NCBI GenBank assembly: GCA_010405405.1
Contig: MU004234.1
Span: 833,275 to 897,274, forward strand
Reading direction: 5' to 3'
Length of the DNA stretch: 64,000 nucleotides
Origin: Microthyrium microscopicum
Taxonomy: Eukaryota
Shown here: piece after piece, positions 1 to 64,000 of the stretch
Layout: each line of letters begins with the position of its first letter
How positions within the stretch are numbered: the first letter of the stretch is position 1
Made by a program: the position numbers and the translations under genes
Notes under the pieces: model-generated
Told to the model about the DNA's origin: nothing
The model's database searches: none
What the model saw: only the letters and a program-made list of their open reading frames with translations

Positions 1-496
1 GTTATTTTAATCTTAGTAATCTACTTTGTGATCGTATTAAGTTTTTAGTTAAAACGCGTCTTAAGATATGTTAGTAAAGGGGCTCTATTTATAGTTAAAG
101 CTAGGTAGAACACTAGTTATTTAACGTAGTTTTATGCTATAATAAAGAACGCGTAGTATTGTATAAAATTAGCTATTAGTTAATTAAGGAACGATCGTAT
201 TAAATCCCTCTCTTTAAATATAAGTCCTCTTAATAGTACTTTAATTTCTCTTTATACTCCTATAAGTAGTAGTTTTAGGTTATCTTTTCGTTTCTATATT
301 GCCTCGTTTTTAATATAGGTAGCCTTCGTAATAATAATAACTATCTATTATGAATCTTTATCTATCTCTATAGCGCTAGCTATTACTTACGTCTAGTTAA
401 AAGTTACACTATTGTAATAGTCTTAATAAGATGAATCTAATGATAATGGTTTTATAGAATAATTCTAAGAAATTAATCTTTTAGTATGATGATGCT
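1..496. repeat. Unclassified RIP-mutated AT-rich repeat fragment
   Basis: TpA-rich and CpA/TpG-depleted. It does not align with the Gypsy copy at 14438-23826, whose homology to this block starts only near position 497. Confidence 0.5.
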
Positions 497-618
497 TTAA
501 TACTTTTAAGCTAATAGAAGTAAATTTCCTCTTATACTTTTAATATTATTAAATATAAGTAACTTTATATATTCTTCCTACTTAAAACTTACTATTTATA
601 CTTCCTAAGGCTCTTAAA

Positions 619-2112
619 ATAGCTTCTTTAGATATTTTAAAGAAGAGTAGTTCTTAAAAGTCTAATAAGGAAAACTTTTCTTATTTAAATACCTATTAGA
701 AAATTATTAACGCTTTAAAGGAGAATAGGTAGGAGTAACTCTTACCTTATATAATCTATTTATATAAAAAGATTAAGACTAAGGTTCTATCTTCTTTACT
801 AAGTTATAAAGAAATTTCTATAGAGTTAGTTTATAACTTAGTTAAGTATTATTCTTATTTTATAAGTTTCTAGCTAATTAACTAAATCCTAAAGACTAAT
901 AAGAAAAAAGAAAATCTCTTTAGTAATACCTTTAGTAACGTCTCTTATCCTTACTATAAGTTTCTAATACCTTTTATAATACTAAAAATATCTTATTAAA
1001 TAATTTCTATTAATAATACTTCTACTTAGAAATTAGTATATATAATAGAAAGTTTAGACTTATTAGAAAGTAATTATAAAGCTAAGTATAGAACTTTTAT
1101 ATTCTTTAATTTATTATAAGTACGTAAGTTCTATATTAAGATTCTTATAATAGTTTTAACTTATAAATATAAGACTACTAAAAAAGAGTTAGTAAACTTA
1201 ATAAAATATTAAGAATTTATAAAGTAAAAGATAAAAAATTATAAAAATTAACTAGCTTTTACTAATAAAAGCCTAAAAGATATTTATAAGTATATTAAAA
1301 CTACTAAAGCTATATATAATAAATATAAGTAAAAGTTAAAATAAGTAAAACTTTAGAAATATAAACGTAAAATAAACTTAATAGTAATTTTAGAAAAGCT
1401 ATCTATTATGCGTAGTTATATAAATATAGTAAAACTAATTATTAAGAAGAGTATAAATTATTAAAAGAAGTAGGTTAAGTTCTTAAACTCTAATTAGTAT
1501 CTTACCTTTAAAGACGTTAAACTTTTAAGGAAGAAAGTAACTTAAGAATTACTCTTCTAGCTCTTAAAGTATTACTAAAAAAATAGAAGTATTTTAGTAA
1601 AAGTTACTAATATTTTAGTACTTATACTTTAGTAAGAAATCTATTAGTATCTAAGTACTTTATTCTTAACTAAGAATATTCTATTATTATTTTCTTATTT
1701 AAAGACTTCTATAATATATATAACTATAAAAGAAAAGTAGGAAAAGGCTTATAAGTATTATTAGAATTTATTATAAGTTTATACTTATAATAAGTATATT
1801 ATTAGTATATATAAAGAGAATAAAACTTTTTTCTTAAATAATGCTTATACTAACTATATATTTAATAGTAAGCCTTAAACTTATTTATTCTATAAGAACT
1901 ATATTTTACTATAAAGTTAGAAGAAAAGTCTAAATTCTATTATTATTTAGTTATCTACTTTTCTTAGTATTCCTAAGTTATTAATTAATAAAGAGTACTT
2001 TAGAATAGCTAAAATTATTATAAGATTAGTAGCTTAAGTAAAGCTCTTAAAGAATAAGAAGAAGAAGTAAATATAAGCTTTAAAGAGATAAGACTCTATA
2101 GGATTATAGTAG
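619..2112 (+). pseudogene. RIP-degraded antisense ORF of Gypsy copy 1 (unknown protein)
   Basis: Counterpart of 15233-16726 at offset 14614; see findings. Confidence 0.5.
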
Positions 2113-5100
2113 GATATATAATAGTAGTTCTTTAATATTCTTATATTTCTTAGTCTTATCTTATTAGTTTATTAAAGGGTAGACTTTAATAATAGTCTTA
2201 AGAATTATTAAGAAGATCTAAAGATAACTTATTATATTTAAATATTCTTAATAATAGTTCTAGAAATTACTAAAGAAATCTAAGGGTTTAGCTTATTTAT
2301 TATAGCTTATAATAATTTACTTAAATTAATAATAAAATAAAAGTAATTTCTTATAAATAGTTTCTTAAATAAATATAATTAAGAAAGGTTATAAAAGAGA
2401 TAATAAAAGATTAATTTTTTTTTTCTTTCTTATAGATACCTTACTTATATCTATATATAAAATAATCTCTTATTTAGAAATAGCTTTTTACTATCTCTAT
2501 CTTAATCTTAAATATTATAAGCTAGTACTAGGGTATATAAAATTATTAAGCGTTATAGTTAGCCTAAATATATTAGTATCCTATAAGAATCTTTTAGTTA
2601 TATCTATCTCTTATAGTAGACTAAGTTTAGAGTAATCTATAAAAAAAATCTCTACTTCTATAGTATTTAGTAATAAAGGATTAATACCCTAATAGTCTTT
2701 TTTAAGATTAGATACCTATTTATATAGATTTATTACCTTTAGTATAGATATATAAGTAATTAAAATAATAATTCTATTATAGTTTCTTAACTTTAATAAT
2801 TTATCTCTTTATTCTTATTATTCTAGTAATATAAAGATTAATTCTTAATCTACTATAGCTAGAAGGATTTCTTTCCTTATTAAGCTTTAATTTAAGGAGG
2901 TAGGAATATTATTATTCTTTTTTCTTATTAAATCTTATAGTATTATAGAATATTCTACTTTTTATATAATTTACTTTATCTACTCTAAATTACTTTATAC
3001 TAAAGTTAAAATTAGGTTAGAAGAAATATATTCTAATATTATAGGAGTCTTTAAGTTATTACTTAAGTTATAAATAGTTATTATAGAATATTTCTTTTTA
3101 TATCTATAAATACTTATTTTAGCTTCCTAAACTTTTCTTATAAGGTTAAAAGAGACTATAAATAGACTTAGATAATATCTCTTAATATTAAACCTCTTAA
3201 TATTAATTAACTCTATTAAAAGGTTTCTTAATCTATTAAGCTAGTCTTTCTTAATTATAATAGATATATTTATTTTATTTCTACGCTCTTTATTTAAAAC
3301 ACTTTTAAAGTTATTCTTATTTAATTACTTATACTTAAAATATAGCTAATTTTAATAATAATATTTATTTTCTTCTTACGTATATACTTATATAAGATAA
3401 TTTTTATAAATAAGGTTTTTAAGTACTCTTTTATTAAGTATCTTAAAAGTATATATTCTTAAAAAGTAAGCTTTTAAGACTTTATAAGAGCTAAACTATA
3501 CTACTTAGAACTTAGTTTTATTTAAGTTTTTAAGAAGTACGTAAGATTTTATAAGAAACTTAATAATAAAGTCTTCTTTTAAAATTATATTACTATTAAT
3601 AAGATTTAAGGCTATAGCTCGTTTTAATAAGGCGTTATAATAGACTTACCTAGTAGTTCTAACCTTCTCTAAGTAATTTTTAATAATTATATAAATAAGA
3701 GGTATAGTATTAGTTAATTTAGCCTATTTATCTTCTTTTACTTAGCTTATTTTAAAGTCTTTAGGATCTCTTCTATAAATAAGGAAGAAGAGAAATATTC
3801 TTAATATAGTATAAGCTTATACCTTAGTAATATAAACTACTTAATTTAAGTATAGATTCTAGTTAACTATAAGTTTTCCTTTTAAAAACTTAGTTAAGAA
3901 TATATCTAGTAGACTATTAAATTTCTTAACCTTCCTATTAGACTAAAGGTTATATAAAGCTATTAAGTAGTACTTAGTCTTTATCTATTATAATAAAAAT
4001 AGAATTACGTCTAAAATAAACTAAGATTTATTATTTAAGGTTAATAATTAAAAAGAACTATATTTTAAGATAATTTTTCTATAAATAAATTCTATAACTA
4101 TAAGAGTAGTAGTATTTAGTATTACTTTTATAATAAGTTATTTTATAGTATAGTTAATTATATAAATAATATACTAGTTCTTAAAGAGACTCTATAGAAG
4201 TTTATTAATTAGATTAATTCCCTAAGTCTTAAATAGCTATAGGTTTTATACTTAATAGTAAAACTTATATTTAAGCCTACTTTAATCTATTTATTAAACT
4301 TAATATATAGAATAAAACTTAGTAAATTCTTAGAAGTTATTCTTTATTCTTAGCTACTAACTTTTTAGTTTAAAGATACTAATAAAGCCTATATATAATA
4401 AGTACTTATATTAATTATATACTTTTTTAATAAAGTCTTAGTAGTAAAGGAAGTAAATATAAAGTAAACTAGTAAGTATCTTAGCTTTAGTAGAATCTTT
4501 TTCTAAAAATAAATATCTATATTTCCTTTTAATATTACTATTAGAATTAATCTAAAAATAATTAAGAATACTTTTCTAAAGCCTTTTTTATATATTAATA
4601 AGAATAGTATAATCTTTCTTTTCTAATGCTTTTTATAAGCTCTATATATAGAGAGCTTCTTATTCTTTTTATTCTTATAAAGGTTTTAATAAAGTAGCTT
4701 ATATCTTAAAAGATAAATTATTATTACTATCTTTAGGCTCTATTTCCTAAATAATATTAATTTATTCTTTTTAAAAGTTTAGATAATAATTAAGAGTATT
4801 AAAAACTATTACTTAAAAACTTTTATAGTATATAAAGATAAGATTAAATTCTTAGAACTCTTTAATCTATTAAGTAATACGTTAAGTATTATTCTTAATT
4901 ATATTTATATACTATAAGCTATTATAATTTATAATTACTTTAGTAGTTTTCTCTAAAAAATAGTATTAGTATTTTTTAATTATATTTTTAACTATAAGAA
5001 GCTCCTTCTTATATATTAGATAATTAAGTTTAGCTCTACTTAGCTTATAACTATTAAAGGTAACTAGGTACTATTTACTTTAGTTATTTTCTTATACTAG

Positions 5101-8100
5101 TTTATAGCTAATTATATAATTTAAAATATTTATCTAAAGCTTTATAAACTTTTATAAATTATATACTACTAAGATAGATAATAAGGTTAATAGAGTCTTA
5201 ATTTTATTAAAGGCTATAGTATATTAATAAGTCTAAGTAATAGAGTAGTACTTTTTCTTCCTAATATCTAGATTAGCTTCTTTTAAAAAATTAAAGATAA
5301 AAGTAGTAATCTTAGTAAAGTTCTTAATATACTACTAATAATATAAGGTAAAACTAAGAAATTAATATACTTTATATAAGTTCTTAAGTATAGGTTAGAA
5401 CTTAATTAAAGTAGTCTTTTTATATAAAGGTTAGATTTATTAACTTTTTACTTTATAACTATAAAATTTAATTTTCTTAATCTTAAAGATATATTTATTA
5501 AAATAAGCGTAGAGCTTATTATTTTAAAGGATCTTTAAAATCTAGGTAATATATTTATAATATTCCTTTATAGTATTTAAGTAAATAATAATATTATTTA
5601 GATAAATAACTATATAGATTAATAAAAAGAGCTAAAAAAATATATTTATTATATGCTAGAAAAATAATAGTATATTTATTAATCTAAAAAATATAATAAG
5701 GAACTTATACTTCTTAGACTTAGTATTAAAGGCTATTTTCTTAATATTTTTTTTTACTATATAAACTTACTAATAGCTTAATAAAAGGTTAAACTTAAAG
5801 AAGAATTTTACTCTATTAATAGTATTAAGATACTTATTAATTTATAGTAAAAAATAAGTATCTTTATACGTAACTATATTAAATAGATAATAGTTAATAT
5901 ATATTCTCTATTTTTCTTTTAATTTTAATATAAATAAAATAGAAAAACCTTAAAAACTTCTTAAGACTCTAATAAGTTTTTTAATAAGTAGTTTTTAAAT
6001 CTATTTTTTCTACTCTTCTAATTATAGGTTAGATATTTAATAATAAGCTTAGTTATAAGAAGGAGTATTCTCTATAAAGATTTTATAATTAAACTTAAAG
6101 TATAGTAAAAGTTTAGAAAGAGTATAATAAAAAGATTTATAATAATTATTTAAAAGTTTCTATATACTTTTATTTTCTAGAGTAAGTTTATTAATATTAA
6201 AGTTATTAATTATTAAAAAAATATTAAGCTATTTCTATATTTCTTAAATTAGCTAAAAAACGTTTTTAACTTTATTTTTTATTCTTTTTACTTTATTCTA
6301 AAGTACTTAAAAGATTATATAGAGAAAGCTAGCTATAAATTACTCTATTTATTTTAAGTAGCTTTCTTTATTTTAGAGAAGCTTTACTTAGCGTTCTATA
6401 GTAAGCTTATAAGTATATAAGCCTCTTAAATATTACTTTATAAGCTTAATTCGCCTTATTATTTAATTAATCTATAGATTATATAATTAAAACTATAAGA
6501 GTCTAAAAATAATATTAAAATTAAGGATATTTAGAATATAAGCCTTAAAGTAGCTATAAAAGGTCTTAATATAATAAAGTAAGTAAATCTTAAAAAAAGT
6601 TATAACTATATAGCTATTTATAAGAGTAACTTCTTTTTTTAGAATAAGTATTATAAGAGCTTTAAATTTTTTAATAATTTTTTAACTAATATAAATAGAG
6701 TTAGCTTCTAAGTCTAAGAGAATTATAATCTTAATAAAATAATTTTTATAATATAAGTAAATAGGTAGATATAAAAAAGTATTACTATATTTACTTATAT
6801 AGTTAAAGAAAGCTTATTAGTTATTATATAAATAAGTAGAGTATTCTAATTCTAAGCTAAAAAATTTCTATTTATTTCTTAGTAATAATAGTTTTTTAAA
6901 CCTTATTATTATTAATTAAGCTTTTTATAATTTATAGTATAATAGCTAAGTTTATTATAATTTTAGTACTTAAGTTTAAAGTTATTTATAAAAACTTTTT
7001 TATCTTTAAAGTCCTTTTTATAAAAGAGCTATAACTTTTTATTAAAGTTAAATTTCCTAAAATATTAAGTATTACGTTATTCTTTAAAATAGTAATTTTA
7101 ACTATTTATAGCGTTAAGCTACTTTAAAATTTTATTATTTAACTTAAGCTTATTATTAGTATAGCTTTTACTATTAACTTCCTTAAAATATTTTTTAAAA
7201 CTAGTATTTAGAATAAGCTTTTTATCTTTCTTAAAATTAAAAGAGATTTTATTAAGCTATCTTAACTTATAAGTATTATAAGTATTATATATATTTTAGT
7301 AGAAGTTTATATTATATTTAATAATTTTTTATTTAAAGGCTAAAATATTAACTATAAAGTTAAGAATAGTACTATACTTATACTTAGCTTTAAGAGTAAT
7401 TTATTCTTTAAGGCTTCCTTAGATTTAAATATCTATTTTATAATTAATAAATATAGAATTTATTTAAGTTTATAAGATATAAAGATAATAAATAAATTCC
7501 TTAGTAAAGAAAACTTATAATATATAATTTTACTAAATACTAACCTTAAGTATATCTTTTTTAATACTAAATATAAGTTAAAAGTAAGTAAAGAAGTAAA
7601 ATAAACTTTTAAGTATCTTAAATTCCTTTATAGCTTATTACTAGGCTAAGTTAGCCTATAAGAAATATTACTTAATAAGGAAATATTCTTTAATCTTAAT
7701 AATTTTTTACTACTTAAGTAAGGTAGAATCTAATAAAAGAATATCTTTATTAGCCTTAAAGGTATAAAGAAAGCTCTTAGTTTAAGTATTATATTTACTT
7801 AATTTCTTAAAGAATAAACTATTAAGAAGTATCTTAAACTTAGTTAAATATTATTTTTATTCCTAAGGAATATTCCTTATTATTTTAATAAGTTTTTAAG
7901 AACTAAAAGTTTAAAAGAGTAATTTAATAGTTTTATTTAATTTCTTACTTAGTTTTCCTATAAGGTTTAAGTAAGTAATACTTATTTATAAAGTTTCTTA
8001 AATTAAAGCCTAAGTTTAAATATAAGCCTTAATTTTATTTACTTAGTAATTTTAAATACGTAGAGTAAACTTATTTATATTAAAATAAGAAGTTAATTTA

Positions 8101-9274
8101 ATAATATAATTTACTATCTTTTAGTACTAAGTATATTAAATATCTTTTATAAGTTTAAGGCTATAATTTTATTTAATTTACTTATTAGTAGTAAAGTAAA
8201 ATAATACTTCTTAAAAAGAAATAGGCTTATTTATAAACTACTAATTTTTATTATTATTATATTAAAAAGTTTAGTTATAAGTTTAAGAAATATAGTTAGG
8301 TCCTTTAAAAGTATAGTTTTAAGCTTAAAAAAGAGTTTATAGTTTAGTAAGAGAATAATTAATAATTTAGAGATTAACTTAATATATATTAGTAGAATAG
8401 TTTAAAGCTTAAGGCCTTAATTACTAAATATTAGTAACCTAAGTTATAAAGTTAAGATTAAGATTTAGTATATTAGGAAAATTATCTAGTAATATAAAAG
8501 TAAGTTACTTATTTTAAAGACTTAGATTAATAACTTAAGCTTAGTATTATACTTACTAAGTATCTTATCTTATAGCTTAGGCTATAATATTATTATACTA
8601 GTTATTTATTTTAGTAAAAGAAAGTAATAGTTTTAATAAAAAGTATAATTTTAGTAAAATAAAAAAAAAGTCTTAAGATTTAGAAGTTTTTATACTAAAG
8701 TTAATTAAATAGAATTTAAAGTTAAGAAATTATTTTAAAGTAGATTTTTATACTTTCTTAGTATAGATAAGATCTTAATCTAATTTCCTAAAATAACTTA
8801 AAGCTAAGAGTTTATATTATTACTTATTAGCTTTAATCTATATAGTAAAGTTTCTATAATATTATCCTAAGGGATTTTCTAAGAAAAAGTTCCTATATTT
8901 TATCTAATAGTTATATAATTAATATAATAAAGATTAATAAGAATAAGAAAAGTATTATTATAAGAGAAATAATTTTTATAATATATTTAATAATCTTTAA
9001 AGTAGTAGTTTAAATTAAAGATAATTTAAGATATTTTTAAAATATATTATAATAGAGAATATTATTATATATAATATTCTAAGAATTGTTTCTTAATATA
9101 TAGTTACTAAGTATTAAACTATAATAAGGCTAGCTAATTAGGAAATAGTATTCTTAGAGTATATCTTACTAGATATTAATTCTAAGTAATTATTACTAAT
9201 ATAGTAAATCTAAGGATTCTTATAAGAGGTCTATTATCTAAAAGTCTTAATTAAATTAAATTATTACTACTAAA

Positions 9275-9426
9275 TATTATAAGAATATAAGAAATAAAGC
9301 GTAGTTAATTACTATAAGAGTCTAAGAGCCTAATATAGTTTTTAAGATACGCTAATTAAGGGATTATATCATCCTTAATTAAGTCCTATAATTATCTAAT
9401 CCCTTGGCATGTTCTTTATCACAATA
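9275..9426 (-). repeat. LTR (~152 bp) of Gypsy copy 1
   Basis: Near-identical, apart from mostly transition changes, to 14438-14588 and 23676-23826. Confidence 0.92.
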
Positions 9427-10086
9427 TCTTAGCGTGAGTTCTGTCGGGTTGGCCATCCTACCTGTATCTGGCGACGCAAGCCACGTTGCTTCCAAGATCC
9501 GCTTATCCTCTCATCTCCTTCATAAATCTGCATACTGCGATAATCTTGCCGCAGTGATCGTGGTTGACTCAGACTGCCGCCCACCCACATATTGCCCAAT
9601 AGAAGAGCTACATCTACTAGTAGTAAGCGTCTAGGCGTTCCAACAGTACGCTACTGCAGATATAAACGAAATGCTTTGTTCGATTCGGAACGATTGCGCC
9701 TGCAGTATGCACTGCTGCAGACCCATGTGCATAGCTTGAGCTTCAATTTCAAACAAAGCAAACCTGACCTTCTGCGAAGTACGAAAATGCGCTGTGCAAG
9801 ACCTATTAGCCAATTGAGTTCAAGCCAAATAGTAACAGCAATGAATACCTACCTATCGAAAAAGCCACTCAAGTTCTGCAGTACTTATCCTGCTAGCAGT
9901 GGGTCCGCTTGTAAAGTCACTTTAAATCTCTGAGCCGGCCGGTCTAGAATTAACAGGTATGACTTTGACAGACTTCAGAGGTTTTAAAGACGGTTTTCTG
10001 CAAACCTCGAATCAGCACTCAAAACAGGAAGACTCATCCACTTTTTTTATATTCATTTCGAATCTACTCACAAGTGTGTTATTTCA

Positions 10087-13000
10087 ATGTCTGAAGCTAT
10101 ATCCTCTCTCCAGAATCTCGCGATTACCTCACCACCCAAAGAAGCTTTTGTTGGAGCTTCTGGTGAGGTAAAGCCTCCGAGCGGCGTTTCTAGCCATGAA
10201 AAGGTCTTCAACGACACCGAAACTATTCAACCGACTGAGAGTATACTTGCTGATGGCACTATCTCGAAAGCATACAACGGCGTAGCTGCGGAGGTTGTTC
10301 CTGGAATAGTGCCCAATAACTCCCTTCCACCACCATGTGCTGCCGGAATGAAAGTCTACAAAGAAGCCCAAAAGGAGTTTGACCGAATACGAAACTCGCA
10401 TCGAACGCTAGCTCCAACGGGCTGTACTCCTGAGTTCTGTCAGTCTGGTCGCATGGTATCAACAAACGAGCCTCGTGTCGGTCGAAACCGTCCTCTTGCT
10501 GAAATACAGCAGGAAGCGGTTGATTTTCTGAGAGAATGTCGAGACCACGACGTGATCGAATCCGATGAGAATCTGGACAAGCGAATCAAGGAAGCACTTG
10601 TTCAGATCTCGAATACCGCAATAGTTGCAGCTGTGACAGACAAAGATGGTCATACATCAGAAGGTTTAGCTGGAGGAACTTGGTACCAGCTTCCAGAGGA
10701 GCTCGAGTATGGGCTGAGAGCATCATGGCGTAATGCTCGACGATGTATTATGCGATCAGAACATGGTTAGTCACTCCCTGATATCATTGTTCAATCTACA
10801 ACTCGACAGACTTCCCAACTAGAGCTAGATACAATGTGAGCATCTGCTAATCGTATGCAGAGCATCTCGCACTATGCGATCTGAGAAGAGTACAATCCAG
10901 CAGAGAAATGGCCCGCACCATTGCCAAAGGAATGCAAGAAGCCTTCAACCGAGGACATATTCTCCCTACAGTATTTGTCTTTCCACCGCGCCAGCCTGGC
11001 AAAAAGGGCCCTATGATATGGAACAATCAAATAATGGCTTTCGCTGGCTATAAACTTGATGATGGGTCTATACTGGGCGATCCTGCAAACGTTGACCTTA
11101 CTGAGGGCATGATTGAGTTTGGATGGAAACCTCCTATCAATAAAACTCGATGGGACTTTTTACCTTTGATAACGATGGCTGAGAATGATGAACCATACAT
11201 GATGGAGCTTCCCCAGGAACTGAGAAGAACGGTTTCGATCACTCACCCGCGGTACGAGAAGGAATTTCGGGAATTAGACCTTCGTTGGGTTCTAGCTCCA
11301 GCATTGAGCAGATTGGGATTCGACATCGGTGGTAATCAGTATACAGCATCGCCTTTCATTGGATGGTTTATGGATGCTGAGATTGGTATTCGAAATCTGG
11401 CAGACTCCTTTCGGTACAATGTGCTACCAGATGTCATCGATGCATTGAAGATGAGCCCCGAGCCCGAGACTGATTTCGATGATTTACCCGAATATATGCG
11501 CCTTGTCGCACTTGTAAGTCCAAATCATGGCTCTACAAGATATGTTACTAATTTATAATCAGTCTAGAGCACAAGCTGAGCTAAATTTTGCCGTCTACTA
11601 TTCGTACCTACATGACCACGTTCATATGATCGACACCCTTTCTGGGTCCATTGAATATCAGAACTATGATGAAGATCGAAACGACGAGATTGGATACAGA
11701 CTTCCGGCAGAGCCTTACTGGATCTCTCCACCACAAGGCTCAATAGTCCCAATATGGCACAAAGGTGGCCTTCCCAATTACCAACCGAAACCCATGGTCT
11801 GCAAACATCTTCAGGATCCAGTCAATGCCTGGCGCAGAGAAACGCCAGAGGAAAAGAGGAGAACAAAGAAAGGCTTGATCAAAACCATCACAGATGCCAA
11901 CGAAGCACGTCCAAGGCTAAGAATCTTCTCATGCAGCGCAGGAGTCAATGCTGGAAAAATGGCCCACAAATTGTATGAAACAATGCAAAGGCTAGTCCAT
12001 GAGGTTGATGATCCTTTCGATGTGGAAGTGGAAAGGCCTCTTAACCAACTTGACCTCGCTGAAGCTGGACCTGAAGATATCATTTTGATCATTGCAAGTA
12101 CTACAGGAAGAGGTGAGATTCCTCGTAACGCGAAGCGATTCGTCGAGCGCTGGTCATCTGCTGAGACGTTGTCTTCACCTCCTCGATTTTCTTGCTTTGC
12201 AAATGGTGATTCCACTTATGGAGACACTTATAATATCGCCGGCAAAACCATCCAACAACTCATGACCACACTAGGCTGTCGACCATTGCTGGGTCATTGT
12301 TTTGCTGGAGATACTGCCATTAACAATCCGGACTGGGAGTCATTCACACATTGGCTGGAAAATATAGATCATCTGATCCTTGGAAACCACCACAAAATCC
12401 AACTACCAACCAGCTTGACTGACATGGGGCACCAAACAACAACTATGGTTGAAATGCCCACTGCAACACTTGTCAAAAAGACTCAGCTTGATCCGAAGGG
12501 TATTGTTCATATCACTTTGGACGTTGGCGATAAGAAATATCAGGAAATGGATCACGTAAAGATATTGGCACCCAATCCCGATTACGAAGTGGAAAGAGCT
12601 TTAGCCGCACTAAAGTTGGCACCAGAAGAGAGGTTCACTTGGCATCATCAGGATGCGATAAACTTTCTGAGCAGATATGTTGATCTTGATCATTGCTTCA
12701 AAGAGTTGGACTGGTATCCAGGATTCAGTTGTCTTTCTGAGGAGAAGCAAACCGAGTTGAGAAATGCCAAAGCTCTAGCGGTTATCGAAGGACTGGAAAA
12801 CATCAATTACGACTCTGCACTTCTCGAGAAGATTTGCAAGGACATGGCCAGTATTGTACCCCGTCTGTATTCGGTAGCCTCATGCCCTGTCTACTCCAAC
12901 ACAGACGCGATTAAGGAAGAAGACAGCGGCAACGTAGTCGACATCATGGTCAAAGTCAATCCTTCTGGTCGCTTCAGCGAAGTATTCCTGCTGAATGCTA

Positions 13001-13659
13001 AAATCGGAGCTCAAATGAGATTTGGTCTTACCAGTCCGGACACCTGGCAATTGATTCAAGCTCAAAAGCCGAATGCACCTTTGATAGCAATTGCCACTGG
13101 CTCTGGCATTGGACCTGTTCGTGCTCTTCTTCAACGGCGAATGATTGATATCACTCGCACCACAGGAGGTACTGGTCGCCCACGAGGCAAAATGAGCTCA
13201 GTGACTGCTGAAGTCCCTACATCAATATACTCTGGCTCCCGAAGAGGCTCGGTCAGTAGCATTGGCTCCGGCTCGCGTCGTGGAATCAAGGATATCAATC
13301 ACCATGCCCATCTTGGGGTTGGCAGCACTCGTGGTTCTGTCAGTCTGTTTGCTGGTTTCAAGACTGAGGATTCAGATCTCATTCAGACCATCATCCGCCC
13401 AGCTTCGCACACTGGTATACTAGATATCGTCGAGCTTTGCCCGAGTAACTCTGAGATGGTCAGGATTCAGGATCATATCCTTCTTCAAAGCGTCAAGGAC
13501 AAGTTGGCAGAGAAGCTCCGCGATCCATCGTGCATCGTGTTTGTATGTGCCAATGAGTGGGCAGCAGAGGGCGCAGTTGTTAATTTGTCACTCATTGCCG
13601 GCGGTAATGTTAAAGACTTGTTAGCAGAGAGATATATCGAGGAAATATTCCGCGGGTAA
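10087..13659 (+). CDS. nos: Full-length nitric oxide synthase-like protein (NOS oxygenase + flavodoxin/FMN + FAD/NADPH reductase), ~1142 aa; exons 10087-10765, 10861-11513, 11563-13659
   Basis: Oxygenase motifs: Zn motif CTPEFC; heme-thiolate WRNARRCIMR; IWNNQ..AGY; GDPANV; PFIGWFMDAEIGIRN with the substrate Glu; WISPP. FMN motifs: STTGRGE and GDSTY. FAD motif: PRLYSVAS. NADPH motifs: ATGSGIGP, VFVC and RYIEEIF. Two GT-AG introns with branch sites join the ORFs in frame. Confidence 0.93.
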
Positions 13660-14399
13660 TGTATGGCAGTCTTGGTGTGTGTATTTAGTGTGGAGCAATA
13701 ATCTACGCGGCGGCTGCTCGGCCATTTTTATACTCATTGTCTATGAGCTCACTGTGGCGCATGTACCAAATAGTAGAAGCCGACAAACCATTCAAAAGCT
13801 CTTTCAGTAAAATCACTTGTAAGTCTCTCACCTGGTCCTCGTGTCTTTCAAGCACTTTATTTACCTCCTCATGGTATCAATTCTGCTCTGCAATCAGCGT
13901 CAACATGCCCAGGGTATATATGAGGTTCCCACAAACATTAAATCATTGTTCAACTTATCTTCAGCCTCAAGTCTACAGGATCTACAGATTAGCAGTAGGT
14001 GTGAGTAGTTTCACTGAAGATAGGCTGACAGCTTTAAGATATCCACTGGGGCACCCACAAAGCGTTCACATCAGCGTTGAGACGTTTTCAAACTAGATGC
14101 ATACCTCATCTTAGCCACGAGAATTGGTGGAGGGCTCACGTTTCTGTGTTAGCTCCCCGTATGACATCGCTGTTTATACAGACTGGCAGCAGGTTTGATG
14201 GATGCTTGATTTTAAGTTTGGTTGAATCGATGGATATAGAGCCAAAAGTGGCTAAATCAACCAGTTTCTCCATCATCATGACATGTAATCTTTCAGAGTG
14301 CGCTCCTCTCTCCGCTCCAAGCTAAACGAACAATACGATGATGTAAATCCTGTGATTGTTGAAATGAAACCATCGCGATATCAAGAAATAGTGCCCAGC

Positions 14400-14436
14400 C
14401 ACGTGACAGCGCGTTACGCGTTCACCCTCGTCGCGT
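14400..14436 (+). promoter_or_regulatory. Cluster of MCB-like boxes (ACGCGT 14416-14421, GCGCGT 14409-14414, TCGCGT 14431-14436) plus CACGTG (14400-14405); probable displaced RPA3 promoter
   Basis: Motifs seen directly. With the retrotransposon removed at TSD GCGTC, they lie about 70-105 bp upstream of the RPA3 ATG. Confidence 0.6.
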
Positions 14437-14437
14437 C

Positions 14438-14588
14438 TGTTGCAAGAATATGAGAAATAAAGCGTGGTTGATTACTATGGGAGTCTAAGGGCCTAATATA
14501 GTTTTTAGGATACGCTAATTAGGAGATTATATTATCCCTAATTAGGTCCTATAATTATTAATCCCTTAGTATATTCTTTATTATAATA
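14438..14588 (-). repeat. 3' LTR of Gypsy copy 2
   Basis: 151 bp direct repeat with 23676-23826; starts with TGTTG immediately after the TSD. Confidence 0.93.
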
Positions 14589-15232
14589 TCTTCCCTTACT
14601 AGCGTAAACTCTCTTAAGATTATAAATCCTATAGCTATAGCTTTAATAAATAAGTAAAATAAAAAGAATATTATAATAACTAATAAGGAACCTTTACTTA
14701 AGAACTAAGTTTATTACTCTAGTTATACTAGATAGTAACCTCTAAGATATTATTCCTTAAGAACTCTTCCTAAGATCTTAGTTAAACTATTATAAATAGT
14801 ACTTAAGTATTTATAGCTTCTTAATCCTTTTAGGAAGGTTTGTCTATATAGGAGCTATTAGTAGTAATATATTAAGGAATTATAAAGAGTTTATATAGAT
14901 ATACTAAGGCTACTTAATCTAGTAAGGAATATATATAATCTATATATTAAGGCCTTAAAGGGTAAAATTTATAAAAAGTAATATATAAGTAGTAATAAAG
15001 AACTAGGTAGTAATTACTAGTTTAAGTAAATATAGAGATAAAAGCCTAATCCTATGTTTATAAAGCTTTATAATTTATTATCTTCTCTTCTTCTTCTTTA
15101 TTATACTTCTATAATATTTTTAAGCTAGTAGAAGTAGATTCTCTTTTATACTTTTAATATTATTAAATATAAGTAACTTTATATATTCTCCTTACTTAAA
15201 ACTTATTATTTATACTTCCTAGGGTTCTTAAA

Positions 15233-16726
15233 ATAGCTTCTCTAGGTACTCTAAAGAAGGATAGCTCTTAGAAGTCTAATAAGGAAAACTCTTCTTATTT
15301 AGGTACTTATTAGAAGATTATTAATACTCTAAAGAAGGATAAGTAGAAGTAGCTTTTACCTTATATAATCTATTTACGTAAGAAGGTTAAGGCTAAGGTT
15401 TTATTTCTTTTACTAAGTTATAAAGAAACTCCTAAGAAATTAGTTTATAACTTAATTAAGCGTTATTCTTATTCTATAAGTTTCTAGCTAATTAACTAAA
15501 TCCTAGAAGCTAATAAGAAGAAGGAAGATCTCTTTAGTAATACTTTTAATAATGTCTCTTATTCTTACTATAAGTTTCTAGTACCTTTTATAATGCTAAG
15601 AATATCTTATTAAATAATTCCTATTAATAATACTCTTACTTAAGGATTAATATATATAATAGGAAGTCTAGACTTATTAGAAAGTAATTATAAAGCTAAG
15701 TATAGAACTTCTATACCCTTTAACTTATTATAAGTATATAACTTCTATATTAAAACTTTTATAATAGTTTTAACTTATAAGTATAAGGCTACTAAAAAGG
15801 AGTTAGTAAACTTAGTAAAGTACTAAGAGTTTATAAAGTAAAAAGTAAAAGGTTATAAAGATTAACTAGCCTTTGCTAATAAGAGCCTAAAAGATACTTA
15901 TAAGTATATTAAAATTACTAAAGCTATATATAATAAACGTAAGTAGGAGTTAAAGTAAATAAGACTTTAAAAACATAAACATAAAATAAGCTTAATAATA
16001 ATTCTAAAAAAGCTATTTACTATATATAGTTATATAAATATAGTAGAACTAACTACTAAGAAGAGTATAAATTATTAAGAAAAGTAAGTTAAGTTCCTAG
16101 ACTCTAATTAGTATTCTACCTTTAAGAACGTTAAACTCTTAAGAGAGAAAGTAACTTAGGAATTACTCTTCTAGCTCTTAAAATATTACTAGAAGAATAA
16201 TAGTATTCTAATAAAGATTATTAATATCCTAATACTTATATCTTAGTAAGAAATCTATTAGTATTTAAGTACTTTACTCTTAACTAGAAATATCCTATCG
16301 TTATCTTCTTATTTAAAGACTTCTATAATATATATAACTATAAGAGTAAAGTAAGAAAAGGCTTATATACGTTACTAGGACTTATTACGAGTTTATACTT
16401 ATAATAGGTACGTTATTAGTATACGTAAAGAGAATAAGGCTTCTTTCCTAAATAGCGCCTATATTAATTATATATTTAATAGTAAACCTTAAACTTATTT
16501 ATTCTATAAGGACTACGTCTTACTATAGAGTTAGAAGAAAGGTCTAAATTCTACTATTATTTAGTTGTCTACTTCTCTTAGTATTTCTAAGTTACTAATT
16601 AATAAAAAGTACTTTAGAATAGCTAAAATTACTATAGGATTAGTAGCCTAGGCAAAGCTCTTAAAGAATAAGAAAAAGAAGTAGGCATAGGCCTTAAAGA
16701 GATAGGACTCTATAGAATTATAGTAA
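15233..16726 (+). pseudogene. RIP-degraded ~497-codon antisense ORF inside Gypsy copy 2 (unknown, coiled-coil-like protein)
   Basis: One frame opens at AAA-ATA-GCT (a RIP-mutated ATG in a fungal Kozak context). It had fewer stops than the other two frames in the stretch counted, and all stops are TAA/TAG. De-RIP translation is protein-like and Glu/Lys/Gln-rich. Confidence 0.55.
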
Positions 16727-17129
16727 AATATATAGTAGTAGTTCTTTAATATTCCTATATTTTCTAGTCTTATCTTATTAATTTATTAAAGGATAGACTT
16801 TAGTAATAGTCCTAAGGATTACTAAAAAAATCTAAAAATAACTTATTATATTTAAATATCCTTAGTAATAGTCTTAAAGATTACTAGGGAGATCTAAGAA
16901 TTTAGCTTATTTATTATAGCTTATAATAATTTACTTAAATTAATAATAAAATAAAAGTAATTTCTTATAAATAGTTTTTTAAATAAATATAATTAGGAAA
17001 GGTTATAAAAGAGATAATAAAAGATTAATTTTTCTTTTTTTTCTTATAGGTATCTTACCTATATCTATACGTAAGATAATTTCTTATCTAGGAGTAGCCT
17101 TCTACTATCTTTATCTTAATCTTAAATAT

Positions 17130-20100
17130 TATAGGCTAGTACTAGGACGTATAGAACTACTAGGCATTATAATTAGCCTAAATATATTAGTATCCTATAA
17201 GAATCCTTTAGTTATATCTATCTCTTATAGTAGACTAAGTTTAAAGTAATCTATAAAAAGAACTTCTACTTTTATAATATCTAGTAATAAAGGATTAATA
17301 CCCTAATAGTCTTCTCTAAGATTAGATACCTATTTATATAGATCTATTACCTTTAGTATAGGCATATAGGCAATTAGGGTAGTAATCTTATTATAGCTTC
17401 TTAGCCTTAATAATTTATTTCCTTACTCTTATTATTCTAGTAATATAAAGATTAATTCTTATTTTACTATAGCTAGGAGGATTTCCTTCCTTACTAAGCT
17501 TTAATTTAGGAAGGTAAAAATATTATTATTCTTCTTCTTTACTAAATCTTATAATATTATAGAATATTCTACCTTCTATATAATTTACTCTATCTACTCT
17601 AGATTACTTTATACTAAAGCTAAAATTAAGCTAGAAGAAATATATTCTAACGCTATAGGAGTCTCTAAATTATTACTTAGGTTATAAATAGTTACTATAA
17701 AGCGTTTCTTTTCTTATTTATAAATACCTACTTTAGCTTCTTAAACTTTTCTTATAAGGTTAAGAGAAATAGTAGATAGACCTAAGTAATATCTCCTAGT
17801 ACTAGACCTCTTAATATTAATTAACTCTACTAAAAGGTTTCTTAATTTATTAAGCTAGTCTTTCTTAGTTATAGTAAATATATCTATCTTATTTCTACGC
17901 TCTTTATTTAGAACGCCTTTAAAATTATCCTTACTTAGTTACTTATACTTAGGATATAGCTAGTTTTAGTAATAGTATTTATTTTCTTTCTACGTATATA
18001 CCTATATAAGGCAATTCTTATAGATAAGGTTTCTAAGCACTCTTTTATTAAGTATTTTAAGAGTGTATATTCTTAAAGGGTAGGCCTTTAAGACTTTATA
18101 AAGGCTAAACTATACTACTTAGAACTTAGTTTTATTTAAGTTTTTAAGGAGCATATAAGAACCTATAAAGAACTTAATAATAGAGTCCTTTTTTAAAATT
18201 ATATTACTATTAATAAGGTTTAAAGCTATAGCTTATTTTAATAAGGCATTATAATAGACTTATCTAATAGTTCTAACCTTCTCTAGATAATCTTTAGCAA
18301 TTATATAGATAAGAGGTATAGTATTAATTAATTTAGCCTATTTATCTTTCTTTACCTAGCTTATTTTAAAGTCCTTAAGATCTCTCCTATAGATAAAGAA
18401 GAAGAGAGATATTCCTAACGTAGTATAAGCTTATACTCTAGTAGTATAAACTACTTAATCTAGGTATAAATCCTAACTAGCTATAAGTTTTCTTTCTAGG
18501 AACTTAGTTAGGAATATACCTAGTAAGCTATTAAATCTCTTAACCTTCCTATTAGACTAAAAGTTATATAGAGCTATTAAGTAGTGCTTAGTCTTTATCT
18601 ATTATAATAAGGATAAAATTACGTCTAAGATAAACTAAGGTCTATTATCTAAGGTTAATAATTAAGGAGAACTATATTTTAAGACAATTTTTCTATAGAT
18701 AAATTCTATAACTATAAGAGTAGTAGTATTTAGTACTACTTCTATAATAGGCTATCCTATAGCATAGTTAATTATATAGATAATATACTAGTTTTTAAGA
18801 AAACTCTATAGAAATTTATTAATTAGGTTAATTTCCTAAGCCTTAAATAGCTATAAGTTTTATACTTAATAGTAGGACCTACGCTTAGGCCTACTTTAAT
18901 TTATCTATTAAACTTAATATATAGGACAAAACTAGGTAAATTCTTAGAAGTTATCCTCTATCCTTAGCTATTAACCTTCTAGTTTAAGGATATTAGTAAG
19001 GCTTATATATAATAAGTACCTATACTAATTATATACTTTCTTAATAAAGTCTTAGTAGTAGAAGGAGTAAATATAGAGTAAACTAGTAAGTATCTTAGCT
19101 TTAGTAGAATTTTTCTCTAAGAATAGATATCTATATTTCTTCTTAATATCTTTATTAAGGTTAATCTAAAAATAATTAAGAATGCTTTTTTAAAGCCTCT
19201 TCTATACGCTAATAAGGATAATATAATCTTTCTTTTTTAACGCTTCTTATAAGCCCTATATATAGAAAGCTTCTTATTCTTTTTACTCTTATAAGGGTTC
19301 TAATAGAGTAGCTTATACCTTAGAAGATAAGTTATTATTATTATCTTTAGGCTCTATTTCTTAAATAATATTAATCTATCTTTCTTAAAAGTTTAAGTAG
19401 TAATTAAGAGTATTAGGAACTATTACTTAGAAACCCTTATAATACGTAAAGATAAGATTAAATTCTTAGAACTCTTTAATCTATTAAGTAATATATTAAG
19501 TATTATTCTTAATTATATTTATATACTATAAGCTATTATAATTTATAATTACTTTAGTAGTCTTNNNNNNNNNNNNNNNNNNNNNNNNNNNNNNNNNNNN
19601 NNNNNNNNNNNNNNNNNNNNNNNNNNNNNNNNNNNNNNNNNNNNNNNNNNNNNNNNNNNNNNNNNNNNNNNNNNNNNNNNNNNNNNNNNNNNNNNNNNNN
19701 NNNNNNNNNNNNNNNNNNNNNNNNNNNNNNNNNNNNNNNNNNNNNNNNNNNNNNNNNNNNNNNNNNNNNNNNNNNNNNNNNNNNNNNNNNNNNNNNNNNN
19801 NNNNNNNNNNNNNNNNNNNNNNNNNNNNNNNNNNNNNNNNNNNNNNNNNNNNNNNNNNNNNNNNNNNNNNNNNNNNNNNNNNNNNNNNNNNNNNNNNNNN
19901 NNNNNNNNNNNNNNNNNNNNNNNNNNNNNNNNNNNNNNNNNNNNNNNNNNNNNNNNNNNNNNNNNNNNNNNNNNNNNNNNNNNNNNNNNNNNNNNNNNNN
20001 NNNNNNNNNNNNNNNNNNNNNNNNNNNNNNNNNNNNNNNNNNNNNNNNNNNNNNNNNNNNNNNNNNNNNNNNNNNNNNNNNNNNNNNNNNNNNNNNNNNN

Positions 20101-21300
20101 NNNNNNNNNNNNNNNNNNNNNNNNNNNNNNNNNNNNNNNTTCTTAATATCTTTTTCTACTATATAGACTTACTAATAGCTTAATAAGAGATTAAGCTTAG
20201 AGAAGAATCTTACTCTACTAATAGTATTAAAATATTTATTAATTTATAGTAAAGAATAAGTATCCTTACGCGTAATTATATTAAGTAGATAGTAGTTAAT
20301 ATATATTCTCTATTTTTCTTCTAGCTTTAGTATAAATAAGATAAGGAAACCCTAAGGACTTCCTAAGACTCTAATAAGTCCTTTAATAAGTAGTTCTTAA
20401 ATTTACTTTTCCTACTCTTCTAGTTATAGGCTAGATATCTAATAATAAGCCTAATTATAAGGAGAAGCGTTCTTTATAAGGATTTTATAATTAAACTTAG
20501 AATATAGAGAAAGTTTAGGAAAGGTATAACAAAAAGACTTATAGTAATTATTTAAAAGTTTCTATATACCTTTATTTTCTAGAGTAAGTTTATTAATATT
20601 AAGGTTATTAGTTATTAAGAGGATATTAGGCTATTTCTATATTCTATAAATTAGCTAAAGAATGCTCTTAACTTTATCTTCTACTCTTTTTACTCTATTT
20701 TAAAGTACTTAAAAGATTATATAGAGAGAGCTAGCTATAAACTACTCTATTTATTCTAAGTAGCTTTCCTTATTCTAAAGAGGCTCTACCTAGCGTCTTA
20801 TAGTAAGCTTATAAGTATATAAGCTCCTTAAGTATTACTCTATAAGCTTAATTTACTTTATTATCTAATTAATTTATAGATTATATAACTAGAACTATAA
20901 AAGTCTAAAAATAATATTAAGATTAGAAATATTTAGGATATAAGCCTTAAAGTAGCTATAAAAGGTCCTAATATAATAAGATAAGTAAATCCTAAAGAAA
21001 GTTATAACTATATAGCTATCTATAAGAGTAACTTCTTTCTTTAGGATAAGTATTATAGAAGCTTTAAGTTTTTTAATAATCTTTTAACTAATATAAATAA
21101 AGTTAGCTCCTAAGTTTAGGAAAGCTATAATCTTAATAAAATAATTTTTATAATATAAGCAAATAGGTAGATATAAAAGAGTATTATTATATTTACTTAT
21201 ATAGTTAAAGAAAGCTTATTAATTATTATATAAATAAGTAAGGTATTCTAATTTTAAGCTAGAAGATTTCTATTTATCTCTTAATAATAGTAGTTTTTTA
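17130..21300 (-). pseudogene. RIP-degraded pol (RT-RH-INT plus C-terminal extension) of Gypsy copy 2; boundaries approximate
   Basis: RT, RNase H and integrase motifs are recognisable after reversing C>T/G>A changes. Confidence 0.8.
19565..20139. other. Assembly gap (575 N)
   Basis: Run of N. Confidence 1.
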
Positions 21301-23675
21301 AACCTTATTATCGCTAGTTAGGCTTTTTATAATTTATAGTATAGTAACTAAGTTTACTATAATTTTAGTACTTAAGTTTAGAGTTATCTATAGAAGCTTT
21401 CCTACCTTTAGAGTCCTTTTTATAAGAGAGCTATAACTTCTTATTAGAGTTAAATTTCTTAGAGCGTTAAGTATTACGTTATTCTTTAAAATAGTAACTA
21501 TAGCTATTTATAGCATTAAGCTATCTTAAATTTTTATTATTTAACTTAAGCTTATTATTAGTATAGCTTTTACTATTAACTTCTTTAAGATATTCCTTAG
21601 AATTAGTATTTAGAATAAGCTCTTTATCTTCTTTAAAACTAGAGAAGATTTTATTAAGCTACTCTAGCTTATAAGCGTTATAAATATTACGCATATTTTT
21701 ATAGGAGTCTATATTATATTTAATAATTTCTTATTTAAAGGCTAAAATATTAACTATAAGGTTAAGAATAGTACTATGCCTATACTTAGCTTTAAGAATA
21801 ACCTATTCTTTAAGGCCTCCTTAGATTTAGATATCTATTTTATAATTAGTAGGTATAGGATTTATTTAAGTCTATAAGATATAAAGATAATAGATAAATT
21901 CCTTAGTAAATAAAACCTATAATATATAATCTTACTAAATACTAACTTTAAGTATATCTTTTTTAATGCTAAATATAGGTTAAAAGTAGATAAAGAAGTA
22001 AAATAAACTTTTAAGTATCTTAAACTCTTCTATAGCCTATTACTAGGCTAAGTTAGCCTATAGGAGACATTACTTAATAAGAAGATATTCTTTAACCTTA
22101 GTAATTTTCTACTACTTAGGTAAAGCAGAATCTAATAGGAGAATATTCTTACTAGCCTTAAAAGTATAAAGGAGGCTCTTAGCCTAAGCATTATACTTAC
22201 TTAGTTTCCTAGAGAATAAACTATTAAGAAGTATCTTAAACTTAGTTAAATATTATCTCTATTCCTAAGAAACGTCCCTTATTATCTTAATAAGTTTTTA
22301 AGGACTAAAAGTTTAGAAAAGCAATTTAATAGTCTTATTTAACTCTTTACTTAGCTTTTCTATAAGGTCTAGGTAAGTAATACCTATTTATAAAGTTTTC
22401 TAAGTTAAAGCTTAAGTTTAGGCATAAGCCTTAATTTTATTTACCTAGTAATCTTAGGTATATAGAGTAAACTTACTTATATTAAGGCAAGAAGTTAATT
22501 TAGTAATATAATTTATTATCTTTTGCTACTAAGTATATTAGACGTCCTTTATAAGTTTAGAGCTATAATCTTATTTACTTTGTTTATTAGTAGTAGAGTA
22601 AAATAACACTTCCTAAAGAAGAATAGGCCTATTTATAAACTACTAATTTCTATTATTATTATATTAGAAAGTTTAGTTATAAGCCTAAGAAACGTAGTTA
22701 GGTCTCTTAAGAGTATAGTTTTAAGCCTAAAAGAAAGTTTATAGTTTAGCAAGAGAATAGTTAATAGTTTAGAGATTAACTTAATACGTACTAGTAGAAT
22801 AGTTTAAGACTTAGAGCCCTAATTACTAAACGTTAGTAACCTAAGTTATAAGGTTAAGACTAGAATTTAGTATATTAAAAAGGTTATTTAGTAATATAAG
22901 AGTAAGTTACTTATCCTAAGGACTTAAGTTAGTAACCTAGGCTTAGTATTATACCTACTAAGTATCTTATTCTATAGCTTAGGCTATAATATTATTATGC
23001 TAGTTATTTATTTTAGTAAAGAAGAGTAATAGTTTTAATAAAGGATATAATCTTAGTAAAGTAGGGAAAGAGTCTTAAGGTCTAAAAGTTTTTATACTAA
23101 AGTTAGTTAAATAGAATCTAGAGTTAAGAGATTATTCTAAGGTAGATTTTTATACTTCCTTAGTATAGATAAGATCTTAATCTAATTTCTTAAGATAACC
23201 TAAGGCTAAGAGTTTACGTCGTTACTTATTAGCTTTAATCTATATAGTAAAGTTCTTATAACGTTATTCTAAGGGATTTTCTAAGGAGAAGTTTCTATAT
23301 TTTGTCTAATAGCTACGTAATTAACGTAATAAAAATTAGTAAGGATAAAGAGGGTATTATTATAGAAGAGATAATTCTTATAATATATTTAATAATCCTT
23401 AAAGTAGTAGTTTAAATTAAAGATAATTTAAGATATTTTTAGGATATATTATAGTAAGAAATATTATTATATATAAATCTTAAGAATTATTTCCTAATAT
23501 ATAGTTACTAAGCATTAGGCTATAATAAGGCTAGCTAATTAGAGAATAGTATTCTTAGAGTATATCTTACTAGATATTAATCCTAAGTAATTATTAATAA
23601 TAAAGTAAATCTAGAAATTTCTATAAGAGGTCTATTATCTAAAGGTCTTAATTAAATTAAATTATTACTACTAGA

Positions 23676-23826
23676 TATTATAAGAATATAAGAAATAAAG
23701 CGTGGTTAATTACTATAAGAGTCTAAGGGCCTAATATAGTTTTTAGGATATGCTGATTAGGGGATTATGTTATCCCTAATTAGGTCCTACGATTACTAAT
23801 CCCTTGGCATGTTCTTCATCACAACA
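23676..23826 (-). repeat. 5' LTR of Gypsy copy 2
   Basis: 151 bp direct repeat; ends in CAACA followed by TSD GCGTC. Confidence 0.93.
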
Positions 23827-23897
23827 GCGTCAAATCAACTCATTCTCAACGAAATACATCTAGCATTCTCATAATTTACTTCTAAACAGTCAAGATC

Positions 23898-24322
23898 ATG
23901 GATTCCGTCCCACAAACTCCAAGAATCAACGCCCGCTATCTAGAGGCTTTCAAAGACCACACGGTGCGTGTAGTGGGCAAAGTCACCGACCTTAGAGGCA
24001 ATACCGCGACAATCGAAGCTGATGGTCCTATCGTTGTCCAACTGAACCGCGTATGAACTCCTCTGGAAATTGAGATGGGACTGCTCTGACATATATGACA
24101 GGAATCGCATCTTCAGCTGAACAGCGCTGTTGAGGTGGTTGGGAAAGTCAATGCTGATTTGTCGATCAAGATTATGCTATTCACGGACTTTGGCAAGAAC
24201 TTCGGTATATCAATCCAAGTTTGATTGACGTACCGAGCTAATACGCGATAGACTATGCTGCAATGGATGCTGTGGTAGATGCAACACACCGGTACAAAGA
24301 AATCTTCTACAGCGATACCTAG
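23898..24322 (+). CDS. RFA3: Replication protein A 14 kDa subunit (RPA3/Rfa3/Ssb3); exons 23898-24050, 24102-24204, 24252-24322
   Basis: Not in the ORF track. Spliced product MDSVPQTPRINARYLEAFKDHTVRVVGKV...VEVVGKVNADLSIK...DFGKNFDY...YKEIF is typical of the RPA3 OB fold. Canonical GT-AG introns. Confidence 0.9.
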
Positions 24323-24421
24323 AACAACGAAGACATGAACGAATCGCAGGCCGAAGCATGAGAACGGCGTCAATGAATTATATGAATCTTTCCACACTAA
24401 TATGTGCATTGGGGTATATAT

Positions 24422-25657
24422 CTAATCAGTCCGCATCCTCTTTTCCGGCCTTCTCGTATCCTCCCCAGGCCGTTTTCTATCGCCCAGCGCACTGGCATTC
24501 GCACCAGTACCACCACTATTTGGCCCATCAAAATCAGGCTGGAATCGTGCATCAAGATCTCTATAATCGCCCCCTCCTCCTCTGTCATCTCCGCCTCTCC
24601 GTGGCCGTCGGTCACGCTCATCACCAAAGCGACCTGTATCTTCATGCCGCATATCTTTATACTTTGTCCGTCCTTTCCGACCCAGCAACGCGGTATTTCG
24701 TATCTGCATGTACTCGGGCAACGCAGACCGATCTTTGACATCATCTTCATATCGCCCGCCCATGATATCGCGATCCAGTAATCCAGCCTCTTTTGAGTCT
24801 TCGGTGTAAAACGCGCCTTTGTGGAAATATTGCTGCATGTAGCTCATTTTGCCCTTTCCTTCCCGCTCCTGCTTCTGTTTATCCAGATGTTCTTTATCCT
24901 CGGCCTCTCTCTCTTCTGCCGTAAGATTCCGTCTCCGCTCAATCTCTTCGCGCTCCTTCTCAGCCGCAATAAGCCCATCCCGTTCTCGCTTCACGCGTTT
25001 GAGTTCTCTTAGTTTCCATGCCGTGAGTTCTGCTTCGGGATCAATGTCGTCTGTGTCGTCAACTTCATCGTCAACCTTCTCATCGTCCCAGAATGCTTTG
25101 CCTTCGGCGCGCGCTTGGGCGTTACGTTGGAGCTGTTCTTGGATCATATCATCTGTACGTGCTTTGCGCTTTGCTTCATCTTCAGCCCATTTCTGATCTT
25201 CACTTTTCGTCTCCTCTTTTGCGCCATTTGTAACTGCGTTGCGTGCACCCTTTTTTATGAAGACGGGCCGGAGGAGTTTGCGCTTGGTTTCTTCCTCAGA
25301 ACTGCTTTCTTCTTCTGATGATTCTTCTTCGCTGCCACTGCCACTGCCGCTTTCTTCGTCTGAGCCTTCGCTCTCGGTCTCGAACTCTTCCTCGAGTTTT
25401 TTGCGATCGTCTAGAGATTTTTGCGCTGCGGCCGAGGCGTTGATGTCGACCTTTTTGAGACTGCCAGCAATCTGGGACGTGGATTTAGGGAAGGAGGCTG
25501 CGGAGGGCTTTGATGCTGGCTTTGGAGCTTCTTGTTGTGGTTCTTCGGTCTCTGATTCTGATTCTGAAGAGGAGGATTGTTGCGCAGCTGTGCCGGGTTT
25601 TCCTGGTCGATGCCTGGCTGGGCGTAGAGGATTTGCGGTCATGCGCTTGGGTGCCAT
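24422..25657 (-). CDS. MFAP1: Microfibrillar-associated protein 1 (MFAP1/Spp381/Saf3-like spliceosomal B-complex protein)
   Basis: Motifs LLRPVFIKK, VDDTDDIDPEAE..AWKLRELKRVKR, MQQYFHKGAFY and GRKGRTKY. Single 411-aa ORF. Confidence 0.92.
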   Translation of the reverse strand: MAPKRMTANPLRPARHRPGKPGTAAQQSSSSESESETEEPQQEAPKPASKPSAASFPKSTSQIAGSLKKVDINASAAAQKSLDDRKKLEEEFETESEGSDEESGSGSGSEEESSEEESSSEEETKRKLLRPVFIKKGARNAVTNGAKEETKSEDQKWAEDEAKRKARTDDMIQEQLQRNAQARAEGKAFWDDEKVDDEVDDTDDIDPEAELTAWKLRELKRVKRERDGLIAAEKEREEIERRRNLTAEEREAEDKEHLDKQKQEREGKGKMSYMQQYFHKGAFYTEDSKEAGLLDRDIMGGRYEDDVKDRSALPEYMQIRNTALLGRKGRTKYKDMRHEDTGRFGDERDRRPRRGGDDRGGGGDYRDLDARFQPDFDGPNSGGTGANASALGDRKRPGEDTRRPEKRMRTD

Positions 25658-25972
25658 GTTGATTGAGGTAATGAATGTGTATTGGGCGAGTATGAATTTC
25701 TACATTGGTCAAAAGAAACAGTGAAGCCTGCCTGATCGACAAGAAATGGCAGCTGGTGGTTGGAACTTGAGAGGCGGCGAAAATGGGTTGTGATTGGTTG
25801 ATGGATTTTGCAGGGATAGGAATCCACCCCGCCAAAATTTCTGAAATTTGATGTGCTTCAATCTTTTTTTGTTCTTGACCTCTCCCTTCTCCATCCTCTG
25901 CTCTGCCCAACTTGCGCCAAACTAATTCTCTCGCCATTGCGGCCATCCGGTCTTCTCTTTTACCTCTTCAGC

Positions 25973-28900
25973 ATGGCTCAATTACAGCAACAGATTGAGC
26001 AGCTGCTTCAAGCACTGCTTCTACGTATGTTGTCTTCTATCTTTCTTTTGATGCCTAACTAACTGTCGCCCAAAAGCCGACACAGACAAAGTCAATCAAG
26101 CCACTACTGCCCTTTCTCAAAAACCAAACACAGACACCCTCGTTGTTCTCCTTCAGATTCTGACCACAACCTCCAAACCAGATGACATCCGTCAACTCGC
26201 CGGTGTTGAGGCACGGAAACGGGTCCAAGATGCCTGGCCTGAGGTTGAGAACAAGCCTGCCATTCGGTCCAAGATTCTGGAATTCGCCATGACCGACAAT
26301 TCCAAGACTCTCCGTCATTCAGCCGCTCAGATTATTGCTGAGATGGGTGCATACGACCTCGAAAACAGCGAATGGACTGATTTACCTGGTAAACTTCTTC
26401 AAGGCGCCAACAGCCCACAAGTAATGCATCGCGAAATGGGTCTATACATCATGCTTTCTCTTATCGAGAACTCCCCAGAAATTTTCATGAACGACATCGA
26501 CAAGGTCATCCAAGCTCTAGACTCTAAGATTCAGGATCCCGAGAGTATCACCGTGAGCCTTACAGCACTTGCAATCTATGCCGCTATTGCTCCAATGATA
26601 GATCCCGAGGAGAATTCAGATTCAATCACCGCCATCCAAGAAGCGGTACCCAAGATGGTTCAAGTTTTGAAAGCTGCTATTAGCTCTGGCGAAGATGATA
26701 CTGCCATGCAAGCTTTTGAAGCTTTCCAGGTGCTTCTTGGTGAATCTACCGTCTTCACCAAGCACCTCGGCGACCTTGTCAAGTTCATGCTACAAATCCT
26801 CTCCAACAACGATGTTGATGATGATATTCGTCTTCAGTCTGTCAACTTCCTTTACGAAGCTGTTGCTACTCGCAAGAATAAGATACAGGCTCTCAAGCTT
26901 GGAGAAGAGCTTGCTATGACAGCAATGCAAGTTGTAGTGCAAATAGACGAGTTTGATGAAGAGGGCGAACGAAATCCTGCAACTCAGTGTCTTGCTCTCC
27001 TCGACCTTCTTTCTGCAAATCTTCCTCCAAATCAAGTGGTGCTTCCAGTTCTCAAGGCTGTTGGCCAATACGCCACGGACAGCAACCCAACGATAAGACG
27101 AGCTGGTATCCTTGCTCTCAGTGTTTGTGTAGAAGGCGCTCCAGATTTCTTCTCTACGCAACTCAAGGAGATAATGCCGCTGGTTCTTACACTTCTCGAA
27201 GACTCTGCTCCAATCGTTCGCGCTGCAGCTTTGAAAACTGTATCTCGGTTGGCTGATGATCTCTCTGAGGACATTGCAAACTTGCACGAATCAATCATAC
27301 CTGCCATCATCAAGAACTTTGATAGCGCTGCTCAATTCATACCGTCCACAACTGACAAAGAACAAGAGGATTTCAAAGCTATTCTACTCGACTGTGCAAT
27401 TGCTATTGACTCAATGATGGATGGCATGACACCCGAAGATACAAACAAGTATACAGATGAACTTGTCCCTCGCTTCAGCCAGCTGTTATCACAAGATGAC
27501 TACAAGATGAAGATCTGCGCTTTATCTGCTACAGGTGCGATTGCCGAGTCTGCTGAAGCCGGTTTCTTGCCATACTTCAAAGACACTGTAAATTCCTTCG
27601 GTGTTATGATGGTCGCCAAGGATTCAGATGATGACCTAGAGGTCCGAAGAGCAACTACAGAGGCCCTTGGGAAAATTGCACTTGCCGTTGGCGCTGTACC
27701 ATTCAAGGATTATGTCAAACCACTCATGGAAGCATCCGAAGAAGGCCTTCATCTTGGCAACAGTGGATTGAAAGAGCAAAGCTACATTCTCTGGAGTCAA
27801 CTATCCAAGGTATATGGTGAAGAGTTTGAACCATTTTTGGATGGAGTTGTTAAAGGTCTTTTCGAAAGCCTCGAACAAGACGAAGCTTCGTCATTGAGCG
27901 ACGATGCTGAACACAAGATTGCTCAAATTCTTTCAGCTATGCAACAGAAAAAGGGCTCTAGCGTTGATGATCCTGGTTTCAAAGCACAACTGGACAATCT
28001 ACTAGGCGCTGGAGATAGTGAAGAGGGCATCATGATTGACGACTTGGAAGACCTTGATAATCCTGTCTCTGCAATCGCCATGGAAAAGGAAATTGTCCTC
28101 GAAGCAGTCGGTGATGTTCTCACGCACACAAAAACCAAATATCTCCAATACTTTCCCAAGACCATTGAGATTGTGCTCAAGCTTGTTGAGCACTCATATC
28201 CTGGTATTCAGCAGTCTGCTATTGGCACTTTATGGCGTGCCTATGCCGCTCTCTGGGATATTGAAACTGAACGTGGAATGAAAAAGTGGGAAGCCGGATT
28301 GCCTCTCAAGGTTCAGCCATCCAGTGACTTGAAGCAACTTGGAGATGTTGTTATGAAAGCGACATTGGGTATCTGGCCCAGTCAAGAAGATCGGTAAGTT
28401 TCCCTTGTTTGTCGCACTTTGCTTCCAGTTTCACCGATTGCTATGATGAACACGATGTTCGTTATACCCAGCTCACTCAGACACATTAATTGTGGTTGCT
28501 GAGAAAACGATTCTACTCTCTGAGCAATCTTATTCTCCATGTCCTATTGTATGAACAGTTCATGACAACAAATACTGATGAGGATTTAGTACTGTGGTCG
28601 CCGACATCAACCGAATGCTCGGTGATACCATGACTCAATGCGGACCTGCCCCTATTGCAGGCGAAAATGTCATCACTCAGATATGCAGCGAACTCATCAG
28701 TATCATCACCAAGAAACATGTCTGCCAAATGGATCCTTACGATGATGATGATGACTTTGGTGACAATGATGGATCTGCTGAATATGACTGGCTAGTGGTT
28801 GACAGTGCCATGGATTGCCTCGTTGCATTGGCAAAGGCTCTTGGCCCGGCATTCTCCGAAGTCTGGAAGATATTTGAGAAGCCAGTCCTAAAGTATGCCA

Positions 28901-29527
28901 GTGCTACAGATGCAACTGAGAGATCTGTGGCTACTGGAACCATGGCAGAGTGTATCCTTGCCATGGGCACTCTTGTAACACCCTACACCCAAACGCTGAT
29001 GAATGTGTCTCTTCGCCGCTTCACTGATCCAGATGCCATCACCAAAGGCAATGCTATCTATGCTACAGGCTTGCTTTGTCAACATAGTGGAGACACTGAC
29101 TACATCGAGAAGCAGTACAACACTATCCTCGGCAAATTGGAACCACTTCTTCTCGACGACACTGAAGGCCATCTTCTCGACAATGCCGCTGGCACCGTTG
29201 CAAGAATGATCATGGCCCACCCTGACAAGGTTCCGGTGGAGGAGGTTCTTCCCCGTTTGATTGAGCTTACTCCTGCCAAAGAAGATTGGGAAGTCAACGG
29301 ACCAATTTTCCAGTGCATCGCCAAACTTTGTAAGCCTTCCCATGCTTTATAATGTCTGTTCTTCTCACTAATAATTCGCAGACCAAGACTCGAATCCGAC
29401 AATTAGGCAACAGACGCCTCAAGTCAAAGCAGCTATAGAAAAAGTCCTTGGTGAAGATGAGGATCATCTGGATGAGAAGACAAGAGAGACTGTCCTTGCG
29501 TTGGTTGAGTACTTGAAGGGAAAATAG
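25973..29527 (+). CDS. KAP123: Importin beta-4 / karyopherin Kap123 (HEAT repeats); exons 25973-26024, 26077-28393, 28590-29329, 29382-29527
   Basis: IBN_N-like IRQLAGVEARK; HEAT motifs RRAGILAL..CVEGAPDF, SAEYDWLVVDSAMD and LLDNAAG. GT-AG introns join the ORFs in frame. Confidence 0.9.
28436..28529 (+). ncRNA. Intronic box C/D snoRNA, snR71/SNORD29-like
   Basis: C box ATGATGA 28443-28449; D box CTGA 28520-28523; terminal stem GATTGC/GCAATC. Guide ACCCAGCTCAC (28466-28476) precedes D' CAGA and is complementary to LSU rRNA GUGAGCUGGGU. Confidence 0.82.
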
Positions 29528-29900
29528 AGCGTTACCCTACCGCTACGTTACTAACGTTGTTTTTTGTTATGACTGCATGATGTATGGATATTCACTAGGT
29601 TGGCAGCATGGCAAGGAGGAAATGATACCACAGGATAACGAACGACCAAAACGGCTCTCGTGATGGAAATGCAATAGAAAAACTTTTCCCGGATCCCTCA
29701 TGATGCTCATAACTCTCACTTGTATTGTTCGTGTGACCAAGATTTCTTCACTGTTTTTCGGTGATATGCTAGATGTTACTAGGTCAGTTCCATATCACAT
29801 CCTCCAACTGCCCAGATACAGCTTCTGACTAACTTATCAGTTCCAGAATTTGCTGCCACCAACGCACACACACTTTGCTATCTTCCTATAGCAAGCAATC

Positions 29901-31515
29901 ATGTTCAGTCGTAATATCTCATCAACGCCTCGTTTCAGCGAGGTGCCGAGACCTATCTCTTATCCCGATAGAGAAGAAGATTTGGAAGCTAAGTCAGACC
30001 CATCTACTAACTCTAGGACTTTCCAGATCACCTCTCCTATGATCACCGCCGCTCCTCTTGTCACGACTCCCGGTCTCCCCATCCACGCTCCGTGTAAGTC
30101 ACTCCCATCGCCATCTGACTCCTGCAGTCTATCCCACTAATAAGGCTACCAGCGTCATGGTCAAACGAACTTGACGACCACTTCTCTTCCTCTCCAGACC
30201 TCTCTTTACGCCCACGTCGAGCTAAAACTATCAAGAAAAAAACCGCCACCACTAACGACAATATACCCAAAAGCACTGCTACATCGAAGACAGCATCCGC
30301 TGGTACCACTGCCAACAGCATGTCAACTATCTCAAATACATCCCTCCGCGGCAGCCCAATCTCCTCATCCGAACACCTCCTCTCCACCTCAATCTCCCCC
30401 GCCATCCCCGTCGTCCCGACAAACTCACCAGAAGACCATTCTAATGACCCGAACGTGCACACGCGGTTCCCGCCCACCCTGGTTGATGATTTGAATCGGC
30501 AGCTTGCGAGGGAGGGGTTGGTTGATACACATCCACCCGCCGTACCGCCAAATAGCACCCACCATTCTCCTACTGAATCGCCAGCCCAGCGCTCGCCAGA
30601 CAGCTCGCGGGTGTCAAATGAGGCTGCTAGACCACCGCGTCCAGATGAGTTGAGAAGACGCTTGACTGGTCTTCAGGAACAAGCTGAGCAGGGTGGGAAA
30701 GAGGAAGTCAGAGATAGTGTCGATAGTGGGGCTGATAAGAGTCCACGAAAGAAGAGACTGTCAAGACTATTTAGTTTTGGGACGAAGAACACTGCCGCGA
30801 ACATCACGGCTGCGAAGGATTTGAAAGATGATAAAGAGAATACGAAGCCGACAAAGGGGATAAAGAGTAAGAGTGGGAAGGTCAAGTTCTTTGCAAAGGC
30901 GGGGGAGCATGAGGCGAAAGGTTAGGAGTAGTGACTGTAGAATCTTGGAATTTGCTAATTTGTCCGTAGATTTCGTACAAGAGAGTCCAAAAGGCACGGA
31001 ATACGACTACCATAACGTCCGCTATAACAGCGATGGCGCAGACTTGATCTTTCCTGACCGCCCAAGTACATTGCCGTATGGTATGGGTGTTTTACCCGAT
31101 GCTCAGTCACCAGACATTCAGGCACCAGAGACTACATCACGTGCTGAAGCGAGCGCGCCTGCCAGAGTGCAGACGATGGATTCCTTTGCTACGTCTCGTG
31201 CATCTACAACTGTTGAAGACGAGGGGCATCTGGGTAGCCGGACTAGAGATTCTCTGGAGGGTAGGGGAACAAGAAAGGTAGGTTCACCTATAAAGTAGCA
31301 AGGGTTGGAGGTGCTGACGGGCACACAGGCGTCCTCACGAAGTTCATTTAAGCAGAAAGTAAAGAGAATGTTCACCCACAATGAGGATTTGTCGGATGAG
31401 GCCGTGCCCTCAAGGCCGTTCAAGCCTAGGAAGACGATCATAGTGAGACAGGATCGTGAGTCAACGGGAGTTTGCTATTTCGAGGGAGGTTGCTGATGTA
31501 TTTATTTTAGGATAA
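29901..31515 (+). CDS. Hypothetical low-complexity Ser/Pro/Lys-rich protein; predicted exons 29901-29942, 30017-30093, 30145-30920, 30970-31277, 31329-31456, 31511-31515
   Basis: ORF pieces join in frame through five short GT-AG introns with CTAAC/CTGAC-like branch sites. No recognisable domain. Confidence 0.55.
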
Positions 31516-33551
31516 CTTGATGTACGATCGTCGCGCGAGGTAATGGTTCGAAAACTGCTGGATAGTAAGGGGGGGGGCTATTGTGGAGATGGTATAATTG
31601 TTCAGAACGGATGGTATGAGAATGGCTAGGCTTGGGATTGGTAAGGTTGATAGAAATGTCTCATAATGACAATGATGAAATCACTGGAAGAGTTTTTGCC
31701 AATGTGTTTCTTGTAATGTCGTAGAGTTAGCATCAAGTCTTCACCTGAAGAAACTAAAACGTCGCTCTGCAACACTTTATACTAGTACTCAAAATCATGA
31801 ACTTGACAGCAGCAATTCATTGAAAACGGCCACCGATTCAATCCAGTATCTCCTCACGCTACATAATGCGACAGTGACCAAAGAATCTGCTTCTCGAAAG
31901 ACTTACTCCTTTGGCAACGAGAGCCATGTTTTCAATGAATGTGCAAAACCAGATTATGCTCGTAGCTGAAATACAATAACACTTTCCCTTGAGTAGAATT
32001 GGAAGACTTTCGAGCAAGATGAAGATGGCGATCTATGTTAACATAAAGCTCAGACAGCGAATCAGGTGTACATACCGAGCTGGATATCATGGCGAGCATA
32101 GATACAGAAAGATAGGAATTGGAGGGCTGAGATGTAATCGGGAGTTGTTGGGAAAGCATACCTAGACAAACATTTCGAGAGACATCGCCAATCCAAATCT
32201 CGTTACGCTGAACTCAGAAACAGAATTCATATCTACCAGTTATCACGATGGATGAACAGGATGCTTGGAGAGAATAGACCACTAAGAGACAGGTTCTCTG
32301 TACACTGCTTATCTCCCAAGACAACATATCAATAAGCTTTACTAGGTATCTAGTCCTTGTCAAGATTAAGCACCTCTTGAGTAGAAGTTTCCAGGCTGTC
32401 GAGGTATCGTGAGGCTCGGAGAATAAAAGCCGCATAATGTCGCCAAGGTTTGCTTCAACATATTATGTGAAAATATCGTACTGATCTCTCAATAGGGTCA
32501 ACATTGATCGCAAATGGTCCTTGGCAGCCTAATTGGTTGTTTCGGCTCAACTCATGGTTTTTAAATCATGAGAACCATTAAGCGATGAAGGGGAGTTATG
32601 CAAGCAGAAAGAAGCTTCAGATTCCTTCTAGAATAATCTGAGCAAACCTTGAAGCAGGTCAGAATAGCGATTGGTTTATAGGTGGGAGAAACTCAAGACC
32701 AATCGCGATGTTTGGCTTGAAAACGGAGGGGTTCTCTGCAAGAAAGTTACTCTGGGAGAAGATCATATTTGCATCGAATCTACGAGGAAATAGTTTTCTT
32801 CCTGACTGACAGCTACTTACTGGTATCGTTGTTCTGATACTGATCATTTTCTAGCTTGGGAAGTGACATGTTCTAGCACATTTATGTTCTAAAAACTATT
32901 CCTCATTTTGGTATCTACAGCGATAATTTCTTAGCAAAGTTGTATCTGTTTCTAAAGCTTGCATGCATTCTGAAATGTGGAGTACATTTCTTTCCCAATT
33001 GAGGACAGTTGATGGTGGCGAGGACGTTGCCCTGATGTTGAATCGCAGAAAATGACCACGTTGAATGGACCACTTCATGACAGGCATTCTTGGCAAAGCC
33101 CTTGGCAAGAAGTATGTTTTTCAAGCGAGAAAGTAATAGCTGGGGAGCATGACCAGAGTGGTGATGCCCAGGCTGCATTAGAAAACGTGTTGTTTCTTCG
33201 TCCTGATACCGCAACGCCTTCCGCATAGGCCAGCAGTGGGACAAGACTTGCCCTTTCGGGTCAAATCTGGAGACTGATAGAGTCTCAGTCTAGGATAACC
33301 GCATACAACATAATCTCATAGGACTATCCTGCTATTGTTTGCCATCTTGGGATCCTCTCATGTGTATCCGCTATAAAGTCATGCAGTGATCTACTCCACC
33401 AATTCTCTTGTCATCAACCAGCTTCTTCTCAATCTACTTTCTCTTCTACAATCCAGCTTTGACAGCTAATCTTGCCGGCAAGATCGTTTCTTCTTTCTTA
33501 CTCTCTTTACTTAGTTTAGCATTAGTCGATTCAATCTCCTAATCATTCACC

Positions 33552-34950
33552 ATGAAGCTCTCAGCTGTCGCACTTTCTGTCATCTTGGCCGGTGTTGTCT
33601 CTGGTTTCCCCCAGAACAAGAATGGAGGAGGATTGAGAGCCGGTGCCAACGGCAACCGAAACAACGGTAACGCCTCTGGTAACTCCACTGGCAACGGACG
33701 TGCTGGTAATAACAACAACGGCAATAACGCCAACGGAAACCGTAACGGCCAGAACAACAACGGAAACAACAACAATGGCAACAACAACAACAACGGTAAT
33801 GGCCAGAACAACAACGGCAACAACAACAACGGAAACAACAACAACGGCAACAACAACAACGGCCAGAACAACAACGGAAACAACAACAACGGCCAGAACA
33901 ACAACGGTGGCTCCAACGTTGGCCCAATCCAGAACGGCAATGGCGACCGCAACCAGCCCAGCGCTGTCAACAACGTCCAGGCTCTCCAGATGCAAAACGC
34001 TGTTGACGGATGGATGCGCGACACTGGCATCGTCTCCAACTTCTTGAACAACGGTGCCGGATACGCCGATGACCAGACCTTCCGCAACCAGGCCCAGATT
34101 GCCCACTCCGCCGAGGTCGACGAGCTCACCAACAAGGCCGTCCTCGACCAATTCATGCCAAACAACAACAACGTCAAGCAAGCCAACGCCACCCTCTCCA
34201 ACGGCGCCTTCCAACTCGTCGTCGACCAGCTCCAGCGCATGACCGACAACGGTCGCCAGGCTCAAGATGGAATCGACATCATCAACAAGGACCGATGCAT
34301 CAACGTCCTCCCCAACATTGACACCTACATGCGTGAGGCTGCCCTCACCATCGGAAACGGCCAGCCCGTCCAGCAATCTGTCCGCCCAGCGGCCTGCGCA
34401 AACATCCAGCCCGGCCAGAACGGTGCTGCTCAGGTTGGTGTTGCGCCACAAGGGGTAAGTTTCCTCGTGCAAAATCACGCGCAAGGCGAGTAGTGGGTAT
34501 TATGCTGGTTTTAGAGTTGCTATCATGGACTCATTGCGAGGACCATCTGAAAAGCATTTCTGACAGAATAATCTCCACTTCTCTCCTTTTTTTCTGTAAC
34601 TGCATGCTAACAACATTTTAGTACACCAACGGTGCTCTTCCAAACGGTCAGTCGAACACAAACCCCAACATTAAGAGCTCCCCACAAGGCGACCAGCCAA
34701 TCAGGATCAACTAGATGCCTCGACTGTGAGTATCATCGGGTGCTGTGGAATGGCACTCCATGATATCATGGGTGCTATGATATGGCACTCCATGGTATCA
34801 CAGGCGAGTGTCAACGAGTTTACTCAAGAACCTCATACTGACTATTTCGATACAGGTCAATCAAGCTTCCGCGGCAACAACAACTCTGGAAACAACAACC
34901 AAAACGGTCAAAACCAGAATGGTAACAACAACAACAACAACGGCAACTAG
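33552..34950 (+). CDS. Secreted Asn/Gly-rich protein with a helical Cys-containing core; stop at 34714 or 34950 depending on splice donor
   Basis: Signal peptide MKLSAVALSVILAGVVSG; (GN3-5)/(GQNNN) repeats; C-ending codon bias; intron 34455-34621 and a downstream acceptor at 34855. Confidence 0.8.
33709..33907 (+). repeat. (AAC)n-based coding tandem repeat encoding GNNNN/GQNNN units
   Basis: Seen directly. Confidence 0.9.
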
Positions 34951-35504
34951 AGTTGTTCTGCCCCGAAAGAAGAAACGATAGCAATCAAACTTGGATTTGT
35001 GGATAGGGTGAGAGCTCTGAAAAATTGGGACAACTGTATAGCTTCATGTGCGAATTGACTAGGAAATCGATCTATTCCGATCATTACATTCTGTGCCTAT
35101 CGTGTGAATTCTACAGGAGTTGACTTCTTTTCTCTGACGCTCAGATTTGACAAGTGCAAATTCAATGCAAACTTGTGATTTTTCGCGAAATCGAGCAGTT
35201 CCGTGGTAGGGGCATGTAGTGAGATGGCGATGGTTGATGGATTGTTTACCGTCTGAAGTTGGAGATGAACCCCTGAAACGATCTTGACGCTCAGAGCGCT
35301 GCACCTTGGCTCGTGGACTTTATGCACAGTTTTGCGGACAACTGTCGGGACTTCGTGGAAAGAAAATCATACCAGGTAATTCTTCCTCCGTTATAATTTC
35401 CAGATCTAGATTGATAGGTTCTGAAGAATGACATCTGGATGTTTTCGTAGACAGGGTGGCGTGACACCTGGAATGATATGCATTGCGCTCAACCTTGTTC
35501 AACC

Positions 35505-36831
35505 TCAGTCGAAAACAATCTTTTTGCCCGCAAACTGTGCAAGCGGAATACTCTCTTTCGCCTTCATCTGTTTCTTTGCAGCCCAGGATGGATGAAGAGG
35601 ACCGGCGTCATCTTTAATTCTCTTTCGAGATGTGGTAACAGCTTCCCCAGATTGAGCCTCCGAGTTTCTACTCGCTCGGTTCTGTCGAAAATCCCCGTTC
35701 GATGCATTTTGTTCCACAGCACCACGCTGCGAATCCCATCCTTGATCCCGGCTGCTGCTCTTCTTTTTCGTGGTCTGGTCTTCCTGGAGATGTTTTGCTT
35801 TATCCTTGTACTTCTTTTCCCATATTGCTTGTCTTGCTCTTTGCCCTCTTCGGTTTTTGCGGGGTGCAAGGTCATCGTTGATGTCAGATGCTTCGGATTC
35901 TGATCCAGATATGTAACCAACAGCGGTGAGGGAGGGCAGAAAGGTTGAGTTGTTGGTTATTTCCGGTGCTTTCGATCGAGATGATTTCTTGTTGGATAGC
36001 TTGATCACTAGCCTTGATTCTGGCTCTGACTCTGATAATGTGAGCTCGTCCATATCAGGCGAGAGAGATGCGGAGCTGTAAGATGTATTTCGTTCCTCAT
36101 CTTGCCCTATGTCACTAGCTGTACGCGGCACGTCTTTGATCTTGCTCTTTTTTTCGTCATCTACAGCAGGCGACAATTTATCGCCAGTCACCTCTTTTTC
36201 TATGGTTTGCGATGTGTTCGAAGCAGGCTTATTGGGGCTCTGTTCAAGTACAGTGGTCTCCGGTTCCTTACTAGAAGGGATTGGTTTTTTTGCTAATGGT
36301 TTGGTTGCATTTCCCTCCTCTGGATTTTTCGCATTCTGTTGCAGAAGTTCTTTGACAGACTCTACCAGCCTAGCCATCTCCTCCGCTACGCCCTTGACCT
36401 TATAAAGTCGAGCAACGACATTTGTGTTCGCGCTATCCAGTGGGTCTTCCTTTCGAGGTCGGTACGATGAGGGGATATCGTCGGAGGCGGCGATGGCTTT
36501 GACTCTCGAGAAGACTCTACGAATGTGTCTGTCGGCCATCGCAGGTATATCAAGAGTCTACAGCGATCATTAGCATCCCATCTATCTACTCTCCTCAGAG
36601 TAATACCTTGAGAGCCTGGATTTCCTGGGTGATCCTCTGAACGTCCGCGTCATTTTGAGCTTCTTTTGCGGTGTTCCACCGACGACTCAGCTTTTGCCGC
36701 TCAAACCGCTGCGCATATTGCAATGCATCAACCATTACTGCTTGGCTCTGCTTCACCACCCCCAGGATTCTGGTAGTAAGAGTTGGTGGTGCCGCATTTT
36801 TGCTTCGTGGCTCACGCTTTCGCTTGGGCAT
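35505..36831 (-). CDS. BUD22: Bud22/SRFBP1-family ribosome biogenesis protein; exons 36831-36607, 36557-35505
   Basis: C-terminal motifs RKNRRGQRARQAIWEKKY, LHPSWAAKK and FAGKKIVFD; one in-frame GT-AG intron. Confidence 0.9.
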
Positions 36832-37778
36832 GCTGGAAAATGGATGTGTAAGATCTCGGCGAGAGGTCGGAAATGTGTTGGGCTTCTGTTGACAACGAAT
36901 AACTGGGAAAAAAATATATGCAAAGAGCTCGAGATAATTTGATATTTGAACTTGGCGGGGATGGTTGGCGCGCGTTTGTGACGTCGAGATGGGCTAGGCT
37001 GAAATTAGCCGCCATGCCATACCTAGCAGGGTTCGGGGTCGGGAATGAGGCTGTCAACTGGTAGACAAAATAAGTGGCGTGCTCCCATCGACTTCGATGG
37101 CTCCCAGACGACCCATTCCGCTATCGAGTGATTTATTTCCCTGACAGGGTGTTCAGAATTGGACAGTCTATCAAGTGCAATGGAAGATATAAAATCTCTT
37201 ATTTAGTAGCGTGCGTAGGACCCGGCGGAACTAATGGGGGCACGCCAGTTATTTTGTCCACCGGTTGGCTGTTGCAACGGGGTTGTATTCCCCCATTAGG
37301 ACTAGTCACTAGGTACGTAGTACTTACTGGCAAGCCGTCGGTTGAATCATTGATCTGATATTGTACTGTACATTCGGATCTACCTTGTTAGTTCGCATTC
37401 CTCGCATTCTCCATCTCCCCGAATCGTGATTCCTAATCCCCATACTCGTTGTCTTAAGTCAACAGTTCATCCGCCTGTATCTGTCCACTCGTTACTACCT
37501 CGAACTCATGGAAAGATCCAAGTCGACTTCGGCCGTGACGCCGCAGCAGACATGCCATGATGTGCCCGGTAGACTTAACCTAGTAGTCTACGACAGATAC
37601 TTATATATATTGAGCCAAAGGCTTTTGGAAATATGTTATATCAAACTTTCACCATTCAACTCCACATTCGCACTTGATACAACGTGAACATCCCGCTGAT
37701 TTTGTCTCGTTCCCTTCAGCCTCCACAGTCGTATCCTCTGAGCCTTCGAATCCCAATTCTTCATCGTCCTCCTTCAAC

Positions 37779-38706
37779 ATGTCGTCCCATTTCACACCTC
37801 TCATGACACCACATCCGTCCAAAATTGACACTCAAGCCCTTCGTAGCAGCCAAACAGCAGTGAGTTGTCTCATCCATACCAGCAAGCGTCCGATCATCCT
37901 AACCTCATCCCCAGGTTCTCAAAGACAACTTCACCATCACCACCTGGCTCGCTCTAGGCGCTACTCTCAATGGTCTCCTATTTCTATCGATCGGCCGTAT
38001 TGCCCTCATCATCCCAGTAGTACTTCTCCTCGCCAAAACTACCGACGCCCTCTTAATGGTCTACGGTCTCAAACGCAACAGCTGGGCCAACAACGTCATC
38101 AACACCAAATTCTCTGCCCAAATCCCCGAGGATGACGGCACCTACGGTCCTACCTCCGCCTCCTCTGGCGTCACCGTTCTGCTCATCGGCGCCCGATCGA
38201 ATCATCCAATGGGCATCTTAGCTCCAGGTTTCAAAGAGGTTGGAGACTACATGATTAAGATGCAGAAAGACAGCAGCGCCCGCGCGCAAGAATACGGACT
38301 TCTAGCTTCCAGTGCATGGATGTCGACAGAGCGAGATTCCAGCAACGAGGTCATGTACGTAATGTACTTCCGCAACACTGAAGGCTTGCACAAGTATGCG
38401 CATGACGATCTACATCGCCAGGCGTGGAATTGGTGGAATAAGACATATAAGCAACACGAACATATCAGCATCTGGCATGAGGTTTTTGCCGCGCCGGCAA
38501 AGAGTTGGGAGACGCTTTATGCAAATTCACATCCGACTTTGTTGGCAGCGGCGAGTGTGGATGTTAAGACTGAGACGGGCACGCAGTTCTTTAGCCCGAT
38601 TGTTGATGCGAGTCGGGGGCTGTTGAAGAGTGCCAAGGGTCGGATGGCATGGTCGGATGGAAAAGATAATGATCGATATGGGCAGGACCCTTTTCAGGGG
38701 CTATAG
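37779..38706 (+). CDS. DUF4188 (Af470-like putative monooxygenase) family protein with N-terminal membrane segments; exons 37779-37859, 37915-38706
   Basis: Motifs LLIGARSNHPMG..APGF, YFRN.EGLHKYAH..LHRQAWNWWN and IWHEVF..WETLYAN. Confidence 0.8.
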
Positions 38707-39043
38707 AAAGCACTCTGGTTGCTTTGATGATTTCATTTCTGTGCTTGGGCTTTTGGTCTGAGTGATGGAGTTTATGTGGTAGCGAATATGGTACTAAACT
38801 GGCGTTACGACTCGGATTATGTCTCTACTGTTAGCGTGTTGTTTTGATTGAGGTTGGCGAATGATATCAACAATCAACCTGCGATCTTGTGGCTAAACGC
38901 CATACAAGATGTGTGATCATAATGAGATATGGGCGGTTGCAATTCATATCGTTGGCCAATTTGGCGAATTTAAAGCATGTTTTCGTGTCTCGATAATTTT
39001 GGCACTTTTTTCCAATAGCATGTCATGGAGTTCGACGTATACA

Positions 39044-41787
39044 TTAGCATGAGGCGCCTAAAAGGATACCTTTGATTGAAGTTAGTAATTGACCCTTTCA
39101 TCGTATGATCAGGTAACATACCAAAATTCGAGAAGACTACCCAAACAGTCGCCATTGACCAAATGCTTGGAGGACAATATCTAAGCCGATGATTAGCTTT
39201 CACCAGCTGTAAGAGGGAAGCAACTCACTTGTCGTCATATAATCCGACGAACCCAACCCAAAACAGCCATTGTCCGACGAATGGCAACACCATGAGTATG
39301 AAGACTCTCCGGATATTCGACAAAATCTGGCTGTTGAGACCCATACGCGAAAGCGCATCCTCCCAGTGCATGTTTTCTCGATCATCAACTTCAACCTCCT
39401 TTGTCGTCGCAGTGATTTTACCTCCCTTATTCCAAGAATCCAGCGCAATATCATCGTCTCGTAAGCGCTGAGAGTTCCGCTTATCAGCTCTCCTCTTGCG
39501 CCATTTCTGTGGCCAGCATTTGGCAAGCATTCTACCGAAGCCACCAAGTGCCTTCTTGATGCCTCTCCAGATCGCATTGCCAAGTCTATTAGCCACAGTG
39601 CCTACACCAAGGTAATTCCAGATCACGTAGATGTAGAAGAAGCCGATGGCAACAATCCAGAGTAATGCACCAGAGAACATCAGCAAAGCATCTTTCCTGT
39701 GCGGCGCATACTGCAGAGCATTCTTGAGATAGAAACCATTCTTGGCAGCAAACGAGACAGTGCGACCAATTATCACAGCGCCGATCGATTGCAGTACCGT
39801 CTCTACCAGCAACGCAGATGCTGCAAGGCTCACATACATGCTTTTCTCCTTTTCGACCGGACCTAGCGCTGTCGACATCCACGCTACACGCGGTCTGGCC
39901 ATCCAGAATAACACCAGCGTGCCCAAGGGTGGCGCGATCCATCCCGCTTTACGAGCTATCATGAGTGCATTGACGGCGTTGGCTAGTATGTTGGTGCCGA
40001 CTGTAAACGCAGCTACAAAGGGCCAAGCCGGACTACCTGGGTGTCCGAAGAAGCCACATGTTAGTTTTTTGACGATGGTTCTACGGCCGAGGACAAGTGA
40101 AGAAAGAGCGACGATTATATTTATAACGGCAAAGGAGGCGATTTTGTTTGCGTTGCTGGGACATTTAGCAGTAGGTTTGGCACTTGCGGCTGGCTCGATG
40201 GTCCAGTCCCATGGGAGCAGGTCTGCGTAGTATGCGTCTGTTCGCTTGGTATTTTCAGTCCAATTTCTGGCAAAGACTTGTCCGATTGTGGATTGCTGAG
40301 TGCTGCAGAGACCCATGATCCAGTTATAGTAGGCTCGCCTGTCGCCACGATTGGAGGTACATAGTTCTGAACAGCTGTTGGCGAGAAGGGCGCTGCAGTA
40401 GCAGTCGGCTGGCCCGGGAGGGAATGCTTCGCTCCAACATGCTTGTGCGGCGGTGTATAGTGCTGTACAGGTGGTATTCATGGCATCTACACATCCTGGA
40501 GGGCTTTTCTTGATTTGGGACAAGTATGCTGATGGGCTTCCTGTCGCGCCTGGACTAGCCGAGGGAAGCGAACGAGTAGCATATGCTTCAATAAACGAGT
40601 ACTGAGTAGAGGCGCCCGAAGTTGTGGTATGTACGGTGACTGTGGATCCCTGATAAGCTCCCTGCAGGCCAGCAAGGTCGAGAACCGTCAACGTTTTTCC
40701 TATACTCGAGTAGGGGCTGTATGTTGAAGTATAACACTGGTATGCTTCCATGGAATTGAGAATAAATGTTTGGCATATTTGGTAGCTTTTAGCGTAGCTA
40801 TTGAATGATGAGAACATGGGCGTTCAGGACTAGACTTGTGCATACTTACCAGCTAAGTTTCTGCGCCTCCGAATTGACTGGGGCAGTCGTATACCCAGTG
40901 CTTACACTCGTCTCCGTTTTTGTGGTTAGTTTGTACGATCCAGAAGTATAGAAACTACTCGTAGTTATGTAAACCGAAGTCTTGAAGGAGTATATCAGCT
41001 GCGAAGTGAGCTGCAAGGAATCTGTATGATAAGAATACGCTGTAACTGTCTTCGGTGTGGTGATAGTATGAATATCATAGCTCATCAAGCAAACTGAGCT
41101 TGACCATACTGTGTTCCATGTGCAGCTATATGAGATCGTATTGTATGAATAGCTTTCTTGGTACGTCTGCGATGGGAAAGAGGTGGTACTATATTGATAA
41201 CTGTTCAGGAGCGTGATGTCCACACAGCCATTTCGGGATGCGACATCAGCTGCTGAGGACTGATGGCAGTAGAATTGGTTGCCAGTTGATGTACAGGTCG
41301 CCGCATTGCTAAACCAGAAGGAAGCCGCATTGGCAGTGACTACAGATCCATCTCCATTACAACCTACGAACTCTACACAACATTAGATCAATATCGAAGC
41401 AATATGCAAAGGAATTATACCAATTCCAGTTCCTGTGCCGTTGTCGAACGGTATGAAGCCACATAATGCAGCCGGCAAAGTCGATATCTTGGTGTTTCCG
41501 GCAACAAGCCGTCCCAATTTCGCGGTATTGGTAGTCGCTGGAGCTGCACCAGAGCTCGTCACGTTCGTGCTCGCAGCTTGACGTTTATGAAGCTCGAATA
41601 TCGAAACTGGAATTTGCTCAGCCCAGGCAGTAGGCTGCGACTTGGGGATGGCATTGAAATGAGTCTTGATCAATTCTTCTTGCCAAGACACGTTTGTCAC
41701 ACTGGTTGGTGGTGTCGTTCTCGTTGGAGTCGCAATGCTCGCGTGAGCACAGGAGAGCAACACTGCGACACGAAGAAGGCATGTCAT
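39044..41787 (-). CDS. Signal peptide + Ser/Thr-rich ectodomain + 8-Cys CFEM-like module + ~7 transmembrane helices; exons 41787-41421, 41372-40850, 40785-39229, 39180-39122, 39069-39044
   Basis: Four GT-AG introns join the ORFs in frame; hydrophobic segments identified by eye. Confidence 0.75.
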
Positions 41788-43858
41788 CGCAGCGAAGCAC
41801 GCCCTGCGGATAAAGAACTCTCAATGAAAGAAGACCCTCCATCCTGAAAATCCTAGAAGAACCCATCCTTTAAAGATGACCTTTGCCGCGGAGTTCTTGG
41901 TATTCAATAGGGGTGCAGCTGTCGTGAGAAAGAATCAGACGAGTTGCCCAAATTGAGCCAAACAGTAGCCCGTACGCCAGCCAAAGGCGCAACACACTGC
42001 AAGGTACGCGCTCGGGGGCTTGCCAAGCCAATGAACCAGGCCTTTTGGACCATATATCAGCCTGATGAATTTATGCGCGCCGATTTTGGGGTGGAATAAT
42101 GATGATACCTTTTTTCAGCTGGAGCAGTACAATAGGTTGGGTTGCTCGATGCCACTGATCCCCAGAGAAGTGTGTGGTATTTGCGGAGGGCCATATTATA
42201 TCCGTCAAAAGCTCAAATTACCTTTTTATATTGTTATTAATCAGGCTTCGAATCTATATGATCGAGATTAAAACTGGAAAGTATCTTTCGTGGTGTCAGT
42301 TTTGCCCCGAGAGCGTTGCTTTTGTAGAGGTTAAGAGTGGGCCAATGTTAATCCGCCACCCTAAAAACACTATCCCGCCACCCTAAAATCACTATCCCGC
42401 CTCCATAGTAATCTAGATCAGCTACTAGTCCTAAATAGGAAATAAATATTTTTTTTTTGCTACTTATTAGGATTAGCGCTATTAAGTATACTTACTTATC
42501 TTAATATTGCTAAAATTCTAACTTTATTTCTTATTTTTAGCAAAATTCTACTACTACTCTACTAAAATCTACTAATACTTCCTTTAACTATAACTTTATT
42601 AAATAGTAATTAAATAATATATAGATAATAAGAATTATTCCTTTTATAAAGTAGTTTATAAAGTAATATAAAATTATAGTAAAATTTATAGTTATACTAT
42701 AATTAAAAAGTAATTTAAAACTTAAAAAGATGCTAATTTTTCTTACGTCTACTATCTTAAATATAATTAATACTTAATCTATCTTTCTATCTTTCTTAGA
42801 ATATAAGAACTTACTATTAAAGAAGTAAACTATCTATTTTAATATATTATTAAATAGCGTATAAATATTAATAATAGCTAAATATAAAATATTAAAGTTA
42901 AATCTAATTATTATAACTATCTTTTATCTTAAGATTCTATAAAATACCCTTAATATTATTAAGATATATTAAAATATATTAATAATAGTAGAAAGATTAA
43001 TAATTATATAGAATAGAACTAGAAATTAAAGTAGATATATTCTATACTTATTAAGAATAAGACTATTATAATAATTTTATAGAATATTTATAATTAGTAA
43101 ATATATACTTAAATTAAATATTTAAGTAATAAAATACTTATAGAGGTATTAATTTAAGACCTTAAAGTTAATAAAGAACTTATTTATAAATATTTTATAT
43201 CTTTAGAGCTTTATTTATAATATATTTTCTTTACTATACTTTTATAGTTAAAGCTTTATTAGACTTATTTAGATATCTTATTATTAAATATTACTTATAG
43301 TATTAATAAATATAAAATACTACTTCTTTACTTTATTAGTATTAATTTAGTAAATAAATACTTCTTTTTAAAGTTTTATTTTATAATAAGTAAATTAAAA
43401 GAGGATTATATCTAAGCCTTTAAAGTATTTAATTATTCTATATACTATAGTAGTATTAAATTACTAAATATTATACTTACTAACTATTATTAAGCCTTTA
43501 AGAATATATTAAATTAGGTTCTATTAGTATCTTAACTTATTTACTTATTTTACTTTAATAAAGCTATTTATTACTAATTTAAACTAGCCTTTAAAACTAA
43601 GGAATATATAAAAGGTAGTCTTAGTTATCTTAAAGTACTAATAGAAAAGGATTCTATATAAAATATTTAATAAAAGGTTAGTTCTTTAGCTCTTTATTAA
43701 AGATAGTTTACTAATAAATTACTAAGTAGTTTATTCTTTAATTAAAGAAAAGTATAACGTTACCTAGCTTAATTTTAACGCTAAATATTTTACCTCTTAT
43801 TCTATATTAGTTTCTTATCTAAATAATACTTAAATACTATTTAAAAAGTAATTTATTA

Positions 43859-45060
43859 TTATTAAATCTTGTTTATTGTCTTTTAGCTACGCTAATAGGC
43901 TATATAGACGCTACTCTTAATAAGCGAGTAAAAACCTTTATCTAATTAGCTAATCTACCTAAATCTAGCTAAGTATAACTCGCTCTAGGCCTAAGGCCTA
44001 GTCTAGCTTTAGCTAATCTCTATATATTTAGTAAACTAAGGCGCTAACTATATAAAGGAAAACCCTACTATTATATTCTATAGGCTAATCTGTGCTAAGG
44101 CTAATAATACTATGCTACCCTATTAGCTTCCTAAGCTATAAAAGTATTAGTAGGTTGGGAGAGCTAAATTTTGGGTAGTATCTAACTGTAGTACCTCTCT
44201 AGGCTAGTATTTATTATAGGTTATTATTCTTCTATTTAGTCTACTGCTTTAAGTTCTTAAAGTTGCCAATATTATTGTCCCCTAAGGGGCTAAGATTCCT
44301 TCCTTATTATTATATTAGATCTCTTTATTCGTACTGTAATACTAAGTCTAAGGTAGCGTTAATAGTTTACTAGGAGCTATTTATCTACGCTATGCTTTAC
44401 TTTTAAGCTAAGATCTAGGGTCCTTTAGACTAGTATATTTTAGGTTACTTTCCCTAAGTCTGCTAACTTTTTCTATAGCGCTGTATTGCTAACTTATAGG
44501 TACTATACTTACTAAGTTGTAGTGTCCCTAAATTCTATAAGTTTCTACTATGTTATTTAGTCCGATCCTTACTTTACGTAGCTAGGATTTTAGTTTTACT
44601 AAGCTAGGGCCAATCGTCTAATCTAATTGCTAAGAGCTGTAAAAGAATTAGCTTTAGTATACTAATTTTACTATACTTTAGCGATGTTGTAGCTTATTTT
44701 TATATAGCTTTACGTACCGTATAGCTATAGCTAGTTTCTAATTATATAATTTTAACGCTAGTCCGTTGTTAGTTAGTAAGGCTTTGATAAGGATGATCTT
44801 ATAGCTATATATAGCGGTTACGTAATACAAAAATTTGTACCTTTCGCGACGTGTTAAAAAGAGCTATAGCTCGTCCTCTATACCTACTAAAAAAGGAAGG
44901 ATAACCTTCCCTAAAAAGAAGTAAACGTGGCTTTAAAAGTGAGTAACGATTACCTTTTTAGGGTAGTAGGAGAGACGGGAATCGAACCTGTGCTTTACGG
45001 ATTCTTAAATAGGTAGGGCCTGCCGCAAGATTACAAGTACTACCACTATACTACTCCCCC
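43859..45060 (-). mobile_element. tRNA-derived SINE-like non-LTR insertion (~1.2 kb)
   Basis: Absent from monomer B; 17 bp TSD TAAAAAGTAATTTATTA (43842-43858, 45061-45077); tRNA-like 5' head; A-rich 3' end. Confidence 0.75.
44967..45060 (-). pseudogene. tRNA-like head of the SINE (Pol III A and B boxes; anticodon not assignable)
   Basis: GGGGGAG/CTCTCCT acceptor stem; A box TAGTATAGTGG (45053-45043); B box GGTTCGATTCC (44988-44978); an extra ~20 nt in the anticodon-loop region. Confidence 0.75.
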
Positions 45061-48000
45061 TAAAAAGTAATTTATTAAAGCTTTTATAATAGAATTTAAG
45101 TATTTTAGTACTTTTATAACTTTACTATTAGAAGGACTCTATTTAAGCCTAAAATCTTAGCTAAAATCTTCTAAAATAGACCTCTATATAGTTATAAAGA
45201 ATATTAAACTTATAGTTAATACTTAATATACTAAATTAAAAAGTATTTTAGAATTAGACTCTATTTAAATCTCTTATAATATTAGTATATATATAATTTT
45301 TATTCTTTTTTAAGATTTATAATTTCTTATTTTAAATATAGCTTATATTATAATTAGAAAGTAATATTAAAGATATAGAAATAAAAATATTATATTAAAA
45401 TATTTTTGCTACTATACTAAGATATTTACTAAAATAAATAATATTATTTACTTTTATATAATATAAAAATATTTTATATTTAATAACTATTAGTAAATAA
45501 ATTTTATAAATATTAATCTATATTAATATTATAATTAATCTAAATTTAGTAATACTTCTTAGCTACTTTTAGGTTTATAATTTATACTTTCTTTATTAGA
45601 ATTAGTTCTTTCTATTCTACCTCTAAATATTATATATACTTTAAGTTATTTATATATAGAATAAGCTTTATCTTTAACTAATAGAATATAAAGCTACTAA
45701 GAAATTAAGTTATAGCTTTTTACTAATATTATTAATAGTTAAATCGTTACTAAAGCTATAGATTATAAGAATATTTTATAAGAAGTTACTAAAACTATAG
45801 TTATATAAGCTTATAAAGTTATTAATCTTATTAACTCTTTACTACCTTAAAAATATTAAAAATAAAATATTATTTCTTTATATAAGGCTTTTTTAGTAGA
45901 TTAATCTCTAACTCTCTTTTATATACTATTTATATATAAATAGAAGGAATATAATAATCTAGTAATAGAATTATAAATACTTTAAGCTAAGATAGTACTT
46001 ATATATAGAGTACGTAAAGAATATAAATAGAATAGAAAATATAAATCTTATAAAGGAATTATAATATCTCTAACTTATAAAGGCTATAATAGTAGAGAAA
46101 TAATTATATTAACTTTATAAACTTATAGTAGTAAAGAATAAGCTATTTATACTTTAAATAGTATTAATTTTAATTAAAATAGCTTTAAGATAAAGTAATT
46201 ACTATAAGTAGTAGATAGTAATAAAAGTTATACTTTAAGATTTATACTACTTAAGCGCTAATAATACTAATAGTACTAATAGTATAACTATACGCTAATA
46301 CTTATTACTTCTAAAAAATATATTTATTTCCTATTTAAGACTAGTAACTAATCTAGATTACTATAGAGGCAGAATAGTAATTTTAAAGTAGTAGGATAGT
46401 ATTTTTAGGGTAGTAAATTAATATTAGTCTTATTAGCTAATGTTAATTTACTACCTTAAAAATACTATCTTACTACTCTAAAATTACTATTTTACCTTTA
46501 TAGTAATCTAGATTAGCTACTAGTCCTAAATAGGAAATAAATATATTTTTTCTACTACTTATTAAGATTAATACTACTAAGTATACTTACTTATCTTAAT
46601 ATTACTAAAATCCTAACTTTATCTCTTATTTTTAGTAAAATTTTATTACTACTTTATTAAAATTTACTAATACTTTCTTTAACTATAACTCTATTAAATA
46701 GTAAATAAATAATATATAGATAATAAAGATTATTTCTTTTATAAAGTAGCTTATAAAGTAATATAAAATTATAGTAAAATTTATAGTTATACTATAGTTA
46801 AAAAGTAATCTAAAATTTAAAAAAATACTAATTTGTTTTATATTTATTATTTTAAATATAATTAATACTTAACCTACTTCTTTATCTTTTTTAGAATATA
46901 AGAACCTACTATTAAAGAAGTAGAATATTTATTTTAATATATTATTAAATAGTATATAGATATTAATAATAGCTAGATATAGAATATTAAAGTTAAATCT
47001 AATTATTATAACTATTTCTTATTTTAAGATTCTATAGGATACTCTTAATATTATTAAGACGTATTAAAATATATTAATAGTAGTAGAAAAATTAATAATT
47101 ATATAAAATAAAGCTAAGAATTAAAGTAAATATATTCTATACTTATTAAGAATAAGGCTATTATAATAATTTTATAAAATATTTATAATTAGTAAATATA
47201 TACTTAAATTAAATATTTAGGTAGTAAAATACTTATAGAAGTATTAATTTAAAACCTTAAAGTTAATAAAGAACTTATTTATAAATATCTTATATCTTTA
47301 GAGCTTTATTTATAATATATCTTTTTTATTATACTTTTATAGTTAAAGCTCTATTAAACTTATCTAGATATTATATTATTAAATACTATTTATAGTATTA
47401 ATAAATATAAAATACTACTTCTTTACTTTACTAGTATTAATTTAGTAAATAAATACTTTTCTATAAGGTTTTATTTTATAATAAGTAAATTAGAAAAAGA
47501 TTATATTTAAGCCTTTAAAATATTTAATTATTTTATATACTATAATAGTATTAAATTATTAAATATTATACTTACTAACTATTATTAAGCTTTTAAGAAT
47601 ACGTTAAATTAGATTCTATTAGTAGCTTAATTTATTTACTTATTTTATCTTAATAAAGCTATCTATTACTAGTTTAAACTAGCTTTTAAAACTAAGGAAT
47701 ATATAAAAGGTAGTCCTAATTATTTTAAAGTACTAGTAGAGAAGGATTCTATATAAGATATCTAGTAAAAGATTAGTTTTTTAGCTCTTTATTAAAGATA
47801 GTTTATTAATAAATTATTAAGTAATTTACTTTTTAACTAAGAAAGAGTATAATACTACTTAGCTTAATTTTAATATTAAATACTTTACTTTTTATTCTAT
47901 ATTAGTTTCTTATCTAAATAATACTTAAATACTATTTAAAGAGTAATTTACTAAAGCTTTTATAGTAGAATTTAAGTATTTTAGTACTTTTATAACTTTA

Positions 48001-48683
48001 TTATTAAAAAGACTCTATTAAGGCTTAAAATCTTAGCTAAAATCTTCTAAAATAGATCTCTATATAGTTATAAAGAATATTAAACTTATAGTTAATACTT
48101 AGTATACTAGATTAAAAAGTATTTTAGAATTAGACTTTATTTAAATTTCTTATAATACTAGTATATATATAATTTTTATTTTTTCTTAAAATTTATAGCT
48201 CTTTATCTTAAATATAGCTTATATTATAATTAAAGAGTAATATTAAAAATATAGAGATAAGAATATTATATTAGAATACTTTTACTACTATATTAAAATA
48301 TTTATTAAGATAAATAATATTATTTATTCTTATATAATATAAGAATATCTTATATTTAATAATTATTAGTAAATAGATTCTATAGATATTAATTTATATT
48401 AGTATTATAATTAATCTAAATCTAGTAATACTTCTTAGCTACCTTTAAGCTTATAATTTATACCTTCTTTACTAAAACTAGTCTCTTTTATTCTATCTCT
48501 AAATATTATATACGTTTTAGGTTATTTATATATAGAATAAGCTTTATTTTTAATTAGTAGAATATAAAGCTATTAGAAGATTAAGTTATAGCTCTTTGCT
48601 AGTATTATTAATAATTAAATTACTACTAAAGCTATAAATTATAAGAATATTTTATAAGAAGTTACTAAAACTATAGTTATATA

Positions 48684-49399
48684 TATCGTGAAAAAATTAT
48701 CATTGATTTAAGCTATCCGATAGCACTAATAATAGCTATAACTATTATACGTAGTAGGTCATCTAAGGAGTTAGAAATAACTTTAAAATAACTGTAATAA
48801 CCTACGATAACCTAAAGATTAATAAATTAGATAAAAGGATTTTACTAAAGTTCTTAAGTGTAATAACTAATTAACTAATCTAGCTATGCGCCTAAAGATC
48901 TTGCTATAGGCTAAAATATAGGGTTTAGTACCTTTGGTTTAATCTAGAAATAAAAANNNNNNNNNNNNNNNNNNNNNNNNNNNNNNNNNNNNNNNNNNNN
49001 NNNNNNNNNNNNNNNNNNNNNNNNNNNNNNNNNNNNNNNNNNNNNNNNNNNAACTTTTAAGATATAAAAATAATAAAAACATATCTAGATAGAGCTTAAC
49101 GAGCTCTAAATAGTAATATAAAAATTATACCTTAAAGTTGCCTATTCGGGTTACGATATCTCCAATAACTACGATAGATTTCAAATAACTACGATAGATT
49201 TTAAATAACTATGATAGATTTTTGATGTATTTAAAATAACTACGATGAGTTTAAAATAACTAGAATAACTAGAATTATTTAGTACTTTATCCGATGTACA
49301 TCTAATGCGCATCTAATGTCTTTAAAATAACTAAAATAACCGTTTTACCGTCGGATACGTAGTTTAATTTGCGATGCATAATAATTTTTTCACGATTAG
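48684..49399. mobile_element. Small TIR (MITE-like) element nested in MULE monomer B at a TA site
   Basis: Absent from monomer A; inverted repeat ATCGTGAAAAAATTAT (48685-48700 / 49381-49396); 20 bp tandem repeat x3 at 49161-49220; contains an N gap. Confidence 0.75.
48957..49051. other. Assembly gap (95 N)
   Basis: Run of N. Confidence 1.
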
Positions 49400-50428
49400 T
49401 AAGCCTATAAAGTTATTAATTTTACTAACTTTTTATTACCTTAAAAATATTAAAAATAGGATATTATTTTCTTATATAAGGCTCTTTTAATAAATTAATC
49501 TTTAACTCTTTTTTATATACTATTTATATATAAATAAAAGGAATGTAATAATCTAGTAATAGAATTATAAGTACTTTAAGCTAAGATAGTATTTATATAT
49601 AGAGTATATAGAGAATATAAATAAGGTAGAGAATATAGATCTTATAAAGGAACTATAATACCTTTAACTTATAAAAGCTATAGTAATAAAAAAATAACTA
49701 TATTAGCTTTATAGAGTTATAATAGTAGAGAATAAGCTATTTACGTTTTAAATAGTATTAATTTTAATTAAAATAACTTTAAAATAAAGTAATTACTATA
49801 AGTAGTAGATAGTAATAAAAGTTATGCTTTAAGATCTATACTACTTAAGTACTAGTAGTGCTAATAATGCTAACGATATAACTACACGTTAGCACTTATT
49901 ACTTCTAGAAAATATATTTATTTCCTATTTAAGACTAGCAGCTAATCTAGATTACTATGGAGGCGGGATAGTGATTTTAGGGTAGCGGGATAGTGTTTTT
50001 GGGGTGGCGGATTAACATTGGCCTTAAGAGTGACTAGAGTAAAAGAGGCGATAATAACTTGCCTATACTACTGTAATATCATTTTGTTGAACAATCTTTT
50101 CACCTCACTGATTCATTTTATTTTACTAGTTCTACAAGGATTAAGAGACGAACCTCGATGATCAGTTCTTCTCCTGAGCTGGACTCAGTAACATACATCA
50201 CCACTATCTGAGTCTCTGAGATATGCCGTATGGGGGAGAAGAAGGATTATGATGCATATGCACAAGGCTAAGAAAAGCAATCATAGCCCATACAAAATAC
50301 GGCCTGTAGCTTTGTCAGCCACTTCAAGTTGCGTCCAGAGATACTCTAGGGTCACTCTCGTGTTTGCATAATCCAGCCTGAGCCCATCCTGTACATAGGA
50401 GTCAGGACCGAGAATTTCCAGTTTCAGA

Positions 50429-52090
50429 ATGCAGTATCAAAGCGTTACCAGTCTTAAGGCGGCAGCCATTCTGTCACTTATCTACCTCGTGTACATTCTT
50501 GGCTTATATGCTTATCGTTTTTTCTTTCACCCACTGTCAAAGTTTCCAGGACCCAAACTAGCAGCTTTGAGTCACTGGTATGAGTTTTACTACGATGTTT
50601 TGCAGCATGGGCAGTTCACAGAGCATATTCAAGAGCTGCATAAGCTTTACGGTAAGTAGTCGTCTAGTGTGGCATTAAAGCTACTAGTGTTGACAGGCAT
50701 GATGTATGAAGATGGCAGCTTCCAGAATATATCACTGAGCTTCCGAATAGGTCCAATTGTACGAATCACACCCACGGAGATTCATATCAGCGACCCAGAG
50801 TTCTATGATACTCTTTATGAGAGATCTGGCCGACGAGACAAATATGGCTACTTCTCCCGTCGCTTCGGGTATGCATCTGATAGCTTTAGCACCATACACC
50901 ATGATGTGCACCGCATGCGACGAAGAGCACTTTCGCCGTTCTTTTCGGTCAAATGCATCTCTGAGTTCCAACCAGTCATACGAGCAAAGACGGCAAAATT
51001 CTGCAACAAGATCGCGGAGTATCAGTAAGCCGGTCGGGTTCTTCCCCTGCATTCGGCATTGATGGCTCTCACCACAGATATCATTACAGAATACGCATTC
51101 GCCAATTCCTACGACCAGCTTGATAGTCCAAATTTTAAGGACACTTTGCACGACGCCCTTCTCACTTGCTACATCACGGGCCACTTTGCTCTTCATTTCC
51201 TTTTCGTCTTCCCGATCCTTGACTCACTGCCCGACTGGTTCGTTATCAAAGTTCAACCTCTCCTCCGACCTATGGTTGGCATCAAGCGGGATTTAGCACA
51301 GAAAGTTCGCGCTATCCGGGACGGGACCAACGGTGGACACAAGAGTGCTTCTCATGCCACGATATTCCACGAGCTACTTCACAGCGATCTACCCGAGCCC
51401 GAAAAGACTGACAAACGACCCGCTGATGAAGCACAGCTCATCGTCGCTGCGGTCTAATCACAGCGTCTTGGGCACTCACGGTCGCGAGTTTCCATTTGGC
51501 TGTCGACCCAGCTAGACTGGCAAAGCTACGTGCTGAGTTACGCTCTGCAGGGGTTTCAGCAAGTGATGAGACGGATTGGCGAACACTCGAAGGACTATCT
51601 TATCTTAATGGGTGCGTTCGTAAAGCCATAAGACTAGCTCATGGAACGAGTACGCGTTCACCGTGGTTGGCACATGACCAAGAGTTGCATTATCAGGACT
51701 GGGTGATCCCGAAGAATACACCAGTGAGCATGACGAATGTAGATATTCTCATGAATGAGGATATATATCTGGAGCCTAAAGAGTTTCGGCCAGAGAGATG
51801 GATTGAGAACCCTGTGTTGGAGAAGTATTTTGTGCCCTTCACGAAAGGTAGTTGGCAGTGTCTGGGACTTAAGTAAGTTGATCAGAGGAATAAACCGAAT
51901 AACAGGCTGATCTCGACACAGTTTGGCACAAGCGGAGCTGTATATTGTGCTTGCCATGGTATTCATTCGCTTTGATTTCCAACTGTATGAGACTGATGTG
52001 TCCGACGTTGAGATGGTGCATGCGTATTTGATTCCTTATTCTAAATGGGAGAGCAAAGGGGTGAGAGTTCTTGTCAATTCGATTGACTAA
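50429..52090 (+). pseudogene. Cytochrome P450 pseudogene (CYP58/Tri4-like clan)
   Basis: Motifs HPLSKFPGPKLAA, GPIVRITPTEIHI, FRPERW and FTKGSWQCLG. In-frame TAA at 51026-51028; frameshift near 51452 in the I-helix; ExxR changed to KAIR; heme-loop R>W. Confidence 0.87.
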
Positions 52091-52382
52091 AGGCTTTCTT
52101 ATCAATAAATGTCATCTGTTCTATCTCTGGCTTGTCATATGAGATTGGGCTGGAGCCTGGAGTTCGATGCATCGCGACTTCCCTTCCTGTTCTGCACCTT
52201 CCGTCTTTTCATGGCTGCTGTCCTAACTTCATCTCCTCCATTTTGCCACCGACCTTTCTTCTCTACCACTCTCATTTTTCTCATTCTTGTCTTGGAATCG
52301 GGATTTTGTCATATTCACTGCTGTCTTCATTCTGGGTGCTTACCTGTCTCAATTTGGCCGTCGTGCCACACCAGAACACAAT

Positions 52383-55300
52383 ATGGACAATCTATCACCC
52401 ATCTATGAACGATCTGACGAAGACGCTCAAGGAGAAAGCTTCAATCGAGATCGTGCTCAGCGAGTTCAGCATGTTCCCACTGTCGATCGGGGTGTCCCAT
52501 ATGACATATCAGCTAGACCAGACACTGCAAGCTCTGATGTTGAGCAGTTCAGATATCCTGCATATGACCGGCGCACTACATTTGCGAGCGCTGCCTCCAA
52601 AGAGCCTGCACCAAATAGAGGTGAGCAATGTTCAAACTTGATAATAGCTTGTGCATAGCTGATGCAACAATAGGCCCACTGGTCATGCCTCCGGGAGTTG
52701 TGGTGCGTGGAATGGGCCCGACCCGCACACTCTCAGCAAACTCCAACGCATCAACAGCGCCAGATGATCGTGTTAATCTGATACCAGAGGATGATCGGTC
52801 ACTGCGGTATACTCCACGTGGTTCTCCAAAGCCGGCAAACCAGAACATTCTACCTGATCAGGTCAAGGACACGGAAGATGTTGCCAAATTCCATGATCAA
52901 GGACCTGCTAAAAATGCTCTGGCAAATGCTGATATGGACCTTGACAACTCTGTTGAGGACCAAACAGCTACTGGCCTGGCGGCATTTGCTAAAGCCGATA
53001 GCCCTTTGAATGGGAACCGTCCTGAGTCGAAGCTGAGACGAAATGGTATGAACACAAAGCGGACAGGCAACAGAAAAAAGAAGCAGAAAAAGCCCCAGCT
53101 GGAGCTTCGTGAAATCCAGCATAGTACTGATCTAGATCCTGGAAACGTGCAAGACGAGCCTATCAATGATGCAAATGGGAGCAAAGGCATTCGCCACTCA
53201 CCTGAATCCCATGAAGAGCGAGGCTATTCCCCACAACTCAATCCTGATCAACAAGAGCCATTTGTGCAAGAGCCACCGCATGAACAGGGTCACGGTCTCC
53301 AGGCGAATGCAGAGTCAGGTCATCTCCAGGAGCCTTATCAGAATGGCGTTCATCAAGAGGAGCATCCTCACTCCCACGAAATTCACAATGGGAACAATCA
53401 TGGCATGCCCATCATTGATTCTGCTCCAGACGTACATCAGCCAGCTGTGGATCATGACATCTTGCATCAAGTTGCGGCCTCGCATGGACAAGTCCGAGTC
53501 AGCAGAAAGCGACCAAAAAAAGCCCCAAGACACTCCCCACAGCCTCCACAGCCTGTGCAGAAACCTGAGCCCAATCATGTCCAGCGTGCTTGCAACGTCA
53601 TGACCGCGGTCTTCGAGGCACAAGCGCAGGATATGGAGAACCTCAAGACCGAACTTGAGAGCAAACGCTATGAACTTAGCGAGCTATGTCACCGTTACAA
53701 CAATCTTGTGACCGTGAATGATGATCATGAGATGGAAATCTTGGATCTGCAGCAAAAACTCGACAACTTGGAGCTAGAAATTCCCCGACTTTCATCCATT
53801 GCAGTTGCACTGGAACAGTCCACCCAGAACCACGGAGATTTACTAAATTCTCAGGCTGAATTACATCAATTGCACAAGGCAGGACTGCAAGATGCGTGTA
53901 GCGAAGCATCTCTGTTCAAGCCCCAACTAGAGATAGCACTGGTCGAGCTTGAAAAGAAACAAGCCGAGTTGAAAGAGCTGCGAACACAATATATTGAGTT
54001 GAATATCTCCATCAACGCTCGCCTCCGCGAGTTGGAGCGCGAGAATGCCAGTTTTCAGGAAAAGCTGCGACAAAAGGACGAACTCCTAGTTGCGGAAAAA
54101 GACAAATTTAACAAGATCGAGGAGCGATTGGGCAGTGTCTTGCTGGACAAGGAATCAAATGTCGAATCCAAAGTGCAAGAAGCGGAAACCAAAATCTTGA
54201 ACGTTATGTCTGATCTGCAGTCCGTCCTGAAAGTTGTTCAAGATGGCCAGAAGCCAGCTGACACCATCGACCCAAATGAAATACTCTCCTTGGTCAAAGA
54301 GTTGCATTCGCGACAGTATGTGTCTGTGGATGATTTTGCCAAAGTCGATGGACTGCTGTCAAGCATTAAAGGCCGGTAAGTCTCGACACGTTCTGGTAAT
54401 GTTTGATAGTTTGTACTAACATTGATAGCTTGGATGACCTCGCGTCTCGTCCAGTGCCACTTTCTTCCGAGGCGGGCACCACTACCGTATCGGTCGACTA
54501 TGGTCCAGACATCCGAAAGATTGAGTCTATCGTACAGACTCTCCGATCCGACATGCTATCTTCAAAGTCTCTTCAAGAGAAAGTTGATGCTCTGAAAGAG
54601 GAAAATTCTGGCCTTCAAGCTCAGATGCTTTCAAAAGCAGATCATACCTCGGAATTAGAGGAGATCCGGAGTACCTTGACAGAGGATAAAAGCACCGCTC
54701 TTGCGAATCTTGCAGATGCTACCCGTGAATTGGCTGAAATTGAGAAGCGACATGCGGAGGAAACCGCGAATCTTGCTGCGGAGCTTTTGCAAGCTCGCAG
54801 TGAGCTTCAGCTGGCAACGGAGTTATCGACAACGACTCAGGGTGATCTTCAAGCTCTCAACGAGAAACTGCAAGAGGCGGAAGCGAAAGTGACCAAGCTG
54901 GACGACGCCAAAGTTCTTGCCGAACAGGAGGTATGCTCTACAACATAGAAATTTTGACTTCTTGAGTTTGGCTAATCACTTCATAGACCCAGAAACAAAT
55001 TTCCGAGATCAAAGAGGCAATGTTAAAGTCCTCCAAAGATGTCCTGGAAAACAAAGAGGCCAAATTTGCAAATGACATGCACCAAGCAAACCGAAAACTT
55101 GATGAGGCTGAGAAGAACATCAAGAAGGTGGAGATTCGGCTTTCCCTGGCAACCAAGACTGCTGAGGAATTATTTGAAGAAAACAAGACCTTGAAGGCTG
55201 AACGTGAACGAGCGGCTCAAGATCTGTCGGAGAAGCACAAGGCAGAACTGGCTCAACAGAAGCAGTTTGCCTTAGAGAGCCTTCGCCTCAAACTTGATGA

Positions 55301-57137
55301 GCAACGCCTTGATCTGCAGGGAAAGACGTGGACCAATCTAGAGGCGGTTCGAAAAGTACATGCCCAAGAAGTTGAGGCACTCAAACATGACCACGATCAG
55401 TGGATCCAGGAGCTAGGCGGGAAACATCAAGCAGAGATGAGCCAGCAAAAAGATCGCTTGGAACAAAACCTTCGCCACGATATCGAGACTCAGCGTCTTG
55501 AGCTTGAAGGCAAATTCGCGTCAGAGCGTGAGACTTTCAGAGAGCAGCTTGACCAGGTTCAGCAAGAACTGGAGGGTTCCAAGAACAAGATTGTGCAGAT
55601 TCAAGGTGACGCTGAAAAGCAACTGAGCCAAGAACGAGAGCAGTCCCGTCTCGAAAAGGCCAACCTGAAGAAGAAATGCGAAGAGATCGAAGCCAAGGCA
55701 AAGGCATTCCTAGACTCGCAGATGGGTAGGTTGCATGAACATCGCCAAGAATTTACTACGCAGCAGAGTGAAAGCCAGAATATTCTGCGAAACAGCCAAC
55801 ACCGAGAAGTCAGCGGAGGAAGCCAACTGGAATCTATTGAGAGACATAGTCGAGGTGTTCAACGTAGCCCACGTCCTCACTCTCAAGCTATGACTCGACG
55901 CTTCGTGGAGTCTGTTGATATTGAAAATCGTATGGATCCACGACGTCGCAATACACAAGTACCACATGGCTCCCACACTCTTTCCGATGTGGGCAAGAAA
56001 GCTTTGTCTCACCTGAGACCACCTACTGCGGAGGAGATGCTTTATGGAGGAAAGGGCGTACAGAACAAACCCAGTTCGGAGCTTTCCACCATCTCTTACA
56101 AGGCAACTCCTCCGGACCTCGTTCAACGACGGGGCACTGTGAAGGTCACAGGCCCGGCGTATGGTCAACAATCCACTAGCCATCGGGAGGAGGCCGAGAA
56201 TTTGATGCTACCGCCGGACAGACTCTTTGCGCCCCTGAGAGTTTCTGCAAACCCATTCCTGGGGAACGATGTGTATCGTTCGATAAGCCCACCAGCTGGC
56301 CTCGAAACAGTGGATGATCGAGGCAAGACAATTGCAAGCTTTGACATCTACAAGCATAAAAATCACATCCCAAGATCTAGCGTACCACCTTCGTCAAGAG
56401 GTAGTATCGGCGGGGAATCAGTTCTTGTCGAGAAAGCCCATCGTCGTCAGAGCACAGTCCTAGTAGAGGAAACGCAGAATGAAGATGAGTTTGGAGAACC
56501 AATTATTCCAGGACGAGCTAGATTGATCAACGAGGGGTCACACTTGAGTCGTATCGAAGAAACCCAGTTGAGCTCTCCATACAATTCTTACTCGGGTCGC
56601 ACTATGGCGCAGGTAAGTCCAAAGACTGACGGTTGATTATGGGATGGTCAAGTATCGCACTAACGCTTCCAGACCAGTCCTGCCCAACGATCAGAGGTGG
56701 AAGCGCTGAACGATCTAGCCGGTGACATTCTTGCAATGATTCCAGACACCTCCGAGGAGGCAACTCAGAAGGAAGACCGACCCCGCATCTTTCGATCGGG
56801 TACTACGAAACGCCATGCGGAGACTGATGCTGATGATGCTCCTCATCCAAAGCGGATCAGCTTGATCGTTCGCCCTCCAGCCACACCAAGCACTTCCACT
56901 GGCCGCGCCAAGTCGAAGGCCCCAATTGATATCGAAAGTGGACTATCATCTCAAGACCGGCGAGTTATGACGCGTAGCAAGTCCGTCAGAGGCGCGCATG
57001 CCCAGAATGACAAGCACAGCGAACATCGACCTTCTAGTCGTATGCCTGTGGTAGAATCCAAAGCTATCAAACGAGGAAGCAAGAAATATGGTTCTGGTAC
57101 AGCGATGAAGGACCGATTCGCGCGAGAGCTGCAGTAG
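52383..57137 (+). CDS. Large (~1500 aa) coiled-coil protein with disordered termini; introns about 52621-52673, 54376-54429, 54931-54986, 56613-56672
   Basis: Long Glu/Gln/Lys/Leu-rich heptad-like ORFs joined in frame by GT-AG introns. No family recognised. Confidence 0.75.
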
Positions 57138-58102
57138 AACTTGCAATCGTGATACCATGCGCGTCCAACACGGGAACTGCGCGAACAGTCCAACATTCTA
57201 TCGCAAGCAGAATACTCCGACAAAGCCAATAGCATAGGAAAGCATGATTGACAGATACAGGGATTTAGCACAACATCGGTTAAAAATGGAGTAGCCAATT
57301 GAGGGAAGGTTCAAGAAAGACATTTCGACGTCAGACTGTAGGAAGAAAGAAGAGAAACAAAATATGGTCATGTCATGTAGTATTTAGCTCGAGCTTGAAT
57401 ATCATACAGCGATTTATTGAAACAGGGTATCTGAGGGGAGCCATGGGTGTGATGAATGCAATATACGTGGTATGTATCGGGTGATGTTCTTCTTTCCTCT
57501 TTTGGAGTATTTTTACTTTCCGCGCTTTTGTTCGAGGAAGAGAACCTTTTTCCGTACTAGGAGTTATGTCAGCGCGTGCTTTCTCAGAAGAGTTGAGTAG
57601 AATTGGCGCAACTCGGTGTCGGCCATAGGACGGGTTTGGGATCGAATCCCAGGCCAAAGTATAGGAGTCTACACGTACCGACTGGATCGTATTTGAGGAA
57701 ACTTAGTGGTCGACTTGTTCGTGGACGGGAGAAGGTTTTGAAGTAGCCGGTCATGGCCATTGAGAGGACTCGGACTGATATTATTCGGGATTTGACTGCA
57801 CAAATGAGTCAGCAAGAGACTTTGCATGACAGCAGAAGCGTTAGGACGCACCTTTTTTCGCCATTTTGCCGATTGACAACTTGTCGTTGGTGTTTTCTGG
57901 TTGTTCAGATGAGCTTTGAGACGAAACGATGCTTGTAGTCGGCTGTCTTGCCGAAACGGACAGGGGTCTCGGCATGCCGAGCCTAGCTCATTAAAGCTCG
58001 ATGTCCATTGACCTCATTGTGAAAAGTTGAAAACATAAACACGTCACTTTGCACCTTTCGACCAACATCGCAGCATTGACGATTCTCGCGCTCATAATCG
58101 CA

Positions 58103-60490
58103 ATGCCACCCCTCGCAATCCCCCTCTTCGCCGCCCGCCAACTAACCCTCCTTGAAGCCGAACTCGCCGCCGAAACAGCCGAGTCCTCCGCCCTCACCAC
58201 CACACTTTCCCCCGCTGCCCTACAGCGCGCTGGTGCTGCGCTGATAAATCTATGTGTTGCCGCAACGCGCACCGGTTTTGGCGGGAAGACTGTGTTGGAT
58301 TTGGAGCCTGACTCGGCGACGGGCGGTGAGATGGCGGAACATGGATTGCGGGTGGGTGATATTGTGAGAGTACAGGAGATGGTTGGGGGAAGCGCGAAGA
58401 AGCGTGAGAAGGCGGAGGTGGAGAAGAGAGGTGTACAGGGTGTTGTTAGTCGGGTTTGGGCAGGGAAGATTGCAGTTGCTGTTGATGGGGAGGGAGAGGA
58501 GTTGGGGATGGGGGGACGGCTTTGGATGTATGTACTGCACTTGTTGGGCAGGAGATGAGTACTGATGGGATTAGTGTCAAATTGGCGAACGATGTCACGT
58601 ATAAACGGTAAGTTGTTTTCAGATTGTAATTTGAGACGAGATGCTGATATGGATGTAGAATGAACGATACCATGAAAAAGCTAACTACGCTTGCCGAAAC
58701 CAACTCCACGACAGAACTGATGAACGTCCTTTTCGGCCATACCACACCCAGAATCCCTAGCGCATCGACACTCGAATCTCTCAACATAACCTGGCAATCG
58801 CCGCATTTCAACGACTCCCAAAAACACGCCATCCGCTTCGCCCTCGCCTCTCCCGACCTAGCTCTCATCCACGGCCCACCGGGTACAGGCAAGACCCACA
58901 CCCTCATCGAACTCATCCTACAACTCCTCGCCCTCAATCAGCGCGTCCTCGTCTGTGGGCCCTCCAACATCTCCGTCGACAACATAGTCGAGCGACTCGC
59001 TCCACATAAAATCCCGCTCGTAAGACTAGGTCACCCAGCGCGTCTGCTACCTGCTGTTCTCGCACATTCACTTGATGTGCTCACGCAGACTTCATCGGCG
59101 GCAGCGCTGGTGAGGGATGTAAGGGCGGATATTGACTCCAGACTGGCACAATTGAAGACTACACGCGGGAAGGCGGCACGCAGTGCTGTATATGGCGAGG
59201 TCAAGGAGCTGCGGAAGGAGTATCGTGAGCGCGAGCGGGGTGTTGTGGGCGGTGTGGTTGGTGCGGCTCGTGTGGTGTTGGCGACGCTGCATGGTGCTGG
59301 TGGACGGCAATTAAGAGGGCAGAAGTTCGATGTAGTTGTGATTGATGAGGCTGGGCAGGCACTTGAGGCGCAGTGCTGGGTGGCTTTGGTGGGTGCGCGG
59401 AAAGTGGTGCTGGCCGGTGATCATTTGCAGTTACCGCCGACTGTTAAGGCCGCTGATAAGAGTTCGAAGGAGAAGAAAGAGAAAAACGACGGCGGGGAAA
59501 AGAAATCGAGCTCCGCGGAAGAGAAGGCAGAGGAGAAGGAAATGAGTAAACTTACGCTGGAGACGACATTATTTGATCGCATGCTGAAGCTACACGGCTC
59601 AGAGATCAAGACGATGCTAACAACGCAGTATCGCATGCACGAGAAGATCATGGCTTTCCCATCCGAAGAGCTCTATGATTCCAAGCTCGTTGCAGCAGAT
59701 TCTGTAAAAGATCGACTACTCAAAGACCTGCCATATGGCGTAGAGGGCACAGATGATACGCGCGAACCACTTGTCTTCTGCGACACACAAGGCGGCGACT
59801 TCCCCGAGACGAACGAGGAAGAAGAGGTAGGTAAGAAAGCCGGTCCAGGTCTCAAATTCGGCGAAAGCAAGTCCAACTCTGGCGAAGCCGCCATCGTCAA
59901 GAAGCATGTCAAAGATCTAGTCAACGCTGGCGTCAAGCCCGAAGACATTGCAGTTGTAACGCCATATAATGCGCAACTGGCCCAGCTAGCTCGCATGCTA
60001 AAAGAAGCCTACCCTGGCCTCGAATTAGGCAGCGTAGATGGTTTCCAAGGCCGCGAGAAGGAAGCGGTGATAGTCAGCCTCGTACGCAGCGGCGGCGAAG
60101 TAGGCTTCCTCGCAGAGAAGAGACGCTTAAACGGTAAGATGCCGTTTGCCGCAAGATCCGCCCAGATCCTGCACACGTGAGTATATTTGCGTTCTGGCTA
60201 ACATTGCGTGTGTATAAAAGTAAGCATGACTAGACCAAAGAGACACCTATGTGTGGTCGGCGACTCGGCCACTTTGACAAAGTAAGTTTTTTTCATATCC
60301 GACAAACGCCACTACATATCCTGGAGAAGCGAAACAATGGTCCGGCCCGTTTTAGTGTATCTACATCATCTGACCAGATCGTGTGTATTGTAGAGGAAGC
60401 AAGTTTCTTAAACGCTGGATGGCCCATTTGGAGGAACATTCTGATTTGCGATATCCGAATCCTGCCGAGCTCGAATATGAGGATAGCTGA
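58103..60490 (+). CDS. HCS1: SF1 (Upf1-like) helicase Hcs1/IGHMBP2 (SMUBP-2); multi-exon
   Basis: Motifs IHGPPGTGKT, CGPSNISVDN, IDEAGQALE, AGDHLQLPPTV, LTTQYRMH and VDGFQGREKE. Includes a micro-exon about 58575-58607 (VKLANDVTYKR). Confidence 0.92.
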
Positions 60491-62436
60491 AGCTACTTTA
60501 CAAACTTGACATTCCAAAAAACCATTCCCTTTGGTCTGGCCAGCCTGTTAGCCGTTGGGAAATATGATCGCCCTTTTGACAGCCGCCGGGGACCGCTGGG
60601 GACTGCTGGGGACCAGGTTTTGAACATTGGTCCATCTGTTTAGATTTGTTCATATCCCAGCAACTTTGAGATATTCATTTCTGAGTGGTTGGAATTGTCC
60701 CGCAGTAGAGGTTCACTTGTTATATGCAAGCTGCAAGAAAGGTGCATATTGACATGGACATGGGCGCACGCATTAGGGGTTTGCATTTGGACCAGCGGAC
60801 CTGCATGTTACAATAACCATTTACCATTCTTCGCCCCACACCTTTGAGTCTTATTGTTTTTGAAGGAAAAGAAAGCGTCTGGGTGATATGTGCGCATCGT
60901 ATATGTCAGATGCATACAGCTAGGAGAAATAAATCGAATCATACATCGATATCAAAAATGCAAGATATCGCTCCATCAAATGCCTCGTAGCTACCAATTG
61001 TCGTAGCGGTTGCAATAATGAACGTGAGGTTGGTGGTTAATAGTTATGCAAATCGGGGTCACTCCGCGTGCTCGTTCTCGCTTGACAAGCGATGGATCAT
61101 CCTCTCCATTTTTCAAAGAAAACGCCAACAAATGCGTTGTCAAATCCCAAGACGGGAATTTTGGCGAGAGGCAATGATTCGTTGGATATAACGTGTTGAT
61201 CGATAAAAAGATAACAGTTACTAGTGCACTGTGGCGGGTTTGACAGCAGCGTGGCGTCTTTTTGATGGTTGGTCAATTGATATCATTGGCATCGATTGGC
61301 ATCTGGATATGTCTGAGAACGGGAGGTTGTGTTTAAGACATTGATGGTTTAATGTATCCGAGGCTCCGACAACGGCGAACATATATTCAAGCATTGGAAG
61401 CATTATCGATCTTGTCAGCTTGTCTGCGGTAGAAAAAGGAATCATAGAGGGCCTTGTAACGTCACGCGAGATAATCCGACACGTCGATTTCTCGTACTTG
61501 AGCGACGCGCAAATACGAAACATGGCAAGATGCAGCAGCGCACCGTCGGTAGTAACCACACAACCAAGCCCATAAGCCGTCGCTGATAATTAGTAACGTT
61601 GCACGACAGATCAACGGCGCTTCCGCCCAAGAGATAGGATCATGGATTATGGAGTTGGTGATCTATCATGGACTTGGTAAAGTTGCTTTGCTGTGGATGA
61701 GGGAGGGGGACCTAATGCAGGCTAATTAGGCAAGTTTTGTGTCAGAATTGGGAATGTTGGGAATGATGGGTTGAGAAGACATGGCGCTAGTTTGAACTTG
61801 CTGCAGGCACAGGTTGGGACATCTGACAGAAACGCTGGAGTGAATGGTGGTGTGGGTGGAAAAGTGGATTGAGGATGTTGGCTTGCGTTCATGATAGCGG
61901 TATGATTACGATTGCGATTTGAAGAGGCAGACGCTATCAAAAGGCGTGTGATATTGGAAGTGATGTGGTTAATGTCGGCTTTGAGACATGTATAATGAGG
62001 ATATAATTATAGAATAAAGGATGGAGGATGGAGGATTAATGGAGGTTGGGTTGATCATTGAGCACTGAGCAGCGGGAGCCGTGTCTGAAACGGAAGGCCA
62101 CTTGGACCACACTGCCGTTTTCGATAATCCCTGTTGTGATCCACCTATCCTGGTCCATTATCTGGTAATTCTTGGTGTTTTATTTTTTTCTAATCCGTAC
62201 TTGACAGTTGACTTCAACTCCTGAATCCAGATTTTGATGTCTACGTTAAAAGTTCTATAAGCTGACCAAAACTACATCTTATGTTACCTTGCTTTTTTAT
62301 ACTATGTATGACTACACATCTGTCTTATTCCCGCTGACTCTGCCTAATTCAGACATGCCTTGATCGACATTCAGTGCAGTATCCACGTTGCTATCCGCCA
62401 TAAACGTTCCTGTCTCTAGATGCACTTGTTATGTAT

Positions 62437-63843
62437 CACAGCCACCGCAGTAACTCACGGCGCAGGGGCCACATCCCCTATTTTCCCACCCTTCAACCAG
62501 AATTAGATTTTAGTTAATTAATAATATCTCAACCAATATGGCTCTAAACAAGACCCAAAGACATGAATATGATACCCCTTGTAAAGCTCGCTTCTTTGAA
62601 GCCCTTAAAAATAAAGAAAACTACCCTTTCTTCGCTGCGATTTGCCGTTCCAAAGGAATTAAGATTCTACTAGCTACTGGTCGCCGTTGGGCTTTAGAAT
62701 TTGAACGACGAGGAGATCTGGCCTGTCGAAGTATAAGGAAACAATCTACGAAGCTAGGAGCACCTAAATGAGTCCCTAATGAAGACCTTTAGGCTATATT
62801 TAGCCCGTTATACTCCTTATATATGACGCCTTATGAAGCTATGCCTTTCAACCTCAAAACAAGACAACTTTAGATAAGATTTAAGAAGCTTAGAGCTCGT
62901 AGGCATAAACGGCGAATTATAAAGAAGATCTCTAAACGGAATAAGAAGCTTAGGAGGGAGTACGGCGAGCAATATAAAGGCAAAATAATTACTAGCTTTT
63001 AGTAGAACGTTTACTTTACGGATAAAGCCTATTTTAACTCTCTTAACTTAACAAATTATTAAGATTATAAGATTAGTTAAGAAGGACATCCTAAGGATCG
63101 TTTATCGCCTTAAGAGATTAACAAATCGCCCTTAAATGTTACACTTTACATTGCTGCCAGTATATCTTATCGTTAAAAGGGAATCTTTATGTTTTATAAT
63201 GATCCAAGAGATCTTGCCGTCCCTAAGCCTTGTAAACCACTAAAACTAAGGCGTAGAAAGGCTAAAACGGAGGAATAGTTCCAAGAATGTCTAAAAGAGC
63301 ATGAAGTAAGGCTACCTTATGATTTTGAGGTCAAACCAAAAGGGAACTTAATGACGCAGAAGTTTTATACTAAGGAGGTCCTTAGTAAACACGTTGAAGA
63401 GATAAAGGCCTTAGAAGCTCGTTATTCAGAGAGATTTTGGTTCTAAGAGGATAACGATCTAAGCCATGGAACTAGAAGCTAAAACAACATCGTTGTGGAC
63501 TTTAAACGAGCTGTAGATCTTTAGATTCTTCATTATTGTGCACAATCTCCTAATCTTAATCCCATAGAAGTAATTTGGAACATTATAAAGGGTAGACTTA
63601 GAGATAAATCTTGGGAAATGGTTGCTAAATTCAAGGCCGCAATTTTGGCTGAATGGCAACATATAACCATGGCAGAAATTCAACGACGGATTTCTGAGAT
63701 GCCTTAGAGGTGTCTTGATGTAATACAGTTGAAAGGAGAACGAATTAAGTCTAAACGGTGGTGATATAAATTGATATTTAATATCTAATATTCTGATTTT
63801 GTGCTTGGTGGTCCCTGCGCCGTGAGTTACTGCGTGGGCTGTG
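62437..63843 (+). mobile_element. Tc1/mariner-superfamily DNA transposon with a RIP-inactivated transposase (62538-63764)
   Basis: ~36 bp TIRs CACAGCC..GCAGTAACTCACGGCGCAGGG.CCAC with TA at the ends. Transposase remnants YFTD(K), (Q)EDND and QSP(N)LNPIE.IW, with many TAA/TAG stops. Confidence 0.9.
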
Positions 63844-64000
63844 TATGGTCAAGCATACGCATACATAATTATATGTACACTCCTCAATTACTGTCTACTA
63901 GTTTACGCCCATCTGAGCCAGATATTGATATTATAATCCTTCTCTCTGATCCTCCGCATCTCTCCCTCTCTCTCTCTTTCCTTTTACCTCCGATGGCATC

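Follow-up and report, generated by a model that had tools for sequence, protein, structure and literature searches.

The question raised by this locus is whether a Gypsy retrotransposon heavily altered by RIP once carried, between pol and its 3' LTR, a protein-coding gene antisense to its other genes and, if so, what kept that gene in place. The locus lies in a window of 64,000 nucleotides from the fungus Microthyrium microscopicum (GenBank assembly GCA_010405405.1, contig MU004234.1, positions 833,275 to 897,274 of the forward strand), to which the positions below refer. An earlier note, made from the letters of this window, had described a hidden plus-strand frame of about 500 codons that converges on pol and had proposed a captured or accessory gene.

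The element and its copies

The window contains RIP-hit repeats, with a composite RIP index of 1.4-2.0 over the Gypsy element, which occupies positions 14438-23826 with gag and pol on the minus strand. Paired LTR comparison placed the 151-nt 3' LTR at 14438..14588 and the 5' LTR at 23676..23826 (both minus strand) between the two halves of a 5-bp target duplication (14433-14437 and 23827-23831); 5-bp duplications were likewise noted in each of the 8 copies for which a single retrieved stretch spanned both LTRs. A short polypurine tract, its position read from the sequence, adjoins the 3' LTR at 14589..14599 (minus strand) and is followed on the plus strand by a non-coding stretch (14600..15205), the presumed antisense promoter and leader, which includes a CT-rich tract at 15081-15100. 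Beyond the antisense frame (15233..16726, plus strand) are, at the right-hand edge of the cassette, a direct repeat spaced by 62 bp (16800..16897), which lacks one 62-nt unit in one copy and also shows internal hairpin-like symmetry, an A/T-tract spacer (16900..17050) between the converging frame and pol, pol itself (17129..21137, minus strand) and a gag region (21138..23560, minus strand), the last assigned by position, with no Pfam hit and with approximate frame and limits. Thus the Gypsy element and the orientation and position of the frame were confirmed by the LTRs, the target duplication and a pol frame ending near 17129, and the CT-rich leader and A/T spacer of the earlier description were both present. 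Complete copies of the element measure 9.6 kb; the window copy contains an N gap (19565-20139) of 575 letters in place of 787 in complete copies. A second window copy of the frame (619..2112, plus strand) proved colinear with the first and gap-free over 4456 nt, as expected from the claim that neither had a net indel. The stretch upstream of this second copy is split by a nested insertion, and window positions 1-494 belong to a different RIPped repeat of about 6.8 kb, inserted in the leader of the copy that comes first in the window. A further cluster of RIPped repeats, at 42341-50026, contains copies in both direct and inverted orientation, has stop counts that are biased by frame, and likely consists of nested transposons.

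The copy with the fewest mutations has a single pol frame that runs through protease, RT, RNase H, integrase and a tail of about 300 aa. Pfam recovered only RVT_1 and then RT_RNaseH from this pol and missed the integrase core; integrase matches were found downstream of RT/RNase H, and the protease motif was identified by eye. All 21 database relatives of pol were Gypsy-type, at 19-29% identity, and a natural relative of the pol linker was assigned to the HHCC family. The chromodomain core pattern was absent, in purine/pyrimidine classes, after the integrase GPY/F motif (the protein-level form of the pattern matched 2 of 3 natural carriers), and because of this absence the element is probably not a chromovirus; the Pfam blank for a chromodomain is uninformative alone, since Pfam also missed the integrase core. 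The pol tail past GPY/F (17129-18070, minus strand), in which transversions preferred third codon positions (7/11), has no recognisable domain and is a candidate targeting domain. The sole intact relative of the element seen was an un-RIPped host frame of 1010 codons (G000:C13:843211-846243; L056:1212-4244), a piece of which, of about 130 aa, is 30% identical to the element's RNase H-integrase linker and HHCC finger. Searches found no longer relatives of this natural linker piece and no intact relative of the cassette-bearing element, and the two related metagenome loci were distant, short and without the 3' region.

Genome searches, whose counts are lower bounds, gave 40 LTR matches that pair into 20 elements, with no solo LTRs among the at least 40 matches. 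The element's LTR pairs carried no transversions (21 transitions and no transversion in the pair of the window element) and the insertions are therefore young. Copies were situated in GC-rich unique DNA, and several bear nested insertions. Targeting of tRNA genes was ruled out, as no tRNA gene was found in 27 sources.

An antisense coding frame in cassette A

Since RIP produces transitions only, the coding status of the frame, hereafter ORF A of cassette A, was assessed with RIP-invariant measures. On the plus strand, 36 stops were counted in the frame at 15233-16726 versus 68 and 71 in the other two frames and 52-60 in the minus frames. Codons of the pyrimidine-purine-purine class, which are RIP-invariant and include all possible stops, numbered 37/69/71 in the plus frames (chi2 p=0.002) and 58/52/61 in the minus frames (p=0.69). 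In a purine/pyrimidine codon model, the frame of ORF A was ahead of the runner-up among the six frames by 16 nats after training on pol and by 19 nats after training on host genes, whereas no frame led in the flanks; an order-5 purine/pyrimidine Markov model, too weak for the purpose, left the score of ORF A within the shuffled range. Columns that were stops in all 12 copies made up 27/496 (5.4%) of ORF A, 88/1407 (6.3%) of pol and 10-13% of shifted frames, and the codon-class usage of the frame agreed with that of pol and of the host ORFs of the window. These findings indicate that the hidden antisense ORF of the earlier note is, very probably, a real plus-strand protein-coding frame of about 500-520 codons.

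The frame measured 1494 nt in 11 copies and 3 nt less in one, no frameshift was noted among the 12, and a literal ATG was present at the proposed start in one of them. Stops numbered 36-37 in every copy (36 and 37 in the two window copies) and were all TAA or TAG save two TGA in one copy, both of which fell in columns that are sense in another copy. The gene is dead in this genome. CA/TG sites were nearly saturated, with 0-5 CA remaining per copy, and the back-mutated peptide of the earlier note was not reproduced. The proposed end of the frame at 16726 was not confirmed, as the two stop columns there were mixed TAG/TAA like internal stop columns. Two of the three stop columns that follow are read as sense in one copy; beyond them, the first column with TAA in 12 of 12 copies lies at 16787, and the frame may therefore run on to 16789.

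The central coiled coil proposed earlier gained no support from periodicity tests, in which no 42-codon window showed significant 3.5-residue periodicity (best permutation p 0.15), although residues from about 170 to 290 were rich in purine-only codons, that is, in charged residues. A fold model contained long helices at a pLDDT of 30.6, which makes the fold unusable. There was no sign of a signal peptide in ORF A, with no more than 6 of its first 30 codons able to encode large apolar residues, nor of a transmembrane anchor, the most apolar 19-codon window (11/19) lying past codon 498. In these respects, and in its antisense orientation, ORF A does not resemble an env-like ORF3. Zn2Cys6-like spacing (C-x2-C-x6-C-x5/12-C-x2-C-x6/8-C) was absent from the three plus frames of A and B in a test that used RIP-invariant codon classes and would miss an intron-split motif; the DUF3716 six-cysteine domain gave no hit in Pfam, which is blunted by RIP. 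The idea of a PD-(D/E)XK protein was dropped when the probe PF20516 matched nowhere, controls included.

RIP similarly blunted homology searches with cassette A. A profile built from 2 of the 12 copies found no homologue of ORF A among 1.84 billion representatives; Pfam gave nothing usable, its one match being to a coiled-coil family at E=4.2 in 3 of 12 members; no ORF A match was seen in PHROGs or PDB sequences and no relative in viral and prokaryote contigs. Within this genome, no paralogue outside the element was found at E<=0.001. Thus a captured host gene, as the earlier note had proposed, received no backing from either the genome or the databases, in searches that are weak on RIPped sequence; indeed all such blanks carry little weight, because the pol of the window copy was also invisible to Pfam. 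One possible RNA run matched LTR ends only and carries no weight on expression.

An 88-codon plus-strand frame opposite the pol tail (window about 16983-17247; L046:2616-2880) was stop-free in 19-20 copies. This frame has its third codon positions in common with those of the pol tail and few stops up to L046:3318, and is probably a shadow of pol. A second exon or spliced constant region over the pol tail was rejected: the host-trained model favoured the pol frame, stop avoidance was not significant (p=0.09) and a canonical branch point was present in no copy.

Two cassettes on one backbone

A genome search returned 12 full and 15 flank-only matches (lower bounds), the latter representing 8 elements in which a different segment of about 1.9 kb, cassette B, replaces the segment specific to type A (15206..16775). 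Cassette B starts at the same place as A, after the common leader, and occupies the position between window 15205 and 16776-16799, while LTR, 3' non-coding stretch, spacer and gag-pol are common to both types. As the 40 LTR matches pair into 20 elements, each element found has either A (12) or B (8), and no cassette-less element was seen among the 20; a contig joint that skips the cassette, one side of which spans 21 letters and whose loose end resembles that of the B allele, was not counted as such. Plus frame 0 of cassette B outranked the other five frames in the 3' half only and was weak in the 5' half (first 270 codons), the stop skew overall was not significant (71/77/92), and a private 1-nt deletion was present in one of the 8 copies. 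A weak match to cassette B on contig C12 was dismissed as AT-rich noise.

The two cassettes were unalignable at the DNA level. At the protein level, a profile of A scored 50-63 bits on plus frame 0 of B as compared with 26+/-5.5 bits for 200 shuffles, but RIPped coding DNA used as control reached 48 bits, the reciprocal score (B profile on A) of 20 was below that of pol pieces (33), the signal disappeared with composition correction, and hhalign gave a probability of 2.9%. Codon-class alignment of A with B scored 136 versus 108+/-10 for 300 shuffles (maximum 152), with 100-107 for other frames, up to 119 for controls and 207 for a positive control. Thus three tests chose the same frame and two of three the same C-terminal region, while RIPped controls narrowed or erased the margin, and we incline, on these comparisons, to the view that A and B are homologous.

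In purine/pyrimidine space, RT-RNase H of the 4 B copies tested was 99.9% identical to that of A, and 8 of 21 shared transversion sites in gag-pol showed all four combinations with cassette type whereas one was fixed between types; gag-pol thus recombines between A and B carriers. In contrast, the cassette flanks differed by 14 transversions per kb between types as compared with 1.5-1.7 within type, the non-coding stretch at 14600..15205 contained 7 transversions diagnostic of A or B, and one A copy carried B-type flank alleles. Given these flank differences next to a near-identical, recombining gag-pol, the behaviour of A and B is that of long-standing alternatives at a single locus, carried by a backbone that is young.

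The signs of selection also differed between ORF A and pol. Transversion columns at codon positions 3, 1 and 2 numbered 23/8/4 in pol and 10/12/10 in ORF A (p=0.007), that is, 23 of 35 versus 10 of 32 at third positions, and no third-position excess was seen in cassette B (6/14). The dN/dS estimate that the earlier note had proposed was obtained from transversions, with an omega for pol of 0.26 at all sites and 0.16 at shared sites, as expected under purifying selection, and for ORF A of 1.06 and 0.66, respectively, with no clear purifying signal. At shared sites, with 3 synonymous and 13 non-synonymous changes, ORF A did not differ from an omega of 1 (p=0.46), and the comparison of ORF A with pol by four-fold classification at shared sites gave p=0.21. 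Transversions shared by at least two copies were concentrated in the ORF (17 in 1494 nt versus 1 in 1043 nt of flank, p=0.001), although they cluster in a few tracts borne by the same copies and so are not independent events; all transversion columns, ORF A versus flanks, numbered 30 and 10 (p=0.052, borderline). In an alignment whose upstream flank omits the second window copy and whose flank indel count is inflated by homopolymer runs, there was one indel, of 3 nt, per 30 transversion columns in ORF A as compared with 6 per 10 in the flanks (Fisher p=0.004; p=0.049 with three B-type alleles of one recombinant copy dropped). The scarcity of indels, the one seen being in frame, together with the density of transversions indicates that the frame was kept while residues changed freely. 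Thus the frame persisted while amino-acid replacement in it proceeded near the neutral rate or above it, under a constraint clearly weaker than that on pol. With an omega in ORF A no different from 1, relaxed and positive selection account for the data equally well, and the two are inseparable given the small counts, the clustering in recombinant tracts and the four-fold result.

Explanations and known systems

These results could be accounted for if cassette A were a RIP-killed accessory gene encoded by the element, a member of a Ty3/Gypsy family seemingly without a chromodomain. As the genomic RNA runs the opposite way, the ORF would need an antisense transcript of its own, perhaps from a promoter in the 3' non-coding stretch or the 3' LTR and with the common CT-rich leader as the likely region of transcript start. 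The predicted product is a soluble, largely charged protein with neither signal peptide nor six-cysteine cluster. Such a protein would aid the element against the host, most likely by counter-silencing or by binding of a host factor, and alternative versions would thus persist, their most likely means of exchange being a template switch, within the common flanks, from one co-packaged RNA to another. It is probable that the ORF was kept because it was useful to the element. Universal retention, maintenance of the frame, fast change and the existence of two versions are together best fitted by a protein whose target in the host keeps changing, silencing machinery for example, and a rapidly evolving accessory protein engaged in conflict with the host is a plausible reading, if a little short of probable. 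The fuller proposal, in which A and B would be deeply diverged antisense alleles on a common gag-pol under diversifying selection, forming a polymorphic counter-defence or specificity locus and an undescribed protein family, is doubtful.

Neutral or relaxed cargo, in which a once-functional gene of the host or of another element has stayed open only through a recent burst and B is older and more decayed, is unlikely. An omega of about 1 in ORF A, the weak signal and lack of third-position excess in B and the youth of the insertions are as cargo would have them, but the single in-frame indel per 30 transversion columns, the lack of a cassette-less copy among 20 and of a host paralogue in this genome, and the greater density of inherited changes in the ORF than in its flanks are not. 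The presence of a cassette in 20 of 20 elements also fits a structural or replication helper under ordinary constraint, acting in particle assembly, in nuclear entry of the integration complex or, as a substitute for a chromodomain, in the choice of target, with A and B as interchangeable homologues. The missing chromodomain pattern, the location of copies in GC-rich unique DNA, the possible remote homology of A and B and the nuclear roles proposed for plant aORF-3R (PMC7264820) agree with this, yet a core helper should be under purifying selection like pol, which ORF A does not clearly show, and A and B are too different for DNA-level alignment over the cassette; we consider such a helper quite unlikely.

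The deep divergence of the two versions, the recombining backbone that they have in common and fast amino-acid change also recall a selfish module of the toxin-antidote or incompatibility type, with A and B as two specificities that favour their carriers, for which fungal spore-killer genes offer an analogy. This is improbable, as domain evidence is lacking (the PF20516 probe failed on its controls as well), both types occur in one genome, and all copies are RIP-dead without visible cost. Also improbable, and to a like degree, is that the antisense RNA rather than a protein matters, or that the frame has few stops by chance. Antisense RNA roles have been discussed (PMC7264820), no homologue was found, and in 27 columns stops are indistinguishable from RIP-hit sense codons; against this, it is in precisely this frame that codon classes are used as in pol and host genes, a literal ATG is present in one copy, and indels that would shift the frame are avoided. 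The reading preferred here remains that of an accessory protein in conflict with the host: the constant presence of an extra gene, its two versions and a rate of change above that of pol speak for host conflict and against a replication chore. Given an intact relative, A and B would provide a natural swap experiment, and the transversion and purine/pyrimidine tests offer a way to read coding status and selection in RIP-saturated repeats.

Among the closest known systems is brtn of the Boty/BcGypsy1 elements of Botrytis cinerea and Sclerotinia, reportedly described by Zhao and colleagues in 2011. The brtn gene has several exons whereas cassette A reads as a single frame, on a comparison of descriptions. 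As in cassette A, brtn is an additional gene of a fungal Ty3/Gypsy element, lying antisense between pol and the 3' LTR (PMC7264820; excerpts of PMC4227169 and PMC8365987), so that the view of such ORFs as unusual in fungal Gypsy elements was overstated. Boty pol has a chromodomain according to the excerpt of PMC4227169, whereas pol of the M. microscopicum element shows no chromodomain pattern, and the excerpts on brtn describe no polymorphism like that of A and B. Titles and abstract openings, with thin coverage of subscription journals, yielded no report of a fungal LTR element whose recombining backbone carries either of two antisense cassettes.

Boty brtn has been named as the fungal case of a reviewed class of antisense ORFs, aORF-3R (PMC7264820), whose plant members (maize Grande gene23, rice RIRE2, Silene Retand and PvRetro13) have the same position and orientation as ORF A, occur in all or most copies, resemble no host gene and have no assigned function, as has been the case for antisense extra ORFs of LTR retrotransposons for decades (PMC7264820). 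Similarly, ORF A is antisense between pol and the 3' LTR, and a cassette is present in most copies (12 A plus 8 B of 20, the coding status of B being weaker). In contrast with plant aORF-3R, which are conserved like other retrotransposon proteins (PMC7264820), ORF A did not show conservation like that of gag or pol, on small counts, and is less constrained than pol. Transcription and nuclear location have been shown for maize gene23, a precedent for the own promoter predicted for ORF A and for a nuclear protein (PMC7264820).

Bdelloid Vesta and Juno elements likewise carry, after pol, a variable third ORF that differs between related families (excerpt of PMC5408684). That ORF3 is identifiable (env-like, GDSL or DEDDy), is not described as antisense in the excerpt and varies between families (PMC5408684), whereas A and B segregate within one recombining family. 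The likeness to VANC of VANDAL elements, an accessory protein that acts against host silencing, is functional only, as VANDAL are plant DNA transposons and the comparison is by analogy (excerpts of PMC5735166 and PMC10398659). Antisense extra ORFs themselves were thus already known, and what is new here is the A/B cassette polymorphism and the contrast in rate between the ORF and pol.

Follow-up and report, generated by a model that had tools for sequence, protein, structure and literature searches.

The window analysed is a 64,000-nt stretch of Microthyrium microscopicum DNA (assembly GCA_010405405.1, contig MU004234.1, positions 833,275 to 897,274 of the forward strand), and all coordinates below are those of the window. 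It contains two MULE relics, copy 1 at 42340–46432 and copy 2 at 46436–50023, which are 89.5–90% identical across stretches of 1518, 748 and 627 nt. The terminal inverted repeats (TIRs) are about 115 nt long, the outer pair being identical at 110 of 120 positions, and the two copies are together bounded by a 9-bp target-site duplication (TSD), TTAAGAGTG, at 42331–42339 and 50024–50032. A Pfam search of translations in which stops were read as X gave a MULE match (PF10551) of 28.1 bits, against a cutoff of 27.6, at about 47373–47615. With long TIRs, a 9-bp TSD and a transposase relic, the host is a RIP-degraded MULE.

Copy 1 bears a 1202-bp insert at 43859–45060, which in the window sequence lies between two copies of a 17-bp direct repeat, TAAAAAGTAATTTATTA, identical at all 17 positions and located at 43842–43858 (3' side of the element) and 45061–45077 (5' side). 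Since the tail of the insert has the same motif as the 6 nt that open the repeat, the true target duplication is 11–17 bp long. When the flanks were compared with the window by BLAST, the left flank extended in the second host copy to 47953 and the right flank began at 47937; the overlap is exactly 17 bp, and an empty site is therefore present there. This site (TAAAGAGTAATTTACTA, 47937–47953) holds the repeat as a single copy, identical to the TSD at 15 of 17 positions, and both mismatches are transitions.

Contigs of public sequencing runs containing the locus were collected at 80% likeness with a 2301-bp stretch; runs X1–X4 may come from the same sample as the window assembly, none of the runs containing the stretch is on record as RNA, and X6 is guessed to be RNA and may be DNA. 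Contigs with joints across the insert were found in X1 and X3. One joint, from 43841 to 45061, omits exactly 1219 nt, i.e., the insert of 1202 and one repeat of 17 (one contig, side 26), and three joints omitting 1219–1656 nt represent further MULE copies without the insert. The perfect repeat and the uninterrupted site in the paralogous MULE confirm the 1202-bp insert with a 17-bp TSD that had been proposed in the first-pass annotation. Taken together with the contigs joining across, they are the result of an insertion event and not of chance: the insert reached a site that is still empty in the paralogous MULE and duplicated 11–17 bp of target.

The insert opens, on the minus strand, with a tRNA-like head at 44967–45060. 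The match to Rfam RF00005 scored 38.1 bits against a gathering cutoff of 29 (E-value 1.9e-4 for the whole window and 4.4e-6 for 1.5 kb), covered model positions 1–71 and began on the first inserted base after the repeat, so that the earlier placement of the 5' end at tRNA base 1 held. ARAGORN detected the head only with introns allowed, as a weak Ala(TGC)-like call that requires two mismatched stem positions, an intron of 5 nt and a variable loop of about 20 nt, and gave no call in its default mode. An A box-like motif, TAGTATAGTGG, occupies sense positions 8–18 (45043–45053) and a B box-like motif, GGTTCGATTCC, sense positions 73–83 (44978–44988); they agree at 10 of 11 and 11 of 11 positions, respectively, with the A-box and B-box consensuses. 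The two boxes reported previously are thus found again, and by sequence the element appears to have the tRNA-derived head with internal A and B boxes that is expected of a SINE.

The anticodon arm of the head (44997–45034) is enlarged to 38 nt, as compared with 15 in the tRNA model, i.e., 23 extra nt. Attempts to place a canonical anticodon loop in the enlarged arm of this mutated copy failed, and the first stem pair of the Rfam alignment implies a 30-nt loop without U33. In the mutated copy the head did not fold better than its shuffled versions (z 0.29). The length of the head is kept elsewhere, with no gaps in run contig records 28 and 15 and two gaps in record 7.

The remainder of the insert is a tRNA-unrelated body (43865–44966, minus strand), repeated over its whole length in run contigs. 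No Pfam domain was found in the six frames of the insert with stops read as X; each frame of this RIP-mutated copy contains 33–58 stops per 400 codons, and the longest open stretch encodes 56 amino acids. The window copy, devoid of a coding frame or domain in its RIP-mutated state, is accordingly non-autonomous, as had been suggested. At 1202 bp, the element is twice the upper bound of the usual SINE range of 100–600 bp given in the consulted part of PMC5063351, and is indeed long for a SINE.

The body ends in a short tail at 43859–43864 that reads (TAA)2 in the sense direction (minus strand) and continues into a TAATAA belonging to the target repeat. A less mutated copy from run X6, with its loose end at 43865, has (CAA)3CA in the sense direction where the window tail lies. 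Because CAA to TAA is a CpA-to-TpA change of the RIP type, the (TAA)n of the window is a RIP-converted (CAA)n tail. The 3' end called A-rich in the first-pass annotation is better described as a trinucleotide repeat, (TAA)n derived from (CAA)n. With the un-RIPped (CAA)n form, tail and target agree at only four of six positions, and no microhomology between them is claimed.

A unit of this kind could also be read as a solo LTR of a Helenus-type TRIM. According to the excerpts consulted of PMC10886601, Helenus LTRs contain tRNA-derived sequences, are present in fungi and often occur as solo LTRs, and the likeness to the present element lies in a tRNA-like sequence that opens a repeated non-coding fungal unit. 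In the same excerpts, however, Helenus TRIMs have LTR architecture with PBS and PPT, the fungal ones have 5-bp TSDs, and they are reported only from basidiomycetes, namely Pucciniales and a few Agaricomycetes; the present element shows none of this. Its TSD measures 11–17 bp, its 3' end is a trinucleotide-repeat tail, and the insert was found to contain neither LTRs nor TIRs, no internal direct repeat longer than 30 nt, no terminal direct repeat and no second tRNA-like match besides the head. This reading is exceedingly improbable.

The number of contigs matching the 2301-bp stretch was 199 in X1 and 273 in X3. Summed contig depth, which is not equivalent to copy number, was 1010–6782 (X1) and 3467–40158 (X3) in the 16 insert bins, and 36–400 (X1) and 426–3031 (X3) in the 14 flank bins. 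At position 44056, where the window has A, 16 contigs of X1 and 15 of X3 have G. Among the 24 loose-end rows listed (145 further rows exist), unlike sequence starts on the 5' side from 45062 (two contigs each of X1 and X3) and 45061 (one contig of X6), and on the 3' side from 43856 (two contigs of X3), 43865 and 43867 (one contig of X6 each). In all boundary rows listed, similarity breaks off where the element does, at tRNA base 1 on one side and behind the tail on the other, with unrelated flanks beyond. The insert is a discrete unit with fixed ends in many diverged copies.

These data speak against both conditions under which the first-pass annotation would have been abandoned, namely that the element is single-copy or that its copies run past the tRNA 5' end: the whole 1.2 kb is present in many diverged copies, none extends beyond the tRNA 5' end among the boundary rows listed, and the unrelated flanks at both ends in those rows support dispersal. 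The window itself gave only the self-match with blastn at word size 9, and no purine/pyrimidine-collapsed 26-mer was common to the insert and the rest of the window. Metagenomes were scanned for the 3' region and for the head-body junction, each as a RIP-degenerate pattern, with 0 matches for either. Run X5 contained identical pieces of the locus at a depth of 2–4. The loose end at 43919 (X3, three contigs) was considered as a second family sharing only the last 60 nt; its letters partly resemble the window with an indel, and no such family is claimed.

The depth data have also been weighed against a one-off chimeric retrocopy, in which a tRNA fused to the 3' part of a LINE or to a read-through transcript was never amplified as such and the body alone is repeated. 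The depth in X1 is about 3 times higher in the 3' end bin (6782) than in the head bin (2045), as this reading would have it, but the head bin is itself about 9 times as deep as the adjacent flank bin (222.6), and the head is covered by at least four listed contigs of three runs (records 5, 7, 15 and 28), with 35–53 differences. The head itself is therefore multi-copy and diverged, which largely refutes the one-off chimera and leaves it very unlikely.

The insert has a GC content of 0.338 and a RIP index, (CpA+TpG)/(ApC+GpT), of 0.31, both above those of the host (0.15–0.18 and 0.02–0.11, respectively); it is thus RIP-mutated, less so than the host, in agreement with the earlier reading. Of the 86 places at which the window differs from X6, 82 have A or T in the window against G or C, which is the direction of RIP. 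Its younger age, also proposed before, is supported by the RIP indices and by mutated host letters already present in both TSD copies. When the insert arrived, most of the RIP damage to the host had already occurred. The insert was mutated by RIP in its turn, for which the nucleus must have contained at least one further copy at a sexual cycle. A relative time line results, from MULE duplication and RIP through retroposon insertion to further RIP.

A precise deletion between direct repeats would leave the same picture within the window, the 1202 bp then having belonged to the ancestral MULE until recombination between the 17-bp repeats removed them from copy 2. The 1.2 kb is nevertheless found elsewhere beside unrelated flanks (loose ends), it has suffered far less RIP than the surrounding MULE, and further MULE copies also lack it (the three joints described above). 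The run contigs thus contradict such a loss, whose probability is practically negligible.

LINE relics were searched for with Pfam, stops being read as X, in window blocks 1–9300, 14300–19564, 20140–24100 and 42001–50200, with 62000–64000 left out, and none was found in these blocks. Block 1–9300 gave only RT_RNaseH_2 and RT_RNaseH, of the LTR type, blocks 14300–19564 and 20140–24100 gave no TE domain, and block 42001–50200 gave the MULE only. No second sequence sharing the 3' end of the insert was found in the window. RIP-tolerant Smith-Waterman searches of the window with the 3' 60 nt and with the head scored within the null. With the 3' 150 nt, a score of 52–56.5 at about 4966 (minus strand), against shuffle maxima of 46.5–50.5, was taken as chance because the alignment is gappy and lies inside the LTR-type RNase H relic.

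In the sense strand, T runs of 4, 5, 6, 5 and 5 nt follow at positions 123–232, i.e., 28–137 nt past the head, and at two of them T5 persists when CpA-type RIP changes alone are reversed. Such runs would be expected to stop Pol III, and with T5–T6 just past the head, transcripts of full length made by this polymerase seem doubtful. Pol II could instead transcribe the same retroposon family, through read-through or from a promoter further upstream, with the head as an RNase P cleavage signal that fixes the RNA 5' end at position 1, or as the scar of a template switch from LINE RNA to a pre-tRNA. The T5–T6 runs 50–137 nt past the head and the 1.2-kb length speak for this, as does the only X6 contig over the head (record 28), which has 961 nt of unrelated upstream sequence in a run guessed to be RNA. 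X6 may, however, be DNA, some of the T runs may be RIP products, and the A box-like (10/11) and B box-like (11/11) motifs survived RIP. From established tRNA processing, moreover, RNase Z would be expected to sever the head from the body. Transcription by Pol II in this manner is possible, though rather unlikely.

The insert is probably a RIP-inactivated member of a moderately repeated family of non-LTR (SINE-like) retroposons of about 1.2 kb, non-autonomous and inserted by target-primed reverse transcription. It consists of a tRNA-derived head with box-like motifs and an enlarged anticodon arm, a non-coding body of about 1.1 kb and a short (CAA)n tail. The long TSD and the simple-repeat tail are the anatomy of a LINE-dependent retroposon, an RNA beginning at tRNA position 1 presumably having served as template at the nicked target site. 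Both enzyme activities, reverse transcriptase and endonuclease, would have been provided by a resident LINE, most likely Tad1-like in this fungal class, whose enzyme may recognise the 3' end and the repeat tail of the element, and the head could act as an internal Pol III promoter enabling transcription of new copies.

A more specific origin can be envisaged, in which the reverse transcriptase of a LINE, having copied about 1.1 kb from the 3' region of that LINE, changed template to an unspliced, intron-bearing pre-tRNA and the chimera was then amplified, or a variant of it with the head as an RNase P signal on Pol II transcripts. We regard this origin, which would make the element a young and oversized proto-SINE, as distinctly unlikely; were it true, the enlarged anticodon arm would be a retained tRNA intron and the family would record the birth of a SINE before shrinkage.

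As a tRNA-headed retroposon, the element belongs to a group that is seldom annotated in filamentous fungi, being without coding capacity and eroded by RIP, and at 1.2 kb it is longer than the size filters of SINE finders allow. For TE annotators, a copy whose limits are well defined and whose paralogous site is empty offers a family seed in a little-studied Dothideomycete lineage; among the literature matches listed that name Microthyrium microscopicum, none concerns its repeats by title.

The description of tRNA-headed SINE-like retroposons as rarely documented in fungi was overstated, since the part of PMC5063351 consulted lists about ten families of fungal SINEs or SINE-like elements, some of them 700–900 bp long. 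The element resembles AfuSINE2-1a of Aspergillus fumigatus, a tRNA-related SINE with an ACT trinucleotide-repeat end and a 3' part like a Tad1-clade LINE, in its tRNA-derived 5' part with A and B boxes, non-coding body, intact TSD and trinucleotide-repeat 3' end (PMC5063351, in part). By the same excerpts, AfuSINE2 elements are 140–493 bp long, have TSDs of 4–14 bp, occur in low copy number and have a head that forms no cloverleaf, whereas the present element, compared by description, has 1202 bp, a TSD of 11–17 bp and a (CAA)n instead of an (ACT)n tail. Like mgsr1, Egr1, EGH24, Mg-SINE, Foxy and nrs1, it is a dispersed non-coding retroposon of a filamentous ascomycete; these families have tens to about 160 copies and some are well above classical SINE size (PMC5063351, in part). 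The sizes given in that part of the source (mgsr1 800 bp, Egr1 700 bp, EGH24 900 bp, Mg-SINE 472 bp, none for Foxy) are all at most 900 bp, against 1202 bp here, again compared by description. The element belongs to a known kind, opens no new mechanism and is unusually long at 1.2 kb.

The 1202-bp insert at 43859–45060 has a G+C content of 33.8%, against 15–18% in the surrounding DNA, and is bracketed by a direct repeat TAAAAAGTAATTTATTA at 43842–43858 and 45061–45077 which is identical at 17/17 positions. It lies in copy 1 (42340–46432) of a MULE ruined by RIP; the adjacent copy 2 (46436–50023) is 87–90% identical by BLAST. A BLAST comparison within the window showed that the two flanks of the insert meet in copy 2 at an empty site (47937–47953, TAAAGAGTAATTTACTA), overlapping by exactly 17 bp; this site matches the repeat at 15 of 17 positions, both mismatches being transitions. 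The perfect repeat and the preserved empty paralogous site together exclude a chance repeat and confirm the insertion with a 17-bp TSD proposed in the first-pass annotation. The element's tail shares its motif with the opening of this direct repeat, which puts the true duplication at 11–17 bp. Contigs bridging the insert exist in the public sequencing runs, one joint from 43841 to 45061 skipping exactly 1219 nt (run X3, 1 contig, side 26). The target site is at the centre of a 24-nt host inverted repeat (43825–43848 and 45081–45104, 88% complementary), which may be fortuitous given the AT-richness here, or may point to a structural preference of the enzyme that nicks the target.

The MULE TIRs are about 115 nt long, the outer TIRs of the pair being identical at 110 of 120 positions, and a 9-bp duplication TTAAGAGTG is found on both sides of the pair. 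A transposase relic was detected in copy 2 (PF10551, 28.1 bits, cutoff 27.6; Pfam search with stops as X). The relics (42331–50032 with duplications) are arranged head to tail about 3–5 nt apart (46433–46435), with one TSD for the whole pair; the outer TIRs retain G+C and the inner ones are strongly RIP-mutated. Copy 2 also contains a nested insert, probably a TIR element of small size, at 48684–49400; it is about 717 bp long, of higher G+C and absent from copy 1, with terminal inverted repeats of about 14 nt (CGTGAAAAAATTAT) and an N run (assembly gap) at 48957–49051.

The minus-strand sense of the 1202-bp element begins with a tRNA-like head (44967–45060), the sole above-threshold Rfam match in the 64 kb (tRNA model, 38.1 bits, gathering score 29, model positions 1–71). 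Model position 1 falls on the first inserted base, in agreement with the proposed 5' end at base 1 of a tRNA-like sequence. Sense positions 8–18 (TAGTATAGTGG) and 73–83 (GGTTCGATTCC) fit the A-box and B-box consensuses at 10/11 and 11/11 positions, respectively. The anticodon arm has 38 nt, versus 15 in the Rfam model, and ARAGORN detected the head only with introns allowed, as a strained Ala(TGC)-like structure. The mutated head folded no better than shuffles (z 0.29), and no canonical anticodon loop could be placed in the head of this copy. Other copies in run contigs (records 28, 15 and 7) align across the head with 0–2 gaps, so the extra arm length is a family feature.

In the body of about 1.1 kb behind the head, no notable tandem repeat array was found. 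The insert showed no LTRs or TIRs, no Pfam domain in six frames and no coding frame, the longest open stretch being 56 aa with 33–58 stops per 400 codons in every frame. Read in sense, the last bases of the element are GATT TAATAA, and the target repeat that comes next opens with a further TAATAA. In a less mutated copy from X6, a further public run, this GATT is directly followed by (CAA)3CA (loose end at 43865). RIP changes CpA to TpA and so turns CAA into TAA; the A-rich 3' end described earlier is therefore better read as a trinucleotide-repeat tail, (CAA)n converted to (TAA)n.

Contigs of four public runs were compared with 43300–45600 at 80% likeness. Run X1 yielded 199 contigs (29, 41, 60 and 69 at 99%+, 95–99%, 90–95% and under 90% identity) and X3 yielded 273 (45, 53, 81 and 94, respectively); X1–X4 represent one sample, possibly the source of the window itself. 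Summed depth, which does not equal copy number, was 1010–6782 across 16 insert bins versus 36–400 across 14 flank bins in X1, and 3467–40158 versus 426–3031 in X3. The insert is covered end to end by fragments of different copies, and at 44056, where the window has A, 16 X1 and 15 X3 contigs have G. The many diverged contigs and the raised insert depth show that the element is not single-copy. Unlike sequence starts from 45062 (X1 and X3, 2 contigs each) and 45061 (X6, 1) on the head side, and from 43856 (X3, 2), 43865 and 43867 (X6, 1 each) on the tail side. Among the 24 of 169 loose-end rows listed, these six boundary rows comprise 9 contigs, and in all of them similarity ends at the element ends, on the head side at the tRNA 5' end. 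Neither outcome named in the first-pass annotation as refuting it, a single copy or copies running past the tRNA 5' end, was thus seen in these contigs. The higher X1 depth toward the 3' end (6782 versus 2045) is compatible with 5'-truncated copies.

TpA/ApT and (CpA+TpG)/(ApC+GpT) were 2.14 and 0.31 in the insert, 1.48–1.49 and 0.02–0.11 in the host, and 0.65 and 1.34 in genic DNA. The window has A or T, and X6 G or C, at 82 of 86 differing places, and 359 of 404 differences from X1 are transitions. Both TSD copies carry the mutated letters separating MULE copy 1 from copy 2; host RIP therefore largely predates the insertion and the insert was mutated later, which bears out its suggested younger age. 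The perfect TSD is a weak age measure, as only one G and no C were left to mutate. For the insert to undergo RIP after its arrival, a further copy must have shared its nucleus.

The fixed 5' end at tRNA position 1, the non-coding body, the simple-repeat tail, the long TSD, the many diverged copies and the depth rising toward the 3' end argue for a retroposon, which would be LINE-dependent and inserted through target-primed reverse transcription. A LINE partner, Pol III transcription and any origin of the body are inferences. T4, T5, T6, T5 and T5 runs occur at sense positions 123–232, and at two of these a T5 persists when CpA-type RIP alone is reversed. It is thus doubtful that Pol III makes full-length transcripts, unless active copies differ. 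No second sequence with the element's 3' end was found within the window, and no LINE relic in the scanned AT-rich blocks 1–9300, 14300–19564 and 20140–24100. Block 1–9300 has an LTR-type RNase H relic (RT_RNaseH_2, 44 bits, about 4935–5214, minus strand), and the other two have none. By eye, frame translations of 1–9300 and 14300–24000 (N gap 19565–20139) share long similar stretches; these blocks appear to contain RIP-ruined copies of one LTR-type retrotransposon. Between them, a long open frame (11518–13659) matches nitric-oxide-synthase oxygenase, flavodoxin and FAD-binding domains (Pfam E 2e-8 to 2e-6; FAD_binding_1 under its cutoff), a predicted fungal NOS-like reductase-fusion gene.

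The element was filed as a SINE-like, tRNA-headed non-LTR retroposon of known sort in a little-studied fungus, Microthyrium microscopicum, the source named for a protein 100% identical to a window ORF; among the 15 paper titles listed under this name, none concerns its repeats. It agrees with the tested sequence-level features of SINEs but, long for the class as first noted, falls outside their size range (1202 bp versus 100–600 bp); it is possibly a young SINE. The copy provides a clean seed for annotation and shows no new mechanism. The class is uncommon in fungi but not new: the families named in PMC5063351 include Mg-SINE (472 bp), mgsr1 (800 bp), Foxy, Egr1 (700 bp), EGH24 (900 bp), nrs1 (500 bp), SINE2-1_BG and AfuSINE2/3. 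In another Dothideomycete, the non-LTR group given by name is that of Tad1-like LINEs, and the repeat table contains no SINE row (PMC4522978). Helenus TRIMs share the tRNA-like start but differ, as described in PMC10886601, in their 5-bp TSDs, LTR structure and known occurrence in basidiomycetes only. Of the documented elements, AfuSINE2-1a from Aspergillus fumigatus comes closest (PMC5063351): it is tRNA-related, with an ACT-repeat tail and a 3' part like a Tad1-clade LINE.
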